From the IMG/VR virus record IMGVR_UViG_3300033145_003233, positions 186,001-250,000 of that record: 64,000 nucleotides of DNA, one strand, 5' to 3'. Below are positions 1 to 64,000 of the stretch, one piece after another. The position numbers and the translations under genes were made by a program. The notes beneath the pieces are model-generated. The model saw only the letters and a program-made list of their open reading frames with translations. It had not been told where the DNA came from and made no database searches. Positions within the stretch are counted from its first letter, which is position 1, and each line of letters opens with the position of its first letter.

Positions 1-419
1 TGATTCTTATCTGAAAACCTTTCTAGATTCTCATATTGAGTAGTAAGAGTTTTAAGGTCTTCTGTGATCTGCCCTAACTCTCCATCCATTTCTTTTTTCG
101 CGGAAAGAAAAGTACTGACACTACTCATTTGTTGTTTCTCTTCAGTCCATCCTCTTACCCACCAATTAGAAGAATCTTGAGTTAAAGAACCACTACCATA
201 AGGATTATCTTTAAGTTGCTTACCATCCATAAAAGCTATCTTACCTTCTGCATAAGCCTCTGACATATTAATATTGTAGAGAATAAGCTCTTCTGTAGAA
301 GTTACTGTTTCAGATAGTTCTATTTCGGTGTTACAGTTACTACATTTTATACAACATTTACCATCTTCCCTAGACCCTATAAAAAGAGTATCATGGTAAC
401 ATTTATTACATTTTAGCAT
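1..419 (-). CDS. Partial ORF (runs off window start): Zn-ribbon plus RMF-like motif protein
   Basis: Not in ORF track. Manual translation from ATG at 419: MLKCNKCYHD...CCIKCSNCNTE...EAYAEGKIAFMDGKQLKDNPY...WWVRGWTEE, open to position 1. Confidence 0.7.
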   Translation of the reverse strand, partial: MLKCNKCYHDTLFIGSREDGKCCIKCSNCNTEIELSETVTSTEELILYNINMSEAYAEGKIAFMDGKQLKDNPYGSGSLTQDSSNWWVRGWTEEKQQMSSVSTFLSAKKEMDGELGQITEDLKTLTTQYENLERFSDKN

Positions 420-420
420 T

Positions 421-1107
421 TTATATCCCCTGCTTAATAACATCGTCACTAGTTATAATAGTACCAATAAACTTATTACTTACATATTTATTACGGTGCT
501 TGAGAAATTTAAACCGCTTATAATTTCTTATAGGAAAGGCCTTTGCGGTGTTAGAGTATGTAGATAATCTATAGAAGAAGATACCATTAGATATACCTCT
601 CTTAGATACCCTCTTCATATCTATAGCAGCACCTACCTGCATTAGTTTGTAGGCATAAGGATGTCTCTCTCCTAGCCTTTGAAAGAATATGAAATTCTCT
701 TGTATCCTACCAATGTGATCCTTACATTTTACAGCATGGTCTCTCTCTGATTTCCCCTTATATTTCTCCCAAGCATTGAAAAAACCTGGTCCCTTGGCTG
801 GGATGGCAGACATGATTGCTTCTATCTTTTTAAGAACATCAGATAAACTATGCCATTGATTGCCACCTAACAAGAATAGAGATTGTATTTGATAATAGTA
901 AATACCTTTTCTATAGGGGTTAAAAAATAACCTACCTGATTTTTTCCTAATTCTCTTATCTACTTTTCTAACATCTAATAACCAGCTTGTTCTAGTAGCT
1001 GTTTTCTCTTCCTCTGTCATGTGATATTTTCTTCTCAATACTAATTTTCCATTCTTACTGATGACTTGCTTCCCTGCTTCTTCCGGGTTGTAAATTATAT
1101 CGGACAT
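421..1107 (-). CDS. Basic hypothetical protein, possible winged-helix DNA-binding regulator (228 aa)
   Basis: Long Lys/Arg-rich ORF with RBS, directly downstream of the operator-flanked sigma70 promoter. The wHTH call is a weak impression only. Confidence 0.6.
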   Translation of the reverse strand: MSDIIYNPEEAGKQVISKNGKLVLRRKYHMTEEEKTATRTSWLLDVRKVDKRIRKKSGRLFFNPYRKGIYYYQIQSLFLLGGNQWHSLSDVLKKIEAIMSAIPAKGPGFFNAWEKYKGKSERDHAVKCKDHIGRIQENFIFFQRLGERHPYAYKLMQVGAAIDMKRVSKRGISNGIFFYRLSTYSNTAKAFPIRNYKRFKFLKHRNKYVSNKFIGTIITSDDVIKQGI

Positions 1108-1140
1108 ATTTATATTTCCTTTCTAAAGAACCTATTTTTG

Positions 1141-1180
1141 TAGTCTGGAAAGTTATTTGATAGTTTAATTTTCCAGACTA
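1141..1180. promoter_or_regulatory. Palindromic operator-like element, copy 1
   Basis: TAGTCTGGAAA-N18-TTTCCAGACTA, perfect 11-bp arms. Confidence 0.8.
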
Positions 1181-1192
1181 TCGATTTTCTAT

Positions 1193-1221
1193 ATCATACT
1201 ACTTTCTAACCAACTTGTCAA
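1193..1221 (-). promoter_or_regulatory. sigma70-type promoter for the 228-aa gene
   Basis: TTGACA-17-TATGAT on the minus strand. Confidence 0.8.
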
Positions 1222-1234
1222 GCAAAAAACAGTT

Positions 1235-1272
1235 GTCTGGAAAGTTATTCGATAGTTTAATTTTCCAGACTA
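1235..1272. promoter_or_regulatory. Palindromic operator-like element, copy 2
   Basis: GTCTGGAAA-N18-TTTCCAGAC; direct repeat of 1143-1180 with one mismatch, 92-bp period. Confidence 0.8.
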
Positions 1273-1358
1273 TTAATTTTTAGATTTAAAATCTATTTTT
1301 ATTTCAAGACAAAAAAGATCCAGTTTATCCATTTCTGTCGATAAACCATTTTTTCTTC

Positions 1359-1645
1359 CTATTCACTACTCTCTAGTTTTTTTAATCTTTCATTTAAATT
1401 TTCAACATTTTTTCTATTAGTTTGAATGTTACGATCTATTGTGTACAACAATACACCTATTACAACTATCAAAGCAATTCCATAAAATTCCAGCATTTTT
1501 CTTTCTCCTATTGATCTTTCAATTCTCTTATTTTCTTTTGTACATCTCTATGTAATTTTCTCATAAGGAAGAGATGACCACTTATAGCCAACACACATAT
1601 CCCAAAGAACACAACAACTAATATTATCTCATCCTTATTAATAAT
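1359..1645 (-). CDS. Two tiny single-TM ORFs (1359-1496 and ~1508-1645)
   Basis: Manual translation gives MLEFYGIALIVVIGVLLYTIDRN... and a 45-codon hydrophobic ORF with uncertain (ATT) start. Confidence 0.45.
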
Positions 1646-2117
1646 TAACCTCTTTGAAAGTTTCTACTTCTACTCTATCAAAACTATGATCTTGTCCTAC
1701 TATATCAAATCCCTTTGTTACTATAACTTCTGATTTTTCTTGTCCTTCTACCCCTATATCCGTAATCAACCTTTTTGGTATTAAGCATTTTATTATTTTT
1801 CTACTTGATGAAGTTAAACATAGCCATCGTGTTGCTCCCCCTCTATTCACATGTAAATGATAATAAGCTATATATGATGTCCATCCTCTTTTTGGAGTAT
1901 CGCACCATGTTATCTCTTTTTTGGAAGTATTACCTTCCCTAGGTTTTTGGAGTCTATTTTTTCTTTTATATGGTTTGCCATCATATATAGGTGGAGAGAA
2001 CTGTTTTCTTCCTCCTATAGTTGTTACCTCTACTGCTTTATAAGCAGTTATCATTTCTGGCTTATCTTTCAACCATTCTCTTTTTTGTTTTGCAGTATAT
2101 TTTCTACTAAGGCACAT
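1638..2117 (-). CDS. Hypothetical protein, paralog family A (MCL..KYT...EWLK..PEMITAYK)
   Basis: Clear similarity to the two adjacent ORFs. Confidence 0.8.
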   Translation of the reverse strand: MCLSRKYTAKQKREWLKDKPEMITAYKAVEVTTIGGRKQFSPPIYDGKPYKRKNRLQKPREGNTSKKEITWCDTPKRGWTSYIAYYHLHVNRGGATRWLCLTSSSRKIIKCLIPKRLITDIGVEGQEKSEVIVTKGFDIVGQDHSFDRVEVETFKEVNY

Positions 2118-2119
2118 CT

Positions 2120-2566
2120 TTAATTCTCCTGAAAAACTTCATCTTCTCCTACTATCTCAAATCCTTTAGCTATTATAACTTTTGAATGATAGTATCCTTC
2201 TTCTCCTATCTCTGTAATAAGATTCTTTGGTATTAAACATTTTATTATTTTTCTATATGTTGGTAAACAACATGTCCATCGTTGTGCTGCTTCTTTATCT
2301 GCATATAAGTGATAATAAGCTATATATGAAGTTTCGTCTCTTCTTGGGTTCTTGTAACGTACTGATATATTTTTATCTTTATCTTTATTAGTATGAAGTC
2401 TATTTATTCTTTTGTATGGTTCATCACAAAATATAAGTGGATAGAATTTTATTTTTCCTTCTTCAGTTCTTACTGTCATTATTACTTTATAGGCAGTTAT
2501 CATCTCTGGTTTATCTTTCAACCATTCTTCTTTTTGTTTCTTCGTATATTTTACCCTTAAGCACAT
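2120..2566 (-). CDS. Hypothetical protein, paralog family A
   Basis: Shares EWLKDKPEMITAYK, SYIAYYHLY, IIKCLIPK and IG.EG motifs. Confidence 0.8.
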   Translation of the reverse strand: MCLRVKYTKKQKEEWLKDKPEMITAYKVIMTVRTEEGKIKFYPLIFCDEPYKRINRLHTNKDKDKNISVRYKNPRRDETSYIAYYHLYADKEAAQRWTCCLPTYRKIIKCLIPKNLITEIGEEGYYHSKVIIAKGFEIVGEDEVFQEN

Positions 2567-2568
2567 CT

Positions 2569-3018
2569 TTAATTCTCCTGAAAATGCCTATCTTGTTCTA
2601 CTATGTCAAATCCTTTTGTTACTATAACCACTACATCATTTGCACCTTCTATCCCTATCTCTGTAACAAACCTCTTTGGTATTAAACATTTTATTATTGA
2701 TCTGCTCACGATAGAATGTCGTAACCATCGTTGTGCTGATTCTTTATCTACATATAAATGAAAATAAGCTATATATGAGGATCTGCTTTGGCATGTAGTA
2801 TCATAACATACGGGAGTTCTCTTATACCAATCATTCTTCTTATGTTTACGAAGTCTATTTTTTCTTTTATATGGTTTATAACCATATACGATTGGATAGA
2901 ATTTTACCTGTCCGTCTTTATTTTTCACATCTACTGCTTTATAGGCAGTTATCATTTCAGGTTGATTTTTCAACCATTCTTCTTTTCTTCTTTTCGTATA
3001 TCTTCTATTTAGGCACAT
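2569..3018 (-). CDS. Hypothetical protein, paralog family A
   Basis: Same motifs as neighbours. Confidence 0.8.
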   Translation of the reverse strand: MCLNRRYTKRRKEEWLKNQPEMITAYKAVDVKNKDGQVKFYPIVYGYKPYKRKNRLRKHKKNDWYKRTPVCYDTTCQSRSSYIAYFHLYVDKESAQRWLRHSIVSRSIIKCLIPKRFVTEIGIEGANDVVVIVTKGFDIVEQDRHFQEN

Positions 3019-3163
3019 CTCTATTGGTCCTCAACTATCTCTGAATTACCATTACTTCTAAATTTCTCAAGTGTCTCTTTTCCCTCTACAGATATAATAG
3101 AGCTAAGGACTATCATAACAAACATAGTAGCTAAGAATATTATAACTAATAATCTACGAAAGC

Positions 3164-3463
3164 TCATACCATTGCTTCTTCCATCCTATTAACCTCTATA
3201 TCAAGTGCTTCTTCTTCTATTATTGATCCTGCAAACCAAGCATCAACATCTTCATATATAAATGGTTCAGCCAAATCTCTACCACCCACTCTTCCTAAGG
3301 CTTTGATTGTCCCATTCTTAAGTAGTCTAGCACTTTCGCTACAGCCTCTCCAATGGATTCTAACATGCTTCCTTGCTTGAAGATGTCTAAGAAGAAATTC
3401 TTTAACATCATTATCATCTTCATAGCTTTCTTCACCATTGATTGTAAATTTTCTAAAGCTCAT
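3164..3463 (-). CDS. Hypothetical protein
   Basis: ORF with RBS, fits the gene packing. Confidence 0.65.
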   Translation of the reverse strand: MSFRKFTINGEESYEDDNDVKEFLLRHLQARKHVRIHWRGCSESARLLKNGTIKALGRVGGRDLAEPFIYEDVDAWFAGSIIEEEALDIEVNRMEEAMV

Positions 3464-3498
3464 ATTGTCCTTTCACCCTATAAACCTTATCAAACAAA

Positions 3499-4062
3499 CT
3501 ACCCATCATTCTGATCTGCTATTTCATCAGCAATTATCTCAGCTTCGATAGTATCAAGTTCTTCCTCTATATAGATGGTCCTATCCTCATATTCTATTGT
3601 TTCCATAGTCATTAGTTTATTAGGTTCAGTAACATCATCAAAGACTACTCTTCCACCTACTGACATTTCCACCATCTCAGGGGGAGCTTTATCTGCCTCA
3701 TCTATAATAGGTGATAGCTTATCAGGGTCTAACACTTCACCTGTTCCAAGTGCTTCTTTAGGTCCCAAGTCTACATCTCCTATTTTCGGTGGAACAAGGA
3801 GAACTTTATCTCCCTCTTCTAACCCTTCTGTAATAACGACATAGGTATCATTATATGACCCTATTTGGACCTCTACCTCTTTAGTTCCTTTAGGTATTCC
3901 ATCCTTACCCAATAGTAGGATAGCTGCTGCCCCTCCAATAACAATAAGTATCACCAATGCTATTTGTCCAGCAGTTATTGGAGGTTCTGGTTCAATTGAT
4001 GACAGTCCTTGTTGTTCCATTCTCTCTTTATTAGCTTTTTCTTGATCTTCAATTAGTCCCAT
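3499..4062 (-). CDS. Membrane protein carrying an RND/MacA-type periplasmic adaptor C-terminal fragment
   Basis: One TM helix, then EVEVQIGSYNDTYVVITEGLEEGDKVLL, matching the V.tG..d...veI.sGL.eGd.V motif of membrane-fusion proteins; acidic tail. Confidence 0.6.
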   Translation of the reverse strand: MGLIEDQEKANKERMEQQGLSSIEPEPPITAGQIALVILIVIGGAAAILLLGKDGIPKGTKEVEVQIGSYNDTYVVITEGLEEGDKVLLVPPKIGDVDLGPKEALGTGEVLDPDKLSPIIDEADKAPPEMVEMSVGGRVVFDDVTEPNKLMTMETIEYEDRTIYIEEELDTIEAEIIADEIADQNDG

Positions 4063-4095
4063 GATTTTTTCCTTTCCGAAATTTTGTTAATTCTG

Positions 4096-4985
4096 TTATA
4101 TTTTCTCAGTGCTTTCTTTTTGTTTTTGTTTTTCTTTATAGAGTTTATAGTCTGCATAGAAGTGTCGTATTACTAGGACAAGCCATATACCAATGAATAC
4201 CACAGCTACTATTGGTTGTCCATGTCCTACAGCACTTCCTACTATGAATCCTACAAGTAATGACATAAGCCATATATTAACCCATTTTGTTTGTTTTTCA
4301 GTCATATGGTTTTGTTCCTTTTCTAATTTTTTTCTCTATCTTATGCAATCTATAGAACATATGTAATATTGGTGCTAGCAATGCTGCTATCACTAATACT
4401 ATTGATAAGACATGATTTGTCATTTGTATAGCTATCGCTACTATTATCATAGCTCCCAGTGAGATTAGTATAGTTATTATTTTATCTTTTAATGTCATTT
4501 AGGTGCTTCCTTTTTTCAGTGTTATCTTAATTTCTTTCTTTTCTTTATGGAAGAAACAAAAATAAATAGTCGCTGCGGCATAGATTATAAATATAGCTAT
4601 CATTGCTGGGAATGCTATATGTGCATATGTGCTATGTAGCACATAATCTATAACCTTGAACATCAAGCCTATACCTATTACTATCAGTCCCATTATAGTA
4701 AGGAATATTAAGATAGATTTAATTATCTGCATCTACAGGTTCTTCTATCATAAGCATAGTCTCTAGTGTTTCAATACGTTTATTAGCTGTTTCTAATGCT
4801 ACACTTTTCTTATAGATAATTATATTAGCAAAAAACAGTGCCAGAGACATACATATAAGAGATATTATCCATCCATTCTGCCCTATAAATATATTAGATA
4901 GTAGTTTTTTCATTATTCTTTCTTTAGTAATGTAATATATTGCCAATGGGTGATATATTCTTTTTGTATTCCGTGACAGGACCAT
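4096..4985 (-). CDS. Run of four small membrane proteins (4096-4305, 4298-4498, 4499-4732, 4719-~4915)
   Basis: Hydrophobic 1-2 TM ORFs with overlapping start and stop codons. Confidence 0.65.
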
Positions 4986-5287
4986 CCTTTGCTCATGTTA
5001 TAATTAGTAGTATCACCGGGTTCTATTTTTCTTTTTGTATAATCATAACGATAGCCCTCGACTACTATTTTCCCATCTGTAACACGGACCCACTTACTTT
5101 GCATATCTTTCCCTATTCTTGGTAGTCCTTTACTAACAGGTCTCCATCTAAGTTTATTAAGCTCTTTCTCCATCTCTTTTATAAAGATGGTAGCTTCTGT
5201 AAGCCTAGCTCTTAAATCAATAGGTCCAATGATCATTATATTTCCCTTACAGTTTTTTAACTTTTCCCCACATAATCGCGAGCACAT
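4913..5287 (-). CDS. DUF551-like phage protein (true start probably MIIGPID, ~5236)
   Basis: WRPVSKGLP...ITHWQ pattern. Confidence 0.55.
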   Translation of the reverse strand: MCSRLCGEKLKNCKGNIMIIGPIDLRARLTEATIFIKEMEKELNKLRWRPVSKGLPRIGKDMQSKWVRVTDGKIVVEGYRYDYTKRKIEPGDTTNYNMSKGWSCHGIQKEYITHWQYITLLKKE

Positions 5288-5408
5288 ATCCTACTATAAA
5301 TGGCATTATTGTTCCCGTTATTAGTGCTAGAGATAGTGCAATTATCGTCAGGCATAAAGATGCTGCTATTATTATTCTAATTTTGATATATCTCTCCATA
5401 TTATTTCC

Positions 5409-5606
5409 TTAAGGATCTCTCAAATTACATTCTGCACACCATCTCTCATCTTCATCTCCATGGATGAGATTATGTGGGCATAATTTTTGTATTTCCATTA
5501 TTGCACTATAGGCTTTACACACTTCACTATATCCATGATTTTTTGCAATTAGTGCTTCTAGTTCTCTTCTAAATTTCTCTACTTTTTGTTTAATCGTTCT
5601 TGCCAC
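5409..5606 (-). CDS. Small coiled-coil plus CPH..CxxC Zn-binding protein
   Basis: IQKLCPH...WCAEC; similar layout in 11660-11851 and 30043-30393. Confidence 0.55.
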   Translation of the reverse strand: MARTIKQKVEKFRRELEALIAKNHGYSEVCKAYSAIMEIQKLCPHNLIHGDEDERWCAECNLRDP

Positions 5607-6189
5607 TTTTTTCTTCTCCCAGAATTTTTTGTATTCCTTTAATCATCACAACTATAGATACCACTGATATTAGTATTAGTGCTACGATTACGAAGATATC
5701 TATAATAGATGCTACCAGTAGTAATAGCCCCATGCCTAATATCATTGTTATTGGTTTTATTATATCAGTCATATTTCTTTTCTTTGAAGCACTTCTTTCC
5801 TTCCATTAATAGTAGTAATAGAACTCCCAGAGGTCCGAGGAGTGACCATGCTCTAATAAAGCCTCTGTCGCTATCAGTTAATGGTCCTATATAAGTTAGG
5901 GCATTTAGTCCCATTTTTTCACAAATGAAATAACTTATTATATATCCCATTATGATTATTAACCATATCATTATCATTATTATTCCCACTTCTTTTCTTT
6001 AAAACATTTCTTTCCTCTTAGTGTCAATATTGTAAAAATTGCAAGAGGTCCAAACAATGCCCATTTTTTAGCAAAGTTCTTATTTTCTTCATCAATTGGG
6101 GCGATATAGCTTAGAGCATTTAGTACCATCTTCCTTGCTATGAAATTGCTTATTACATATCCCACTATGATGACTATTAACCATACCAT
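5590..6189 (-). CDS. Three small membrane proteins; 5765-5989 and 5980-6189 are tandem paralogs
   Basis: Both paralogs share WLIxII.GY.IS.FI..KM.LNAL.YI.P...W.L.GPL...L.GKKCFKEKK. Confidence 0.7.
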
Positions 6190-6490
6190 TATTATCTATC
6201 TCCTAATTGGGTCAATGTTTTTTATCACATTGATTTCCTGCGAACCACACTGCTAACATCATCAATATAATAATAGTACTTCCTGCCATCTTATACTACC
6301 TTTAGAACAATCAATATTAGCACTATATAAAGTAAGATTTTCATAATAAAAAATATATTTAAAAAATTTCGAGGAGTAAGGATGGATTCATTATCCCATT
6401 CTATCCCATTATCCCCATTTTTTCTACTTTAAGGTGGTACTATCAATAGTTATTCCCTATCTCTACCACTCTCTACCACTTCATTCCACT

Positions 6491-6535
6491 TAAATTGCCA
6501 TAGTCAAAAAGTGATTATACTATAAATTGCCATAG
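6491..6535. repeat. Direct repeat TAAATTGCCATAG x2 overlapping a promoter (possible operator)
   Basis: Copies at 6491-6503 and 6523-6535. Confidence 0.65.
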
Positions 6536-6542
6536 ATGTCAA
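6514..6542 (-). promoter_or_regulatory. Consensus sigma70 promoter
   Basis: TTGACA-17-TATAAT. Confidence 0.85.
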
Positions 6543-6543
6543 G

Positions 6544-8447
6544 CTATTTTTCCCTCTCATGAATCTTCTTTCTATTGGAATAAATTAGTATTAAGGTATT
6601 TACCGTTATCGAGAATAGCAATATTAGAACGACTACTCCTACTCCACATTTAACTATAGAAACGATAGCAAATAAGATTACTTCTATTAAGCATATAATA
6701 ACAGTTATAAATAGAAACATATCTATCCTTGCTTGCCATTGTTCTTTTTTACCTCGTTGTCCTTTTAGGTCTTGTTTGACATTATTATAGAGATTAGTTA
6801 TCATCGTTTTTAGTGTCATCATCTTCTCCGCATTTATCACATTTTGTTTGCATTTTTCTTCCTGAAAATTCTATTTTACATTCAGGGCAGGTTCTCCAGT
6901 ATTGTGATCCCTTGCCTTCATCTACAAGTTTATTGTATTTATCTTGTGCTTTTTTCACAGCTTCTATCCATTTGGGGTCTGGGTTTTCTTCTGATTCATT
7001 GATATAGTCTAACCATGTAGAGTATTTCATATAAGTATTAAAATGCGTAGGATCTTCAAAGAACTTTTGATAATTCTGATCATACACTGCTTTAGTTATC
7101 TGTTTCTGAGTCAACTTTATCTCTTAATTTCTTAGCTGCTTCTATCATATGTTTATTACCCCCTACGAAATATGAGGGTAGACAATTTAATACTTTAGCT
7201 AATTCTGTAATAAATTTTTGATCATTAATTTGTACTAGACCTGCTCTCACTTTTTCTTCTATAGTATTAAGGTCTATACCGCATTTACAATCATATATCT
7301 GTTCTTCCCCGCATTTTTTACAGACTGGCCAGAACACTATCTCTCCCTCTTCGCTAATAGATGGGAAAGCAAATGGTGCTTCTTCTGGTCTTGGCACTTT
7401 CTCCATTATAATATCATCAGGTGTAGCTACATTCTTTCTGTGACATTTATGGCAATATTCTTCTGCTTTTCTTCCTTCCCATTTATAGTTACAGTGAGCG
7501 CAAGCATGGTTTACTTTTACTCTTAAATCAAATTTTGGTGTTTCGTTATTAATCATTTTTCAACCTGTATATTTTGTACCATTGAACTCCATTAACTGAT
7601 TGGAACCATTGTATTTCGACTCTTTGTAGCCATACCCATCTATGATCTTGTATTTGTATAGAATACCATGCGAACCACTCTTTGTATTTGCTTAGTAGCT
7701 CTTCTTTTTTTTCGCTATCTTCTTGCTTCTCTTCTATAGTTTTTCCGAATATCATATTATTTTCTTTTCAGCTATAGCTTGCTATACCTTATATTGTCTT
7801 CTCTTCTTAATTTAGCATTTCTCTTCTTATAGTAATTTGTTCTTTTTCTCCATCTATGTATTATATCCGTCTTTATTCTGTACCAAAGAGGGAGTTTAGG
7901 ATATTTGATATATGCCCATCTATACGGTTCGCTAACAGAATAACAAGTCCAAGGGGTTTCACCGTACCAACAGTTATACTTTTCCCACCAAATAATCACT
8001 GGATAAGGTCTAGGTGGAAATGCCGCTACTCCGTCTCTATTTTTTGGTTTCTTTTTTTGTGGATCATACCACTTCATGTTAGAAACCTAACAAGGCAAGC
8101 TACTACGCCTATTGTTCCTGATGCTAGCAACATTAATCCAAAGACGCATATCATACCTAGCAGTGCTATATATGCCACCTCTAACCATGTTAACTTTACC
8201 CTAAGTTGTTCTTCTAATATTTTTTTAATATTCATAATAAGAAATACAATCCAAAAGATACAACCCATATAAATATGATAACACACTTTATAACACCCCA
8301 GTTAGCTTCTGAACCACCACCTCCCCAAATCTGGGTCAAAGCAGACATAAAATCAGTACAGAGTCCACCGAAGAGAATTAGAAATGTTGCAACAAGACAC
8401 CATCCAATTATTGCCATTATTCCTGCAAAACTTGCTGCTACAATCAT
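6544..8447 (-). CDS. Run of seven hypothetical ORFs (6544-6840, 6794-7114, 7092-7556, 7549-7755, 7772-8077, 8074-8286, 8232-8447); several are Zn-ribbon or membrane proteins
   Basis: Contiguous minus-strand ORFs; CxxC pairs in 6794 and 7092. Confidence 0.6.
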
Positions 8448-8458
8448 ATTATTGTTCC

Positions 8459-8992
8459 TTACATATTTTCTATATCTTCTGCATCATTCAATCTCTGCCA
8501 AAACTCATATTCAAGTTTATGCATTGACCATTGAAAAGCTTGTATCAAACATGGTTTGGGAGCAGAGAATAAATCATCTTTCTTCATTTTTCTAATTGCT
8601 GCTATGGCATCCTTTTGAATTGCCTCGCCAACATATTTCCCTCTTATTTCTTCTATACACCCTTCTTTAATTTCCGCAAGTGTATGAATTTCTCCCTTGG
8701 GGTCTGGGTAATCAGAGAATGCCATTTGAGCATCTACTCTTTTCTTGACTATTTTTCCAGTCTCGTTAGTATAGACATTATAGGCTGTTCCTTCTTTTGG
8801 CACAAAGCCATATCTTTTTTTGCAGGTTTTTTGACTCTGACGACTTGATCCATGAGAGGTATATTCTAACGATGCTCCTGTACCAAAGCAGACGCATCCA
8901 TGGAATATCCTTATACCTTTTTCTACATTTTTCCATACTCTCACAGTTTCTATGTCACTATCTCTCGTTACAAATACGTCAAATTCTTTCAT
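8459..8992 (-). CDS. Hypothetical protein, paralog family B (FDV..TRD / HGC / GTAYNVYT / FSDYP)
   Basis: Motifs shared with 9014, 9571 and 14931. Confidence 0.8.
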   Translation of the reverse strand: MKEFDVFVTRDSDIETVRVWKNVEKGIRIFHGCVCFGTGASLEYTSHGSSRQSQKTCKKRYGFVPKEGTAYNVYTNETGKIVKKRVDAQMAFSDYPDPKGEIHTLAEIKEGCIEEIRGKYVGEAIQKDAIAAIRKMKKDDLFSAPKPCLIQAFQWSMHKLEYEFWQRLNDAEDIENM

Positions 8993-9013
8993 CGTTATTT
9001 CCTTCCTTGTTTT

Positions 9014-9568
9014 TTATTCATTAAATGGTTTTAGATTTGGTGCTTTATTAATTGATTCCCAGAAATCAGTTCCTTCTTCTGTCCTCCACCATGCAAAGCC
9101 ATGTCTGATATTAGCTCCTCGTCCGTATTGAGACGGACATAGACTCCTTCTTGTAAGTTTTTCAATTCCATTGATTGCTTTCAATCTTTTTTTCTTAGAG
9201 AGTTTCTTAACTCCCAGTTCTCTTATACATGCTCTTTGAAGTACTTTCAGGGTAATTTTTCTACTCTCTGCCTGAGATGACGGATAATCAGAGAAGTCCA
9301 TTTCTGTATCTATCCTTTCTCTGATAACCTTACCTTCTTTGGTATAGACATTATAGGCAGTCCCGCGTTTGGGCTTAAATCCATATTTTGCCTTACAATC
9401 TTCAGTTGATATATTTCTACACCCCTGTTTATAAGCATATTGATGATATTTCGCATTGCCATATTCTATGCAGCCATGGAACTTACGAATTCCAACTGTT
9501 ACAGGCCATACTGCCACATTACCAAAAGAATAAGTATCTCTTGTTAAATATACATCAAATTCTCTCAT
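9014..9568 (-). CDS. Hypothetical protein, paralog family B
   Basis: Same motifs. Confidence 0.8.
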   Translation of the reverse strand: MREFDVYLTRDTYSFGNVAVWPVTVGIRKFHGCIEYGNAKYHQYAYKQGCRNISTEDCKAKYGFKPKRGTAYNVYTKEGKVIRERIDTEMDFSDYPSSQAESRKITLKVLQRACIRELGVKKLSKKKRLKAINGIEKLTRRSLCPSQYGRGANIRHGFAWWRTEEGTDFWESINKAPNLKPFNE

Positions 9569-9570
9569 CG

Positions 9571-10116
9571 TTATTTACCTTTCTTATCCTTTGCGAAACT
9601 AATATCTTCCCAGAAATCACGTCCCAATTCATTAGAACTCCATCCAAAAGCACCCAATAAGTTAGGTGATGCAGAATGAAATAGATCCTCTTTCTTCAGT
9701 TTTTTGATAGCAGCTACTGCTTTTTCTCTTATTTTATCAGAGATATTTTTTCTATTTATTTCCTTTATACATCTCTCTTTAATTTCTGAAAATGTATAAC
9801 TTTTTCCATTTTTAGGGCCTGGGTAATCTGAGAATTCCATTTCTTGATCTACTCTTTCCTTGACTATTTTCCCAGTCTTAGTTGTATAGACATTATAAGC
9901 GGTTCCTCCTCTTGGCAAGAATCCGTATCTATCCCGGCAGATTTCTATAGAGATGTGTTTTACTCCTTTATCACTATAATCATCAGTGCGTCTTCCTGAT
10001 CCGAAATAAGTACATCCATGCCACTTTGTTATACCTGTTTCAATATCTTCCCATACGCCTACATCATCACAATGGGAATTTCTTGTTAAATATACATCAA
10101 ATTGTTTCTTCATCAT
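9571..10116 (-). CDS. Hypothetical protein, paralog family B
   Basis: Same motifs. Confidence 0.8.
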   Translation of the reverse strand: MMKKQFDVYLTRNSHCDDVGVWEDIETGITKWHGCTYFGSGRRTDDYSDKGVKHISIEICRDRYGFLPRGGTAYNVYTTKTGKIVKERVDQEMEFSDYPGPKNGKSYTFSEIKERCIKEINRKNISDKIREKAVAAIKKLKKEDLFHSASPNLLGAFGWSSNELGRDFWEDISFAKDKKGK

Positions 10117-10453
10117 TATTTCCTTTAATCGTTTTTTCGACTATTTGTTTTCCTACCATATACTGAGCCTCTACTTCCATTGTTGGTCCTCCTCCGCAGC
10201 CCATATCTTGCCATACATCTTCAAGCATTTTTAGAACTTCTTTTCTTTTTTCTACAGGAAGAAGATTCATTAACTCTCTTGCTGTCATTTCTTTGTCTAC
10301 ATTATATAAGACAACGTATATTAACTTCCCATTATCTGATGTTATTTTAGTATCAACTACAATTACATTGGGATTATCTTTTAACCATTTCCCTACTTGG
10401 CTTGCCATCGATCCAGCACAAGAAATGAACTCATCGAATATTTTTACTTCCAT
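10097..10453 (-). CDS. Hypothetical protein
   Basis: ORF track, fits gene packing. Confidence 0.6.
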   Translation of the reverse strand: MEVKIFDEFISCAGSMASQVGKWLKDNPNVIVVDTKITSDNGKLIYVVLYNVDKEMTARELMNLLPVEKRKEVLKMLEDVWQDMGCGGGPTMEVEAQYMVGKQIVEKTIKGNNDEETI

Positions 10454-10466
10454 TATTATTCCTTCC

Positions 10467-11483
10467 TTATTTTACTGCTACAGCACTCTTAACTAATGGG
10501 CATTGAGGATTCCCATGTTTAAAATTTCCATATTTTGCGAAAGTTGCACTCTGACAATCTGTTCTGGAGCATTTGTCCCAATATCCACATCCTTCGCATT
10601 CTTCAGGCTTGGGCTTTTCTGCCTTTTCCCGAACTATTTTTAACAGGGGATGATTATACCATATGTCAGTCACTTTGTCAAGTGAAATATTCCCAAGTGA
10701 AATAGGATATGCCCCACATATCTTCACATCTCCATTAGGAGTGACGACAAGGTATCCTGTTGGCCCTTTCCCACAGTTACAGGGGCTAAGTTCCTCTGAG
10801 GATATAGTATCATCTACAAGGAACTCATAGCACAGGGGCAGGAGGTCTGTCCTGATCTCAGGATTATTCTTTTTGAATTGTATTAGAGTTTTAGCCATCA
10901 TAAGGACTTGGTGTGGTTCCATTTCGTATTCATTATCTATTTCTTCTACTTCTACTCTGTTGTAGGGTTTGATTTGGAACCATTCTATTCCTGCTTTAGG
11001 GACATTTTCTAAGACCATATCAAGACGTTTATTTAAGTAGCTTTCTCTTGTTACGGTATATTTGACCATTTGAGGAAATCCATATAGTTTCAACACCTCC
11101 ATAAGTTTTTTTATTTCTTCCCAATCGACAGGATCATAGATACTTATTCTGAATCTTGTCAGTCCTGCACTTTTAAAATCTGCTAATGTTCTATAATCTA
11201 TAAGTGTTCCATTAGTAAATATACAGGTTTCTTTTCCTTGGCTGTGGGCTAGTTCCACTATTTTAAGAGTCGTATTTATATATGGCAGGTATAGTGGTTC
11301 TCCTCCTGTAATGATAATTCTATCTACATTTTCCCTTACCATTTCTTCGTTCATCACTTTTTCAACATGGTCAAAATCAAGCATTGGAGATTTATCTTTT
11401 AGTTGTTGCAGGCAGAATCCGCATTTAAGATTGCAATCATAGCCTATTGCCAGTTTAAGTTGTTTTAGTATAGGAGCATCCAT
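10467..11483 (-). CDS. Radical SAM/SPASM-domain protein
   Basis: CNLKCGFC (CX3CX2C), ITGGEP, CNCG...VVTPNGDVKIC, CEGC...C...C. Confidence 0.9.
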   Translation of the reverse strand: MDAPILKQLKLAIGYDCNLKCGFCLQQLKDKSPMLDFDHVEKVMNEEMVRENVDRIIITGGEPLYLPYINTTLKIVELAHSQGKETCIFTNGTLIDYRTLADFKSAGLTRFRISIYDPVDWEEIKKLMEVLKLYGFPQMVKYTVTRESYLNKRLDMVLENVPKAGIEWFQIKPYNRVEVEEIDNEYEMEPHQVLMMAKTLIQFKKNNPEIRTDLLPLCYEFLVDDTISSEELSPCNCGKGPTGYLVVTPNGDVKICGAYPISLGNISLDKVTDIWYNHPLLKIVREKAEKPKPEECEGCGYWDKCSRTDCQSATFAKYGNFKHGNPQCPLVKSAVAVK

Positions 11484-11486
11484 ATT

Positions 11487-11851
11487 TTATCTTACCACAT
11501 CTTTCAGGCTAAAATTCTTTATTTTATATGGTCGTGAATTTTTACACTGTCCACATGTTACTTTCTTTTTATCTTTTGTCCAAAGTTTACCTTCAGGCCA
11601 GACTCCACAAGCGAGGTTTATCTGGTGAATCATTACTTTATAATGTATCTTTTTCTTCTTTATATTTTTTCTCCGCAATCATTACACCACTCACTTTCAG
11701 CATCTTTGAGAGTTGAACCATGCCCCTTTTTCCCACACTCTTTTTGAAGAGCCTCGAGTTCCATATAAAAGCCGGTCCTAACCTGCTTCGCCTCCATATC
11801 GGCAATAACAATAGATCTTTCTATTCTTACTCTTCTTTCTTCTATAGTCAT
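11487..11851 (-). CDS. Two small Cys-containing proteins (11487-11678, 11660-11851)
   Basis: VTCGQC and WCNDC motifs. Confidence 0.55.
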
Positions 11852-11852
11852 T

Positions 11853-12947
11853 TTATCCTTCCACCTCCTGAGGTATTAAATTTGCCGATTCTAAATATTT
11901 TACAATATGATCAAACACAAAATAATACCCCTTACAGAAATCTTCTCTGTCTTTGTATTCTTCTATCCCTGCTGCATATGCCAGGAAGAAACAACCTCCC
12001 TTACATATAGAGTTATATTTACAGGTAGGGCAAACTTCTCCTGTGGACTTCCCCACTTTCGCCAAGAAGGTTTTTCGTTCCTCTGAATTTAGAATATCTT
12101 CCAGGTTATTAGTAGTTAAACTACCAAAGCAGGTCTTGGGATGAGCTAGGAACTTATTACATGATGGAAAGACCATACCTTCTGGGTTAATAGCAAATAT
12201 TTGATCTTGACAATGGAAACAGGGCCTATCTACATCTATCTGCTTAAGATGTTTCTGACAGGCATTCATTATATTATCTAATGGAGTTATTCTTTCGAGA
12301 CATTGTTCTCCTCTTTCTCCCATCCACAAGTCGAACAGTTCTATCAGGAATCTACCAAACTGACCTTTCTCCTGTATCATGAGATCTGTATTCTGTTCTC
12401 CATTCCCTTGTACCACAAAGCGAGATACTGAGAAGCTGGTTATATTCTGCTGTTGTAAGAATTGATAAATTTCTTTTGCTTGATGTATATTTCTATTAGT
12501 AACTACTGTATTAACATTTACTGCCATTCCTGCTTTTTGGAGTTTCTTAATTGTTTCCATAGTATCTCTGAAGTTATTCACCACTCTTAGAGAATCATGG
12601 TTTTGTGATGGCAGGTCAAGGCTTGTTCTTATTTGAAAATTATGATCTGCAAAGTATGTCATACGGTCTTCAGACATTAATGTAAGATTAGTTTGTATTA
12701 TATTAGTGAAGTTGATATTAGTTATTTTCTTTTGTGTTTTAACTATTGTTACGAAATATGACATAGACTGTAATAGAGGTTCTCCTCCTGTCCATGAGAT
12801 AGTTACATCTCCATCGCAGAATTCAGCTATTTGGTATAGAACTTTCTCTACTGTCTCATTTGACATATATTTAGGATCATCTGTTTTAGCATAGCAATAA
12901 TCACAATCCAGATTACAGTAATCAGTTGTCCTGATAGCGAAGTTCAT
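11853..12947 (-). CDS. Radical SAM/SPASM protein, anaerobic sulfatase maturase (AtsB/anSME)-like
   Basis: CNLDCDYC, WTGGEPLL, TSLD, INPEGMVFPSC, CPTCKYNSICKGGC. Confidence 0.9.
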   Translation of the reverse strand: MNFAIRTTDYCNLDCDYCYAKTDDPKYMSNETVEKVLYQIAEFCDGDVTISWTGGEPLLQSMSYFVTIVKTQKKITNINFTNIIQTNLTLMSEDRMTYFADHNFQIRTSLDLPSQNHDSLRVVNNFRDTMETIKKLQKAGMAVNVNTVVTNRNIHQAKEIYQFLQQQNITSFSVSRFVVQGNGEQNTDLMIQEKGQFGRFLIELFDLWMGERGEQCLERITPLDNIMNACQKHLKQIDVDRPCFHCQDQIFAINPEGMVFPSCNKFLAHPKTCFGSLTTNNLEDILNSEERKTFLAKVGKSTGEVCPTCKYNSICKGGCFFLAYAAGIEEYKDREDFCKGYYFVFDHIVKYLESANLIPQEVEG

Positions 12948-14740
12948 GATTTCTCCTTTTCTATTTTATATCCTACAAGATCAAACACCACAGTATCTAT
13001 TCCACCATCTTCTATTGCTATACCGTAAAACCCTTCATCTTCAGCATCTATTTCCATATCTTTCAGTCTCAACATAACTTCTACGATGCCGCCTGTTAAA
13101 GTTACATTTCTTTGTATAATTTGTTTTACAGGTTGTCCTGCTGAAATGCTCAATCAATTCTCCTTAATAGTGATGGATTTGTTCTGTTCCATCAGCATTT
13201 GTCTCTACAATATCTCCTGTTTTATCATGTATGGTATAACGATGGCCTCTACCTTCAGCACTAATTTTAGCACAGACATCTCCACACACTACTATTTTTC
13301 CGCAGCCTAGTCCTTTTTCATCGAAATCAAATTCTTCTTTACATACGGAGCATATTCTCATATCACTCATATATTTTCTCCTTCTGCTTTTTTATTATAA
13401 GCATCTTGTTCTTCTTTTGTCATACATTCACAAAAATATTCATCTCCGAAGCCATTTCCTATGATACCTTCTCCATTACAATTCCTTAATTTACATACTC
13501 TTAGTCCTAGTATTTCCCTAGTCCCCCAGAATAAATCTTCATGGTCATAGAATAGTCCTAAATAATCTCTACCTTGATGTTCCTCAAGAAGCTTTATAGC
13601 AGTTTGGAGTTTTTCCTGATCGGCTTTCATCCTCTCATATGCTTTCTTTGGATTTTCTCGTATATTATTAACTGCTTCTAATATTGGATCTGATACTTCA
13701 TTAACTTTCATCTGTCATGCCTTATTATAAAATCTAATCCTATACTTAGAGGTTTAAAGATACACCATAATAACAAGCATACTATAGCGATTATCACCAT
13801 CATCCACGAGAACAAGGCTCCTGCTGCTGCTATAACCCCTTCATCATGATCATCAAATAATGTTTTTCTTAATAGTATATAAGCTGCTAAATAACCTATT
13901 AGATATATAACTATTGGCATTGTTTCTTCTCCTTTTCTTCTAGGTCATTACAATATGCTAATATTCTCATAATTCTAAAAGGCAGATCTCTATGTTCTAT
14001 TTTATCTGCTCCTATTTTTTCAAGTGTTTCTGGTTCTATAAGCATTTCAATATGGATTTCTATATCTTTCAGTTGTTGTTCCCATGGTCTTGGGTCTGTC
14101 CAATGACAATTACAGGGTTCTGAGTGTGTACATGGGTTCCCATCATCATCATGGACATTGAGTTGTTCCATATACATCTTAATGGCTTCTCGAGACTCTT
14201 CTAGTTCTTTTATTGCCTCTATTGTTTCGATAGCCCATTTCAGTTGTTCTTCCCATACTGGTATAGATATTCTTTTCATCCATCCTGTATAGTGGTCTCC
14301 ATCTTGCTCTTCGAATTTTTTATGTTGTTCTAAATCTCTTTTCAGACATTTTTCGATACGCTCCTTGTCTGAGATAAGGTATTTTTTTAGTTCTTCTAAA
14401 TCTATCATATTTTCCTCTTCTTCTTTATCTTTTTTCTCTTTGCCCTTATAGCATCTACTGTAGCTGATACTTTAGCTGATATTCGAGCTTCAGCGTTACA
14501 TGGGCCACAAATCACAGTGGTTGGTCCTTTTTCATCAGTAGTTGCCCATGTTCTTTTACAGACAGGGCATCTCATTTGTCTATATTCTATATAGATAGCA
14601 ACTTCCCCATCTGAACATATTCCTGAAATAGGCCTAGATGATTCTACCATATCACCTTCTATCTTGATAATCTCAAGTTCTAGGTCTCCCCATTGGTCTA
14701 TCTTTTCTTGTATTTTTTTTATTACTTCTGAAGCTTTCAT
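12944..14740 (-). CDS. Run of six hypothetical ORFs (12944-13153, 13164-13370, 13367-13711, 13708-13920, 13911-14408, 14405-14740)
   Basis: Contiguous, overlapping starts and stops. Confidence 0.6.
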
Positions 14741-14964
14741 TATTCTACCTCTGTAAAACTTACGCTATTAAATGGTTCATCAAAACCTGTTAGATAATAT
14801 AGAGTATGCCATGTATGGGGTTCTATATCGTCTACTTCATAGGTCTCACCAATTGTAAGACATTTCCTGGGATCTGATCCTTGTCCCCAGTTTGCTTGTT
14901 CATCTTCACAACCATCAAATTTAACTTTCATTATTCTTGATGCTCCTTTTTCCATTTTGCACAA
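14740..14964 (-). CDS. Small beta-rich phage protein, paralog of 20136-20402
   Basis: LT.G.TY.....E.H..HT...L..F...PFNS..F shared between the two. Confidence 0.6.
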   Translation of the reverse strand: MCKMEKGASRIMKVKFDGCEDEQANWGQGSDPRKCLTIGETYEVDDIEPHTWHTLYYLTGFDEPFNSVSFTEVE

Positions 14965-15509
14965 CTAATATTTGACCAGAATGAGCTTCTCAGATCGTGC
15001 TCCATCTCATGCTCTCCCCATGCAAAAGCAGATACAAGGCTAGGTGCTGGATGGTCGAATAAATCTTTCCATTTTAATGCCTTAATAGCATCCAGTGCTT
15101 CTCTCGTTCTTTGCGTAGAGATTCTCTTTCCGATTATCTCTTTTATACACCCTTCTTTAACTTCTCTGAGTGTATATTTTCTCCCATTCTTAGGGTCTGG
15201 ATAATCCGAGTATACCATTTCGGTATCAACTCTTTTACGGATTCTTCTTCCAGTCTTACTTGTATAAACATTATAGGCTGTTCCTTCTTCTGGATAAAAT
15301 CCATATCTTTCCAGACAGATCATGGCAGAGATCTCTACTCCTCCGCGAGAGCGAAAATTATCTATGTTTCGTCCTGACCCAAAGCAGGTACACCCATGCC
15401 ATTTTGTTATACCTGTTTCAATATCTTCCCATACTTTTACGTCATTGCTCTGGGTGTCTCTTGTTACGTATACATCAAATTGTTTCTTCATCATTATTTC
15501 CTTTCTCAT
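14931..15509 (-). CDS. Hypothetical protein, paralog family B (dispersed copy)
   Basis: MMKKQFDVY start identical to 9571-10116. Confidence 0.8.
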   Translation of the reverse strand: MRKEIMMKKQFDVYVTRDTQSNDVKVWEDIETGITKWHGCTCFGSGRNIDNFRSRGGVEISAMICLERYGFYPEEGTAYNVYTSKTGRRIRKRVDTEMVYSDYPDPKNGRKYTLREVKEGCIKEIIGKRISTQRTREALDAIKALKWKDLFDHPAPSLVSAFAWGEHEMEHDLRSSFWSNISCAKWKKEHQE

Positions 15510-16308
15510 TTATAATTTTCCAGTATTTAGCATATTCAGCTATTTGTTCTTCCAGTTTAATTGGTTGATCATGCATTCGTCTATGGTAGCTTGTAAGGAT
15601 AATACCTGACATATCATCAGCATGGTGTACACCTTTAGCTTCGAACCATACTTTTAAAGGACCTACTTCCCATAGTCCCCATTCATTCCTTATCCACCTA
15701 CCCATACAATGATGCATTTCCACAGTAAATGTTTCTTCGTCTGTATTTTTTATTTCTTCTCTATCAATATCTTCCAAATGAGTATCCAGAGCTACTATTG
15801 CTTCTTCAAGAGTTGTTGGTATTTCTATCGCCAACTTTTCCGGTTCTGGTTGTTTATCCATTCTCAAAGCTTCTCTTGCTCTTTTAATACGCATGTAACC
15901 TATCGAAGCATTATATACGACTTGTTGTGGTGCTACTTCTATTCCTCCTCTAGGCACAGTAGCATCATCTATAGTGAGGTACATATCGAGGAGGTATCTT
16001 AATGCATTTCTTAGTATTTTTATTTCTTCTACTGCATCAAAATCATCTTTCCGATCATGTATTCCTCTATGATTAGAGCATAGCAGTCCTGGATATGTTC
16101 TTATATGATTTCCGCAATAGTGATATGTCGAGTTATGATTCTCACTTATTTCTATCATAAGCTTTCTAAGATTATCATTATCTACAGAGAGACTTTTATG
16201 TTCTTTAACCATTCGTGAGGCACAGTGAAGACAATATCCCTCTACGCTAACATATTGTCCTGTTTCCTCTTTGCATTTTTTACATTTTTTGCTTTTTGCT
16301 TCAGGCAT
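15475..16308 (-). CDS. Protein with C-terminal DUF6794-like domain
   Basis: HHCMGRWIRNEWGLW...GVHHADDMSGIILTSYHR. Confidence 0.65.
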   Translation of the reverse strand: MPEAKSKKCKKCKEETGQYVSVEGYCLHCASRMVKEHKSLSVDNDNLRKLMIEISENHNSTYHYCGNHIRTYPGLLCSNHRGIHDRKDDFDAVEEIKILRNALRYLLDMYLTIDDATVPRGGIEVAPQQVVYNASIGYMRIKRAREALRMDKQPEPEKLAIEIPTTLEEAIVALDTHLEDIDREEIKNTDEETFTVEMHHCMGRWIRNEWGLWEVGPLKVWFEAKGVHHADDMSGIILTSYHRRMHDQPIKLEEQIAEYAKYWKIINEKGNNDEETI

Positions 16309-18769
16309 TTTTTTTAAATCCTCTTAGCCATGTTTTAAAATTTTCTTTTGTTTGGGTCCTATCGGGATCTCTGATATAACTCCATGCAAAACCTATTAAT
16401 ACTCCTATCCCTACTATTCCGCTATTTATCAGGAGAGATTCTCCCGCTAAATAACAAACAAACAATACTACCAGGATAGTTATTGCCGATATTAATACCA
16501 TTTTAGTTGGACGTCTCATTTTATTCTTCTTTCTAACCTATTTATTCTTTCTCTTAGTCTCGCTATTATATAAACGCAGATAGGTATCTTCCCTTTTCTT
16601 ACTTGCATTGCCCACCACTGCCAGTATCGTTTATTAACCACCTACATCTACCTCTATCTTTTTAATTTCTTCCATATATTTTCTAACTGCTTTTAAAACG
16701 TCCTGATGAAATTCATTACAAGCATCTGGAAATAGTTTTAACTCACTCATTACAGAACCCAACTTCTCTGAGCCAATGCATGCTTTACCGCATACAAGTG
16801 AAACATTATTTGATTCTAACAATTTTTCACACTCGATAATCATTTCCAAGACTTTTAGTTTTCTCTCTGCTTCTGATTTTTCTAAATAGAATTCTGATAT
16901 TTTAGCCATCGATTTTCTCCATTAAAGTTCTCACTTCATCTGGGTCTGGAGTCCCATCCATTTCCTCTGCAAGCTCTTCATCTAAATCATCTCCTCTGCA
17001 TAGGCACTCCATTATATACAGAGCATGAGTAATAAGAGTTTTTTCTCTGGGATTTAGATTCATGTTTTTTTCTGTTTCTTCTTCTTAGTTTTAGCCTTAG
17101 CCTTAACTTTGGGTTCCTGTTCTCCTGCTTCGTGATATTCTCTACCCCAAGCATCTGGCCTTCCGTACCCGCTTGCCAGTACTTGATCTACTCTCCATCC
17201 ATTGAATGGAACTTTTTTTACAGTTTCAACGAAATCTGGTTTCTTCTTCGGCTTTTCATCGAATGAAGAATATTTACGAATAGGCATTATAATCACTTCG
17301 CATTCCCACATCTCAGAGAACATCTCATTTTCAGGTAGTACTAGTTTTCCTCCTTTGGGAGAAACTACTGCTCCTGCCATTAGCACAAGAGGCATACCAC
17401 CTATCTCTCCTCCTCTTGGAGACATGTAGAATTTTCCTATGCAGGTTACTGCTCCTTTTCTTCCTGAAATTTGTTCAGCATAATCATCTGTCATTATAAC
17501 ATCTCCTTTTTAATCTTCTTCTCCTAGTAGATAAACGCAATTTCCTTCACTAGAAATATCTATAACGCTTATATGTGTACACATTCCTGTTTCACACCTA
17601 TATTCTGATTGCCCGCAACTGTTGCAGGATTCATCTCTTCCTATTTCCATATGTAATTTCACATCATCTCCATGTTTTTTTTGTATTTGCTGGAGAGTTT
17701 CTATCGCTTCTTTAATTGTAATCATTTTCATTTTTAACTTTCTATTTCTAAAGGTTCCAACGCTGCTATAGCGTTAATGTATTCTTCGTTATCTACAGTA
17801 GCTTGATTCACACTTTTTCTTACTTCCGTTAGATCTACTTTTATCCCTTGTTCTGCTAAAAACTCTGACAACTCTTTAATATTATCAGCTAATAGGTATA
17901 CTGTGCCATAGTGATGATAGAAAAAGACATCTGGAGTTATATACATTTTTACAGGACTAAAAAGTTTAAGGATAGGATCTTTTAATTTTTCCAGCCAATC
18001 TTTATAACTTTGAGTATGGATTGTTGTCCCTGCTACTATTTGATATCTATTATGTGATCCACCTGGGATATACTTCCATATCACATCAGCTAGGATTTTT
18101 CTACTTCTCAGCAATTTCATACAATACTGTTCTCTCATCTTCAATATCTGTTGCTTCTCATTGAGAAGAGCATTTACGTGCTCGGACAAGTCTTCCATCT
18201 CTTCTGTTGCTTCATTGATAGATTTTATTAGGTCTTCTTCTATTTTTTTATCCATTTTATTCACTCTCCATGGAATCTATCATAAAATCTTCGAAAGACT
18301 TATCAAATTCGAATCCCAGTTTCGTCATTAATTCCCATATCGCTTCTCTCTTCTGTAGAATCCCTGATTCCCATATCCCGTCCATCGCTTCACCGAATCC
18401 ATAATCATTAAGAGCATTTGAAGTATCATCCGAGTAGAAATCAGCACAGCATTTATTATTTACCCATGTATCTTTATCAGAAACAAATACATAAAACATA
18501 TTTGGATCATCAAAGCATGGTAATTTCCCTATTCCAAAGACAGAGTTGATCTGATAACATTTTGAAGCTTGTTCCAAATCGGGAGGAGAAATAGGAGAAA
18601 GATCAACTACATCATCTTTTTCTAATGCATACTTTAGTTGTTCGATTGTATGAATCTTATTGTCTCGTAATATTATACCTACCTGATTAACCGCATTGGC
18701 TTGTGTATATTTCAATTGTTCACTTAAGAAACCCGATATTTCTAATAATTGTTCTGATATTTTTTCCAT
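16301..18769 (-). CDS. Run of hypothetical ORFs (16301-16519, 16634-16909, 17060-17494, 17510-17731, 17734-18264, 18257-18769, plus two unlisted ORFs <60 aa)
   Basis: Contiguous minus-strand ORFs. Confidence 0.6.
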
Positions 18770-18774
18770 GTTTT

Positions 18775-19221
18775 TTATCCTACAATAGAGGTTTTATCTT
18801 CTGGGTCTGGCATCCACATTTTTTTAGTCACAATACACATATATCCGTCCTGATCTCCTATAGCTCTGATATATTTTTTAGGTATTTGAACCTTCACTAC
18901 CACGAACCTTGTAGTAGGATATGGGAACATCATATTTTTATATCTTGATGCCCCATATTTAGTTTTAAAGCAATGATAATAAGGAAGATATCTGAAGTCA
19001 GCTTTGCCAAAACGATAACGAAAAACTCTCATTCTTTTTCTTGTTGGGGCCTCGTTCCATCCTGTCTCAAAAGCTCCAATTTGTAGAATAGGAGCATAGT
19101 ATACTCCCTGGCCTGGAACAACATTCTTTACCCTCACTAACTTATAAGCTGTAAAAGTATCAGGAAGCTTTTCCTTCGCTTTTCTTTCTTCTTTCATTGA
19201 TAATTTTGTATCTATGCACAT
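18775..19221 (-). CDS. Divergent member of paralog family A
   Basis: MCI...FTAYKLV...YYHCF...A...IPKK.I..IG.QDG...IVTK. Confidence 0.65.
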   Translation of the reverse strand: MCIDTKLSMKEERKAKEKLPDTFTAYKLVRVKNVVPGQGVYYAPILQIGAFETGWNEAPTRKRMRVFRYRFGKADFRYLPYYHCFKTKYGASRYKNMMFPYPTTRFVVVKVQIPKKYIRAIGDQDGYMCIVTKKMWMPDPEDKTSIVG

Positions 19222-19226
19222 ATTAT

Positions 19227-19487
19227 TTATTTTCTACAAAAAGTAGTAACTATTTGTTTCCTTTTATTATCATAAACTACCCTATAAGTCTTTTCTTCGA
19301 ACTCAACGTCCCACACACCTACTCTTAATGATTGCTTTCTTACCAAAGTTGCTTTCTGATTTTGAATAAGAGCAACAAATTGTGCATTCTTATGCTTTCC
19401 AAAATTTATGCCTTGACGTTCTAGAAACCTATTTCTAACATGAATCGCCTGACAACGTTTCTTACTCTTCTTTGCCTTTTTTCTCAA
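19227..19487 (-). CDS. Small basic protein, possible RelE/BECR-like RNase fold
   Basis: H..NRF.ER helix followed by VWDV....YRVVYD....IVT strands. Confidence 0.4.
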   Translation of the reverse strand: MRKKAKKSKKRCQAIHVRNRFLERQGINFGKHKNAQFVALIQNQKATLVRKQSLRVGVWDVEFEEKTYRVVYDNKRKQIVTTFCRK

Positions 19488-19523
19488 TAACTTTCTAACT
19501 ACTTTACTCCTACTTTAATCTAA

Positions 19524-19669
19524 TCGGCGCGGGTGGATTCGAACACACCGTCCTTCTAGTTGTTCCACACAGGCTTAACTAGTATTTCCTTGTCTCTCTT
19601 GATGCCCAAGTTGCAACTTAGGCGAGAGTGACTGTGTGGCTAACTGCTCTACCGCTGAGCTACGCGCCG
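19524..19669 (-). ncRNA. tRNA-like RNA with the anticodon loop replaced by an ~80-nt multi-stem hairpin
   Basis: Acceptor CGGCGCG/CGCGCCG plus A73; U8 A9; D-arm GCTC-AGCGGTA-GAGC; T-loop GTTCGAATC. Extended arm has stems CCACACAG/CTGTGTGG, TCTC/GAGA and GCCTAAG/CTTGGGC. No CCA encoded. Confidence 0.8.
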
Positions 19670-19683
19670 TCTTAACTTTTTAA

Positions 19684-20136
19684 TTACTGATAATTTTCAT
19701 CTTGAATAATTCTATATCTATGAAAATATTCTAATGGTCTTAGCATATGATCTTCTCTATCCCAGAAGCCCCAATTTCTTCTTTTGGGCCAAAATAATAA
19801 CAACGTCCAAGCTCCTGCTTTTGGTATATCTAAATAATGTCTATCTTCTGCTTTAGCTCTCCATACTTCCCATGCTTTAACTTCTATCTCTTTTTTCCCA
19901 TCAGGGCTATCCTTATCAGGCACTACATTTTTATATCCACCTTTTAATATACAAGAGATAAGGTCAGAACCATGATCGTGAAAAAATCTTCTGTCATCTG
20001 ATTTCAACCAATGATGCAATCTAATAGAGAAACCAAAGAATAAGAATGTCCATCTATAGAGGTAAGGGCATTCAGGTTTACCTAATGCCTCTCTCCATCT
20101 TATTTGGAATTTCTTAAATTTTCTATAAGGTTTCAT
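19684..20136 (-). CDS. Cupin-like phage protein
   Basis: RLHHW..SDD..FFHDH...S.ILKGGY...RH...WTLL. Confidence 0.6.
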   Translation of the reverse strand: MKPYRKFKKFQIRWREALGKPECPYLYRWTFLFFGFSIRLHHWLKSDDRRFFHDHGSDLISCILKGGYKNVVPDKDSPDGKKEIEVKAWEVWRAKAEDRHYLDIPKAGAWTLLLFWPKRRNWGFWDREDHMLRPLEYFHRYRIIQDENYQ

Positions 20137-21487
20137 TATTTCGTCATTCTAAAATGAGTGCTATTAAATGGTATATTTGGAAATTCTTGTAAAAACATTT
20201 TTGTATGGCTTGAATGGCTTTCCACTCTTTCTATTGTATATGTTTTACCTACTGTCAGGTATAATTCTATAGCAGCACATCCTCCATAATTATTATCAAA
20301 GTTGCTTATACACCTTACCTTATCGTTAGGCTTAGCATTCTCTGCTCTTTTTCCTTTATTAACTGCTTTATCCATCAGTTGCCTTATGATATTCTTCATC
20401 ATCTTTTCCTCTTAAACTTTGGGCATACACTACTATATAATGGTGTTGTCCCATATCTCTCTGATTTCTTATTTACACAAGTTCTAGTAAACATAGAGTC
20501 TTTTCTCGGATTCTCTTCCCAGGAAATACAATCTCGACATTCTCGTTCTAATTTTCTTGTTTTTTTCTTAGCGGGATTCTTGTCGGAATAAGGAACATAG
20601 ACTTCAAAATCTTCAAAATCTTCTTCTATTTGTACGATAGGTGTATGAGATCCATGGTCACAACGAGGGTTATTTTCAAATATAGATTGATGGACTGCTG
20701 GATTTCTCATTAATAGATATATTTCTTCATGATCTACTATAAGTTGTCCATCTATTGGATCTCCTCTCCACGCAAGAATAGCTTTCGCTCCATACTCATC
20801 AGTGGCTTCTTTTTGCCTTCTTAGTATGTCTAGGGCCAGCTCTTTGGCTTTATTCCATCTACGTTGGTAATTATTTAATGTCTTCGTTTTCAATCTTCTT
20901 TTCTTTCCCGCATTTTTAAAGTATAGTAGGAAGTTTTTATAAACATAATAAGACTGATTCCCATTACCCCACCAAGAACAAATTGCAATATCATAATGTC
21001 CATAGGTGATGGAGCAAAAAGGAATGCTATGCCACCTATCAAAAGCAACCTAAAGACAAGTGTTTCTGCATCTACTCTTACTCCTGTTTCTTTCTTTTCT
21101 TCAGGCATATTTATTTCCATTCTTTAAAGAACAAAAGATAGACAACTACAGCAATACCAAAAATAACCAGTGTGACTTTAGAGGTTGCTATAGCCCACGC
21201 TGCTTGAAATATACATGAGCAGATCATGGCAATCAGAAACAATATAAGCAGTATTACAACTATTAGTTTCATTATAAACCTTCCTATTCCTGGCTCGCCA
21301 TTTCCTTATAGACATATATTCCCGCTAGTGCTACTATTCCTCCCACAACAGCACCTATCATGAGACCTGAAGTGAATATAGCGTTCAGCGTATTGAAAGC
21401 TATAAAGAATAAAGATATAGCTGCCAGAACGAGAACAAAGATAACCATTGGATCGTCTAAAAATTTGTCCCAAAATTTGTCCCACAT
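20136..21487 (-). CDS. Hypothetical ORFs (20136-20402, 20399-20893, 20890-21120, 21284-21487 and one unlisted ~52-aa TM ORF)
   Basis: Contiguous ORFs. Confidence 0.6.
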
Positions 21488-21488
21488 T

Positions 21489-22208
21489 TTAACTTCCTTT
21501 CACTAATGAACTATTACAAGGGTCATATTTCGAACAGAGAACAGCAGTTTTGCAATATAAGCTGTCCAACAGTTCCCATTTATTTCTGAATAAAGTTCCT
21601 TCTGGAATATGCACTCTCATAAGACCATGGTACACCACACAGAGAGTCAAGTTTGTGCATCTTTTACAAGATCTTTGTAGATAGGTTCCTTTTTGAGCCA
21701 ATTGCTTTATAGAGGCTTTAGTGGTGTCGCTCACTGTAACACCAAGAATCTTCATTACTTCTCCCTTAACTCCTGCTAGGGTTAATCCTTGCCCAGAGAG
21801 ATGGTAATAAGCTTCACTCTCAGCTCCTTCTTTTGTTTTTTGAGAATGCAGAAGTCCTAATAAAATGTGTTCTGATCCCACGTAATTATGACTTAAAGAT
21901 CTGGCTTCTTCTATAGCATATTCTATAACTTTTTTGCTAGTCTCTGTTTGGGGTAATTTTTCTCCCACTGAAGAAGATGATTCGCCTTCTTTATCTTCTA
22001 ATATGGCATGAACCAAAACTAGTAGTTGGTCTCTGGTTATTTTCAACTCTTCACTATGATTTAAAGCGGTATGTCCCACTCCGCTGCCTTCTTTGAGTAG
22101 ACCATAAAGCACATGTATAGTGCCTATATAATCACTATTAAATGTATGAGCAGCCTCGTTAGCCAACTTCATTACTTTTCTTGCTCTATCAGTAAATCTT
22201 TCAAACAT
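21489..22208 (-). CDS. ClpC N-terminal (double Clp-N) domain protein lacking AAA modules, with Cys-rich C-terminus
   Basis: MFERFTDRARKVMKLAN...YIGTIHVLYGLLKEGSGVG and KKVIEYAIEEARSLSHNYVGSEHILLGLL; tail CKRC...C...C...C. Confidence 0.9.
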   Translation of the reverse strand: MFERFTDRARKVMKLANEAAHTFNSDYIGTIHVLYGLLKEGSGVGHTALNHSEELKITRDQLLVLVHAILEDKEGESSSSVGEKLPQTETSKKVIEYAIEEARSLSHNYVGSEHILLGLLHSQKTKEGAESEAYYHLSGQGLTLAGVKGEVMKILGVTVSDTTKASIKQLAQKGTYLQRSCKRCTNLTLCVVYHGLMRVHIPEGTLFRNKWELLDSLYCKTAVLCSKYDPCNSSLVKGS

Positions 22209-22392
22209 AATTTCCCCTTGTTTAAAGGTTAAATCTAAAGGTTATCCTTTTAGAAATTTCATTTAGGGCCTCAATGTCTCATCTTTTATCCAAACTATTT
22301 TTTTGGGCGTTCTTCTTTGTATTTTAAAACAGCAATGCCTACATTGTTTGCCATCAAATTCGAAAGCTGTAGAGCAAAGTGGGCATATTTTA

Positions 22393-23871
22393 TCATTTGT
22401 TTTTTCCATTTTCTAACTTCTCCAATTTCTCTAATATCGAATTAATATCTACCTGCATTTTAGTTAGCATCTCTGTTTTCTGAGAAGCCTGTCTGTGTCT
22501 TTGAATATCTAGTAGGACTCTACTTTCTTTTTTACCCCAGAAATATTCCAGAGCATAATGGACATATTCAGAGGCAAGATGAACTATTACTAATATAGAT
22601 AAAACACAGTCCCACATATTTAATCTTCCTCAAGTCCAAGTCCTGGTATCTTCTTTTTTGTATAATCAGGGTCCCCTTTCATAAGATGTGATGGACAATC
22701 ATTGCAAAGGCACTTTGCCCCGCATAACTCACATGGGCCATGCGAAAGAGCTAGAGTTTTAACATAACCATTTTTTTCGGCACAGGGGTCACAATAAAAC
22801 ATTATTGCTCCTTACTCTCACTTTTTATTATAGCGGCTACAATTCTTCCTGTAGCTTCCAGAACTGCCTTACTCACATCTATTCTATCTTTAGGCATCAT
22901 AGATATTGTCTTGCTAGCGACAGAATCATAACATGCATCAAAAACAGTTCTTATATCAGTTGTTATTTGTTCTCTTATCATTTTTTCTTTCTTTTGAATA
23001 TATTCTTTTCATGCTTCAATTTCCTTGTCCACCATCTAAGATAGCGACCTGAGGGAACAACTTCAATTTGTTCTATTTTTTCTTTTTTTTCTTTCTCATC
23101 ATTCTCCCGTACATACCACATTATCGGCCATATAATTTAGAACTGCTCTGATTTTTTCTTTACCTATAGTTTCATCATCGCACATTATCTGATCATCCTT
23201 CATATAGAACGTAAGCTCTCCATATCCATACTGATCTATAACCCACCCTATTTTTGCGCACTCACCATAGAAATGGACATGTTGCACATTTATCTCTTTT
23301 GATTCTCTCATCCTCATCTCACGCAAATCTTCTATATCCACATAAACGAATTTTTGTCCGCATAGAATGCACATATCTTCTGCTGTTATCTCAAGAGTTT
23401 CTTGATCTCTACGTACTAGCAGAACCCCTATTTTACAGACAGGGCATTCAGAACGAAACAGAGATTCAGTATGAGCAAGTCTCTTTAGTTCTGCATGTTT
23501 CACTTCCACAGCAGGTTCGTTTATATTGACACCAGAGAATTTTTTAGCTTCTTCGTCCATTACTGACTCCTTCTAACTATCAGTCGAAAGTCCATCCTTT
23601 TTCTTCAATTAGCCCAGCCTTTTTCGTCAACCAGTTCTAGGAGGGCAATAATCAATCCTACGATTGCTGCTATCCAGCCGCCTATAAAGATGATACCAGC
23701 GAACCATCCCAGTAGTCCTGTGAGTAATCCAAATGAAGAGGATGATACAAGTGCCCCTTTAAAGACAGCGGCTACTCCCGCTGAGATCATGGAGATTAAC
23801 CATAGTCTGAAAAACCTGTTCATTTTTTGGGGTTCTTCTGTTTCTGTAGTTTGTGTTTCTTCCTTTGCCAT
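22393..23871 (-). CDS. Hypothetical ORFs (22393-22617, 22620-22802, 23099-23560, 23605-23871 and small unlisted ORFs)
   Basis: Contiguous ORFs; several CxxC or TM segments. Confidence 0.6.
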
Positions 23872-23892
23872 TTTGTTTCTTCCTTTCTAAAT

Positions 23893-24351
23893 TTAGTGTA
23901 CAAAAATTTCTACTTCTTGATCTGCTCTCATTTCTGAGCCATCTCTTTTCGTTACCTGTGTAATAATAGTCATCTTAGATAGTCCTGTTTCTTGTGGTGT
24001 CCATTGAAGAAAAGAAACAAGCCCTTCGTCTTTTATATGTTCTACTTCCATCGTCATTCCTTCGGGACGATTAAAAACAGAGATAGTAGGTTTAGAACCA
24101 TTTGAGATAAAGGCCGGAGATAGAGGAATCTTATAAGTAATCCCTACTTGCAAATTTAGATTCCCATTTTCTATTTTAACTACTTGAGTATTGGCTGAGG
24201 TCTCGAGTGTCTCTTTGTCTTCTTTTATCTTATCTCTCACCAATTTAGCGGCTGGGACAAGCAAGCCTATAAGAATGGCTACGCATCCCATTACCGTCAA
24301 AAGTTCTACTATTGTAAAGCCTTTTCTCTTCATAGTTTTCCTAATGCACAA
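23893..24351 (-). CDS. Prepilin-type N-terminal cleavage/methylation protein with Ig-like domain
   Basis: KRKGFTIVELLTVMGCVAILIGLLVPA; C-terminal P.G......LQWTP...G. Confidence 0.8.
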   Translation of the reverse strand: MCIRKTMKRKGFTIVELLTVMGCVAILIGLLVPAAKLVRDKIKEDKETLETSANTQVVKIENGNLNLQVGITYKIPLSPAFISNGSKPTISVFNRPEGMTMEVEHIKDEGLVSFLQWTPQETGLSKMTIITQVTKRDGSEMRADQEVEIFVH

Positions 24352-24802
24352 AAACTTCTACTATCCGTTCTTCTTTCATCTCTGAACCGTCTCTTTTCGT
24401 TGACTGTGTAACAACAATCATTTTAGATAGTCCTGTTTCCTGTGGTGTCCAATACAGATAAGAAAAGACAGATCCTCCATCTCCCTCTTCCACACCTATA
24501 GATATTCCTGCTGGTGGATCTTTGATGGACATGGTAGGAGCAGAACCATCTGAGACAAAAGATGGAGATAAAAGAATCTTGTAAGTAATCCCTACTTTCA
24601 GATTCAGATTTCCATTTTCTATCTGTGCTACTTGGGCATTATCTTGTATCTCAGCCTCTTCTACTGCCTGCCGGATTTTGTTACAGGCAGGAGCTAATAT
24701 CGCTGCCAGCATAGCCACTATAGCTATCAGTACCATCAACTCAATTAATGTAAAACCTTTCTTCTTCATAACTTGTCCCTTTCTAATTTTCTTTCCAAGC
24801 AA
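24341..24802 (-). CDS. Prepilin-type N-terminal cleavage/methylation protein with Ig-like domain (paralog)
   Basis: KKKGFTLIELMVLIAIVAMLAAILAPA; LYWTPQETG. Confidence 0.85.
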   Translation of the reverse strand: MLGKKIRKGQVMKKKGFTLIELMVLIAIVAMLAAILAPACNKIRQAVEEAEIQDNAQVAQIENGNLNLKVGITYKILLSPSFVSDGSAPTMSIKDPPAGISIGVEEGDGGSVFSYLYWTPQETGLSKMIVVTQSTKRDGSEMKEERIVEVFVH

Positions 24803-25805
24803 AAAACTTTCCTGATTTCCATGGTTCTAATCTTCCTACCCGACATTTAAAACCACAACTTTCTAACACATCCGTTATAACCTCTGGACGATGATTCTCT
24901 AGCCTCGTATGATATTCTCCTGCTATTTTTCTAACAGAAGTAGAAAGAAAATCTTTGTCCCAATTTTCAAATATCTCATATTCAGAACCTTCTGCATTAA
25001 TTTTTACGTAATCGAGATGATCTATGTTTTGTTCTTCTAAAAATTCATTAATATTAATAACCGATATCTCTTCTGTTCCAAGAGGTTCGAAATCAGAATG
25101 CGAAAAGAATGTAGCGCAACAGGATGCCCAGTAAACATTCATTGGTTTCTTTTCTGTAGTATCTCCTATAGCGCAATTAAACGGCACTATAGCTCTACCA
25201 TAAGAACTATCTATTCCTATATTTTTCAACAGATAATGATAAGTAGAGGGAACTGCTTCAACAGCATAAATTTTAGATGCCTCACGCAAAGATGCTAGAA
25301 GACTGAAAAAGCCATAGTGTGCCCCTATATCTAAACAGACATCTCCCTTTTCGATTGGGCAGGGATCTCCTGTGTAAGAATTATCGAATAGAACTAGTTC
25401 ATAAGTAAGCCAAGCTGGATCATCTGGAGCAGTATATAATTCATGAGTTATTATTTCATATTCTTTTTGTTTAGGACCATTATGTTCTTTATATATTACT
25501 TCGTTATTTTGATCTTCAATTTTTACTACTATATTATTAAGGTATCTGATATATATACGTATCTCTTGAAAACCTGATTTGTCAAATTCTATTGCTTGTT
25601 TAATAAGAAGAATGTTTGTGGTCTCATCTCTTAGACAAATATGGCACATATCTTTATCATCAGAGGATGCAAGAAAATAGAACATAGGAGTTACATCTTC
25701 TCTTAAAAAAGGAAAACATAAAAAAACTACTTTTGTGGTAGTTCCATTCTCCAAATTTTCTTGGATAGACTTAGTACTTCCATTAATTTTCTTACAACTT
25801 ATCAT
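24783..25805 (-). CDS. FkbM-family methyltransferase with N-terminal extension
   Basis: CLDIGAHYGFFS, AVEA.P, VKINAEGSEYEI. Confidence 0.85.
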   Translation of the reverse strand: MISCKKINGSTKSIQENLENGTTTKVVFLCFPFLREDVTPMFYFLASSDDKDMCHICLRDETTNILLIKQAIEFDKSGFQEIRIYIRYLNNIVVKIEDQNNEVIYKEHNGPKQKEYEIITHELYTAPDDPAWLTYELVLFDNSYTGDPCPIEKGDVCLDIGAHYGFFSLLASLREASKIYAVEAVPSTYHYLLKNIGIDSSYGRAIVPFNCAIGDTTEKKPMNVYWASCCATFFSHSDFEPLGTEEISVININEFLEEQNIDHLDYVKINAEGSEYEIFENWDKDFLSTSVRKIAGEYHTRLENHRPEVITDVLESCGFKCRVGRLEPWKSGKFFAWKEN

Positions 25806-26844
25806 CTAACGATTTCTACTGCCTTTCCCATCTTCAAATTATAGCATTTCAACATATTATCCAACACATAAAAACATTTATCTGCATCTTCTCTTGACCA
25901 CCCATAATGGCACTCAAGAATTACCTTTACAAAATCAGTATGAAACTGATAAGTAGATTCTTCAAACCTTGCATCTTTATACACATGATATAGATGTAAA
26001 GCTAGGCTTTTCCAATCATTATCAAGTACTGTTTTCAACAGTTTCCTTTTCATCAACTTCCTCTTCCACAACCATGTTACTATCTATTTTAGCTATTGAA
26101 TATCTAAAAGTCCACCGGCAAGTTTCGCTAAAGCAGCTAAAGCTGCCACTCCAAGACCTCCTGCGAATATAGATAGGATGATACTAAGCAACACCATAGA
26201 TGGATATATCATCCCGACAACAGCCGCTAAACTCAAAGACAAAAATCCGAACAAAATGGTATACACTACCATTCTTTGTGTCTCAGTTAATCTCGATAGT
26301 ATTTCTTCAGCCATTTCTTGTCCCTTTCAAATTATTCGTCAAATTTTGATCGTTCATCAAACGCATTACAAACCATAATATGAGCATTAGCCAAAAGTTG
26401 TTTTCTCGTTATGTTGCAAGCATGCCCTTCACAATTAGTTGAGGCTTTACGTTCTATTTCTGCCTCATCCATAGCAGTCTCTATGTCTTTCAAAATCTTT
26501 TTAACTATAACTTTCATAGTCTATATTCCGTCATCATCGCTGTCTTGATCTTTCCACTCATCGCCTTCATTCAAATCCTTATTCATGTTGTCTACCATTT
26601 TGCCCATTCCTGGGAGAATTTGCTTATAGAGTTTTGTTAAATCTTGAGTTCCTTCCATTTGTTTTCTCTGAATCTCCGATGCTCTATCCATAGCATCTGC
26701 TATCAATTTGCCAGCTACAGCAAGACCAACAGCTATATTTCTCCCATCGCCTTCTCGAGTGTTTGTTTTGGTTGTTTCAATTACTTCCTTCATCGTCATC
26801 TTAGTTTTCCTTCTCAAAAAATTCTTTATCATTAACAGGTTCAC
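25802..26844 (-). CDS. Four hypothetical ORFs (25802-26071, 26093-26314, 26332-26517, 26521-26844)
   Basis: Contiguous ORFs. Confidence 0.6.
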
Positions 26845-27682
26845 CGACCTTTTGACTTTCTTTTCTCAACTTCTCTGCTGCCTTCGCTCTTCTTTTCTTT
26901 TGTTTGCTACTCAGATTAATTTTATTCCAGAAATCATCACTCTCAGCTTCTTTTTTCAATTCATCATCTTCTATTTGAGGGAGAAGTCTTTCATAGGCTT
27001 CTCTTCTTGTTTCCTTAGTTAGCTGATGCAAATAATCGATCCAAGCTCCATCTCTAAAAAGCATCTCTTGTCGAATTTTGCCCTGTGAAAAACCAAAAGT
27101 ACAAAAATCATAAGGTTTTAAAACAGAGTGATAAACCAATGTTTTTTCATCATCCTCAGAAGGCCATAAGCCAGTATTAAGCCATACCTTAATATAAATT
27201 GTTTCACCATCACTAGCTAAGAAATAAGGCAGACTTCTATGGCTAGGCCTCAGCCCCCAACTTCTCTCATATGGATTTATTAGATTATCTGCTCTAGGAA
27301 TATATTTATCTTCTCTATAATTAGATTCTATTATAATCTTATCATCCGAATAAGTCATTGTATAATCTCTATAATCCTTCCATCCATCTTCCCCAATCTT
27401 ATGGACCTGCTCAACCACACTTACCATAGCAAAAGCATCTAATTCAATATTAGTATATTTAGAATTAATATTAGCTGCCAGTCCCATTCCTTTTCCCATA
27501 CAAAAGACAATTGCCGCCATGATTCCCAACACTATAAGTAGGTCTCTTACTTTAACCGCTTGATTAATCGGCTCTGGCTTTACCTCTACTGCCTGTTCTT
27601 CCTGCTCTACCTGTACCTCTGCTACCTGTTCTTCCTGCTCTACCTGCTCTACCTGTTTTTCCTGTTCTTTCTTTTCATCCAT
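26801..27682 (-). CDS. Membrane-anchored hypothetical protein, paralog of 27685-28434
   Basis: Shared T.IELDA, DKIII.S, WI.YLH and P.NDK..F; N-terminal EQ repeat. Confidence 0.7.
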   Translation of the reverse strand: MDEKKEQEKQVEQVEQEEQVAEVQVEQEEQAVEVKPEPINQAVKVRDLLIVLGIMAAIVFCMGKGMGLAANINSKYTNIELDAFAMVSVVEQVHKIGEDGWKDYRDYTMTYSDDKIIIESNYREDKYIPRADNLINPYERSWGLRPSHRSLPYFLASDGETIYIKVWLNTGLWPSEDDEKTLVYHSVLKPYDFCTFGFSQGKIRQEMLFRDGAWIDYLHQLTKETRREAYERLLPQIEDDELKKEAESDDFWNKINLSSKQKKRRAKAAEKLRKESQKVGEPVNDKEFFEKEN

Positions 27683-27684
27683 TT

Positions 27685-28434
27685 TTAAATCTCCCCTTTA
27701 AACAAATCTTTATCATTAATAGGTCGTAAAATTTTAATACGATCTTCTTTACTTTCTTGTTGAGCTTGTTCTTCCAGCTCTTTTTGTTCTTTCTCAGCCT
27801 CCATCTTAATCAAGCGTTTTTCATACTCTTTCATATTTTCCTCTGCCCATGCGTCTATCTGAGGTTGTGCTTTTTTAAGAGTTTCTGTTCTTTTATCATC
27901 GGCTATCTTATGTAAATACTTTATCCAATGACCCTTATTAATAGTCAGTTGTGTTCTAAACTGATCTTGCCCTCTTGGAGTAGACCATACAGTTGCCTTC
28001 TTGTCTGTAATAGAGCCATGGACCATTCTTGTTCCAAACATAATCGTATCATTAGGATCTGGTTTAATCCATATTGCAATAGTAACAGGTCCATCATCCG
28101 GCAAGAATCTACAAGTCCTTTGAAAAGGATCAGTGTAGGGATATTCATTAGGGAGATATTGACCTCCGTGATGACTTGAAGCTATTATGATCTTATCATT
28201 TTCATAGCGATATATCCAAGGCTCATCTGCATCTCTATCAAAATATTCTGTTGCATCAGCATCGCACATTACCATAGCATCTAATTCTATTTGAGTGAAC
28301 GTAGAAGGATACTCTGTCCACCATCCATAAAATCCCACAAATAGAAGTCCAACTAGTAGGATAATAACACACGCCCATGCAATCTTTCTTGTTATCCAAT
28401 CGAGAAAGTCATATTTATTTTCTTGATCTGCCAC
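27685..28434 (-). CDS. Membrane-anchored hypothetical protein (paralog pair)
   Basis: As above. Confidence 0.7.
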   Translation of the reverse strand: MADQENKYDFLDWITRKIAWACVIILLVGLLFVGFYGWWTEYPSTFTQIELDAMVMCDADATEYFDRDADEPWIYRYENDKIIIASSHHGGQYLPNEYPYTDPFQRTCRFLPDDGPVTIAIWIKPDPNDTIMFGTRMVHGSITDKKATVWSTPRGQDQFRTQLTINKGHWIKYLHKIADDKRTETLKKAQPQIDAWAEENMKEYEKRLIKMEAEKEQKELEEQAQQESKEDRIKILRPINDKDLFKGEI

Positions 28435-28773
28435 TTTAAATTACTCCCAGAATAAGGTCACAGAACCAAAGAACAACACATAGAACAACACCAGCTAAAA
28501 CAAGTTTGGTGCATCTTCTAGTAACTATAGATTGATATCTTGCTTTAGCCGCAAAATACTGTGCCATAGTCTCAAAATCTTTTTCTTTAGGTCTCTTCAC
28601 TTTAAAATATTCCCATTTGTTAATTGTAAAATAATATCATCATCTATAGATAACTGACTAAGCAGTTCTTTTTCTGTCTCTGTTAAAGAATTTAGCCCTT
28701 TTTTAAGCAAAGCAATATATAACTCCTTCTTACTCTTTCTAAGAGTTATTATCTCTTGTATTCTGACGGTCAT

Positions 28774-29187
28774 TTACAATATTCTCAAACATTGCACTTT
28801 TATATGCTCAACAAGATCTTTATCTAAAAATTTATACCATCCCCTGCCTACCCTTGTTAAGATACCCTTCTTAACTAATCTTGTTAAAATAGCTGAGAGA
28901 TGAGAATGTTGTTTTATCCTCACTTTATCAACCACATCTTTAAGTTCGAAACCCCAGCTCTTTCCTTCCAGCTCTCCTACCAATCTAACTGTTACTGCTC
29001 GTTCTTGAACGGACAACTGTTGTTCAAGAAGAAGCCTATAAACTGGTCTTAGTTTTTCTCTTCGTTCATTCTTTGCAGCAAGCTCGTCAAGTAAGTCAAG
29101 TTGACCTAAAATCCAATCGCCTCTTTCTTTAGTAATCATTTTCCTACTCCTTACCACCAGTGCATTAAGGCTGCTATTGCCGCCCAA
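28774..29187 (-). CDS. Winged-helix DNA-binding protein
   Basis: HLSAILTRLVKKGILTRVGRGWYKF, a typical wHTH recognition helix and wing. Confidence 0.7.
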   Translation of the reverse strand: MGGNSSLNALVVRSRKMITKERGDWILGQLDLLDELAAKNERREKLRPVYRLLLEQQLSVQERAVTVRLVGELEGKSWGFELKDVVDKVRIKQHSHLSAILTRLVKKGILTRVGRGWYKFLDKDLVEHIKVQCLRIL

Positions 29188-31293
29188 GCTATAACCAACC
29201 GTGCTAATGCATTAATATATTTCATTCCAGTATCTCCCGGAACAGAGGGAGAATTTAAAAAAGCTGCTATCATAAGAGCTATAAGAAAAGTAAGAAGTAA
29301 TATAATCACTACACAACAAAACATAGCTATTATGGAGAATACAGGCATTAGTTATCTCCCTCAGCCTGTGTTCTTACAAGTTCTTCCATATCATATATCC
29401 CTTTCAATTCTTTCCAGTATGGAGGATATATTTTTTCTGCCCTTCCCGGTTTAATTTTAAGATAATGATGTAAACCACAAGTGCAAATACGAATAGTGGA
29501 ATAGATATAACAATCCCCATCATGGACAATTGCCCCTTCTGGATGAGCCATAACTTTTCTCTTATACCTTTTGTAGATATGAGGATAACGTTTCTCTAAA
29601 TCTTCTTGATCCTCATCCTTTATATTCTCTATACATTCATCAATATCTCTTTTGACAATCCCTTCCGTTACACCTTTAGGTGGTTCAAACTCTTCTACAA
29701 CAATAGTAGATTCTTCTTTTCTCTTCTTTTCCCAGTATTTTATGATACCGCCTTTAACCGCAACAATTGCTGCGGCATTCATATATTTTTCAACAGAACC
29801 AGCTTCTTCTAAATCATACATATAGGCAAAGACTACATACATAATCGTTGCTACATCTGTTAGATTTTTAGGACAACAAAAACTTAATCTCAATGTAATC
29901 TCTCTTATATCAGAATCATATTCTCCTATAGGAGTACCTAATCTCATAAAACCTATAGGGTCTAAATCCAGGATTACTTCTCTGACGATATCTTCATAAT
30001 CATCAATAGCCTGTTGCTCAAGTTTAGTTAAAGGTTCTCTCATTAGAACTCCGGCGTTTTCTCTATCTTATTTTTAGTCTGAGTAGTGTATTCTACTTTT
30101 CCGCATTTTTCACAAACACGCTTCCACCGATGTTCCGTTTTAGCAGGAACATGCAGAGGCAATTGTCTATCTACTCCCATCGTTCCAGGGGCATCTCCTG
30201 GGGAATAAAATCCTTTATGATGGATATGGTCAGGCGTAATTTCTCCCCACTCATGTGGACATGTTCGGTCAATCTCTGCCAACTGCCTTTGTGCCTCTTT
30301 AAAAGCAGTATCGGATTCAGTCTTGACCCTTATTAATCTTAATCTCTTTTGTAAAAGTGTTTCTTCCATAATTACTCCGGTATCAGACACCATTCTTTAA
30401 CCTCTTTTAATGCCCGCCCGCCTCGTGGAGACGTTCTATCAGTCTCAAGTTTCCATTCTTCCTTTTCTGTTACATAGCCAGTGGTGATAATCAATTTGCT
30501 GTCAAATCGGCCGAGTGGAATTCTGATAAGAACTGTTTTATCCACAGGTGGTTTCTCTATAGATGCCATCTTCCATTGAAGTATTGACTTCGGAGGGGCC
30601 ACAATTTTAGGTTTCGCTTTGGCTCTAGCCTTAACCTTAGCTTTAGCTTTCTTCCTTGTATATTTCCATTTATAATAAGTATCTCCATCGTGGTCTGCTT
30701 TATATAAGATACCATGATCTCCGATGCTAGGCCATTTTTCATCTATATTATTATCTTTCCATATCCATTCAAAATCCTTACCATCGAAATAATATGCACA
30801 ACCAATCTTGCCATTCTGATTAATGAGAGGATCTACATCTACAATAGTACCAGATATATGCTCTTCCCATTCAAACTTGTGTTCTCTCCTCTTACCATAG
30901 GCTGTGGATACTTCCAAATGGGCAGCAACAGAAAGACACCCTAAAATTAAAATAATTGTTATAACATTTTTCATGGTTGAAATCACATTCATTTTATGTC
31001 TCCTAATCATCTTCATCATCATATACGGCCCATTGCCTTATATGTTTCGAACTTAATTCCTCAAATAAATCTACATCTCCTATATAGATTCCTGTCCATA
31101 TCATTATGATACCTGGGAGTAATCCCATTTCACAAAGCACTGCACGAAGAATTCCCCATACAACCTTAGAATTATCTACCCCCCAGCTCTCTACAGCTTG
31201 CATAATCCCACCATAGAGCATAACGCACCCGCCCAGCCATATGGCAAAAATAATTCCACCGATAATTAAACCCAAACCTATAAGAATTTTCAT
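29151..31293 (-). CDS. Five hypothetical ORFs (29151-29348, 29348-30043 with DUF1871-like N-terminus, 30043-30393, 30372-31022 with DUF551-like C-terminus, 31003-31293)
   Basis: DPIG....P..EYD..I in 29348; W....EKPP....VL...W.LIPE in 30372. Confidence 0.6.
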
Positions 31294-31309
31294 ATTATAT
31301 TCCCTTTCT

Positions 31310-31346
31310 AATATATGGTTAAAATTTTTTACTTGTCTGGAAAATT
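31310..31346 (-). promoter_or_regulatory. Box promoter TTTTCCAGACA-N18-TATATT
   Basis: CAGACA at 31339-31334; -10 at 31315-31310. Confidence 0.65.
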
Positions 31347-31374
31347 ATTATAACCACTTTCTACAAAATTGCAA
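31347..31374 (-). promoter_or_regulatory. sigma70-type promoter
   Basis: TTGCAA-16-TATAAT. Confidence 0.6.
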
Positions 31375-31437
31375 GTCTATTTATATTTATTTGTAACTCC
31401 TTTATTAACAGATAGTTATAAATAAGGAGTATCACTT

Positions 31438-32013
31438 TCACTTTCCAACCAGCTCTGTCATATTTTCATATTCCCACCATACCAGCAAAGAACTTTCTTG
31501 ACATTTCTGAATGCCTCTCTTGATAGTAGTACAAGTAGTGCATTCTTTTATACCCAATATTTCTCCAGTTTCTTTAAGACTTCTTTCTTCGAAATAATAA
31601 TGAAAAATTGCTTTCAACTGTCTTTTAGTGGGTTCTTGAAGTAACAACTTCCAGAGTAATTCATTGTTCTCTAATCTTAGCAAGCCGGGATCTTCCCATG
31701 GGTTTTTCCTCTCAAGATAACTATCTTCGTGTCCATCATCAACTCCTCCACTAACGTCCACATTAGTTAAAAGCTTGGGTCTTTTTCTTCTCACTTTTTT
31801 AATGGAAATATCTCTTGTTTGGGACTTGATATAACTCAACATATCAAACTTTGCTCTATTAACTACTATGGGTGGATCAGGATGATAAAAATCCCCGCAT
31901 GTTAACCATGCTTCATTAACGAGTTCATTAGGTTCAAAACGGCCGCCCCAATTCTTCGCAATTTTATGCGCCACTCTGGTGATAGGTTCTAAAAGTTCTT
32001 CAAATCTTGCCAT
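31438..32013 (-). CDS. Sigma-70-family RNA polymerase sigma factor (regions 2 and 4)
   Basis: ELVNEAW (region 2); QLKAIFHYYFEERSLKETGEILGIKE...IKRGIQK (region 4 HTH, FliA/ECF-like). Confidence 0.8.
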   Translation of the reverse strand: MARFEELLEPITRVAHKIAKNWGGRFEPNELVNEAWLTCGDFYHPDPPIVVNRAKFDMLSYIKSQTRDISIKKVRRKRPKLLTNVDVSGGVDDGHEDSYLERKNPWEDPGLLRLENNELLWKLLLQEPTKRQLKAIFHYYFEERSLKETGEILGIKECTTCTTIKRGIQKCQESSLLVWWEYENMTELVGK

Positions 32014-32046
32014 GTAATCTTTCTACTTTAACATTTCAACTTTGGC

Positions 32047-32075
32047 ATTATACCATAATCTACTTTTGTTTGCAA
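32047..32075 (-). promoter_or_regulatory. sigma70-type promoter for the phage sigma gene
   Basis: TTGCAA-17-TATAAT. Confidence 0.7.
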
Positions 32076-32100
32076 CAAAAAAATATAAAAAAATATAAGT

Positions 32101-32469
32101 TTATTTGGCATTTTCTTTTGCCCATTTTACTGCTTCTCTGATAGCACGCCTAACCATTCTTGTTTGCTCTTTCTGTGGGACAGTCTCAATGCTAAATAGT
32201 TTACAAGCCAGCATCTCAACTATTGGATGGTTAGGCTCTACAACCAGATCTCCGAGTCTATCTCTCTGTTTTTTCTCTCTCACTATCTCCTTACAAAATT
32301 GCTGTGCCCATTTTGCTGCCACCTTAACTGTATTTTCTACCATTTTCATCTTCTCTTTTGGCGGCACAATCTCAATACCGAATAGTTCCGTTCCCAAAAG
32401 TTCAGCTAATGGATGATCAGGTTGAACAGCAGAAGCATTAAGCTTCTTTGTAAGTTCGTCTCTATCCAT
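32101..32469 (-). CDS. Hypothetical protein with internal duplication
   Basis: V.P.HP..E.L...LF.IE.VP.KE...MV......A.KWA occurs twice. Confidence 0.65.
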   Translation of the reverse strand: MDRDELTKKLNASAVQPDHPLAELLGTELFGIEIVPPKEKMKMVENTVKVAAKWAQQFCKEIVREKKQRDRLGDLVVEPNHPIVEMLACKLFSIETVPQKEQTRMVRRAIREAVKWAKENAK

Positions 32470-32480
32470 TTATTCTCTCT

Positions 32481-32777
32481 TTACAAAATTGGGAAATCAA
32501 AAACAGCGGAGGTAGCCTTAAGTTCAGCACCCCAACAACCACAACCAGCCAATTGCCCGCCACATTTAGGGCATCTCTCACAATCACAACCAAAATGATG
32601 AAGTTGGCCAGGCATTGCATTACAGTCGTGGCAAAAATAACCCCTATTAGGTTCTTTGCTAAAATCAACTCTAATCCTTTCAATGCCCATTTCCGATGAT
32701 GAGTTTTGTAAGTATCGGAGCGTACATCCATTTCCCTGTTTCATTTCTCTTTTGCAATCATTACAATCAACCGACAT
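32481..32777 (-). CDS. Cys-rich Zn-binding phage protein
   Basis: CHDC...G..H..GCDCERCPKCGGQL..CGC. Confidence 0.7.
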   Translation of the reverse strand: MSVDCNDCKREMKQGNGCTLRYLQNSSSEMGIERIRVDFSKEPNRGYFCHDCNAMPGQLHHFGCDCERCPKCGGQLAGCGCWGAELKATSAVFDFPIL

Positions 32778-32794
32778 AATTCTCCTTCTCGATT

Positions 32795-34138
32795 TTAAAT
32801 TTCATCCTCTATCTGTCTCAATATTTGTTCGGCAATAGCTTTAAGAGCATTATAGCCACCACCACCCTTTGAAATTTTGGCTTGGTTTTCCCAGAGCCGG
32901 GGTTGGGTAAGAGTTTTACTCTTCTTAAGAGAGTTATAAACATTCTCGATATTCCAGTCTATATCCCTATTGAAGAATTTGCTATACATGCGACCTAAAA
33001 GATATGACATACCAGCGATACCCAGAGAACGATGCATGATGTAATTGTCAGGATTTCTCCATATCTTAGGGCAAGCCCTTTTTAATGCTGACCAAAAAAC
33101 TGTCGTGATACGACTCAAATCATCTGCCTTCACTCCCTGAATAGTCCCTTCGCTCCAATACTCAGCTTGCATCCACTTAACAAGAGGTTTCATTCCAGTT
33201 ATAAAACTTGAAGAGCGAGAGCTTATTTTTTTACCCTTTGGAGTATCAGGCAATTCAACCAGATTATGCCATGGGCTAATCCGATCATCACACATTGCGG
33301 TAACTGCTCCAGCAATAACAGCTTTTGTCACATCATCCCACGTCTGATTAGGACCAATGACAAGATGTTTGTTGTTATTAAAATCGACAATAGCGCTATG
33401 AGCAGTTGATACTCTTGTCTGTTTTCTATTGTGATTTAAAAAGAGACCCTCTTCCTCTGCATAAGAAAGTTGAGAGACACAGAAAGGAACAGTTAAATTG
33501 CTATAATTGATACCTCCGTCTGTAGCCATACTTGCCAAATGATAATGCAACAAAGCGATATAACCGAAACGCCGTGTTTGACCATCATAAGTCCAAAGAG
33601 TGCAATCAGCTGGAATCCTCAATATGCCCACCACCGAAGAAAGTTTACGTTTGGGAGCATCTGCCATCATATCCTTAAGGGGGATAAAAGTAACCTTCTT
33701 ATCCCGGTCATTGACCATCAGTTCTCCGAAACAGATATTCGACTCACCCTGCATAAACGTTCCAAATGCTCTACCGTTCTTCTCAGTGTTATTCCGTTGA
33801 TATCCCGGTTCTCCATCTTGATGATGATTATAATTAGGAACCTGTACGATAGAAGCTAACTGAGCCACAGTTAACTCTCCCGAATAATAGTAAATACCTT
33901 TCTGACATTTCATAACTACCGGGATTTCGAAATAAGATTGTTTGTCATTCTTATACTCATCCGGAACAATAGAAACATTGTCAGATTTAGCTATCCTAGC
34001 CATGGCTCCTTTCTGAGAAGATGTATGCATACTAGCTGATGTTTTTTGAGCTTGTGTTCTCCTTTTCTTTCCCTTCCTCTTCCTTGCTCTAGCTTCTTGT
34101 TTTTCTTTCGATCTTGACATCTTAGGACTTCCTTTCAA
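32795..34138 (-). CDS. DGQHR-domain (DndB/ParB-superfamily) protein with basic N-terminal tail
   Basis: LWTYDGQTRRFG; EGLFLNHNRKQTRVS. Confidence 0.75.
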   Translation of the reverse strand: MKGSPKMSRSKEKQEARARKRKGKKRRTQAQKTSASMHTSSQKGAMARIAKSDNVSIVPDEYKNDKQSYFEIPVVMKCQKGIYYYSGELTVAQLASIVQVPNYNHHQDGEPGYQRNNTEKNGRAFGTFMQGESNICFGELMVNDRDKKVTFIPLKDMMADAPKRKLSSVVGILRIPADCTLWTYDGQTRRFGYIALLHYHLASMATDGGINYSNLTVPFCVSQLSYAEEEGLFLNHNRKQTRVSTAHSAIVDFNNNKHLVIGPNQTWDDVTKAVIAGAVTAMCDDRISPWHNLVELPDTPKGKKISSRSSSFITGMKPLVKWMQAEYWSEGTIQGVKADDLSRITTVFWSALKRACPKIWRNPDNYIMHRSLGIAGMSYLLGRMYSKFFNRDIDWNIENVYNSLKKSKTLTQPRLWENQAKISKGGGGYNALKAIAEQILRQIEDEI

Positions 34139-34181
34139 CTTAATAATCTAATCAACATCAAAACTTCACATCTCTCACTAT

Positions 34182-34210
34182 TATATACGCTCGAACTGAT
34201 GACTTGTCAA
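34182..34210 (-). promoter_or_regulatory. sigma70-type promoter for the DGQHR gene
   Basis: TTGACA-17-TATATA(AT). Confidence 0.7.
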
Positions 34211-34211
34211 G

Positions 34212-34929
34212 CTATTTTTTATTTTGTTCTTCTTTTTCTCTTAAAGTTCTAATACTATCTTTCACCAATGTCACTCCCTCATCTATCTTCAATTTCTTTT
34301 TAACTTTTGTGACTTTCTCTCCCAATCCGAATAAATGTATATTTTTAACGAACCACTCTATCCCCCATTTACAGAACATTCCCAATACCACTACTATAAG
34401 AGCTATCAAGAGGGGGAAAAAAAGAAAAAGAAGAAAACCAAAAAGCAGTGTTGTAACAAGGCATATGACTCCTGCGACTACAACAACCAACAAAGCTTTT
34501 TTCTTCTTTTTATTCAGCATTTTCATAATCTATTATTTCAAATCTTTCTGTATCATCTTTCATTTCTTTTCTTAACCCAATCGCACCGCCACAGGCACAT
34601 ACAACGGTATAAAGAAGTTTAATTTCTATTTTCTGTTCCCAGTTATTATTAGATAGCTCTATAACTTTTGCATTACCCATTATTTCATAAGAATTATTCC
34701 CTATTAAAAGAATCGCCCTATGTTCGCTATCCCTTTTCAAAAGTAGCTTACGTTTCATATCATCCATTGCTATTCTAAAATACAGCCAATAGACAACTTT
34801 ATCATCTATCATATGAATAGTAACACTAGCAACCTTATCTATATGTATCTCAAAAGCTGGATCTGTGCAAAATTTTATATAATTATTTTTTCCATTTGGC
34901 ACAAAAAATTTATAATCTATTTTTTTCAT
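34212..34929 (-). CDS. Membrane protein (34212-34526) and RF-motif protein (34510-34929)
   Basis: The second ORF ends ERFEIIDYENAE. Confidence 0.65.
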
Positions 34930-34936
34930 TCAAAAG

Positions 34937-34965
34937 ATTATAACAATCTTTCACTTTCTTGTCAA
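34937..34965 (-). promoter_or_regulatory. Consensus sigma70 promoter with extended -10
   Basis: TTGACA-17-(TGT)TATAAT. Confidence 0.85.
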
Positions 34966-35234
34966 GTCTTTTTTTTCATATGTCGAACTAAACCATTATA
35001 TTTAGCAAGAAACTGATGTATTGTCGATAATTTCCATCCACATTTTCTAAAGAGAAAATTACTAATTGATCGTAACATAGATTGATGAGGTCTAGAGGTA
35101 ACTTTACTTACTGGAATTTGTGGATTTTGTTTTATCATAAAATAAAGAGCATTTGCCATGTGTTCTGGGCTATGAGAGGGAGCAACATGGGCCACCATCC
35201 TCATCATTTCATCTTTAAAAGTAGTATATTTCAT
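34962..35234 (-). CDS. Hypothetical protein, possibly HTH
   Basis: ORF directly downstream of a box promoter. Confidence 0.55.
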   Translation of the reverse strand: MKYTTFKDEMMRMVAHVAPSHSPEHMANALYFMIKQNPQIPVSKVTSRPHQSMLRSISNFLFRKCGWKLSTIHQFLAKYNGLVRHMKKKT

Positions 35235-35258
35235 TTTTCTCTCTTTAACGAGGTTTTC

Positions 35259-35297
35259 ATACTACTCCATGCAAAAATTATTTGTCTGGAAAATTAA
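35259..35297 (-). promoter_or_regulatory. Box promoter TTTTCCAGACA-N18-TAGTAT
   Basis: CAGACA at 35288-35283; -10 at 35264-35259. Confidence 0.7.
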
Positions 35298-35339
35298 CAA
35301 AAAAAGGCATAAGCCCCTTAGACGCAGGAAGTTATGCCA
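35298..35339 (-). terminator. Intrinsic terminator
   Basis: GGCATAA-C-TTCC-N9-GGGG-C-TTATGCC followed by T7. Confidence 0.7.
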
Positions 35340-35386
35340 ATTGAGATAGTCTCGCCTTTTTAATTTTCGGTTTTGAAGACTCACTC
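35298..35386 (-). ncRNA. Candidate ~85-nt small RNA
   Basis: Lies between a box promoter (-10 at 35395-35390) and a terminator; 5' hairpin GAG.AGTCTT/GAGACT.CTC; no credible ORF. Confidence 0.45.
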
Positions 35387-35389
35387 AAC

Positions 35390-35428
35390 AAGCTACGTCT
35401 CAGAAAAAACATTTGTCTGGAAAATTAA
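35390..35428 (-). promoter_or_regulatory. Box promoter TTTTCCAGACA-N18-TAGCTT
   Basis: CAGACA at 35419-35414. Confidence 0.65.
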
Positions 35429-36511
35429 TTATTCCACAATTTCTGCAATTGAATTTACTTCTCTTTGGAACTTAGCATAATCGTCCCCGCCAAGAGCTTC
35501 CCTAGTATAAGAGATGTATTTAGAACTTATATCTATTCCCACATATTTTCTATGATAATGTTTGCAAACATGACCTGTCGTTCCTGTTCCATTGAAAGGA
35601 TCGAGAACTAAACACTCTTGAGCTAGGCCGTCCAAGCAATCACAGCCGGACTCCCATTCTAAGATATTACTTTTCTTTCTTACCCATGGAGTTTTACATT
35701 GAGAGCAACATCCCCCTGAAGAAGTTCCAGCCATAAGACATGGTTTAATTAAATCTATAGGATATATAGCAAAATGTTTTATCTTACTATTAGCAGTAGC
35801 TACTTCCCAAATATCTCTCTTATTACGTTTTATATGATCTGATAATTTTTCATCATCAGAAAGACCTTCCTTTAAATCATCTATTATTTTTCTCATCTTC
35901 TCATATGTCTTATCCTGAGATTTTCCACTAATAGCATAATTATCATCTTGATAATCTTTTCTTTTTTTTACTCTATTCTTAGAATATGCTCGTCTAATAG
36001 AGATTTCTTTCTGAGGTTCTTTAATGGCTTCATAATCGTAGAAGTACTTTTTATTTTTCGAGAAAAGAAACAAATGCTCATACGATTTTGAAGGTCTATT
36101 TTTAACGCTCTCAGGCATAGGATTCGTTTTCTGCCATATGACATCACAACGCAAATACCATCCAGCATCCCTCATAGCAAATGCCACCATCCACGGAATA
36201 CCTAGTAAATCTTGTGGTTTAAGAGAAGATCCCTTAATAGCTTTCTTACAATAACCATCTCCTATATTGAGCCAGAAGGTTCCATCTTTCCTTAATGTTC
36301 TCCTAACCTCTTCTGAGATTGCTACCAGATTTGCGACATATTCTTCAGGAGTTTCCTCTTGTCCCAACTGCTCCTTTTCTCCGTAATCTCTCTGGTCCCA
36401 ATAGGGAGGACTAGTAATAGCACAGTGGAAAGTATTATCATCGAAGTCCCTTAAGGATGTTAAAGTATCCCCTACTATTAGCTTGAATTTAAAAATCTGT
36501 TCATCACTCAT
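35429..36511 (-). CDS. Beta-class DNA methyltransferase (N4-C/N6-A)
   Basis: TSPPYW (motif IV) precedes VLDPFNGTGTT (motif I); Cys-rich insert. Confidence 0.92.
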   Translation of the reverse strand: MSDEQIFKFKLIVGDTLTSLRDFDDNTFHCAITSPPYWDQRDYGEKEQLGQEETPEEYVANLVAISEEVRRTLRKDGTFWLNIGDGYCKKAIKGSSLKPQDLLGIPWMVAFAMRDAGWYLRCDVIWQKTNPMPESVKNRPSKSYEHLFLFSKNKKYFYDYEAIKEPQKEISIRRAYSKNRVKKRKDYQDDNYAISGKSQDKTYEKMRKIIDDLKEGLSDDEKLSDHIKRNKRDIWEVATANSKIKHFAIYPIDLIKPCLMAGTSSGGCCSQCKTPWVRKKSNILEWESGCDCLDGLAQECLVLDPFNGTGTTGHVCKHYHRKYVGIDISSKYISYTREALGGDDYAKFQREVNSIAEIVE

Positions 36512-36519
36512 ACAAGCTT

Positions 36520-36548
36520 AGTATATGAAAAATGTTATCACTTTTCAA
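36520..36548 (-). promoter_or_regulatory. sigma70-type promoter for the MTase
   Basis: TTGAAA-17-TATACT. Confidence 0.65.
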
Positions 36549-36550
36549 GA

Positions 36551-36579
36551 AAAAAATGCCCCCTAAAAAGAGGGCATTC
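36551..36579 (-). terminator. Intrinsic terminator
   Basis: ATGCCCTC-TTTTTA-GGGGGCAT followed by T-tract. Confidence 0.75.
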
Positions 36580-36621
36580 CGGGTGGGTGATGAAACGCAC
36601 CATAACACGCAGCACTTGGAA

Positions 36622-37125
36622 TTATTTAAAATCAGCTTCTAACATCTGACTTTCTTTTGTACGAAGGACACACTCTACGAATACTACAGTCATGCAATAA
36701 GATAGAAGAGACACATCGTTATCAGTTATTTTTTGCTTCTTTTCCGCAGTCATTTTTAAAAGCAAAGCTACAAGATCCTCAATATAAATAGCAATATGCC
36801 CCCATATAATCTTGCGCATACTCTCTATATAAGAGATACAAGCTTCCGTATCTTGTAAATTAGGACAAGGTTCTGAAATTTCTTTTATCATTAATTCTAC
36901 AAAATCTTCATCTCTGTAATTGTGTGGAGGATATTTGCTATATTTCTTTGGCTCTAACCTCATCTCGCTCAATACTAACCTGAGACAATCATAGAATAGA
37001 AGATCAATACCATCTGACAATTTCTGTTCGGACAAAAAATCTTTCATAGGGGAAAGCTTCCCCTTCATTATTTCCCACGTCTCATCAATAAATGTGATGA
37101 CTTTTATTTTATCCTTATCGCTCAA
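36622..37125 (-). CDS. Helical hypothetical protein, paralog of 37201-37713
   Basis: Shared F..CL.LVL.E..L, .R...WG and D..LL..C motifs. Confidence 0.65.
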   Translation of the reverse strand: MSDKDKIKVITFIDETWEIMKGKLSPMKDFLSEQKLSDGIDLLFYDCLRLVLSEMRLEPKKYSKYPPHNYRDEDFVELMIKEISEPCPNLQDTEACISYIESMRKIIWGHIAIYIEDLVALLLKMTAEKKQKITDNDVSLLSYCMTVVFVECVLRTKESQMLEADFK

Positions 37126-37165
37126 ATTCTAATCCTCAATAAAAATTGTCCATACAAGCCCTTCA

Positions 37166-37200
37166 CCTATACCACTAACAAAAAACATTTGTCTGGAAAA
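37166..37200 (-). promoter_or_regulatory. Box promoter TTTTCCAGACA-N18-TATAGG
   Basis: CAGACA at 37195-37190; imperfect -10. Confidence 0.55.
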
Positions 37201-37713
37201 TTAATTATCTTCTAAAATTTCTATCTCTTTCTCTTTTATCTCAAGTTGCACAATAATCAAAGAGACACACTGAAAAAGTAATGCCATATCTTCTGTATCG
37301 TTCATATGGGGGAATTTTCTAACTAGCTGAATAAGTTTATCCTTATGGGGAACCATACTTCCCCATACACACTCTCTCAGCTTCTCAAGAGTTTTTAATT
37401 TATCTTCTTGACTATTATCTTCTTCTACAAACTTCCAAAGAGAGGCCTCCTCGATAATCCTTAAGAAAGCTCCTTCTGGGCTTTTATCAAAAAGCAACTT
37501 TCCAATCTTTCCATCGGAGCATACAAAATCTTTTTCATATAAAGATATCTCAGTTAACACTAACGTCAGGCATTGAAAAAAAGCAAGAAAATCATGTTGC
37601 GTTATTCTTCTTTCTCCTGAAGCTAGGGTATTGAGTTCTTCTTTACGCAGTCTCATTTCGACCCAGCAACCATCTCTAATGGCTTCTTGTGCTAATCTAT
37701 TAGTATCTTCCAA
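37201..37713 (-). CDS. Helical hypothetical protein (paralog pair)
   Basis: As above. Confidence 0.65.
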   Translation of the reverse strand: MEDTNRLAQEAIRDGCWVEMRLRKEELNTLASGERRITQHDFLAFFQCLTLVLTEISLYEKDFVCSDGKIGKLLFDKSPEGAFLRIIEEASLWKFVEEDNSQEDKLKTLEKLRECVWGSMVPHKDKLIQLVRKFPHMNDTEDMALLFQCVSLIIVQLEIKEKEIEILEDN

Positions 37714-38118
37714 TTAACTATCACCATCTTCTCTGAAATTGTATTCATCTGCTTTTTTATTATGTTCTACTGCTCGTTGATTTAACCATTCTGCCAGCTC
37801 TTTACGTTTTTCAACGGACAACGGAACGCCCTCTGCATTATGTATAAGCACTGATGGAAGAACATTCTCCGGCATCTTCTGCATCACAAATGGCTCTTCA
37901 ATTAATCTTCTTAATTGCAATTGCATCATAGCATCTGAGTCTAATCCCAGAGCATAAACTATTGCCCAAAACCATTCCATATCATCTGAGGGAGGGGCAT
38001 AGCCCTGTTCTATATCAGATAATTCGGAAGGTGGCATCTTTATGGTATCTGCAAATTTTCTTAAGCCCATCCCTGCCTTATGTAATCGCAAATCTTTTAA
38101 CAGTTGACCAAAAAACAT
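37714..38118 (-). CDS. XRE-family HTH protein
   Basis: FGQLLKDLRL...GLRKFADTIKMPPSELSDIEQG..PP. Confidence 0.8.
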   Translation of the reverse strand: MFFGQLLKDLRLHKAGMGLRKFADTIKMPPSELSDIEQGYAPPSDDMEWFWAIVYALGLDSDAMMQLQLRRLIEEPFVMQKMPENVLPSVLIHNAEGVPLSVEKRKELAEWLNQRAVEHNKKADEYNFREDGDS

Positions 38119-38119
38119 T

Positions 38120-38773
38120 TTATATCTCCAAAACTATTGGTTCTTTGTTCATCCTATATTGCTCATCTACCAAAGAACAATTAACAAACTTAATACCTTC
38201 ATGTTCTTCGACTCCATACCCATCATGATTATGTCCGAAAATAGCTATTTTAGGTTTTATCTTAAGTATCCTTTTTAACAAGGACACAGAACCTATCTGT
38301 CTAGAGCGACCATTATATTTAACTGTGTCCATAATACCATAAGGAGGACTATGACATACTAAAATATCAGTATCGTCTGGGATATTTTCCCAATGAAGTT
38401 TTATTCTGTCAGAATTTTTATTGAATGCCCAATTATTAAAAGGCAACTGCCAAGGAGTCCCATAAATCTTCTGCCCCATTAACTCAATGCTCTCATCTTC
38501 AAGATAATGAAAATTAGCATTCATTTTAGGAACTCTCTTTTTATCCGTCTCCCATATCCAGTCATGATTACCAGCAACAACCACACACTCCTTAACAGGT
38601 TGATCTACAAGCCAATACCGAAAATCTACACTTAACCATTCAGCTTGTTGCTCTATGGATAAATAAGCCTCATGATAAGCAGGGCACAGATCCCCTGCCA
38701 CCAAAAGCAAGTCTGCCTCTGGTACAGGGAATTTTAAATTACCATGCATATCTGCAATACACGCTATCTTCAT
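38120..38773 (-). CDS. Calcineurin-like metallophosphoesterase
   Basis: DMHG, AGD, GNHD, HSPP, GHNH. Confidence 0.92.
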   Translation of the reverse strand: MKIACIADMHGNLKFPVPEADLLLVAGDLCPAYHEAYLSIEQQAEWLSVDFRYWLVDQPVKECVVVAGNHDWIWETDKKRVPKMNANFHYLEDESIELMGQKIYGTPWQLPFNNWAFNKNSDRIKLHWENIPDDTDILVCHSPPYGIMDTVKYNGRSRQIGSVSLLKRILKIKPKIAIFGHNHDGYGVEEHEGIKFVNCSLVDEQYRMNKEPIVLEI

Positions 38774-39537
38774 TATTTTTTCGCAGGTTGTATCGTAAGA
38801 TCAACCATCCCTACAAAATATTTTTGTTTTTTACTAAGCACTTTTTGAAGGGCATCATCCACAGTTTTAGACAATTTATCAAAAACTGGATAAACCCTTC
38901 TAGAAGGAGAATCATATTCGAACATAACAAAGCGTGCTCCTCTCCTTCTTCCTTCCAGAGTCCACTTCTCTCTTTGTTTCTGCCTAACAGGTTCAAACAA
39001 ATCTGAAAAAAATTCAAAAAATCCCATCTTTGTCTCCTAATTTAATTGCAGTTTATGTTCTTTCATCCATTCTTTGGACCCAGCTATTTCTTCTGGTTGT
39101 AACCATTTAGCTTCTTCGGTTAAAAACCTATCATTTTTATGACTAATAATAAATCTAGCCGCGTCTTTCAGATTACCAGCATAAATTACAGAACCTTGTT
39201 TAAACTTAGAGCGATTATAACGTTTATCCGTTTCTATAATATCTTCGCTCATCTCTGTTTTAACTACTAGCCAGTGTCCTGATCTTCTCTTTTCATAAGG
39301 GAAATAACGAGTCTTTCCCCAAGGTATTCCATATAGCCCATACCGAATGTCTATATCTTTTGTGAACTTTTCTGCTTCTATATATCCATCAAGGGGATAT
39401 TTATTACCCCCTACATCCATCCATTCTTCATCAACATATACCAGCATAAAAACATAAAAACCTTTTACTTTCATAATCCGTACCTGCCACAACAAGTTGC
39501 CATTACTAAATAGCATTATATACGAATTATCTTTCAC
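38773..39537 (-). CDS. Two hypothetical ORFs (38773-39027, 39037-39537)
   Basis: ORF track. Confidence 0.6.
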
Positions 39538-39546
39538 TTACAAGAG

Positions 39547-39586
39547 AAAAAAGTGTGCAAAATAGATAATTATTCTGCACACTTTT
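39547..39586 (-). terminator. Hairpin terminator after the RNA ligase gene
   Basis: AAAAGTGTGCAGAAT / ATTTTGCACACTTTT followed by T-tract. Confidence 0.7.
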
Positions 39587-39597
39587 CAGGTCAATTC

Positions 39598-40812
39598 TTA
39601 CAAATCATCAGCAAATCTAGTAGCCGCAGATGATGGTAAATATCCTAGTAAAACATTTGCCTTTGGTCTGAAAGCAGTAAACATTTTCCTACGAGAAAGT
39701 GAACTAAAATCATCAAGTGCTGCATGAAACTTATTTTTCCTCATTAAGAAAATATATTTTATTGACTCATTAAACTTCCTTTTACCAAAAGGTTGAGGAC
39801 GTTGAGCTAGATAAAGTCCTAACTCTTTATCAGACATATGTTCAGTAAGGTCATACATATCCTCTACCTCAGAAACAAATGACTCCAACTTTTGAGAAAG
39901 AATCCAAACGATAGTATCGAAGTCTTTTTCTAGTTCCTCAGGAAGTTCCTTTTTCACTTCGTCCAAATCGTCACCATTCAATAATAAATCCCAGATAGCT
40001 AATGGAGTTACCTTTGAAATCAGTTTATGGATACGAACATACTCTGCACCTTTTACCTTTATACGAACACCGCTCTCAAAACGGATAACATATCCTTCTT
40101 CATTTTGAGTTAGAGTCTCAGCCTTTTCCACAATAGATGTCATGTCGTCAAAATCATGCTTAGGCACAAATGCTACTCTTAACTTCTTGCTTGCCTCTAC
40201 TTGAAGATCTTCATAAGAGTACTCTACACCTTGAGGATCAAAAATAGCCAACAACACTAACCCTGAGAAATTGTAATTTACAACTATTTTATTCTCTGGA
40301 TAAATTATCTCGAACAGATAAGTGTTCTTTTTCCAAGCTGACCGAAGGACAACATGATTGCTGATTATCCATTCCTCAGCCCACTTAGCTTGTTCAGATG
40401 TAAAAGAGCCACACGTAGCAACTCTCCATGCTCCCTCGTAGTAGAACATGATTCCAAGAGAACCATCCATTTTTTCAGTAACAGTGAATTCTGATTCTAT
40501 AATAGATGCAGAACCTGATTCTATTTCACCGAAATTAAAAAACTTCATGAAAGGAGAAGCAACTACCACCTTATTTTTAAGGTCCAGAATTAGACCTCTT
40601 GACATTAGAGTAAAGACATTCCAGTTTCTTCCAGCAACACAGTCAATAGAATACTTGAACAAAGCCAAATGTGGAAAATCTGGATGGTAATTAACATTGA
40701 TATTTCCTCTGTTAATTTCCTCGAACAGTCCATCAACAAGGGCTTGAAACTCCATTACTCTAGATGGATGTTTCTTTCCATGTTTTAATAATATTTCCAT
40801 TACGTCATTCAT
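39598..40812 (-). CDS. RNA ligase, T4 Rnl1-like
   Basis: SPFMKFFN, TEKMDGSLG (motif I), EGYVIRF (motif IV), KVKGAEY (motif V). Confidence 0.9.
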   Translation of the reverse strand: MNDVMEILLKHGKKHPSRVMEFQALVDGLFEEINRGNINVNYHPDFPHLALFKYSIDCVAGRNWNVFTLMSRGLILDLKNKVVVASPFMKFFNFGEIESGSASIIESEFTVTEKMDGSLGIMFYYEGAWRVATCGSFTSEQAKWAEEWIISNHVVLRSAWKKNTYLFEIIYPENKIVVNYNFSGLVLLAIFDPQGVEYSYEDLQVEASKKLRVAFVPKHDFDDMTSIVEKAETLTQNEEGYVIRFESGVRIKVKGAEYVRIHKLISKVTPLAIWDLLLNGDDLDEVKKELPEELEKDFDTIVWILSQKLESFVSEVEDMYDLTEHMSDKELGLYLAQRPQPFGKRKFNESIKYIFLMRKNKFHAALDDFSSLSRRKMFTAFRPKANVLLGYLPSSAATRFADDL

Positions 40813-40836
40813 AATAACACCTTAGAAAATACCAAT

Positions 40837-40866
40837 AAAAAAAGATGCGGTTAAAAAGCCGCATCT
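40837..40866 (-). terminator. Intrinsic terminator
   Basis: AGATGCGG-N8-CCGCATCT followed by T-tract. Confidence 0.75.
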
Positions 40867-40905
40867 CTATCCTCTACTCCAGTGGGTTATAGGTTATAGC
40901 TTTTT

Positions 40906-41235
40906 CTATCTCGGGCTTCGACAGATATAGCGACATTTCTCTTTATAAACTTTCCAGAAAGACGTTCTATCCTTCCTGTTAAATTCACCCTTAACGAGAG
41001 CACGCTTAAAAGCGATTTTCCTGCCTATTACATCATTAGGCTGATCCTTGCAATGCTGCTTAGCTGTTCCCAACCCAACTGCATCAGTCACACGTCTGTT
41101 ATTATCTGGATCTAATGCATAAATGTTACAACTTATAATCGACACTTTTTTGCCATTTTCTCCAGGCCTCGCAGAAGCACAAAGCGAACGGCAGAAAGAA
41201 ACCGCATACGTCTTATTTCCAACATTGACCTTCAT
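40906..41235 (-). CDS. Conserved phage hypothetical protein
   Basis: G.A..H.KD.....GRKIAFKRAL pattern. Confidence 0.6.
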   Translation of the reverse strand: MKVNVGNKTYAVSFCRSLCASARPGENGKKVSIISCNIYALDPDNNRRVTDAVGLGTAKQHCKDQPNDVIGRKIAFKRALVKGEFNRKDRTSFWKVYKEKCRYICRSPR

Positions 41236-41283
41236 CTTACACTCCTTAAATTATTCTACATCATTATCAATTATTAACCAATT

Positions 41284-41320
41284 ATACTATGGCTGAGAAA
41301 AAACATTTGTCTGGAAAATT
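41284..41320 (-). promoter_or_regulatory. Box promoter TTTTCCAGACA-N18-TAGTAT
   Basis: CAGACA at 41313-41308. Confidence 0.7.
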
Positions 41321-41372
41321 AATTATTCCCAAAATACTACACCAACAAATCTACATTTATACTCTAAAAATC

Positions 41373-41963
41373 CTACCCTGCTACTTTAACAATATCGGTA
41401 TTATACTTGTCAAATAGAATTAAGGCTTCTTTATAATTTTCATAATAAGCCATTTCTTGAGGAGTATGACCGTTATTGTCTCTTTGGTCTCTGTATTCTT
41501 TTACTTTGATAAATCTCTTAACCAAACGGAGATTTCTCATTGCTATAGCTTCGTGGAGAGGAGTCCTGCCATATCGAGTAGAGAGTTTTTCTTTTCTTGC
41601 TTCTACTTCTTCTGGGGTATCAGGCTCTACAATACCTTTGTCTATTAGTTCTTGCTGTTTACGTTGAAGCCTTTCTTCAACCTCTATGAGGTACTGATTT
41701 CTCTTTCTCCCTTTGATCTCCGGATGTTGCTCATAATTCTTTTGATGGTGTAACGAAAGAATCTCTTTTATTTTTACAGATGGTTCTTTACTGCTGAAAA
41801 TTATATCCGCTTCCTGCTCTAACAAACTTCCATCATCCTCGTATTCTACTTCATCAAATATCCCCGCTCCCTCCAAATCTTCCATAATTTTATTAAGGTG
41901 TTCTCTTTTTATGTCGTTCCTTAATAAGATATGTAGCATCCTATTTTTTTCCCGTACAGACAT
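41373..41963 (-). CDS. Ankyrin-repeat protein
   Basis: YGRTPLHEA...LVKRFI...RDNNGHTPQEMA. Confidence 0.8.
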   Translation of the reverse strand: MSVREKNRMLHILLRNDIKREHLNKIMEDLEGAGIFDEVEYEDDGSLLEQEADIIFSSKEPSVKIKEILSLHHQKNYEQHPEIKGRKRNQYLIEVEERLQRKQQELIDKGIVEPDTPEEVEARKEKLSTRYGRTPLHEAIAMRNLRLVKRFIKVKEYRDQRDNNGHTPQEMAYYENYKEALILFDKYNTDIVKVAG

Positions 41964-42021
41964 ACCAATTCTCCTATTAATAGGTCATTTATTAAATTCT
42001 TCAAAGAACCGTTATAACAAG

Positions 42022-42055
42022 ATAAGGGTAATGGGAATAATCCCATCACCCTTAT
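42022..42055 (-). terminator. 15-bp hairpin after the Ro60 gene (terminator or processing site)
   Basis: ATAAGGGTGATGGGA-TTAT-TCCCATTACCCTTAT, one G-U pair. Confidence 0.65.
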
Positions 42056-42068
42056 TGAAAATATTAAC

Positions 42069-43823
42069 TTACAATTTTCCCGCAGCGAACTCAGAAAGAA
42101 TACGAGGCACATTAGAATCTAGCCCTGCTATGTCCATCATTCCTGCATCACTAGGATCAGCAATAGTGAACTTATTTGCTGCAAAAGCCATAACAACAAG
42201 TTTCGCATTCTTGTTAAACTTCTTTCTGTATCTCTTCAATGCCTCAAACGGATGCGCATATCCAGTATTTGTCTCATTATCTGTTAAAACAACAAACACA
42301 TCGACATCCATTTCGTTATCCATGGCATATTGCATAGGCAAAGAACAATCCGTACTACTAAACGGAAGATTAGAAGTCCTTCTGATAACAGTATCAAGAC
42401 TATCTTTCGCTGTGATATTCAACGGAACGAAAGTACGTGAGAAACCCATCATCGCATAATTCTTTTCCGTCCTAGCAATAGTCATAGCCACAACTGATGC
42501 TGCTTCACGAGGAACTATTCCGCTTGGATGATCAAAAGAACCCCAACCACTAGAAGCCATTGAAGCACTAACATCAATTCCTAACAAGAATTTCTTTCCT
42601 GTTGGTTCAACATAGTTGAACGCCTTATAAAAAGCCTCTTCCAAAGCATCTTTAATAGCAGACACAGGACTCCATGAAGTTCTCATACCACTACCCTTGC
42701 TATAAGTCTTAAGGGCCAACATAATCGTCATTGGATGGAGACGACTCTTCTTCAATGCTTCCTCATTTGTAATCTTACCAATAGCCAATGAAGTCTCATC
42801 ACTCAATGACTTCAAAAGTCCTGAAGAAGTCATTTGACCCAAGTTACGAATTAAAGCACCTATAGGCATCTTAGGAAGCAATGCTTTTTGTACCTTTTTT
42901 TCATTCCTGAATTGAGGAGGAATAGACTCTCTTGTTAGACCATAAGCTGTAACCAACTTCACCACTTCATTAATGTCAGTTGAGTTCATACTTTGCTCAT
43001 GTGCCCAAATATACTTCAGAGTTCCATCTTTCAATGCCTCTAGTTCAGAAACTAAAAGACCAGGACTTTCTTGAGTTTTTCCAGAAGCCTCAGAATCTTT
43101 TGCTCTCTTTACAAGAACCTCTTCGCTTGTTACTCCATGTGTCGCATAATGGAAAATAGTAGCATGCTCATCAGAAGGAGTAGTCAATGCCCTACCATTT
43201 CTAGCAGGCTTTCCATCAGCAGTAGGGCGAGAGATTCTGCACATACGAAGCAGATCCCCATGAGTCAACCTTTGCCCACCAACTGAACGACCAGGGTACT
43301 TGCAAATTTGATATGCTAATTTAACAGCATCTTTTTCAGTGTACCATCTTCCCATTGCTCTAAGCATACCCTTAGCCTTATGCCCTTCTTTCAATGAAAG
43401 AACAGCAAGCACCCACTCAAAAAGAGCAGTTGAAAAACGAGCAACCTTAGGCATCATCTTATTAGCGTATGCTCTTGTCTTGTCGTCTCCGTGAACACTG
43501 CAAACTGCCAATGCAAAAATAGCAGGAGCATTCTTAACAGCACGACCTTCATCGCTAATTTGAACGATAGTATCTACCGTACGCTTACTATCTAATTTCA
43601 GACAACGCAAAATGACATCATAGTTTTCCATAGTCAGTTCGCGAGCTGAAGCATAATAAGTGCCATTCTCATTCCCTATAATTAAGAAACGATTTAGCCT
43701 CGTCCAGTCATCAGCCGTAAACACAAAACCACCTGAACGGTTTTCGACTTGCGTACTCTTAGCTCTTTTTCTTTGGTTAGTTTGAGGGTTTGCTACAATA
43801 TTAGCATAATTTTTCTCAGCCAT
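42069..43823 (-). CDS. rsr: Ro60/Rsr TROVE-domain RNA-binding protein (TROVE plus vWA)
   Basis: GGFVF..DDW.RL.RFLIIG...GTYY; LLGIDVSASM (MIDAS); TDCSLPM; FVVLTDNET; DPSDAGMMDIAGLD. Confidence 0.95.
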   Translation of the reverse strand: MAEKNYANIVANPQTNQRKRAKSTQVENRSGGFVFTADDWTRLNRFLIIGNENGTYYASARELTMENYDVILRCLKLDSKRTVDTIVQISDEGRAVKNAPAIFALAVCSVHGDDKTRAYANKMMPKVARFSTALFEWVLAVLSLKEGHKAKGMLRAMGRWYTEKDAVKLAYQICKYPGRSVGGQRLTHGDLLRMCRISRPTADGKPARNGRALTTPSDEHATIFHYATHGVTSEEVLVKRAKDSEASGKTQESPGLLVSELEALKDGTLKYIWAHEQSMNSTDINEVVKLVTAYGLTRESIPPQFRNEKKVQKALLPKMPIGALIRNLGQMTSSGLLKSLSDETSLAIGKITNEEALKKSRLHPMTIMLALKTYSKGSGMRTSWSPVSAIKDALEEAFYKAFNYVEPTGKKFLLGIDVSASMASSGWGSFDHPSGIVPREAASVVAMTIARTEKNYAMMGFSRTFVPLNITAKDSLDTVIRRTSNLPFSSTDCSLPMQYAMDNEMDVDVFVVLTDNETNTGYAHPFEALKRYRKKFNKNAKLVVMAFAANKFTIADPSDAGMMDIAGLDSNVPRILSEFAAGKL

Positions 43824-43887
43824 TTCTTTCTCCTTTTTCTTATCAACCTAATTTAATTTTAGATATATCGATATCAACACATTAGCA

Positions 43888-43915
43888 ATTATACAATTTT
43901 CTACTTTTTTGTCAA
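43888..43915 (-). promoter_or_regulatory. sigma70 promoter of the Ro60 gene, overlapped by an inverted repeat (43898-43922)
   Basis: TTGACA-16-TATAAT; TTTCTACTT-N7-AAGTAGAAA. Confidence 0.75.
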
Positions 43916-44069
43916 GTAGAAAGTTCATTTTATTTTGAAAAAACTTAAAAAATCCTCTATTTTCTTCATAATTTTTTATAACCCCCTATCAAATAAGGAG
44001 TTAAGAAATCAACTTTTTTTACACTATTTTCATATATCGGCTAAAAAACTTTAAAACTTTAATCTTTTT

Positions 44070-45719
44070 TTACTCTCTTTTTCCAAATCCGAAAGCAGAA
44101 CTAGTTTCTCCAACTCCGAATTTCTCCATAGTTTCTATGATCTCATCGGCCCATTTAATATCAATTCTTTTGACTTTTCTTCGACTACTGATATGCTTAA
44201 GATTCAAGCTATTAATAAATTCCTGAGCCTCAGCCCCTGTCCATCCATCAGTTTTAGAAACAATATGATCCAATGTCTTTTTATTTGTTTTCCATTGTTT
44301 TAATCTGTCTTTAAACATCCTTTGCCTAAGTTCTTCACAAAGAGCAGGCACTTCCACTACTCTATCAAAACGACCTGGCCTGTTCTTCAAGGCACTCTCA
44401 ATAATTCTTAATCTATTAGTCGTCCCTATGGTAACAGAATTTTTAATAGAATTCACTCCATCAAGAATATTCATCAATGCACCGAGAGAAATCACATCTC
44501 CACCCTTCTCTCTATCTTGACTAAACAAGTCTAAATCCTCTAAGATTATGATACAAGGAGACAAGAAATCTGCTAGCTTATATAAGGCCTTAATAGAAGT
44601 TATAGCTTTATAATTATTCTCTGCTAATATCTCAGGAGTAATCCATATAACAGTATAATCAGGAACTAGATTACAAATGATATTACCTATAGTGGTCTTA
44701 CCAGTCCCTGCTCTCCCGTGTAAAATTATTCCTCTTTTAGTTATTCCGCAAGCATTGTATTTTTTAACATTTTTAACAAAACCAAAAATCTCTAAATCAA
44801 AGAGATCTTTAATACTCTCTGGATAATAATAATTGTCCCATGTATATGAATCTTTGATCTCTACCTCTGAGAAAGATGCTGATATCATATTAACATCTTT
44901 TAATTTTGCTCCTCTTAGACAATTATGTTTTTTAGCAAACTCTTGCAAATCATTAATAATATTTTTTGAGCAACCCGTATCAGTACTAAAACATGTTATA
45001 GAAGCTCCTCCTCGTTCCCCATCAAAATACAAGAAAAAAGCTACATTTTCTTGTTTCTTCCCCTTCACCTTTTCAAAATATAAAAATCCCGTAGTGGTAA
45101 ATGTGGTTTCTTTACCTTTAACACTCCATGGATTCTTTTCTGGAGGAATAGAATTACCATGATCATCAAAATTCAATTCTCCTGCAAAGCTAAAACCCTC
45201 TTCCTCCATAAATTTAACCATACACTCCATTAAAATCAAAGTGATAAGAGGATGTGCTTGATAGGGATGATTTTTAATATCATTAACACTTGTAACTCCT
45301 AGAAATCTACAAAGAATTCTATAATCAATAGAACGAATAAAATCTATTTTAATCTGATCTGCAAATTTAACCGCTACTAACTCTTTATATCTTTGTTCTG
45401 CTATATCCTCTGCTATAGATTGAAGAGGACGTGGAACACCTCCACTTATAGTCGCTGTTTGAGTCTCAAACATGCGATCATCGCACGGAACAGGCATACA
45501 TTCATCACCATCATCATCAAAATTTAACTCTTCAATTACTTGTTTTACTATTTCTGTTGAAGTTGAAGCACGATGTACCGGGCTTTTTACAATAGATTGA
45601 TCTTTAATCATACGAGTATTACCTTCCATTAATATAAGTTTTTCATAATCTTCCTCCCGGATATCAAAAAATCTACACCAGAATGCTTTTAATTCTCTTT
45701 GTACCTTATTTCTTTTCAC
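44070..45719 (-). CDS. Classical-clade AAA+ ATPase with a long N-terminal domain
   Basis: GRAGTGKT (Walker A), IIILEDLD (Walker B), TTNR...ALKNRPGRFDR (SRH). Confidence 0.92.
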   Translation of the reverse strand: MKRNKVQRELKAFWCRFFDIREEDYEKLILMEGNTRMIKDQSIVKSPVHRASTSTEIVKQVIEELNFDDDGDECMPVPCDDRMFETQTATISGGVPRPLQSIAEDIAEQRYKELVAVKFADQIKIDFIRSIDYRILCRFLGVTSVNDIKNHPYQAHPLITLILMECMVKFMEEEGFSFAGELNFDDHGNSIPPEKNPWSVKGKETTFTTTGFLYFEKVKGKKQENVAFFLYFDGERGGASITCFSTDTGCSKNIINDLQEFAKKHNCLRGAKLKDVNMISASFSEVEIKDSYTWDNYYYPESIKDLFDLEIFGFVKNVKKYNACGITKRGIILHGRAGTGKTTIGNIICNLVPDYTVIWITPEILAENNYKAITSIKALYKLADFLSPCIIILEDLDLFSQDREKGGDVISLGALMNILDGVNSIKNSVTIGTTNRLRIIESALKNRPGRFDRVVEVPALCEELRQRMFKDRLKQWKTNKKTLDHIVSKTDGWTGAEAQEFINSLNLKHISSRRKVKRIDIKWADEIIETMEKFGVGETSSAFGFGKRE

Positions 45720-45737
45720 TTTTCAACTATAAAAATT

Positions 45738-46724
45738 TTAATAATCACTAGTAGCGGTTAAGTGAAAAGCTCCTTCACAATCTTTCCTTCTTAACCACAA
45801 GTAAGTATCTACATCACACATACTACAACCTGCTAATTCAGCTATTTCCTTACAAACCATAATAGAAGTCGCTCTTATCTCACATTCTTCCAATGACCCG
45901 CGAGGAATCAATTCGTTATTAGATATTTTTGCTTGGAGAAGAGGAGAGTAATAGAGACAACCCAAGTGGGATAGCATTTTCGGTATTTGGTAATCAGCGG
46001 GGACAGGGACTTTTTCTATTTCATCTTTAAACCATTGAACTCTTCTATATAGCATCATAACTAATAGAAATATCCTTTTAAGAAACATATCTTCTCCATA
46101 ACCAGGATAGGTTGTAATAATAAGTTGGATAAATTTTTCTACGCCTATTTTCCCCGACTTTATTTTATCCACTACTGTTTCCGAAGTTTCTTCTATTCTC
46201 CAAGAATGTCTAAGAGATTTATAACCATAGCAACCCATTCCCGCTGCTATTTCTCGAAGATGTCTAATTCTATCAGTTAAATTGGGGAATCTATACAAAG
46301 TCAACTTGCTTACAAAATTACCAATTACATCTTGGCAAAGATTAGGAAGACGATCATGCCCAAATATTTCGGATCTTTCTTCTGCAAAAGCTTGATCCAG
46401 CAATTCATACATCAATGTTGCCCCAGCATTATTGGGCCTACAATCATGAACACCATACCAATATTGATAGTTAATAGAGCCAGCTATCAACTCATAAAGA
46501 AACAACTCTTGATCTAAGCGATTCTCCTTGGGGGGAGTTTCTCTATCAGAAGAAATAAGACACTTTGGATATCCAAGCCAAAAATCCTTACCGTCCTTTA
46601 ATCCTTCTTTAATTAAAGCTGCTGTTTCTGTTATCCCTTTACAAGTCATCCAAACATGAGAAGGATTCTTTGTAAATTTCTCAGAAAGTTCCATTACTCC
46701 ACTAATTAATTTATTCTTCATCAC
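45738..46724 (-). CDS. Queuosine salvage protein (DUF2419 / QNG1-like Q-5'-phosphate N-glycosylase)
   Basis: PADYQIPKML..LG.L.YS..L...I....GS.EECEIRA.SI; D..LW; FHLT.T..Y C-terminus. Confidence 0.85.
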   Translation of the reverse strand: MMKNKLISGVMELSEKFTKNPSHVWMTCKGITETAALIKEGLKDGKDFWLGYPKCLISSDRETPPKENRLDQELFLYELIAGSINYQYWYGVHDCRPNNAGATLMYELLDQAFAEERSEIFGHDRLPNLCQDVIGNFVSKLTLYRFPNLTDRIRHLREIAAGMGCYGYKSLRHSWRIEETSETVVDKIKSGKIGVEKFIQLIITTYPGYGEDMFLKRIFLLVMMLYRRVQWFKDEIEKVPVPADYQIPKMLSHLGCLYYSPLLQAKISNNELIPRGSLEECEIRATSIMVCKEIAELAGCSMCDVDTYLWLRRKDCEGAFHLTATSDY

Positions 46725-47079
46725 CTTTCTCCTTAATTTTTATTCCGCATTCTTTACATTGATCCCATAAAAGGCTCATCCCAAAAGCCATTTCAGGAGA
46801 GGGAATTAATTCCACCACTTCTTGTTTCCCTGTTTTTTGATTTATTTTTACCCTTGCAATAATAACAGAATCATCACTATTACTATCGAAATCTCCCCAC
46901 CCAAGATAACTACAATACCCATCTGCTTGTTTAGGCCAGTCTTCTCTTACGCTCCAATAAGGACAAGGACGATATTCTTCATCATTAGGTGCTCTACTCC
47001 CAAAATAACAATATTGCCCAGACGGTATCTTAGGATAAGCTTTAAGAAACTTTATAAATTTACGTAGTTGTTTTAGCAG
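46711..47079 (-). CDS. Unlisted 122-aa Cys-rich phage protein (CTG start)
   Basis: Manual translation: LKQLRKF...IPSGQYCY...CPYWS...GYCSYL...LLWDQCKECGI; AAGGAAG upstream; fills the intergenic gap. Confidence 0.7.
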   Translation of the reverse strand: MLKQLRKFIKFLKAYPKIPSGQYCYFGSRAPNDEEYRPCPYWSVREDWPKQADGYCSYLGWGDFDSNSDDSVIIARVKINQKTGKQEVVELIPSPEMAFGMSLLWDQCKECGIKIKEKGDEE

Positions 47080-47957
47080 TCTCTTCTTCCTTTATTTGTT
47101 TCATGGCCATCTTAAGACCTATAAGATGGGAATTACATCTTATATCTATTTTCTCTCCTACGCTACCGGCCCACTCATAATAATAATTTCCAAGAATCTT
47201 ATTACCATGCTGTCTACACCAAACCAACCATTCTTCCTTATGGCATACGGCATATTCACCACTCTCATCTTGAAATTCTTCCCATTTCTTATCAGCATAA
47301 TCTTCTATACATCTACAAGTATCTGTTTCGGGTGGGCACGTACACTTAAAACAATCATCTGCACTAGCAGCTTCTGAAAGATGTTCTTTCACATATTGAA
47401 GAGCTTCATCCGGATCCCACATCGTATAACCTCTACCATGTTCAGAAGCTTCGCACTTCGAAGCGAAATAATCAAGACTGAATTTACTAGAAATCGATCT
47501 TAAAGAAATCTCTCCTGACCACCTATAAACTGCCGAACCCAAATCTCCTGTAACAAAAAGGGTATTATATATTCGGGCATAAGCTACTTTATATACTCCT
47601 GTTCCAGGTTTGGCCCAGACTAACATTTCCATAGAAGGCCCATTATCCGAATAGGAAAAATATTGTGCCTCATGATCTTTAAACCACCCCTCAATTTGTT
47701 TGTTCTCTTCTTCTCTTTTCATTTTTCTTCCTTTCTGCTGTTTTTCTACTATTGATTTTCTACCCATATGTATCTACTAAAGCATTCAAAGAAGGAAGGC
47801 AGGTTGGGCAAATATCCCAATAACTACCATTCGGTACTTTCATATATTTCCAAGAATTATCTTTGGCAAATTTTCTTACTTCTCTAATGCTTTCTCCTGC
47901 CTCCTTATACTCTCTAGTGCAGTTAGTACAATATAAATAGTAAAGAGCATGCACCAT
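47060..47957 (-). CDS. Two hypothetical ORFs (47060-47767, 47760-47957)
   Basis: ORF track; LFVTGDLG..VY.W in the first. Confidence 0.65.
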
Positions 47958-47958
47958 T

Positions 47959-48255
47959 TTAAGCTATAATCTCTTTAGTAGGAGTAACTATCCCACTTCC
48001 AAATTTACTACTATACTCGTTGATCATCTCGGCTGTTGGTTTAACCTTAGCCATGATAAAATTATTTTTAATAGATACTTTCTTATCATTAGAATAAGGA
48101 AGCCATACCATAAGAGCCATGCCTATGCCATGTTCTTCTGCGGGGAACAAAACAATCTTGGCAGGATTTTCAACGATGATATCATCTTTTGACCCGTACT
48201 CTATCTCTCCAATAATATCTTCTCCACTTGTTAATTTTAAAATTTTAATACTCAT
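47959..48255 (-). CDS. Phage Sm-like domain protein
   Basis: IKILKLTSGEDII.E...ENP...W.PYS....I....P...M.NEY...FGSGIV, typical of the T4-like phage Sm-like family. Confidence 0.65.
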   Translation of the reverse strand: MSIKILKLTSGEDIIGEIEYGSKDDIIVENPAKIVLFPAEEHGIGMALMVWLPYSNDKKVSIKNNFIMAKVKPTAEMINEYSSKFGSGIVTPTKEIIA

Positions 48256-48307
48256 TAGTACCCTTTCTATTTATTTCCAAATACAATATTTTCCTGTTGT
48301 GAGCATC

Positions 48308-49252
48308 TTACAAAAGATAATAAGCCGAAGATTTTAGATCTTCTATCTTATTCCCACCAATGTAGGAAATAGCACTTTGCAAATCCTCTTTTAATTCTCC
48401 CATTAACCTCTCCATATTCCCCCTAAATTTAATCAAAATTTTCTTTCCCTCTATATTGTTGTATTCTTGTTTGTTATATTTAGAAGCACTACCATAATAT
48501 TCCTTGTACATATTATCTTCTATTTCAATTATATTCCCAGCGGATTGCTCATATCCTGCGAATAAAGATCCAGCCATAACCATATCTGCACCGCAAGCAA
48601 GGGCTTTTGCTATATCCCCATGTTCAACCACCCCTCCATCAGCTATAATAATAACTTTCTCTCTAGCCCTTACACAATCTAATATTGTACTGACCATTGG
48701 ACGATGCACACCTGTTTTATTCTTTGTAATACAAACGCTTCCTCCAGCAATCCCGCATTTAATAGCATCTACACCCCACCCCTCAATCTCTTTCACAGCA
48801 TCTCCTGTAGCCACATTACCAATAATTAAGAAAGTTTCCGGAAAGTTGTCTTTAATAAAAGTTGTCATCTGTCTAGCTTCATCTGACCACGCATTGGCAA
48901 CATCTATAGTAATATAATCAGGTATTTGGTTGTCTTTTAATAGCCCTTCTAATTGATTTTTAGATCCCCAACTAATACCTACACTTACAGAAGTTAAATA
49001 TTCATGCTGTTTCATAGTAGTTATAAAAAATCCATAATTTACATCGAAACGATGCATTGTATAAAACCAGTTGTGTTTAGCAAAAAATTGACAAGTTTTC
49101 ATATCTACAACGCTCTTCATATTAGCAGGATATATAGGCATATTAAAAATATGCTTACCAAGTTGAACAGAAGTATCTATATGACCACGACTACTCACGA
49201 TGCATTTCTTGGGTATTAATGATATATCAGAATAACTTAATTGTTTTTCCAT
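48308..49252 (-). CDS. guaC: GMP reductase
   Basis: PANM, ITIDVAN, GNVAT, KCGIAGGSVCIT, IADGG...GDIAKA, YYGSAS, EGKK. Confidence 0.92.
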   Translation of the reverse strand: MEKQLSYSDISLIPKKCIVSSRGHIDTSVQLGKHIFNMPIYPANMKSVVDMKTCQFFAKHNWFYTMHRFDVNYGFFITTMKQHEYLTSVSVGISWGSKNQLEGLLKDNQIPDYITIDVANAWSDEARQMTTFIKDNFPETFLIIGNVATGDAVKEIEGWGVDAIKCGIAGGSVCITKNKTGVHRPMVSTILDCVRAREKVIIIADGGVVEHGDIAKALACGADMVMAGSLFAGYEQSAGNIIEIEDNMYKEYYGSASKYNKQEYNNIEGKKILIKFRGNMERLMGELKEDLQSAISYIGGNKIEDLKSSAYYLL

Positions 49253-49920
49253 GCTATTTTCTTACAAAGTTTAATAAAATATTCTTGTTCGAATTTCTGC
49301 TTCATATAATTAACATCCTTATGGACCCATTGAACATTACCATTTATATACCCCCTTGTATTATCTATCCTATCTAAAGAAGCCGTTGCCCGATGGCGAT
49401 TCGTGAGGGCGAGTTCTATCGATAAACCGGATAAAGCACATTTTTTATTCTGGCTTACAAATAAATTCCAGGCATATTTTATAGAGATTTTAAATTTATG
49501 AGATCTTTTAATAGCCCCCCGTTTTATCCCTCCCCACCACTTACCTGTTATCTCCTTATATCCTTTCCAATTTTTATAATTATTTCTATTAACTCTAATC
49601 CAACATCCACAGGATTTGGTATTACCGCTTTTTAATTCATGTGTAGAAAGAATTGTTTCATTGCCACAGGCACACTGGCACTCCCACATTCTTTGACCCT
49701 TATACTTGCCCTTAATTCCATCAAATCTTTTTATAACTATAAGCCTAGTAAAAGTCTGGCCTGCTAATGAATAATTTCTTTTAATTTTATATTTTTCTAA
49801 GTAATTTCTAACCGTACTTTTATGACATCCAATTTCTTTAGCGATCGAATTCATTGTTCTGTTATTTTTGATATATTCCCGTTTTAAATAAGATTGACTA
49901 ATATCATATTTAATCCCCAT
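49237..49920 (-). mobile_element. Free-standing HNH-type homing endonuclease
   Basis: GQTFTRL.V...WECQCACG...L.SG.TKSCGC; CALSG...SLDRIDN..GY..GNVQWV...N.MK. Confidence 0.75.
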
Positions 49921-49993
49921 TTTGATCTCCCCATATAAACAATTCGTATATATATAGTTCTATCAAACCTGCTTTAATCCTTTTTCTACATTC

Positions 49994-50218
49994 TTACGCC
50001 TTCACATCAATATGAGTGATTTCTTCCTTCTTCTCTATCTTCTCTATTAATTTTAATTCATGGATACTCTTCACAAGAAAATATTCCACCTCTCTCAAAG
50101 ATTGTCTTACAGTTGCCATATCTTCATGTCCCTCTAAAGCCTTTCTAATGGCTGTTGTGCTCTCTTTTTTATTCCCCAACTGTTGTAGTAAACTGTACTT
50201 TTGATTATCAGTTATCAT
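49994..50218 (-). CDS. Hypothetical protein
   Basis: ORF track. Confidence 0.55.
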   Translation of the reverse strand: MITDNQKYSLLQQLGNKKESTTAIRKALEGHEDMATVRQSLREVEYFLVKSIHELKLIEKIEKKEEITHIDVKA

Positions 50219-51075
50219 TCATACACTTCCCCGGTCCACACCATATACTCCCTTTCATCGACAGGGAGCTTAAAACTATAAAATAATTCTTTTAAACATT
50301 TTTCACATATATCAAAGAGATAGGCAGTACAATCAGAAAGAATGGGAGAATGATAAAAGCCTTTTGCCTGAGCACCTATAAGACCATAAAAACTTTCTGG
50401 TCCCTCATGCTCTATTGCCATAGAACATGATTCTCCGCACATATTGCACAAACATGTTTTATGTATTTCATGTGGTATTTTCTCCGCTATCTCATCGTCC
50501 CATTTAGACACTTTAGTTTTTAAAGTTGCTATATATGGCAAATCTCTTAATTCTCCATCTAGGTCTAAACCACCCCCAACTAAGAAATCTTTAGTTGTAA
50601 CCTTATGACCTACAAATAGTGGCTGCATCTTATAAGCATGCTCTATCTCCCTCTCTAGCATCACACAATATTCTATAGTTAATGGAGATAACTGTTCAAC
50701 AATGCCATGAAGTATATATAAGGTTTTACCCGTATCATAAATATCATCGATAATTAGAACATGCTTACCTGCAATTGTCTTTTTTATATAATCTGACAAT
50801 TCTACATCAACCACTCCAGTAGATTTTGTTCCTTCATAACTACTAGCTTTAACATGGTGAGTACTAGAATTAGCATGAAACTTTGGTGGTAATTTAATTT
50901 CTACATCTCTTGCGAAACGGATAGCTCCTTCTCTTATCACAAGAATCACCACTTGATCTCCCCCACCCTTCACATTTGGATAATGAGCAACTATTTCATT
51001 TGCAATAGTGGATGAGATTCTTGTTAGGTCATTACTATGAAGTATAACATCTTTAATAACATTTAGTCTTTGCAT
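50215..51075 (-). CDS. hpt: Hypoxanthine-guanine phosphoribosyltransferase fused to a C-terminal Cys-rich domain
   Basis: SSYEG..STG.V; VLIIDDIYDTGKTL (PRPP loop); FLVGGGLD....RDLPYI; then CNMCG...FDICEKC. Confidence 0.85.
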   Translation of the reverse strand: MQRLNVIKDVILHSNDLTRISSTIANEIVAHYPNVKGGGDQVVILVIREGAIRFARDVEIKLPPKFHANSSTHHVKASSYEGTKSTGVVDVELSDYIKKTIAGKHVLIIDDIYDTGKTLYILHGIVEQLSPLTIEYCVMLEREIEHAYKMQPLFVGHKVTTKDFLVGGGLDLDGELRDLPYIATLKTKVSKWDDEIAEKIPHEIHKTCLCNMCGESCSMAIEHEGPESFYGLIGAQAKGFYHSPILSDCTAYLFDICEKCLKELFYSFKLPVDEREYMVWTGEVYE

Positions 51076-51076
51076 T

Positions 51077-52820
51077 TTACCCCCAATAAGTATAAATCAT
51101 AGGTCTTAGTTCTTGGATTGTCTTATAAAAATCTTTAAAAATATCTAGCCAATAAATATGTAATACAATTGAACCGGCAATTACAGGACGATAATATGTT
51201 TTATAATAATCCAATTTATCTCCTGATAATAAGGGTGGAGTCTTTTCTGTCCATATTCCTATTGCCATGTTATACTCCCCTCCATTCATGTAATCAGGAT
51301 ACCCTTCTTTTCCATATTTTGGACTACCTGGAATATGAATTATTCCCTGATAAGGCCATATACCACATCTATGAGTCAAATCCTTAACGCTATCCTGAGA
51401 TTCATCGCATTCATAATAGTCCATGATATCATCATACCTACCCCAGTCCTGATGAGTTAAATGACGAAACATCATAACATTGGACATCCCATATTCTCCA
51501 CGAACAACAGGTCTTATAAATTTGGACTTATCTATTTTCCCATCTTCTATCTTTCCAAAAATAAAAGTCATGTCCAATGAGCTAGAAGATCTACCTTCTT
51601 CTCTCCCATCAACCTTATCAACTATATTTTTACATTCTTCTTTATTATTTTGAACCCAGTTTATAAAACCTTCAAAGTCTCCCTCCTTCTTGTAAAAAAT
51701 ACTTGGCTTAAATGCTTCCACATTTAACCTATGGTCAATAGGAATATCCTTCTCATCACACTTAATATCTGTTAATCCCCATCCTATTACTTTATGAATT
51801 CTTGTTCCCACTTAACTACTCCTTACTTTCTTTTTGGGGTTCAGGATGATCTCTCATCTCTTCAAAAGCCCACCTTATTTGATGAAAGGCAGATTCTACC
51901 CATGGATAAAGACCTATATAAGAATCACCGCGACCAAATTCTTCCCACTTAGCTATAAATCCCCCGTCCCTACTATCTTGATATGTTGTTTTAAAATTAG
52001 TTTTTTTATACCACCTCAAATCTGGTCTGTGTGGGCCGTATTTTTGCCCCGGCAAATTATCACTGAAATTTTCGACTAACCATCGTGCATGCAAAATTGC
52101 CATTCTCTTCCCTCTCTTTTTAAACTCCCTTTCTTCTTGTTTGTCCCATTTGTCTTCTGGCTTTAGGTATCTATCCCAATATCGATAAATATACCAGTTA
52201 GGAGGAGTTTTTTCTAACCCCGGAGTTACATAGAATTTCTTTACCACTATATAGTTAAGACTTTGTGATTCCAGAGCAAAGACATGAAGATTCTGTACTA
52301 ACTCAGGGTAATTTTTGCAAACTACCTTTTTGGAGGGAAGATAAAAGATATGATTATCCATATCATTATATTCATATTGATTATTCTCGGTATATTTATA
52401 TTCTACCAATTTTTGATAAATAAAATCCATGTCCTCAAAATTCTCTTCAAATTCCTCTGCCACAAAGTTTTCACAAACCCACTCTAAATAAAGTTGCCCT
52501 ATCCATCTATCTTTCTCTCCAAAATCAAAGTACTTAAGAGCTTTTGCTATGATCTTAGGAGCACTTATGCTACTCCCACCACTCTCCTCTTGTGCTTCTG
52601 GATAATATCTTTTGCACCATCTTAAAAGAGCTTTCGTGGCTTTTGCTTCATGTATCCTTTCTCTCTCCAAATAATCCATTCCCATTATCTTTTCTATTTC
52701 TGTTTTTTGCTTTTTAGTTAGCTTTTTCTTTTTAGGGACTTTCTTTTTCCCTTTCCTCCATGCCACCATCTTATTCTTTGCTTTCTTTACTTTCTTTTTT
52801 TTCTTTGTCATATTATTCAC
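51077..52820 (-). CDS. Two hypothetical proteins (51077-51811, 51816-52820)
   Basis: Long ORFs that fit the gene packing. Confidence 0.7.
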
Positions 52821-54128
52821 CTAATTATCTAATGATTTTCTAAAAATATTACTCCATGCCTTCCGAGACAAATAATCATAAAATCCTGACAAGGGAAGCC
52901 TTACCAGAATAAATAGAAAATATCTCAGTATGGGAAATTCAACAACCAACATAGCTAAAGCATACAATCTACCTATTAATTTGTAATCAGAGGTATAGGG
53001 ATAATTGATTTTAAACCTATTAAAAGTAGAACTTAATATAGAAGATTTAACATTGTCATCAAAAAATGCCGCTCCTGGGTATGGCTGAAAAACAGTAAAT
53101 TTACCAACATCAGGTTTTAATTTAAGAATCATATCAATAGTTTCTAGTGATTCTTTGTACGTCTCAGAAGGAGATCCGAACATAGCATATGTATGAAACT
53201 TAATCCCACACTTTTTAACTAACTCTATTTTCTTATAAATAAAATCATTCGTTAAGTTCTTACCTAATATCGAATTACGTATATGCTCATTACCACTTTC
53301 TACACCTATCCCTATTTGATAACATCCAGTTTCTACTAATTTTGCTAACAACTCCTCCGTGATAATTTCAAATCTAAGATGACACCAATATGGCAAATCT
53401 ACTTCTTCTGAATATCTATCCAAGAATTCTGAAGTCCACTTTTTGTTGGCCCCAAATGTTTCATCAAAAAATTCTATCCTTTTAGCATTCCCTTTGTAGG
53501 TATTTATTTCTTCAAAAATATCATCCATGTCCCTGAGTCTATAATATTTATTATTAAAAAGACTGTTTATTCCCTTGTTTGTACAAAAATTACAATTGTA
53601 GGGACATCCTCTAGCACAAGATATATATAAAGAATCTTCTAAAACAGTTTTATAATTATTATAAATTCTTCTGGAAGGGATTGGTATCTCATTACTTGGC
53701 AATAATTCTCCCAACTCATTCCTTTGCCCTTTTGTCCATAAAGATGGAATATTAAATGTGGATATATTTTCATCAATATTATTTAATAAAGTTAAAAGGG
53801 GTTTCTCTCCTTCTCCCATACAAATCATATCAATATTCTCATCAAAAACAATGTCAGGGTACGATGTGGGATGAGGCCCACCTACAACAGTCACAATCTT
53901 ATTATTTATACCTTTAACTTTTTTAACCATGTCCAAAAGCCAGCAATGATTAAGTGTAAGAGAATAAATCCCTATTACATGAGGATCAAAAGACTGAATC
54001 TTATAAGGCAACTTCCCATGACCGTCCATAAAAACATCACATTCATGTTTATCTTCGATATAAGAAGTCAATGTCATAATACTCAACCATCTTATACTAT
54101 CATTCTGAAGGAATAGAATCCTTGCCAT
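52821..54128 (-). CDS. Cobalamin-binding (class B) radical SAM protein
   Basis: VVGGPHPT, GEGE, RGCPYNCNFC, GVESG, YAMFGSPSET. Confidence 0.92.
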   Translation of the reverse strand: MARILFLQNDSIRWLSIMTLTSYIEDKHECDVFMDGHGKLPYKIQSFDPHVIGIYSLTLNHCWLLDMVKKVKGINNKIVTVVGGPHPTSYPDIVFDENIDMICMGEGEKPLLTLLNNIDENISTFNIPSLWTKGQRNELGELLPSNEIPIPSRRIYNNYKTVLEDSLYISCARGCPYNCNFCTNKGINSLFNNKYYRLRDMDDIFEEINTYKGNAKRIEFFDETFGANKKWTSEFLDRYSEEVDLPYWCHLRFEIITEELLAKLVETGCYQIGIGVESGNEHIRNSILGKNLTNDFIYKKIELVKKCGIKFHTYAMFGSPSETYKESLETIDMILKLKPDVGKFTVFQPYPGAAFFDDNVKSSILSSTFNRFKINYPYTSDYKLIGRLYALAMLVVEFPILRYFLFILVRLPLSGFYDYLSRKAWSNIFRKSLDN

Positions 54129-55331
54129 TTTTATTATCCTTCTCCCCCGTAACGCTCTTAGTCCTCTCCTCCAGAGTTTCCCATACTTCTAATGCAGCTT
54201 TTAAATAAGTTCCTACATAACCCACATAGCTTTGCACAAACTGTTTTAACGTTCTTCTTCTACCTTGCTCCATCCCTAGTTGGACTGCTAATCCTATTAT
54301 TTCTTCATAAACATCTCTTCCTTGATCTTCTTTAGAATAAGTCAGATGCCAAGCATCTAAAGTTTCGCTAGGATGTATATTAGCACATCTCTCAGTTTTT
54401 CCCCTATCTAAACCTTCCCATTCAATCCCTTCTTCATAAACCTTATCTCCCTTTTCCATAGCAGTTCTCAAAGCTTTTAGAAGAGGATCTGTAACATCAT
54501 TAAACATAACTGGCTCTCCATCTGAGGGCCATGGCTTATTGTTTCCTTCTTTAAAAGGCTCTTTTGTATTCATTCTGAAAATCCCCTTGCCTGAGAGTAG
54601 AGAGGGGCCAGTAGAGCCATGCCATCTATTAACCCAGACATGTACCCTCTTATATAATCCTCTCCCCCGCATTTTTCTGGATTGTTTTTTAAATTTTTCT
54701 CTGCTGCTTTATATTTCTTTTCTAATCGCTCATAATCCCTTTTCCGTTCTTCTGTTCTTTTATCTATTGCAGAATTTTCACTCATTTAATCTCCCCTTCC
54801 ATATCTAACATATCAAAGCGATTAGACTGAGACTCATCAGAAGATACTTCAACAACCTCTCCTTGCTCTGGCTCCTGTGATCCCCCAAATACAACATCAG
54901 TCACTTCTACCTTAAAAATTTTCATAATAGATGAAACGATTCTTAGACACAATAACATAGAAGCGAACACAGGCCAGAAAGCAATCAATAACATACCATT
55001 ATCATCAACTGAGAAAACTTGATTAGTAACCCTATAATAAAGAGCTACCACAATAATCCCCAATAGGAAATATAACACAGCCCCCGCTGCTAAAATCAAT
55101 TCTAGCCCCATCCCCATATCCTCTTAAATCTAACTATCCAAATGGACAGTCGCAATGATCATCTACTGTGCCACAATCTGGACAAATTTTCTTACTTTCT
55201 AACATCCTAAGATATTTCTCACTATCTCTCTTGTAAGCTGTTCTATCTTTACGTAGATTTATTATCTCTCCGTCTCGTACTTTGAGAATCTTAATTAAAT
55301 CTTCTTTAGTTCTACCTATATCATATTCCAT
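54100..55331 (-). CDS. Four hypothetical ORFs (54100-~54573, 54570-54785, 54782-55117 TM with RF motif, 55134-55331)
   Basis: ORF track; 54782 ends NRFDMLDMEGEIK. Confidence 0.65.
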
Positions 55332-55332
55332 A

Positions 55333-56448
55333 TTATTCGTCAGAGAAGTCTACTACTTCCCCCTTCGCCTCTTTTTTATTCTTCATAAGAAGATAATCTT
55401 CATTAAGCATTTTTAGAATAGCCCTACCGCAAGACCATTCTTCTCTTTCTTTTAGAGAGCAAATAACTATACCTTCTCTAATATGGTCAGCACCATTTCT
55501 TTTAGCGAGAAAAGAAGGGCCTGTAGAAAGGCCTTTCATCAAATTCATATTAAATGACCCCTCGATAATAAGAGGAACCATAGGGACAGAAAAAGCCTTA
55601 CATAGATTATTAAATAGTTCCCAATCAACATACTTACCATCTATCTTCAATGAAAATGCCACAAAGTTAAGAGAATTAGGTTTTCCATAATGCATAGATT
55701 TATGTCCACCTCTTACTCTTCCATACACTTCTCCGTATAGAGTAGCACTTTTCTTGCAGCCATAACGAGGATCATTACCTAAAGCCGAAAGAAGATATTT
55801 AACTGACTCAAGAGTAAAGGGATACCAGTAGCTATTAGAAAGCATTTCTTCATCTGTAGGCATTTTTCTCTTAACCCTATGAGAACCACCTTTCCACTCT
55901 AGTTCTCCTTCCTCAGATTTGAAGAAGCCTATCCTACAATTAGTCCCATCTATTTTTTCTGTAACACAAACTTCCTCTCCCTTTTCAAAAATATCAGGGA
56001 AATTTCTGATATTCTCTATGTCTGTATATTTAGTAAACAGAGGGTCATCGGGAGCAGCATCTCCAGCCATAGCTCTTAGAGGTGGTTCGTATTTAGTAAT
56101 TCCATAATGTTCAGCTACATCTGTCCCTACTTCCCAATTTTCTTCGTTATTTATAATCAGTCCGTAAGACATCGCCCCACGAAGTCTGGCACACCTAACG
56201 CGATTGTGAAGTTTACCTCCGAGATAGTTACCCACTCCAAGTCTCTCTACAAGTTCGAGAGGAAGCACAGCATCAACAGGGATATAAACAACAATATCTC
56301 CTACTTTATAATCTCCCTTGCCAACTATGCACTCCCATCCCTTGACAACGGCAATTTCTAGCCTGTCAGCATTCTCGTGCGAGAGAACTTCTTTTATATC
56401 ACAAACTTCTACTATTAAACTACTGCTCATCCTTCTTCCTTTCTTCAT
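55333..56448 (-). CDS. RNA ligase, DRB0094 family
   Basis: N-terminal H.NADRLE...GW...V.KG; TEKIDGTN, REGIVI, KMLNEDYL. Confidence 0.9.
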   Translation of the reverse strand: MKKGRRMSSSLIVEVCDIKEVLSHENADRLEIAVVKGWECIVGKGDYKVGDIVVYIPVDAVLPLELVERLGVGNYLGGKLHNRVRCARLRGAMSYGLIINNEENWEVGTDVAEHYGITKYEPPLRAMAGDAAPDDPLFTKYTDIENIRNFPDIFEKGEEVCVTEKIDGTNCRIGFFKSEEGELEWKGGSHRVKRKMPTDEEMLSNSYWYPFTLESVKYLLSALGNDPRYGCKKSATLYGEVYGRVRGGHKSMHYGKPNSLNFVAFSLKIDGKYVDWELFNNLCKAFSVPMVPLIIEGSFNMNLMKGLSTGPSFLAKRNGADHIREGIVICSLKEREEWSCGRAILKMLNEDYLLMKNKKEAKGEVVDFSDE

Positions 56449-57193
56449 CCTTCAATCTTTTTTTTGCTTCATCAACTGTTTCAGAGATATCTTCCCATTG
56501 AGCATCTCTATCATCTGGAGAGCCACAAAAACTAATCTCTGAGAGTATAGCTCCAAAAACCTCAAAAACAGTAAATCTATTTTTACCTTCTACTACTGGC
56601 TCTTCATTCCCACATGTGTTCTCGGGTCTAATTATAAAATCTTCATTTAATTTAAGAGGCAAATGTTTCATTCTATACAAAGGAGTAAACTCTATTGCAA
56701 AACTAGTATAGGGCATATCAGGATCGAATGGTTCTTCTTCACTCGGTTCGTGTTTGCCCCATCCATGTACACCAACAGCAATACTTACCTCATTAACATC
56801 ATCATCTTTAGGTTCGGTTAATTTCTTACCGAACATCGGGTCTTTATCATTTTTATGTTTTTCATAATAAAGAGCATAATCAAATTGATCGATATCCCAG
56901 CTACAAAAGATATAGTCTAAATCTTCTTCACTATCTGGAGGACAATCTTTTTTAATTTCTTCCAAAAATGGTTCTAACGGAAATCTTCCAAGATGAGAAC
57001 TAAAAATAATTTCCATTATTTCCTCTTCCTCTTCTATTATAGAGAAAAAGTCCAGCAAGGTAAAATCTTCATCTATTTCTACAACATCGCTAAGATGAGA
57101 AATTATACTCTCTACCTTCTCATGAACATAATTTTTATGCCCAGGAATATAGTTATTTGTATAAAATATTCCACTTTTCGTCAAAGTTATCAT
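56420..57193 (-). CDS. Acidic conserved phage hypothetical protein
   Basis: ORF downstream of a box promoter. Confidence 0.7.
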   Translation of the reverse strand: MITLTKSGIFYTNNYIPGHKNYVHEKVESIISHLSDVVEIDEDFTLLDFFSIIEEEEEIMEIIFSSHLGRFPLEPFLEEIKKDCPPDSEEDLDYIFCSWDIDQFDYALYYEKHKNDKDPMFGKKLTEPKDDDVNEVSIAVGVHGWGKHEPSEEEPFDPDMPYTSFAIEFTPLYRMKHLPLKLNEDFIIRPENTCGNEEPVVEGKNRFTVFEVFGAILSEISFCGSPDDRDAQWEDISETVDEAKKRLKDEERKKDEQ

Positions 57194-57195
57194 AT

Positions 57196-57232
57196 ATTCT
57201 ATTTCTACTATTTTCTACTTGTCTGGAAAATT
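57196..57232 (-). promoter_or_regulatory. Box promoter TTTTCCAGACA-N18-TAGAAT, embedded in the MTase 3' end
   Basis: CAGACA at 57225-57220; the box encodes ...INFPDK*. Confidence 0.7.
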
Positions 57233-58234
57233 AATTAGTCTTTCCCTAGTCGCCTTACAATACTCAGGATTCAAATCTATACCTAAATACTGCCTATTTA
57301 ATGACTTAGCGGCAAGACACACTTGCCCACTTCCACAGAATGGGTCTAAAATTATATTATTTTCTGCTGAGAGTAATAATATCAGTTCTCTTATCACTTT
57401 CAAAGGAAAAACAGCCGGATGATCAATATTTTTAGTATTAGCTACAGAAGTCTCTATTGCATCTCTTTTTATCTTATTCCCATGCATCTTGATTATAGTA
57501 TAGCCTTGCAACTCTATTTGGCTGTTACGCCCACCAGATTGGCCACCAAAGGCTTTTTTATGGATTCCCCTTATCTTCATACGGAAATCTGTTATTTCGC
57601 CCCTATGAAGCTCTGAGAGGGCTTCTGCAATACCCGCCCTTGCCCTATACTTCTCAATATCTGTTAAATCAGATGTGGCTATTAATTCTAAATATCCAGC
57701 TCCCTTTTTAGGACTTATTTTCTTAGGAAGTGTATTCTCCCTTACAAGAAAAGCATCTCTATTATAATAATAATCATCACTTTTAACGAAGTGAAAAAAT
57801 GGTTCTGTGGAACTTACTAATCTTCTTTTGTATTGACGAGGAGTAGGATTAGATTTTACCCATGTGATATCATTTATGAGTTTCATCTCTTCCATGAACT
57901 CTTTAACTGTTAGAGCAAAACGATAAGGAATAAGTTGTAAATCTCCATCAATATATTTATCACCGATATTAAAAATGATATTACCAGTAGGCTTACAAAC
58001 CCTCGCACAATTACTAAAAATTACAAATAAGTTATGTAAGTAATCAGAAATGTATTTTTCAGTACCTATCTCTTCATCTACATTAGGGATATATTTTCTT
58101 TGTCCAAAATATGGTGGAGAAGTAATAATTAAATCAACACTATCAGAATCTATTTTCATTAACTCTGTATAAGCATCTCCACATCTAATTTCATTCATTA
58201 CAATATTTTTCCTGTAGCCTGACATTTTCCGCAA
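57215..58234 (-). CDS. Beta-class DNA methyltransferase (N4-C/N6-A)
   Basis: ITSPPYF, HPAVFP, ILDPFCGSG. Confidence 0.92.
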   Translation of the reverse strand: MRKMSGYRKNIVMNEIRCGDAYTELMKIDSDSVDLIITSPPYFGQRKYIPNVDEEIGTEKYISDYLHNLFVIFSNCARVCKPTGNIIFNIGDKYIDGDLQLIPYRFALTVKEFMEEMKLINDITWVKSNPTPRQYKRRLVSSTEPFFHFVKSDDYYYNRDAFLVRENTLPKKISPKKGAGYLELIATSDLTDIEKYRARAGIAEALSELHRGEITDFRMKIRGIHKKAFGGQSGGRNSQIELQGYTIIKMHGNKIKRDAIETSVANTKNIDHPAVFPLKVIRELILLLSAENNIILDPFCGSGQVCLAAKSLNRQYLGIDLNPEYCKATRERLINFPDK

Positions 58235-58434
58235 GACTCCTTATGTTTAATTGTGTCTCCCCATATATCATGCTCCCATTTCCGAATTCCAGTCCCATCA
58301 CATTGGTCACATTCTTTAACCATTCTTATAGCTTCATTAAGACGTTCTCTTACTTTCCAGATATTATTTTGTGCTGCAAATCTTTTAGAACTATTTAACA
58401 AGCTTATAATTTTTTTCCCTTTTTCTTTTGTCAT
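58198..58434 (-). CDS. DnaJ-type Zn-finger small protein
   Basis: CDQCDGTG...CGKCQATG. Confidence 0.65.
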   Translation of the reverse strand: MTKEKGKKIISLLNSSKRFAAQNNIWKVRERLNEAIRMVKECDQCDGTGIRKWEHDIWGDTIKHKESCGKCQATGKIL

Positions 58435-58446
58435 CTCTTCCCCTCT

Positions 58447-58854
58447 CTAAAAATCCATATTCTTAAAACGCTCATCATAATGTCTTAATTTTTTAATCGC
58501 TAGAATAAAATCTTTTCTTTCTTTTTCAAGAGTTTGTATCGCTCCTTCTTGATTCTTTACTCTCTTCTTTAATTCTTCATTCTCACTCTCTACTCTATGG
58601 AACGCTTCTCTATAACCGTCTTTCTCCCTTTCTTCATCCTCGAAATAATATTTCCAAGAATTAACCTCTTCTTCTAACTTCTCTACTTCGTCTCTATGTT
58701 TCTGAAATACACCATCAGAACAATCCATAGCCTCATCCCAACTAAGATTGTAGCGATGTGCAAAATCTGTAAAACAACTTATAGAGCAAAATCCATGATA
58801 GTTATTAATAGAAAATTTATTACAATTTCTGCAAAGTATAGTTAAATCATTCAT
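58447..58854 (-). CDS. Zn finger plus coiled-coil protein with terminal RF motif
   Basis: CRNC...FCSISC; ends ERFKNMDF. Confidence 0.7.
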   Translation of the reverse strand: MNDLTILCRNCNKFSINNYHGFCSISCFTDFAHRYNLSWDEAMDCSDGVFQKHRDEVEKLEEEVNSWKYYFEDEEREKDGYREAFHRVESENEELKKRVKNQEGAIQTLEKERKDFILAIKKLRHYDERFKNMDF

Positions 58855-58859
58855 CTATT

Positions 58860-59369
58860 TTAAAAGGGACAATCATCTTCGGCTTCTTTGGCTTCTGCCT
58901 CGTAGGGATTATAATTAGAGTCCCAATCTCCATCATCTTCTTTTTCATCCAGACCTGCTATCCCAGAAGGAATTGGTTTATCTATAGCGTCTACAGGATT
59001 TAAATCTATATTACCAAAACGGTCATCAGCATTTCTAAATAAAGTTAAAAGAGACTCTTCTTTCTTGCTATAATGGAATTTAAGATACTTATCATCATCG
59101 CTCACAGAAACTTTCCAGTCAGAATATCGGTCTTTTATAAGAGCTACTAAGGCATCTTGATAATGTTCTGGAAAATATTGATCACCAATAGCAGTGGTAT
59201 CTGTAGTTCCTATAATGATATCTCCTATAGAGATACGAGCTATTCCCTGTTCTCTCAATTGTTCAAAGTTCAGAACTAGCAATTCATCTATATTTTTTTC
59301 ATATTTCTTAAATAGGTTATAAGTCCGTTTAACATATTCTTCTTCTGCTTGTTTTTTATTATATGCCAT
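58860..59369 (-). CDS. Hypothetical protein with RF motif and acidic ...DDCPF tail
   Basis: DRFGNIDL internal; SSB-like C-terminus. Confidence 0.7.
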   Translation of the reverse strand: MAYNKKQAEEEYVKRTYNLFKKYEKNIDELLVLNFEQLREQGIARISIGDIIIGTTDTTAIGDQYFPEHYQDALVALIKDRYSDWKVSVSDDDKYLKFHYSKKEESLLTLFRNADDRFGNIDLNPVDAIDKPIPSGIAGLDEKEDDGDWDSNYNPYEAEAKEAEDDCPF

Positions 59370-59371
59370 AG

Positions 59372-59564
59372 TTATAAATCCAAAATTTCAAATCTACTTT
59401 CTATAGGATCACATATCCCTAATCTTGGTGTTGCTATAGAGAAATAATAAGCATCCTGACACTCTACGCTGCAAAATTGGCGGGCCACAGCACCGACATT
59501 ATCATAAATGCTAATTTGAGTAGCGGTTCATGTCGCAATATGCACAATCACCTATAAGAAACAT
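59372..59564 (-). pseudogene. Frameshifted small Zn-finger gene with terminal RF motif
   Basis: Frame 0 MFLIGDCAYCDMN...; +1 frame ATQISIY...FCSVECQ...ESRFEILDL*; span of 193 nt (3n+1). Confidence 0.6.
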
Positions 59565-60019
59565 TATATATCTAACAATTCATATCTAAAGATAGATTTA
59601 GCATGTTTCTCTACCATCTCATTGATATTTTTCACTTCTTCTCTTATCTCTTTTTTAATATCTCTAACTTGTGTTTTAAGAGCAAGGATAGCTAGTTTTA
59701 AGGATTCTTTCTCTTTTTTTAATTCTTCGAGAGTTGACATAATTTTTTGTGATTCCGTTTTTATATGTTGTTCCAATTCTCTATTCAGCCATTTCTTTAT
59801 TTCTTTCTCTACTTTTTTAGAGGGGAAACGATCCTTCATGCCATAACAGTTAGCATCTGTAGATGAGACAGCGGGTACAGCGGGAACAGTTGTCCAATCA
59901 TTTATATTAGAAGTAGAAGTAGATGCTGAAATTTTTGGATTATAGTTAGATATCAGATCTTCTAAGGTCTTCTCTTTATACATGTTATATTTACCGTGAT
60001 AACTTGGCATCTTTGGCAT
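59564..60019 (-). CDS. Coiled-coil protein with terminal RY motif
   Basis: Ends FRYELLDI. Confidence 0.7.
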   Translation of the reverse strand: MPKMPSYHGKYNMYKEKTLEDLISNYNPKISASTSTSNINDWTTVPAVPAVSSTDANCYGMKDRFPSKKVEKEIKKWLNRELEQHIKTESQKIMSTLEELKKEKESLKLAILALKTQVRDIKKEIREEVKNINEMVEKHAKSIFRYELLDI

Positions 60020-60021
60020 CT

Positions 60022-60522
60022 TTACAAATCTATTATGTCAAAACGATCATAATATTCTGACAACTCTTTATTCTTTTCTTCTAACTCTGATATTCTTATC
60101 ATCATATCTGCTCTAGTTATTTTATTTTTCTTAATTTTGGCTCTGAGATCTTTTATTTGTTTCTTGGATTTTGTCAAGGCATGTTGCAGCCCCTTCTTCT
60201 TCTCAGAAACCAACTTCAACTCTGCAATAAGATCTGCCTTGGTTTTATTAGTTGTTTTAGTTTTTCTCTTTTTCTTGGATGCAATTATCTTCTTAAGCTT
60301 CTTTGTCAAGGCCTTAGTTTCTTTTTGATCATCATGACCATACGAAGTTGCTCCATCTCCTATGTTCTTATAATACCCATCAACATATGCTGCTAGCTTC
60401 TCGATCTCCCCAAACATATTTTTATCAGTTTCGCTCATCTTGATAATCTGTACCAGCTCTTCTTGCCACTTGTTGTTGAAGTAATCTGCCATCTCCCATC
60501 CGACATTTCCCTCTTCGCCCAT
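60022..60522 (-). CDS. Coiled-coil protein with terminal RF motif (true start probably MSETDK, ~60438)
   Basis: Ends DRFDIIDL; ATGA overlap with the upstream ORF. Confidence 0.7.
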   Translation of the reverse strand: MGEEGNVGWEMADYFNNKWQEELVQIIKMSETDKNMFGEIEKLAAYVDGYYKNIGDGATSYGHDDQKETKALTKKLKKIIASKKKRKTKTTNKTKADLIAELKLVSEKKKGLQHALTKSKKQIKDLRAKIKKNKITRADMMIRISELEEKNKELSEYYDRFDIIDL

Positions 60523-61211
60523 TCTTGCATTCTTTCATTATCACTTGTAAGCCACTCTTCAAACACACAGAGTGATTGAACTACTGGATTATCATAATAA
60601 CTATCTAACAGCAGCCCCGATTCTTCTATCTCCCATCTCTTCATTATTATCCATTTCGAAATATAACCGCCTGTTATATAACTTATCGTCATGGATAATA
60701 ACATTTAAGAAATAATTCATACTTCGCCCTTCTCTTCCCAGAATTTATCTCTTATTATATTTAAGATAACCTCTTCTTTTCCAAACTGCCTATCTTTATC
60801 AACTATACCTCCCCATCCATTAGCAAATACTTCTTGTGTATATTCAAGAAAACTAAAACCATATTTCTCCACTAATTTTTCTGCTATTTCTTCAAAGATA
60901 TCAGAGAAAGTAGAATACCATCTGTAACCACAAATATCTATATAATCTTCTACACTAGTATGTCCTGCAAATACCCCATTTTCGTCACAAGATTTTTTAA
61001 ACCAATCTCTCATCCACTCCAAATCTTTTTCCCTTATTTCTCCTTCTTCATAATCGAGAACATCCTTATCCTTTTCCCGGAGAAGGACGTCCATCACAGC
61101 ATCTATAACTACTTGATTAAATGTTTTTTTGGTAAAATAATTAGGATGAGATAATTCTATAGTGTCGCTCTCTTCTTCGCTCGTATGACCTATTCTATAT
61201 AAATATGACAT
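60435..61211 (-). CDS. Two hypothetical ORFs (60435-~60644, 60717-61211)
   Basis: ORF track; start of the first is uncertain. Confidence 0.55.
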
Positions 61212-61214
61212 ATT

Positions 61215-62864
61215 TTATATCCCCACATCAATACACTCTAATAATGACCAACTTCCACCATTGTTATTCCACACTTTAAGACTAGCAACGGAACCATCAA
61301 CCTCTACAGAAACAAACGTATGAAAATTATCCCCTCCGCTTTCATTCCCTGCATTTCCTGCATCTATTTGCCATACTTGACCATCTCCTCCGCTCCACAT
61401 ATCACCTGTGACCCTAGAAGTATTATCCCAAGAATTATTTACTTGATAGCGGCTATAAGCATGAGTATGCCCGCAGAAAAAAGCAACTACATTATTGTCT
61501 TCCATTAATTGCCAAAGAATATTTCTATCACTAGGATAAGCATTTAAAGAATCCGTCAAATGTCTATTGTGAGGAAAGACAGGAGCATGAGCTATTACGA
61601 ATTTAGGAGACTGAGGATACAAGTCAAATACCCCATCCAACCACTGCACCAATTGAGGGGTAGCACGTCCACTATATCCATTTACTGTAAGCCCTCGATA
61701 ATCAGCATTAGCATTAGTAGTCCCGTCCCAGTATATATTAAGAACCACAAATAGAAATCCCTTATGTTCGAAATAATACATTGTCTCTTCACAACCAACA
61801 GGGCCAGCAAACGCATAATCTGATATCGCTTCTCTACTACTAGACCCATTAGCATTATTCCATTCTGCCCTCAACCACGGCACATCATTAACACTACTGA
61901 TCTCATGATTCCCTATAGCAGGAATCCATCTATAATTGCTCCCAAATTTACTATTGATTATATTCCTGATATCAGAAACAGTTTCTCCAGAGGAGTTCCC
62001 ACACATATCTCCAGCTATAATATGAAAATCTCCTTTTCCTGCATTGACTTTAATAGCATCGCATACACTTCTGAATTGGGAATAGCTATTTCTCATATCT
62101 GCTGTAACTATAAAATGCCAAGGTAGAAAATTAGGTTCTGTCTCAGATGATTTAGATTTAACTGGTTCGGGAATATGAGCCAACCAATGTTGAGAGAACA
62201 TGGTGAAATCTACTATATCTACCGAACCATCTTTATTAAAATCATAAGGCATATCTTCATATCCAAGAGGATGGACCGTAATTTTTATATTACTTATATC
62301 CTGCTTCGATGGACCTATTGCAGGATTATCTGTTGCAGTTAATACCATCTCATGAAGACCCACTTGCTCCATTGTGGGGTTCCATATAAATAGTTTAGGG
62401 TCATATTGAGAACCTTCAAAAGTAGCTCCTGAAGGAAGATCACTTGTTGTTAATTCAACATTATCTCCATCTGGATCTGTAGCAGTAAATAAATATTCAA
62501 ATTCAGTTTTGACAGGAATTGCAAATTGAGTATTAGAAACAATTATCCCTACAGTTTTAAAAATAGCGGCTGAAGTAAAAGTTATTCTATAATGGCCGGC
62601 CTGAACATCCGTAGGAGTCCATTGAAATAAGGTTCCATCAAATACGCTTCCTTCCGGCAGGTTCCTTGCATAGACAAGAGAATTACTATCTGAGACAATA
62701 GTAATAGACAAAGATTCTCCCTCATCTACTTTTTTAAAATCTACTATCTCTTGAGATCCCCCCTCTACATCAGAAATAGAGATTGCAGAATAAGAGATAG
62801 AAGAGAAGGCGAGAATTATTAATGCCAAAAATATTTTACTGTTTCTACAAATTGTTTCCACCAT
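61215..62864 (-). CDS. Secreted protein: two Ig-like (He_PIG-type) domains, EF-hand/dockerin motif and metallophosphoesterase
   Basis: Signal peptide; LP.G..F...F.W.P twice; DFNKDGSVDIVDF; ADMR, AGD, GNHE, AHAP, GHTH. Confidence 0.85.
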   Translation of the reverse strand: MVETICRNSKIFLALIILAFSSISYSAISISDVEGGSQEIVDFKKVDEGESLSITIVSDSNSLVYARNLPEGSVFDGTLFQWTPTDVQAGHYRITFTSAAIFKTVGIIVSNTQFAIPVKTEFEYLFTATDPDGDNVELTTSDLPSGATFEGSQYDPKLFIWNPTMEQVGLHEMVLTATDNPAIGPSKQDISNIKITVHPLGYEDMPYDFNKDGSVDIVDFTMFSQHWLAHIPEPVKSKSSETEPNFLPWHFIVTADMRNSYSQFRSVCDAIKVNAGKGDFHIIAGDMCGNSSGETVSDIRNIINSKFGSNYRWIPAIGNHEISSVNDVPWLRAEWNNANGSSSREAISDYAFAGPVGCEETMYYFEHKGFLFVVLNIYWDGTTNANADYRGLTVNGYSGRATPQLVQWLDGVFDLYPQSPKFVIAHAPVFPHNRHLTDSLNAYPSDRNILWQLMEDNNVVAFFCGHTHAYSRYQVNNSWDNTSRVTGDMWSGGDGQVWQIDAGNAGNESGGDNFHTFVSVEVDGSVASLKVWNNNGGSWSLLECIDVGI

Positions 62865-63052
62865 TCTTTTAGTTCCTTTTTTTTCTTTTTTGAAAATGAA
62901 CCATCAGGGACCACTTTAGTTGGAAGTAATCCAGCATTCCTCAGTTCTATTATGGCCTGTCTCGAGGAAAGAGTTTCAATAGTCCCGCTGACATCTTCCC
63001 CATCTTCATTAAGAGCTTCGTAATAATATCTCACATAATACCTCAGGCACAT
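62819..63052 (-). CDS. Stand-alone PilC/GspF N-terminal-domain-like protein
   Basis: YYYEALNEDGEDVSGTIETLSSRQAIIELRNAGLLPTKV matches the F.Y.A....G....G.i.A.s...A...Lr..Gl.p..i pattern. Confidence 0.7.
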   Translation of the reverse strand: MCLRYYVRYYYEALNEDGEDVSGTIETLSSRQAIIELRNAGLLPTKVVPDGSFSKKKKKELKEWWKQFVETVKYFWH

Positions 63053-63509
63053 GATAATTCTTTTTCTACATTTTTTAATGTCTTCTGAAGATCTTTAATT
63101 TCTTTTTTTAATTCTTTTTTTCTTGCTCTTAATCTAAATTTATGTTGTATTTCTTTAGTCTCTAATCTAAATAAAACACTTTCTAAATTATATACATATC
63201 TAGAACGACAGGAATAATATGCTAATTGATAACCTGATTTATTCTCTGCCCCATCAACAATACACTCCCACTCAGAATGACCCTTCCATAATATATATAG
63301 AACGATATATTCTCTCATGTCAGAGATATTGGCCAGGAATCTCCCGCATTATTATCCCACCTAGCGTATTGATATATAATTCCTTTTACCGTAGAATGGG
63401 TCTTAGGGAAATGGGCTATAAATAAACCATCATTAGATTTGATTTTATAAGATCTTTTTAGATCTGGTAGCTTTATTTCTAATTGTGTAGTATATGTATA
63501 GTTTCTCAT
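63043..63509 (-). CDS. Two hypothetical ORFs (63043-63318, 63315-63509)
   Basis: ORF track. Confidence 0.55.
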
Positions 63510-63518
63510 ATCCCCCCT

Positions 63519-63546
63519 ATTATATCACATAATTTTCACTTTTCAA
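63519..63546 (-). promoter_or_regulatory. sigma70-type promoter
   Basis: TTGAAA-16-TATAAT. Confidence 0.6.
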
Positions 63547-63551
63547 GTATA

Positions 63552-64000
63552 TTAAAACCACTTTTTGTAGATATTAGCATAAGTCCCATTCTCATAAAGA
63601 GTTAGAATAATCTTATCTATAGGACGTTTTAATTCACTTCCCTTAGATAGAACAAATCCATAGTATTGTTCATCAAACATACCGCCCGCCATAACAACCT
63701 TATCGGGATTGTCTTTTACATAGTTTAAGAGGATAGGATAGTCATAGACAACAGCATCTCCTCTTTCAAGCAGCAGATTATCACAGGCACTACTAATACT
63801 ATCAACTGTTTTAACTTTTGCTCCTAATTCTTTCACATATCCAACACTTGTTGTCCCTTTTTGAGTTAAGACAATTTTGCCTTTTAAATCGTCAGGGCTT
63901 TGAATATCTCCAGCTATCTTTTCCGTTGTATAATCAGCAGACAAAAGAGCAGTAAAATTACAAAAAGCCATAATCCCGCAAAAGATAAGTGCTATTGTTA
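63552..64000 (-). CDS. C-terminal part of a GluR0-like ligand-gated channel / SBP_bac_3 protein (5' end outside window)
   Basis: Frame is open to the window edge: TIALIFCGIMAFCNFTALLSADYT (TM) then IQSPDDLKGK..TQKGTTS...DAVVYDYP...YYGF...GTY..IYKKWF. Confidence 0.75.
   Translation of the reverse strand, partial: TIALIFCGIMAFCNFTALLSADYTTEKIAGDIQSPDDLKGKIVLTQKGTTSVGYVKELGAKVKTVDSISSACDNLLLERGDAVVYDYPILLNYVKDNPDKVVMAGGMFDEQYYGFVLSKGSELKRPIDKIILTLYENGTYANIYKKWF

What the first reader, a model, noticed from the sequence alone, without database searches (positions are those of the whole stretch)
45738..51075. Phage queuosine-salvage hydrolase clustered with GMP reductase and HPRT
Seen: a DUF2419/QNG1-like gene next to the AAA+/Ro60 block, followed by guaC and hpt. 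Known: QNG1 releases queuine from Q-5'-monophosphate produced by tRNA turnover, and GuaC and HPRT recycle purines. Inference: the phage recovers 7-deazaguanine bases from degraded host tRNA, either for tRNA re-modification or for DNA modification. No tgt, dpdA, folE or queCDE is present in this window.
Basis: partly seen in the sequence, partly recalled or inferred. Interest (0 to 1): 0.6.

Follow-up and report, generated by a model that had tools for sequence, protein, structure and literature searches.

The report
Phage Qng1-like glycosidase beside purine salvage
A 548-kb phage carries a divergent, phage-only relative of the queuosine-salvage enzyme Qng1 next to a GMP reductase and a hypoxanthine-guanine phosphoribosyltransferase; its core catalytic and base-binding residues are kept, but the residues that make Qng1 specific for queuosine are not, so it probably cleaves some other guanine-like nucleotide.

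Summary
45738-46724(-) matches PF10343 (E 8e-19) and folds like Qng1 (TM 0.71). 48308-49252(-) is a GMP reductase above NCBI's equivalog cut-off. 50215-51075(-) is an HPRT-like enzyme.

The protein belongs to a clade seen almost only on phage contigs: about 200 metagenomic proteins, 38 IMG/VR loci, none in 50,697 GenBank phages and no PHROG.

This clade keeps the nucleophile Asp, the ribose Lys, the base-recognising Asp, the stacking Trp and the C-terminal Tyr. It has lost D69 and D207 of the catalytic H-bond network, three residues of the cyclopentenediol pocket (W48, W94, W299), and phosphate ligands R80 and K233. It has gained an invariant Asp of its own.

The complete genome has no tgt, dpdA, folE or queCDE. 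DNA modification is therefore unsupported here, and tRNA re-modification would depend on host enzymes.

Across phages the gene sits in guanine-nucleotide neighbourhoods. It lies next to GMP reductase in three separate clades, inside preQ0/DpdA clusters in at least two, and beside ribonucleotide reductase in another. Linkage to AAA+/Ro60/RNA ligase is confined to the megaphage clade.

Best reading: an N-glycosidase for guanine-like, probably 7-deazaguanine, nucleotides, whose substrate is not established as queuosine monophosphate.

The parts
45738..46724 (-). Qng1/DUF2419-like N-glycosidase of a phage-only clade (328 aa from the GTG; probable start is the ATG at 46721, giving 327 aa)
   Evidence: PF10343 E 8e-19. 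A profile of 111 relatives matches StQng1 7uk3 at E 1.7e-25 over residues 10-308. AlphaFold2 pLDDT 90, Foldseek TM 0.71 to 7u07/7u91. Key residues tabulated.
46711..47091 (-). Unlisted small Cys-rich reading frame (126 codons stop to stop) with no ATG/GTG/TTG near its 5' end; its stop overlaps the Qng1-like start
   Evidence: Open frame. It is homologous to a 142-aa gene in the same position, also overlapping the Qng1-like start, in the 461-kb relative L011.
47060..47767 (-). 235-aa protein of unknown function
   Evidence: phrog_5051, E 5.8e-22, unknown function; no Pfam match.
47959..48255 (-). 98-aa protein, conserved upstream of the Qng1-like gene in the megaphage clade
   Evidence: Weak DUF6561 match and phrog_527. 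Cluster c25 is present in six clade-A loci.
48308..49252 (-). GMP reductase (GuaC, Firmicutes type)
   Evidence: NF003966, 396 bits against cut-off 344. 1ypf E 9e-85, catalytic Cys conserved.
49237..49920 (-). HNH homing-type endonuclease inserted between hpt and guaC
   Evidence: phrog_3322 and phrog_374 HNH endonuclease, E about 1e-20.
50215..51075 (-). HPRT-like 6-oxopurine phosphoribosyltransferase with a roughly 100-aa Cys-rich C-terminal extension
   Evidence: PF00156. TIGR01203 93 bits, below its cut-off of 150. 1hgx E 1.6e-17 with catalytic motifs aligned. 30% identical to a 196-aa homologue at the same position in L005. No match in GenBank phages.
44070..45719 (-). AAA+ ATPase (CDC48/PAN-like ATPase domain, unknown N-terminal half); starts 18 nt after the Qng1-like stop
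   Evidence: PF00004 E 1.8e-16. Cluster c7 lies downstream of the Qng1-like gene in 8 loci.
42069..43823 (-). Ro60/Rsr orthologue (TROVE plus vWA)
   Evidence: PF25045 E 1.6e-60 and PF05731 E 3.7e-26.
43888..43915 (-). Perfect sigma-70-type promoter (TTGACA, 16 nt, TATAAT) upstream of Ro60, in a stretch conserved among relatives
   Evidence: 12 of 12 match. About 77% nucleotide identity to the same gap in L001, L005 and L006.
39598..40812 (-). T4 Rnl1-type RNA ligase, the downstream end of the conserved Qng1-like/AAA+/Ro60/ligase block
   Evidence: PF09511 E 1.1e-18. Syntenic in L001, L005, L006, L010, L011 and L012.

Best explanation
The gene encodes an active N-ribohydrolase of the Qng1 (DUF2419, helix-hairpin-helix glycosylase-like) fold. 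It releases a guanine-like base, most probably a 7-deazaguanine derivative, from a ribonucleotide or ribonucleoside. It belongs to a phage-specific clade whose substrate pocket has been rebuilt, so its substrate is probably not restricted to queuosine-5'-monophosphate and may not be that compound at all.

In this megaphage it sits in a guanine-nucleotide salvage block. HPRT turns free guanine or hypoxanthine into GMP or IMP. GMP reductase turns GMP into IMP, which moves guanine nucleotides towards adenine nucleotides for a 35% G+C genome. The Qng1-like enzyme removes or recycles the guanine-like nucleotides that those enzymes cannot handle, such as those arising from tRNA breakdown.

Shown: family and fold; retention of the nucleophile, ribose, base-edge and C-terminal residues; loss of the Q-specific residues; the gene contexts. 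Inferred: the chemistry, the substrate class and the physiological role.
For: - **Fold and family:**
- **Conserved across 111 relatives:** N72, F75(Y), W76, K199, R200, I203(L), D231, Y232, E267, R271, D298, W302(W/F), H316 and the C-terminal Tyr. In StQng1 these bind the ribose, stack the base, read the guanine-type edge and attack C1'.
- **Rebuilt pocket:** D69, D207, W48, W94, W299, R80 and K233 are replaced, and there is a new invariant Asp at D212.
- **Guanine-nucleotide contexts across the family:**
  - GMP reductase lies within 4 kb in three separate clades of the tree. Only 59 of 50,697 GenBank phage records carry one.
  - The gene is embedded among QueC, QueD and QueE with DpdA on the same record (G010). 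In another group it lies near FolE and QueE, with QueD, QueC and DpdA on the same 179-kb contig. DpdA occurs in only 233 of 50,697 GenBank phage records.
  - It lies next to the ribonucleotide reductase large subunit in about ten loci.
- **Literature hint:** a bacterial qng1 neighbour was found to transport preQ0/preQ1 rather than Q (PMC11130926).
Against: - No enzyme assay exists for any member of this clade.
- Canonical Qng1 does not cleave GMP, and the pocket changes could merely loosen rather than change specificity.
- The residue mapping rests on profile alignment to the crystal sequences, not on a superposition of coordinates.
- Gene neighbourhood is weak evidence in phages, where nucleotide-metabolism genes cluster anyway.
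- Many of the compared viral records are fragments.
- Queuosine is scarce in cells, so a nutritional role is quantitatively small.
Confidence: 0.5

Rival explanations
1. Canonical Qng1 function. The enzyme hydrolyses queuosine-5'-monophosphate from degraded host tRNA to queuine, which is then re-inserted into tRNA, including the phage's own tRNA-His, Asp and Asn.
For: PF10343 membership and Qng1 as the best structural match. The nucleophile Asp, K199, D298, W302 and the C-terminal Tyr are kept. The phage encodes three of the four GUN tRNAs. Replacing Trp with Thr, Gly or Ser at W299 enlarges the pocket rather than blocking it.
Against: D69 and D207 are described as part of a strictly conserved network, and alanine changes at these residues compromised complementation. 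Both are lost here, as are W48, W94, W299, R80 and K233. No TGT is present in this genome or in 38 related viral records. Most bacterial TGTs use preQ1, not queuine. No queuine lyase or Q-precursor transporter was found.
Confidence: 0.2
2. It is not a 7-deazaguanine enzyme at all. It would be a nucleosidase for ordinary or damaged guanine nucleotides (GMP, guanosine, 8-oxo-GMP), serving the purine economy or pool cleaning alongside HPRT, GuaC and ribonucleotide reductase.
For: The recurrent GuaC, HPRT and RNR neighbourhoods. Loss of the 7-substituent pocket and of the substrate-assisted proton relay, with a new invariant Asp (D212) that could act on N7 of a true purine. The next-best folds are 8-oxoguanine glycosylases. 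A sister fold family, URC4/DUF1688, appears as a structural neighbour.
Against: GMP hydrolysis followed by HPRT would be a futile cycle inside one gene block. Canonical Qng1 rejects GMP. The gene's position inside preQ0/DpdA clusters in other phages points to deazaguanines.
Confidence: 0.15
3. It is a component of the RNA repair and quality-control block. It would act on RNA ends or tRNA fragments together with the AAA+ ATPase, Ro60 and the Rnl1-type ligase, for example on a 3'-terminal wobble queuosine left by an anticodon nuclease.
For: The AAA+ start lies 18 nt after the Qng1-like stop. The order Qng1-like, AAA+, Ro60, ankyrin-like protein, Rnl1 is conserved in 7-8 loci at only 41-49% protein identity. 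RtcB, Thg1 and a second RNA ligase lie nearby in relatives.
Against: The linkage is confined to one clade of the family tree, and TROVE is present in only 4 of 38 records. The invariant C-terminal Tyr, whose carboxylate caps the ribose 3'-OH in StQng1, argues for a mononucleotide or a terminal residue, not internal RNA. No Y RNA or other Rfam family was found in the block.
Confidence: 0.08

Closest known systems
Qng1/QNG1 (DUF2419, PF10343): Sphaerobacter thermophilus StQng1 (PDB 7uk3, 7u91) and human QNG1 (7ugk)
   Same: Same fold (TM 0.71 and 0.67) and similar length. The HhH Lys/Asp pair, the Y232 ribose wall, base-edge Asp D298, stacking W302, E267/H316 and the C-terminal Tyr are the same.
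   Different: About 20% identity. D69 and D207 of the proton relay are lost. Cyclopentenediol-pocket residues W48, W94 and W299 are lost, and phosphate ligands R80 and K233 are replaced. There is a clade-specific invariant D212. The clade is found on phage contigs with no TGT partner.
QueK (IU-nucleoside hydrolase family queuosine hydrolase of Clostridioides difficile)
   Same: It also liberates queuine from a queuosine precursor for salvage. One relative, L002, carries an IU_nuc_hydro gene directly upstream of its Qng1-like gene.
   Different: It has an unrelated fold, and no IU_nuc_hydro gene exists in this genome.
Phage 7-deazaguanine DNA modification clusters (FolE-QueD-QueE-QueC plus DpdA, e.g. 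coliphage 9g)
   Same: Members of the same Qng1-like clade sit inside or beside such clusters in other phages.
   Different: This megaphage has none of those genes. The Qng1-like protein is a hydrolase-type HhH fold, not a TGT-fold transglycosylase.
GMP reductases of jumbo phages (Bacillus phage G gp120, Xanthomonas phage XacN1, Caulobacter phage Cr30)
   Same: guaC as a phage auxiliary purine gene; 42% identity to phage G gp120.
   Different: Pairing with an HPRT-like gene, which has no match in GenBank phages, and with a Qng1-like gene.

Membership tests
Qng1/DUF2419 (PF10343) | Significant match to the family HMM above the gathering score | tested here: met
   68.7 bits against a cut-off of 25, E 8e-19. 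A single copy in the genome.
Qng1/DUF2419 (PF10343) | Two-lobed HhH glycosylase-like fold of StQng1/HsQNG1 | tested here: met
   AF2 model pLDDT 90.4. Foldseek TM 0.71 to 7u07/7u91 and 0.67 to 7ugk, with probability 1.00.
Qng1/DUF2419 (PF10343) | HhH-motif nucleophile Asp (D231) and ribose-orienting Lys (K199) | tested here: met
   D244 in 111 of 111 and K216 in 110 of 111 relatives.
Qng1/DUF2419 (PF10343) | Base recognition by D298 and stacking by W302/I203; C-terminal Tyr carboxylate with E267/H316 | tested here: met
   D306 111/111; W310 as W or F in 108/111; L220 110/111; E280 110/111; H321 111/111; terminal Y328 111/111.
Qng1/DUF2419 (PF10343) | Strictly conserved H-bond network D69-N72-D207 proposed for leaving-group protonation | tested here: not met
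   N85 is kept (111/111). D69 is G82 here, and N/G/D/S across the clade. D207 is M224 here, and M/Q in 96 of 111. Both are Asp in the St and human enzymes.
Qng1/DUF2419 (PF10343) | Aromatic specificity pocket for the cyclopentenediol of queuosine (P46, W48, H53, Y93, W94, W299) | tested here: not met
   P53 and Y106 are kept. W48 is C/F/W, W94 is variable (E107 here) and W299 is T/G/S. H53 falls in a gapped region.
Qng1/DUF2419 (PF10343) | 5'-phosphate pocket (R80, K233, Q306) | tested here: inconclusive
   R80 is D94, K233 is Q246 and Q306 is K314. Other basic residues nearby are conserved: R/K at position 92, R96 and R313. The phosphate may therefore be bound differently.
Qng1/DUF2419 (PF10343) | Hydrolysis of Q-5'MP to queuine | not testable with these tools
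   Needs an enzyme assay.
GMP reductase (GuaC) | Equivalog HMM above cut-off, and catalytic Cys loop | tested here: met
   NF003966, 396 bits against 344. Full-length alignment to 1ypf with GSVCITK matching GKVCITK.
Hypoxanthine-guanine phosphoribosyltransferase | Equivalog HMM above cut-off | tested here: not met
   TIGR01203, 93 bits against a cut-off of 150.
Hypoxanthine-guanine phosphoribosyltransferase | PRPP-binding acidic motif with DTG Asp, flexible-loop SSY..TKSTG, and purine-site GxGxD motif | tested here: met
   The alignment to 1hgx shows all three.
Phage 7-deazaguanine DNA modification system | DpdA transglycosylase plus preQ0 synthesis genes in the genome | tested here: not met
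   No hit in the complete 548-kb record with a DpdA profile, with tblastn of the 9g genes, or with the FolE, PTPS and QueC HMMs.

The most novel reading that the evidence does not exclude
The phage clade is a functionally new branch of the Qng1 fold. It would be a nucleotide-level enzyme of viral 7-deazaguanine metabolism whose substrate is not queuosine but a precursor or DNA-type derivative, such as preQ0-, preQ1-, ADG- or G+-ribonucleotides. In phages that carry DpdA it would feed that enzyme. In phages that lack DpdA, like this one, it would keep such analogues out of the nucleotide pool ahead of ribonucleotide reductase and the polymerase. Because Qng1 is proposed to work with retention through an Asp-ribosyl intermediate, base exchange rather than simple hydrolysis is also not excluded.
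Probability: 0.3. Interest if true: 0.7.

Novelty: new variant of a known kind. Interest (0 to 1): 0.55.

Why it matters
Qng1 is known as a salvage enzyme of eukaryotes and a few bacteria, with one substrate class: Q and Q-5'MP. This work finds a sizeable clade seen almost only on viral contigs. It keeps the chemistry but has lost the queuosine-specific residues. It recurs next to GMP reductase, ribonucleotide reductase and preQ0/DpdA genes.

That points to an undescribed step in how large phages handle guanine-like nucleotides, linking tRNA turnover, purine salvage and deazaguanine DNA modification. It is directly testable with one recombinant protein and a small panel of nucleotides. It could also yield a new reagent for releasing or detecting deazaguanine bases.

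The searchable literature links no Qng1 homologue to phages.

Tried and rejected
- **Qng1-like as a substitute for DpdA.** I considered this for phages that have preQ0 genes but no PF01702 hit. It fell because PF01702 does not detect even the phage 9g DpdA. A DpdA profile built from six phages then found DpdA on the same records as the Qng1-like gene in G010 and G039:C1.
- **The weak QueC hit in the genome** (24 bits) is a NadE NAD synthase (219 bits).
- **Y RNA or another known RNA beside Ro60.** None was found at gathering scores over the whole window, or at E up to 1 over 39000-47200. There are no tRNAs in the window.
- **Similarity to deposited phages.** There is none for the region at DNA level, for the Qng1-like protein or for the HPRT-like protein.
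- **The B12-binding radical SAM gene (52821-54128) as a possible queuine lyase.** It is not conserved beside the Qng1-like gene in any relative. No QueL reference sequence was available, so this was left untested. PMC6754566 is not held.
- **The 654-aa and 1093-aa protein next to the gene in group E.** It has no PDB or informative Pfam match apart from its intein.
- **The conserved 240-270-aa neighbour (cluster c1).** In this window it is 56420-57193, next to the DNA methylase. It has no Pfam match, and its linkage looks inherited rather than functional.
- **Steps not taken.** No alternative genetic code was needed or used. No reads tool was used. The large representative-protein search was not run.

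Full report
**1. What is there**

The window is bases 186001-250000 of a single 547,943-bp viral record that CheckV rates 100% complete. It has about 35% G+C and a uniformly negative GC skew, and in the stretch examined (about 39.6-60.5 kb) every sizeable reading frame lies on the minus strand. Everything reads open under table 11, and no other code was needed.

On the minus strand the order of transcription is as follows.

| Coordinates | Product |
|---|---|
| 52821-54128 | B12-binding radical SAM protein |
| 51816-52820 and 51077-51811 | Two unknowns |
| 50215-51075 | HPRT-like |
| 49994-50218 | 74-aa unknown |
| 49237-49920 | HNH endonuclease |
| 48308-49252 | GMP reductase |
| 47959-48255 | 98-aa protein |
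| 47760-47957 | 65-aa protein |
| 47060-47767 | 235-aa protein (phrog_5051) |
| 45738-46724 | Qng1-like |
| 44070-45719 | AAA+ ATPase |
| 42069-43823 | Ro60 |
| 41373-41963 | Ankyrin-like protein |
| 39598-40812 | Rnl1-type RNA ligase |

The three genes named in the finding are real and lie at the stated coordinates.

- GuaC passes NCBI's equivalog cut-off (396 against 344 bits). It aligns end to end with the Bacillus anthracis GMP reductase 1ypf, catalytic cysteine loop included.
- The HPRT-like protein is more divergent (93 bits against a cut-off of 150). It still carries the PRPP motif, the flexible-loop motif and the purine-site motif of HGXPRT 1hgx. It also has a Cys-rich tail of about 100 residues that its only close relative lacks.

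**2. The Qng1-like protein**

- It matches PF10343 at E 8e-19.
- A profile of 111 relatives matches the Sphaerobacter thermophilus Qng1 crystal sequence at E 1.7e-25 over residues 10-308, and human QNG1 at 2e-18.
- An AlphaFold2 model (pLDDT 90.4) has Qng1 structures as its top ten Foldseek hits (TM 0.67-0.71). 8-oxoguanine DNA glycosylases follow far behind.

I mapped the residues that Hung et al. (PMC9881137) describe for StQng1 onto the phage protein and counted them in the 111 relatives.

*Kept, mostly invariant*

| StQng1 residue | Phage residue |
|---|---|
| N72 | N85 |
| F75 | Y88 |
| W76 | W89 |
| K199 | K216 |
| R200 | R217 |
| I203 | L220 |
| D231 (nucleophile) | D244 |
| Y232 | Y245 |
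| E267 | E280 |
| R271 | R284 |
| D298 (base edge) | D306 |
| W302 | W310 (W or F in the clade) |
| H316 | H321 |
| Y323 (C-terminal Tyr) | Y328 |

*Not kept*

| StQng1 residue | Phage residue | In the clade |
|---|---|---|
| D69 | G82 | N/G/D/S |
| D207 | M224 | M or Q in 96 of 111 |
| W48 | C55 | C/F/W |
| W94 | E107 | variable |
| W299 | T307 | T/G/S |
| R80 | D94 | mostly D/N |
| K233 | Q246 | Q in 105 of 111 |
| Q306 | K314 | K/N/H |

D69, D207 and a basic residue at position 233 are present in both the bacterial and the human enzyme. The clade also has its own invariant residues, notably D212, four residues before the HhH lysine.

The parts that hold the ribose, stack the base, read a guanine-type edge and attack C1' are therefore intact. 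The parts that fit the cyclopentenediol of queuosine, and the proposed relay that protonates the leaving group through the Q side-chain amine, are not.

The nucleophile and the base-edge Asp are present, and two relay Asp are absent.

**3. The family is viral**

- The word search found 197 relatives, all carrying PF10343 and almost all unnamed metagenomic proteins, many on contigs of 60-350 kb.
- IMG/VR holds 38 loci.
- A pattern scan of one genome for each of 185,579 prokaryotic species found only four contigs, all from MAGs. One is a 179-kb phage-like contig.
- None of 50,697 GenBank phage records has a match, and no PHROG matches.
- In the ESM Atlas, Uroviricota is the commonest phylum label in the nearest cluster.
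- I found no paper linking Qng1/DUF2419 to phages. A large survey of jumbo-phage RNA-repair and deazaguanine systems returned no passage on Qng1 or queuosine salvage under my search terms, and I did not query DUF2419 itself there.

**4. Neighbourhoods**

I called and clustered the genes of 43 loci and built a tree of the Qng1-like proteins.

- **Clade A.** This holds the window and 6-7 relatives at 41-49% identity, on contigs of 297-461 kb. The order is Qng1-like, AAA+, Ro60, ankyrin-like, Rnl1 ligase. guaC and an HPRT-like gene lie upstream only in the window and in the 351-kb relative.
- **Clade B.** The order is DnaB, an unknown, Qng1-like, SNF2 helicase, DNA methylase, FolE. QueE and Thg1 follow further along. 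On the 179-kb contig there are also QueD, a QueC-like gene and DpdA.
- **Clade E.** The gene lies between QueC/QueD and QueE, and DpdA is on the same record.
- **Locus L039.** It has QueC within 8 kb.
- **Clade C.** About ten loci have HNH, DUF5661, Qng1-like, ribonucleotide reductase large subunit, RecA.
- **GuaC.** It lies within 4 kb in clade A, in clade F and in L043. These are three separate places on the tree.

For scale, GuaC occurs in 59 and DpdA in 233 of 50,697 GenBank phage records. The common denominator is guanine-nucleotide metabolism. Ro60 linkage is confined to one clade, with TROVE in 4 of 38 records.

**5. What the genome lacks**

The whole record has no TGT, QueD, FolE or QPTR transporter, and no IU-nucleoside hydrolase. 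The weak QueC hit is NadE.

PF01702 fails to detect even the phage 9g DpdA. I therefore built a DpdA profile from six phages. It finds nothing in this genome or in the other complete relative (461 kb), while it does find DpdA in two records of clades B and E.

The genome does encode 29 tRNAs, including His-GTG, Asp-GTC and Asn-GTT, 2-14 kb upstream of the window. Their Q34 modification would depend on host TGT, which in most bacteria takes preQ1 rather than queuine.

**6. Interpretation**

The most economical reading is an active Qng1-fold N-glycosidase for a guanine-like, probably 7-deazaguanine, ribonucleotide or nucleoside whose 7-substituent is not queuosine's. It sits in a purine-salvage block in which HPRT and GuaC process ordinary guanine towards IMP. 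I put this at about 0.5.

| Reading | Probability | Main obstacle |
|---|---|---|
| Canonical Q-5'MP salvage | about 0.2 | Fails two residue tests and has no downstream enzyme in the phage |
| Ordinary or damaged guanine nucleotide nucleosidase | about 0.15 | Would be a futile cycle with HPRT |
| Role on RNA ends with AAA+/Ro60/ligase | about 0.08 | Linkage is specific to one clade |

None of these can be settled without an assay.

**7. Limits**

- Residue mapping is by profile alignment, not by superposing coordinates.
- Most compared viral records are fragments, so absences outside the two complete genomes are weak.
- The genome-wide scan for cellular homologues was pattern-based.
- The host is unknown.

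Noticed in passing
window 46711-47091 (-): A 126-codon open frame with no ATG/GTG/TTG near its 5' end encodes a Cys-rich protein. It is homologous to a 142-aa gene at the same place in the 461-kb relative (L011:9613-10041). In both, its end overlaps the Qng1-like start. Either it starts at a non-canonical codon, or it is reached by a frameshift from the 235-aa gene whose last 30 nt it overlaps.
   Followed up: partly
window 43888-43915 (-), within the 43824-44069 gap: A perfect TTGACA-16-TATAAT promoter lies upstream of Ro60, in a stretch about 77% identical to the same gap in three relatives. A hairpin followed by T-rich sequence (terminator-like by eye) lies after Ro60 at about 41964-42068. 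Ro60 therefore looks like its own transcription unit. No Y RNA was detected with Rfam.
   Followed up: partly
G000:C1:171686-183550 and 65493-69218 (outside the window): There are 29 tRNA genes, 27 of them in a 12-kb array ending 2.5 kb before the window. They include His-GTG, Asp-GTC and Asn-GTT but no Tyr.
   Followed up: no
window 39598-40812, 55333-56448, 56420-58234; loci L002, L006, L008, L009: A large RNA-repair island is shared with relatives. It includes an Rnl1-type ligase, a PHA02142-type RNA ligase, an N6/N4 DNA methylase with a conserved 257-aa unknown partner, and in relatives RtcB split by a LAGLIDADG element, Thg1, a Metallophos protein and an ADP-ribosylglycohydrolase.
   Followed up: partly
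window 52821-54128 (-) and 10467-11483 (-): Two radical SAM genes: a B12-binding type (PhpK- or HpnJ-like at low scores) 1.7 kb upstream of hpt, and a SPASM-domain type. Neither is conserved beside the Qng1-like gene in relatives, and their substrates are unknown.
   Followed up: no
window 49237-49920 (-); L005:6132-6893; L022:12086-13324; L016:5150-8431; L020: Mobile elements pepper these nucleotide-metabolism blocks. There is an HNH endonuclease between hpt and guaC here, IS605-type TnpB genes next to the Qng1-like gene in two relatives, an intein with HNH in a neighbouring 1093-aa protein, and a guaC split into two pieces in G013.
   Followed up: no
L050:3007-3960 (phage 9g DpdA): Pfam PF01702 (TGT) gives no hit at E 0.001 or better to the phage 9g DpdA. 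Screens for phage DpdA that rely on that model alone will therefore miss it.
   Followed up: yes
G000:C1:52476-53252 (L004:1423-2199): The megaphage encodes a full-length NAD synthase (NadE, PF02540, 219 bits).
   Followed up: no

What the first reader, a model, noticed from the sequence alone, without database searches (positions are those of the whole stretch)
58447..60522. Shared C-terminal short linear motif R[FY]xxxD-hydrophobic on seven unrelated proteins, five of them consecutive genes
Seen: ERFKNMDF* (58447), DRFGNIDL (58860, internal before an acidic tail), SRFEILDL* (59372, hidden frameshifted ORF), FRYELLDI* (59564), DRFDIIDL* (60022), NRFDMLDM-EGEIK* (54782) and ERFEIIDY-ENAE* (34510). 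The last two extensions coincide with overlap of the next gene. The protein bodies differ (Zn fingers, coiled coils, a TM protein), so this is a tag and not paralogy. Inference: a docking code that recruits a protein set to one hub, such as a sliding clamp (compare T4 LDFLL tails on gp33/gp55/gp43), an AAA+ or Clp machine (this window encodes an AAA+ ATPase and a ClpC N-domain), or a virion/compartment import factor. I know of no description of this motif.
Basis: partly seen in the sequence, partly recalled or inferred. Interest (0 to 1): 0.8.

Follow-up and report, generated by a model that had tools for sequence, protein, structure and literature searches.

The report
Shared C-terminal address tag in huge phages
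About a tenth of the small proteins of this 548-kb uncultivated phage and its relatives, although unrelated to each other, end in the same 7-11-residue peptide (…P-I-x-[S/N/D]-R-F-E-I-L-D-L-stop), which looks like an undescribed address or docking tag read by one still unidentified receptor.

Summary
The window's seven cases are mostly off-consensus copies (only 59372 is a consensus copy) of one tail, [P-I-x-S/N/D]-R-[F]-[E/D]-[I]-[L/M]-D-[L/I]-COOH.

I found 61 tail-bearing ORFs in the 178 kb of this 548-kb contig that I could read. About 40 lie in one 17-kb array. Across seven IMG/VR contigs there are 133 non-redundant cases. One tagged protein family has 1,974 clusters (50% identity) in public metagenomes, and 142 of its best 150 carry the tail.

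Main evidence:
- The strict motif never occurs inside proteins in the sampled DNA.
- Its codons vary freely, so selection acts on the protein, not the DNA.
- The 133 bodies fall into 81 unrelated clusters.
- Orthologues keep the tail (89% identity) while bodies diverge (51%).
- AlphaFold2 models show folded bodies followed by a disordered linker and tail.

It is therefore a modular short linear motif. The receptor is not identified. I favour docking to an AAA+/Clp-type machine, as a degron or an SspB-like tether (about 0.3). Next come a capsid or compartment cargo tag (about 0.2) and a clamp or replisome hub (about 0.12). The clamp is weakened because the phage's own DnaE polymerase ends in a different, canonical-looking clamp motif. 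No Pfam or NCBIfam model matched the tail, and a full-text search of the held papers for the motif strings found nothing.

The parts
60022..60522 (-). 166-aa coiled-coil protein ending DRFDIIDL-stop (tail codons 60025-60045)
   Evidence: Its orthologue in the 298-kb relative (L084:2387-2710) ends ...EYQEYYDRFDILDL. No Pfam or PHROG family.
59564..60019 (-). 151-aa coiled-coil protein ending FRYELLDI-stop (tail codons 59567-59587)
   Evidence: No family.
59372..59563 (-). Small zf-FCS-like gene in two frames. The C-terminal ORF (59372-59488/59506) ends DPIESRFEILDL-stop, the only full-consensus tail in the window. The N-terminal CxxC piece lies in another frame.
58860..59369 (-). 169-aa protein with an internal tail-like DDRFGNIDL (59001-59021), followed by 46 residues that end in an SSB-tip-like EAEDDCPF
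   Evidence: The motif departs from the clade consensus at two positions (G, N). Its status as a working tail is doubtful.
58447..58854 (-). 135-aa zf-FCS plus coiled-coil protein ending ERFKNMDF-stop (tail codons 58450-58470)
   Evidence: Its orthologue in the 298-kb relative (L084:2707-3264) carries ...SDRFKLLDL plus a 10-aa extension, next to the orthologous DNA methylase.
54782..55117 (-). 111-aa protein with NRFDMLDM (54800-54820) plus a 5-aa extension EGEIK
   Evidence: Weak PHROG 7899 hit.
34510..34929 (-). 139-aa protein with ERFEIIDY (34525-34545) plus a 4-aa extension ENAE that lies in a 17-nt overlap with the next gene
44070..45719 (-). Candidate receptor (untested): 549-aa classic-clade AAA ATPase with a 330-aa N-terminal region of unknown fold
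   Evidence: Pfam PF00004, 1.8e-16. 65-68% relatives in two related contigs. The N-region has no family.
21489..22208 (-). Candidate receptor (untested): 239-aa stand-alone Clp N-domain protein
   Evidence: Pfam PF02861, 2.1e-13. Relatives in 5 other viral contigs show no tails in 6-kb flanks, which is inconclusive because tails are clustered.

Best explanation
The motif is a modular C-terminal short linear motif. Its consensus is P-I-x-[S/N/D]-R-[F, less often W/Y/L/S/A]-[E/D]-[I/L]-[L/M]-D-[L/I/F]-COOH. It has been appended to roughly a tenth of the small, soluble, mostly acidic proteins of a clade of huge uncultivated phages.

Shown here:
- It sits at the very end of the chain after a Pro/Asp/Glu/Asn-rich disordered linker.
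- It is under protein-level selection.
- It is independent of the fold it is attached to.
- It is retained in orthologues.
- It occurs in lineage-specific 'dialects'.

Inferred: the tail is unstructured on its own and becomes ordered when it docks into a pocket of one shared receptor. It may form a two-turn helix, since [S/N/D]-R-F-E fits an N-cap box. Every bearer is thereby addressed to the same machine.

My most likely specific reading (about 0.3, inference) is docking to the N-domain or pore of an AAA+/Clp-type unfoldase, either phage-encoded (AAA+ at 44070-45719, Clp-N protein at 21489-22208) or host. Two versions are possible:
- a common degron that clears a whole class of early or middle small proteins;
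- an SspB-like tether, in which a variable target-binding body, a flexible linker and a constant docking tail deliver diverse targets to the machine.

The confidence figure is for the general claim (a docking or sorting tag read by one receptor), not for the receptor's identity.
For: Position specificity:
- In 178 kb of this genome, 61 ORFs carry the strict motif within 20 residues of the end, 42 of them exactly at the end.
- There are 0 internal occurrences and 0 in a reversed-sequence control.
- In the window, 6 near-terminal cases against 0.07 expected.

Clade restriction:
- Two degenerate DNA scans of 2.9 million IMG/VR contigs put 25 and 34 matches into a handful of related contigs.
- Of the other 55 loci hit, only two have a motif at the end of an ORF (one each).

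Protein-level selection:
- All six Arg codons, both Glu, Asp and Phe codons, ATA/ATT/ATC, TTA/TTG and all three stop codons are used.

Modularity:
- 81 body clusters among 133 tagged ORFs.
- Pfam, NCBIfam and PHROGs give no common family.
- AlphaFold2 models of two unrelated families have bodies at pLDDT 85-97 and linker plus tail at 44-56 without secondary structure.

Conservation:
- 28 reciprocal-best orthologue pairs have bodies 51% identical and tails 89% identical.
- Orthologues of the window's own genes keep the tail.

Breadth and dialects:
- The SH3-like tagged family has 1,974 clusters at E<=1e-3. Of the top 150, 142 carry the tail, as RFEILDL/I, RWEILDL/I, RYEILDLR.. or RFELMDF[D/E/S].
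- A 386-kb contig has eight consecutive genes of the dialect PIESRFEL[L/M]DF[D/E].

Client class:
- Median length 106 aa.
- Median body pI 5.5.
- 6% of bodies have a TM-like segment, against 22% of untagged small proteins.
- None of the proteins on which I found an enzymatic, replisome or structural family domain carries the tail.

Context:
- Tagged genes form tightly packed, overlapping same-strand arrays.
- Some arrays lie inside the replication module, between the two halves of a split DnaE.

Anatomical precedent:
- SspB is a native domain followed by a disordered C-terminal region that ends in a short segment binding the ClpX N domain. The 11-residue ssrA tag is read at its C-terminal end (PMC9963277).
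Against: - No receptor has been identified and no binding has been tested.
- No protease partner (ClpP, Lon or an FtsH peptidase domain) was seen in the one third of the genome I read.
- The AAA+ and Clp-N genes are common in large phages. The Clp-N relatives found elsewhere show no tails nearby.
- 21 of 133 tails are followed by 1-16 extra residues. One 13-member paralogous family in the main array replaces F by S or A in all but one member and adds acidic extensions. A free terminal carboxylate is therefore preferred but not obligatory.
- The ssrA tag ends in ALAA (PMC9963277), not in acidic-hydrophobic ...LDL.
- Expression timing is inferred from gene neighbourhood only.
Confidence: 0.75

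Rival explanations
1. Cargo or sorting tag. The tail binds the inner face of the procapsid (major capsid protein or scaffold) or the import machine of a phage-built compartment. Dozens of small proteins are thereby packaged or imported, as with encapsulin cargo-loading peptides or the T4 capsid-targeting sequence.
For: - The anatomy matches Family 1 encapsulin targeting peptides: short C-terminal peptides that bind a pocket of an HK97-fold shell (PMC8346489).
- The client number is unlimited in such a system.
- Clients are soluble and small.
- Two tail clusters abut genes that may be structural: a weak DUF2460 match (E 0.005, below Pfam's cut-off), an Fn3-associated domain and a subtilase in L032.
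Against: - The largest arrays lie with non-structural genes, and several lie inside the replication module.
- The bodies are mostly acidic, unlike the basic T4 internal proteins that travel with DNA (that comparison is from my own knowledge).
- The polymerase, RecA-like, SSB, helicase and primase proteins, which an imported-compartment model would also have to move, lack the tail.
- The sequence is unlike known encapsulin peptides.
Confidence: 0.2
2. Clamp or replisome docking motif. The tail binds the sliding clamp (phage or host beta) or another replisome hub, as do the hydrophobic-acidic C-termini of T4 gp43, gp33 and gp55.
For: - T4 precedent: interchangeable hydrophobic and acidic C-terminal epitopes on flexible linkers (gp43 ...EKASLDFLFG) (PMC6212786, PMC2988020).
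[quoted passage not shown] The E. coli Pol IV peptide is RQLVLGL-COOH (PMC11139829).
- Tail clusters sit inside the replication module.
Against: - The clade's own DnaE ends in a different, canonical-type pentamer (S-V-D-M-F.., T-V-D-L-F-A, T-I-D-I-F-G) right after the HhH domain, where E. coli alpha has QADMF.
- The tail has F-E where the clamp motif needs Q-aliphatic.
- At least 61 clients in a third of one genome is far beyond known clamp toolbelts.
- No clamp gene was found in the sampled regions. The 368-aa conserved gene in the module gave no match to any solved structure or PHROG family.
Confidence: 0.12
3. Substrate or recognition site for a modifying enzyme. Candidates are the radical-SAM/SPASM enzymes, the 12 tandem GT-A-like paralogues, or the PARP-like protein. 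The conserved end would then be a follower peptide or acceptor site (invariant Arg and Asp) rather than a docking tag.
For: - The main array is followed directly by twelve tandem glycosyltransferase-like genes.
- In the 386-kb relative a tail cluster abuts a glycosyl- and methyl-transferase cluster.
- The window encodes three radical-SAM enzymes.
Against: - The bearers are folded domains of 35-371 aa from 81 families, not short precursor peptides.
- The adjacency was seen in only two genomes.
- The GT-like assignment rests on my reading of sequence signatures (GRNK..., YLYYVFLDDD). No Pfam or PDB match supports it.
Confidence: 0.06
4. Self-association element. The tails of different bearers bind each other or a scaffold, building a mixed assembly or condensate rather than docking to one receptor pocket.
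For: - Many bearers are coiled coils or Zn ribbons.
- The tail mixes hydrophobic and charged residues.
Against: - The tail is only 7-11 residues long.
- The two single-chain AlphaFold2 models leave it disordered and not packed on its own body.
- Invariant Arg and Asp and strict terminal placement point to a specific pocket.
Confidence: 0.05
5. Not a protein feature: chance, common descent of the whole proteins, or a conserved DNA or RNA signal (promoter, terminator, re-initiation site) that happens to lie in gene ends.
For: - Genes are tightly packed: 84 of 133 tails have an ATG within -3 to +7 nt of the stop.
- The motif was first defined after seeing the data.
Against: - Synonymous positions vary freely, and AGA, CGT and CGC all encode the invariant Arg.
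- Nearly all out-of-clade DNA matches are out of frame: 53 of 55 loci have none at an ORF end.
- The bodies fall into 81 unrelated clusters.
- There are no internal occurrences.
Confidence: 0.01

Closest known systems
SspB adaptor tail and the ssrA degron (ClpXP system)
   Same: - SspB is a folded body, a disordered C-terminal region and a short terminal peptide that docks on the N-domain of an AAA+ unfoldase.
- ssrA is an 11-residue tag read at the free C-terminus (PMC9963277).
- Both systems allow any number of unrelated clients.
   Different: - The sequence is unrelated: ...RFEILDL against the ssrA ...YALAA.
- Here the tag is genome-encoded on dozens of different proteins, not added co-translationally or carried by one adaptor.
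- No protease partner is known.
T4-family clamp-binding C-termini (gp43, gp33, gp55) and bacterial beta-clamp-binding motifs
   Same: - Short hydrophobic-acidic C-terminal peptide on a variable flexible linker, shared by otherwise unrelated proteins.
- The ...L-D-L/F end resembles the second half of Q-phi-x-[L/M]-x-[F/L].
   Different: - The clamp motif's Q-aliphatic start is missing.
- The clade's own polymerase uses another motif.
- The client number is at least tenfold larger.
Encapsulin Family 1 cargo-loading (targeting) peptides; T4 capsid-targeting sequence (the latter from my own knowledge)
   Same: A short terminal peptide after a flexible linker directs unrelated cargo to one HK97-fold shell.
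   Different: - Different sequence.
- Encapsulin systems have one or a few cargoes encoded next to the shell gene.
- The T4 signal is N-terminal and is cleaved off.
- Here there is no link to a capsid gene.
Effector families built from a variable body plus a constant docking or translocation module (poxvirus ankyrin-PRANC/F-box, C-terminal signals of secreted bacterial effectors; from my own knowledge)
   Same: - Large, rapidly diversifying paralogous arrays (16-member SH3-like family, 13-member helical family).
- A constant C-terminal element is carried by many body types.
   Different: Those modules are domains of 30 or more residues, or weakly conserved signals. None is known in phages.

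Membership tests
T4-type / beta-clamp-binding motif | Sequence fits LDFLF (T4) or Q-phi-x-[L/M]-[F/L] / Q-phi-x-[L/M]-x-[F/L] (beta clamp) | tested here: not met
   In the tail R-F-E-I-L-D-L only the last three positions fit. Positions 1 and 2 are F-E instead of Q-aliphatic (logo; consensus from PMC11139829).
T4-type / beta-clamp-binding motif | The replicative polymerase of the same genome carries the motif | tested here: not met
   The DnaE finger/HhH halves end in ...SVDMFEDLF...TVDLFA and ...TIDIFG in three genomes. None carries RFEILDL.
T4-type / beta-clamp-binding motif | Physical binding to the clamp | not testable with these tools
   No multimer prediction or binding assay is available, and no clamp gene was found in the sampled regions.
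C-terminal degron or adaptor tether of AAA+ proteases | Accessible peptide at the extreme C-terminus after an unstructured segment | tested here: met
   112 of 133 tails are exactly terminal. Linker and tail have pLDDT 44-56 with coil. The linker is enriched in P, D, E and N.
C-terminal degron or adaptor tether of AAA+ proteases | A cognate AAA+ unfoldase or protease is encoded or available | tested here: inconclusive
   An AAA ATPase and a Clp-N protein are present in the window. No peptidase partner was seen, and the co-occurrence tests were uninformative.
C-terminal degron or adaptor tether of AAA+ proteases | Tail-dependent turnover or delivery | not testable with these tools
   This needs an experiment.
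Encapsulin-type cargo-loading peptide | Short C-terminal peptide after a flexible linker | tested here: met
Encapsulin-type cargo-loading peptide | Cargo gene lies next to the HK97-fold shell gene, with one or a few cargo types | tested here: not met
   Dozens of bearers sit in arrays with non-structural and replication genes. No capsid gene was seen nearby.
RiPP precursor family | Short unstructured precursor with a conserved recognition segment and a variable core, next to its maturase | tested here: not met
   The bodies are confidently folded domains of 35-371 aa from 81 families.
Single paralogous protein family | Detectable homology across the whole length | tested here: not met
   81 BLAST clusters with 62 singletons. 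Two families have unrelated predicted structures. No shared Pfam, NCBIfam or PHROG family.
Conserved nucleotide signal at gene ends | Conservation at the DNA level beyond what the codons require | tested here: not met
   Free synonymous variation and all three stop codons.

The most novel reading that the evidence does not exclude
A clade of huge phages runs a proteome-scale addressing code of its own. One genome-encoded C-terminal peptide marks about 10% of the phage's proteins, which are fast-evolving small effectors in large paralogous arrays. A dedicated phage-encoded machine reads the mark for timed destruction, delivery of bound host targets, or loading into a compartment or the virion. 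The peptide and its reader co-evolve into lineage-specific dialects (RFEILDL, RWEILDL, RYEILDLR, RFELMDF[D/E]). To my knowledge no such system has been described for any virus of bacteria.
Probability: 0.35. Interest if true: 0.9.

Novelty: new variant of a known kind. Interest (0 to 1): 0.8.

Why it matters
- Function of dark matter. Huge phages carry hundreds of small proteins of unknown function. A single tag shared by about a tenth of them says that these proteins pass through one common step. That step can be found with one peptide pull-down or one co-folding screen, instead of protein by protein.
- Classification handle. The tag also sorts the dark matter of these genomes into tagged clients and the rest.
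- A new layer of control.
- A possible tool. It would also give a portable tag-and-receptor pair for engineering.
- Built-in covariation. The lineage-specific dialects provide a natural covariation experiment for finding the receptor.

Tried and rejected
- Family libraries. Pfam, PHROGs and NCBIfam on the tagged proteins found no shared family. Isolated hits were one DUF4116 repeat protein, Zn ribbons and unnamed PHROGs.
- Literature. Strings such as RFEILDL, RFDILDL and FEILDL returned only misspellings of unrelated words.
- Word-index homologue search restricted to the tail region. It returned 2 proteins and is not suited to tail-only similarity.
- Foldseek of the two AlphaFold2 models against the PDB. 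No match at E<=0.001; one body is a generic SH3-like small barrel, the other has no match.
- GenBank phages. No DNA match, DnaE below 36% identity, and three tagged proteins with no tblastn match. The clade has no deposited relative.
- Cellular genomes.
- AAA+ as a co-occurring hub. Close relatives appear only in two related contigs, so there is no discriminating power.
- Clp-N protein. Relatives in 5 other contigs have no tails in their flanks, but our own flank has none either, so this is inconclusive.
- The conserved 368-aa gene of the replication module as a hidden sliding clamp. No PDB or PHROG support.
- The twelve tandem 270-aa paralogues. They look GT-A-like by eye, but no Pfam or PDB hit supports this and no link to the tail was shown.
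- The ThiS-like gene inside the array as a reader. It was not found in the sampled loci of the related contigs.
Full report
**1. What the window is**

All long ORFs lie on the minus strand and GC is about 35%. The window is bases 186,001-250,000 of IMG/VR contig 3300033145_003233, which is JGI Ga0366840_1000004, 547,943 bp. It is an accessory arm of a huge uncultivated phage. It encodes Ro60/TROVE-vWA, two RNA ligases, three radical-SAM enzymes, a DndB-like protein, a queuosine-salvage protein, a GMP-reductase-like protein, DNA methylases, an AAA ATPase and a Clp-N protein. GenBank phages hold no close relative.

**2. The observation**

- Four tails are exactly C-terminal: genes ending at 60022, 59564, 59372 and 58447.
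- Two are followed by 4-5 residues: genes ending at 54782 and 34510.
- One is internal, in gene 58860-59369.

Against 5,000 per-protein shuffles the window has 6 motifs in the last 12 residues where 0.07 are expected, and 4 exactly terminal where 0.009 are expected. Arg is encoded by AGA, CGT and CGC, and the Leu, Ile, Glu and Asp codons differ between sites. The conservation is therefore in the protein.

The small ORF at 59372 carries the only full-consensus tail in the window (DPIESRFEILDL). It looks like the C-terminal half of a frameshifted zf-FCS-type gene.

**3. The real scale**

I back-translated the motif into a degenerate DNA pattern and scanned IMG/VR.
- The hits piled up in this contig and in two other huge contigs of 351 kb and 298 kb.
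- A second pattern added contigs of 219 kb and 65 kb; a 33-kb contig came from the first pattern. A 48-kb contig came from the search for relatives of the AAA+ protein.
- In those loci, runs of consecutive small genes end in [S/N/D]-R-F-[E/D]-I-L-D-[L/I]-stop, usually with P-I four to five residues upstream.
- Of the other 55 IMG/VR loci hit, only two have a motif at the end of an ORF (one each), so the rest are chance DNA matches.

I then walked the contig with exact-protein look-ups to obtain a continuous 152 kb (contig 104,403-256,522).
- One super-array at 136-153 kb holds about 40 tagged genes among about 55.
- The window's five-gene cluster is a small outlying group.
- Further groups lie in the replication module (399-412 kb), at 429-433 kb and at 521-531 kb.
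- In the 178 kb read in total, 61 ORFs carry the strict motif within 20 residues of the end. None carries it internally, and a reversed-sequence control gives none.

Across seven contigs there are 133 non-redundant tagged ORFs, 112 of them exactly terminal. Median length is 106 aa, range 35-371.

A profile of one tagged family (SH3-like, starting MKYKVGDxVKIK) finds 1,974 clusters at 50% identity in 1.84 billion representative proteins. Of the best 150, 142 carry the tail, in recognisable dialects: RFEILDL/I, RWEILDL/I, RYEILDLR.. and RFELMDF[D/E/S]. One of these hits lies on a 386-kb contig where eight consecutive genes end in PIESRFEL[L/M]DF[D/E].

**4. A tag, not paralogy and not a DNA signal**

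- With the tail removed, the 133 bodies form 81 BLAST clusters, 62 of them singletons.
- Pfam, NCBIfam and PHROGs show no common family.
- All six Arg codons, both codons for Phe, Glu and Asp, three Ile codons, TTA/TTG and all three stops are used.
- In 28 reciprocal-best orthologue pairs between genomes, bodies are 51% identical and tails 89%.
- In the 298-kb relative, the genes next to the orthologous methylase are orthologues of window genes 60022-60522 and 58447-58854. They end in ...EYYDRFDILDL and ...SDRFKLLDL (plus 10 residues).
- AlphaFold2 models of two unrelated families give confident bodies and a low-confidence, unstructured linker and tail. One body is an SH3-like barrel and the other a helix-plus-sheet domain; neither has a significant PDB neighbour.
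- The 12 residues before the motif are enriched in P, D, E, N and I, and depleted of aromatic residues, Cys and Met.
- Tagged bodies are mostly acidic (median pI 5.5) and rarely hydrophobic: 6% have a TM-like segment against 22% of untagged small proteins of the same region.

The pattern [S/N/D]-R-F-E matches a helix N-cap box (S/T/D/N-x-x-E). I therefore infer that the tail folds into a short helix when bound. This is inference only.

**5. What reads it**

Nothing here identifies the receptor. What the evidence does say:

(a) Clients. They are many, small, soluble and fast-evolving: a 16-member SH3-like family, and a 13-member helical family in which the tail is NR[S/A]E[I/L]LDL plus a short acidic extension in all but one member. 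None of the proteins on which I found an enzymatic, replisome or structural family domain carries the tail.

(b) Context. Arrays are tightly packed, co-directional operons. Several sit among replication genes: split DnaE, DnaB-like helicase, primase, gp32-like SSB, RecA-like protein. This suggests early or middle expression, but that is inferred.

(c) Clamp. The clade's DnaE ends in a different, canonical-type clamp motif (SVDMF.., TVDLFA, TIDIFG) directly after the HhH domain, where E. coli alpha has QADMF. Other replisome proteins end in acidic-aromatic tips (...DDFANNW...DDFEFD). The tail shares only its last three positions with the clamp consensus. A clamp hub is therefore unlikely, though not excluded.

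(d) Terminal placement. The strong preference for the very end (84%) fits readers that engage a free end, such as AAA+ unfoldases, or a pocket closed at one side. Tolerated extensions of 1-16 residues show that the carboxylate itself is not essential.

(e) Precedent. The architecture of body, disordered linker and short terminal peptide is that of SspB, whose terminal segment docks on the ClpX N domain (PMC9963277). It is also that of encapsulin cargo-loading peptides (PMC8346489) and of the T4 gp33/gp55/gp43 clamp epitopes (PMC2988020, PMC6212786).

(f) Candidates in the window. The window encodes a classic-clade AAA ATPase with an unassigned 330-residue N-region and a stand-alone Clp-N protein. 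The AAA+ is conserved in relatives. Neither could be tied to the tail.

My ranking of readers:

| Reading | Probability |
|---|---|
| AAA+/Clp-type reader (degron or tether) | about 0.3 |
| Capsid or compartment cargo tag | about 0.2 |
| Clamp or replisome hub | about 0.12 |
| Enzyme recognition site | about 0.06 |
| Self-association | about 0.05 |
| Remainder: a reader of a kind not considered here | balance |

The general statement, that this is a modular docking or sorting peptide read by one receptor, I hold at about 0.75.

**6. Comparison with the known**

No Pfam or NCBIfam model recognises the tail, and a full-text search of the held papers for the motif strings found nothing. In kind, it is a shared terminal short linear motif that addresses unrelated proteins to one machine. 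It therefore belongs with clamp-binding tails, degrons and adaptor tethers, and cargo-loading peptides. It fails the sequence definitions of each of these. It also differs in scale (about a tenth of a viral proteome) and in being confined to one clade of huge phages. I therefore class it as a new variant of a known kind.

**7. Limits**

- Only about a third of the genome was read.
- Gene calls are my own simple ORF model, apart from the JGI calls shown by the look-up tool.
- Expression timing, host and receptor are unknown.
- The counts outside this genome come from loci that were fetched because they contain the motif. They show presence and diversity, not unbiased density.

Noticed in passing
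L039:5516-10891 (contig 399.5-412 kb); also L040, L014 and L047: The DnaE-type polymerase is split into a PHP/palm gene (470 aa) and a finger/HhH gene (615-660 aa), with other genes between them. The first half ends ...ELEDDLGGVDRY in all three genomes. In this genome a 110-aa ORF (L039:7994-8326) between the halves ends in the same 13 residues, as if an insertion had duplicated the end.
   Followed up: partly
L039, L040, L047, L014 (replication module): Replisome proteins carry their own acidic-aromatic C-terminal tips: gp32-like SSB ...DDFANNW / ...DWENNF, DnaB-like helicase ...GDDFEFD, a 92-104-aa protein ...EIDMFD / ...EFDFD, and a 368-406-aa unknown protein ...GEIGWGEI. DnaE ends in a clamp-motif-like VDMF / VDLF / IDIF. 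The genome therefore seems to use several distinct terminal motifs.
   Followed up: partly
window 58860-59369: This protein ends ...EAKEAEDDCPF. From my own knowledge this resembles the bacterial SSB C-terminal tip (DDDIPF), so it may mimic SSB. It also carries the internal tail-like DDRFGNIDL.
   Followed up: no
L210:6697-16469 (contig 124.9-134.7 kb): Twelve tandem paralogues of about 270 aa (41-56% identical to the reference copy), each overlapping the next by 8 nt. They carry GT-A-like signatures (GRNK..., YLYYVFLDDDVEL) and a conserved end ...HIIWKDHPFINE. They lie directly downstream of the main tail array. There is no Pfam or PDB hit.
   Followed up: partly
L043:12374-12592 (contig about 145.5 kb): A 72-aa ThiS-family ubiquitin-like protein (Pfam 1e-12) sits inside the tail array. 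It ends ...FMGGGNACIF, that is, a Gly-Gly followed by a short extension that would need trimming.
   Followed up: partly
L209:6383-9158 (contig about 168-171 kb): A 434-aa PARP-like protein (WGR, PARP regulatory and catalytic domains) lies next to a 467-aa LAGLIDADG endonuclease.
   Followed up: no
L211:16604-17725: An IS605 OrfB/TnpB-like gene (Cas12f-like TNB domain) lies on the opposite strand in the phage genome. Nearby are an RNase H gene, and PcfJ-like and SLT-like genes.
   Followed up: no
window 10467-12947: Two radical-SAM/SPASM enzymes flank two 63-aa Cys-rich ORFs (11487-11678 and 11660-11851). This looks like a small peptide-maturation cassette and is unrelated to the tail.
   Followed up: no
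window 61215-62864: A 549-aa protein with a hydrophobic N-terminal segment that may be a signal peptide (by eye), Ig-like (He_PIG) domains, a weak dockerin match (below Pfam's cut-off) and a calcineurin-like phosphoesterase domain lies just upstream of the tagged cluster.
   Followed up: no
L206, L208 (JGI sample 3300033388): Contigs from a second sample encode proteins identical to this phage's, so the same or a near-identical phage occurs in more than one metagenome.
   Followed up: no
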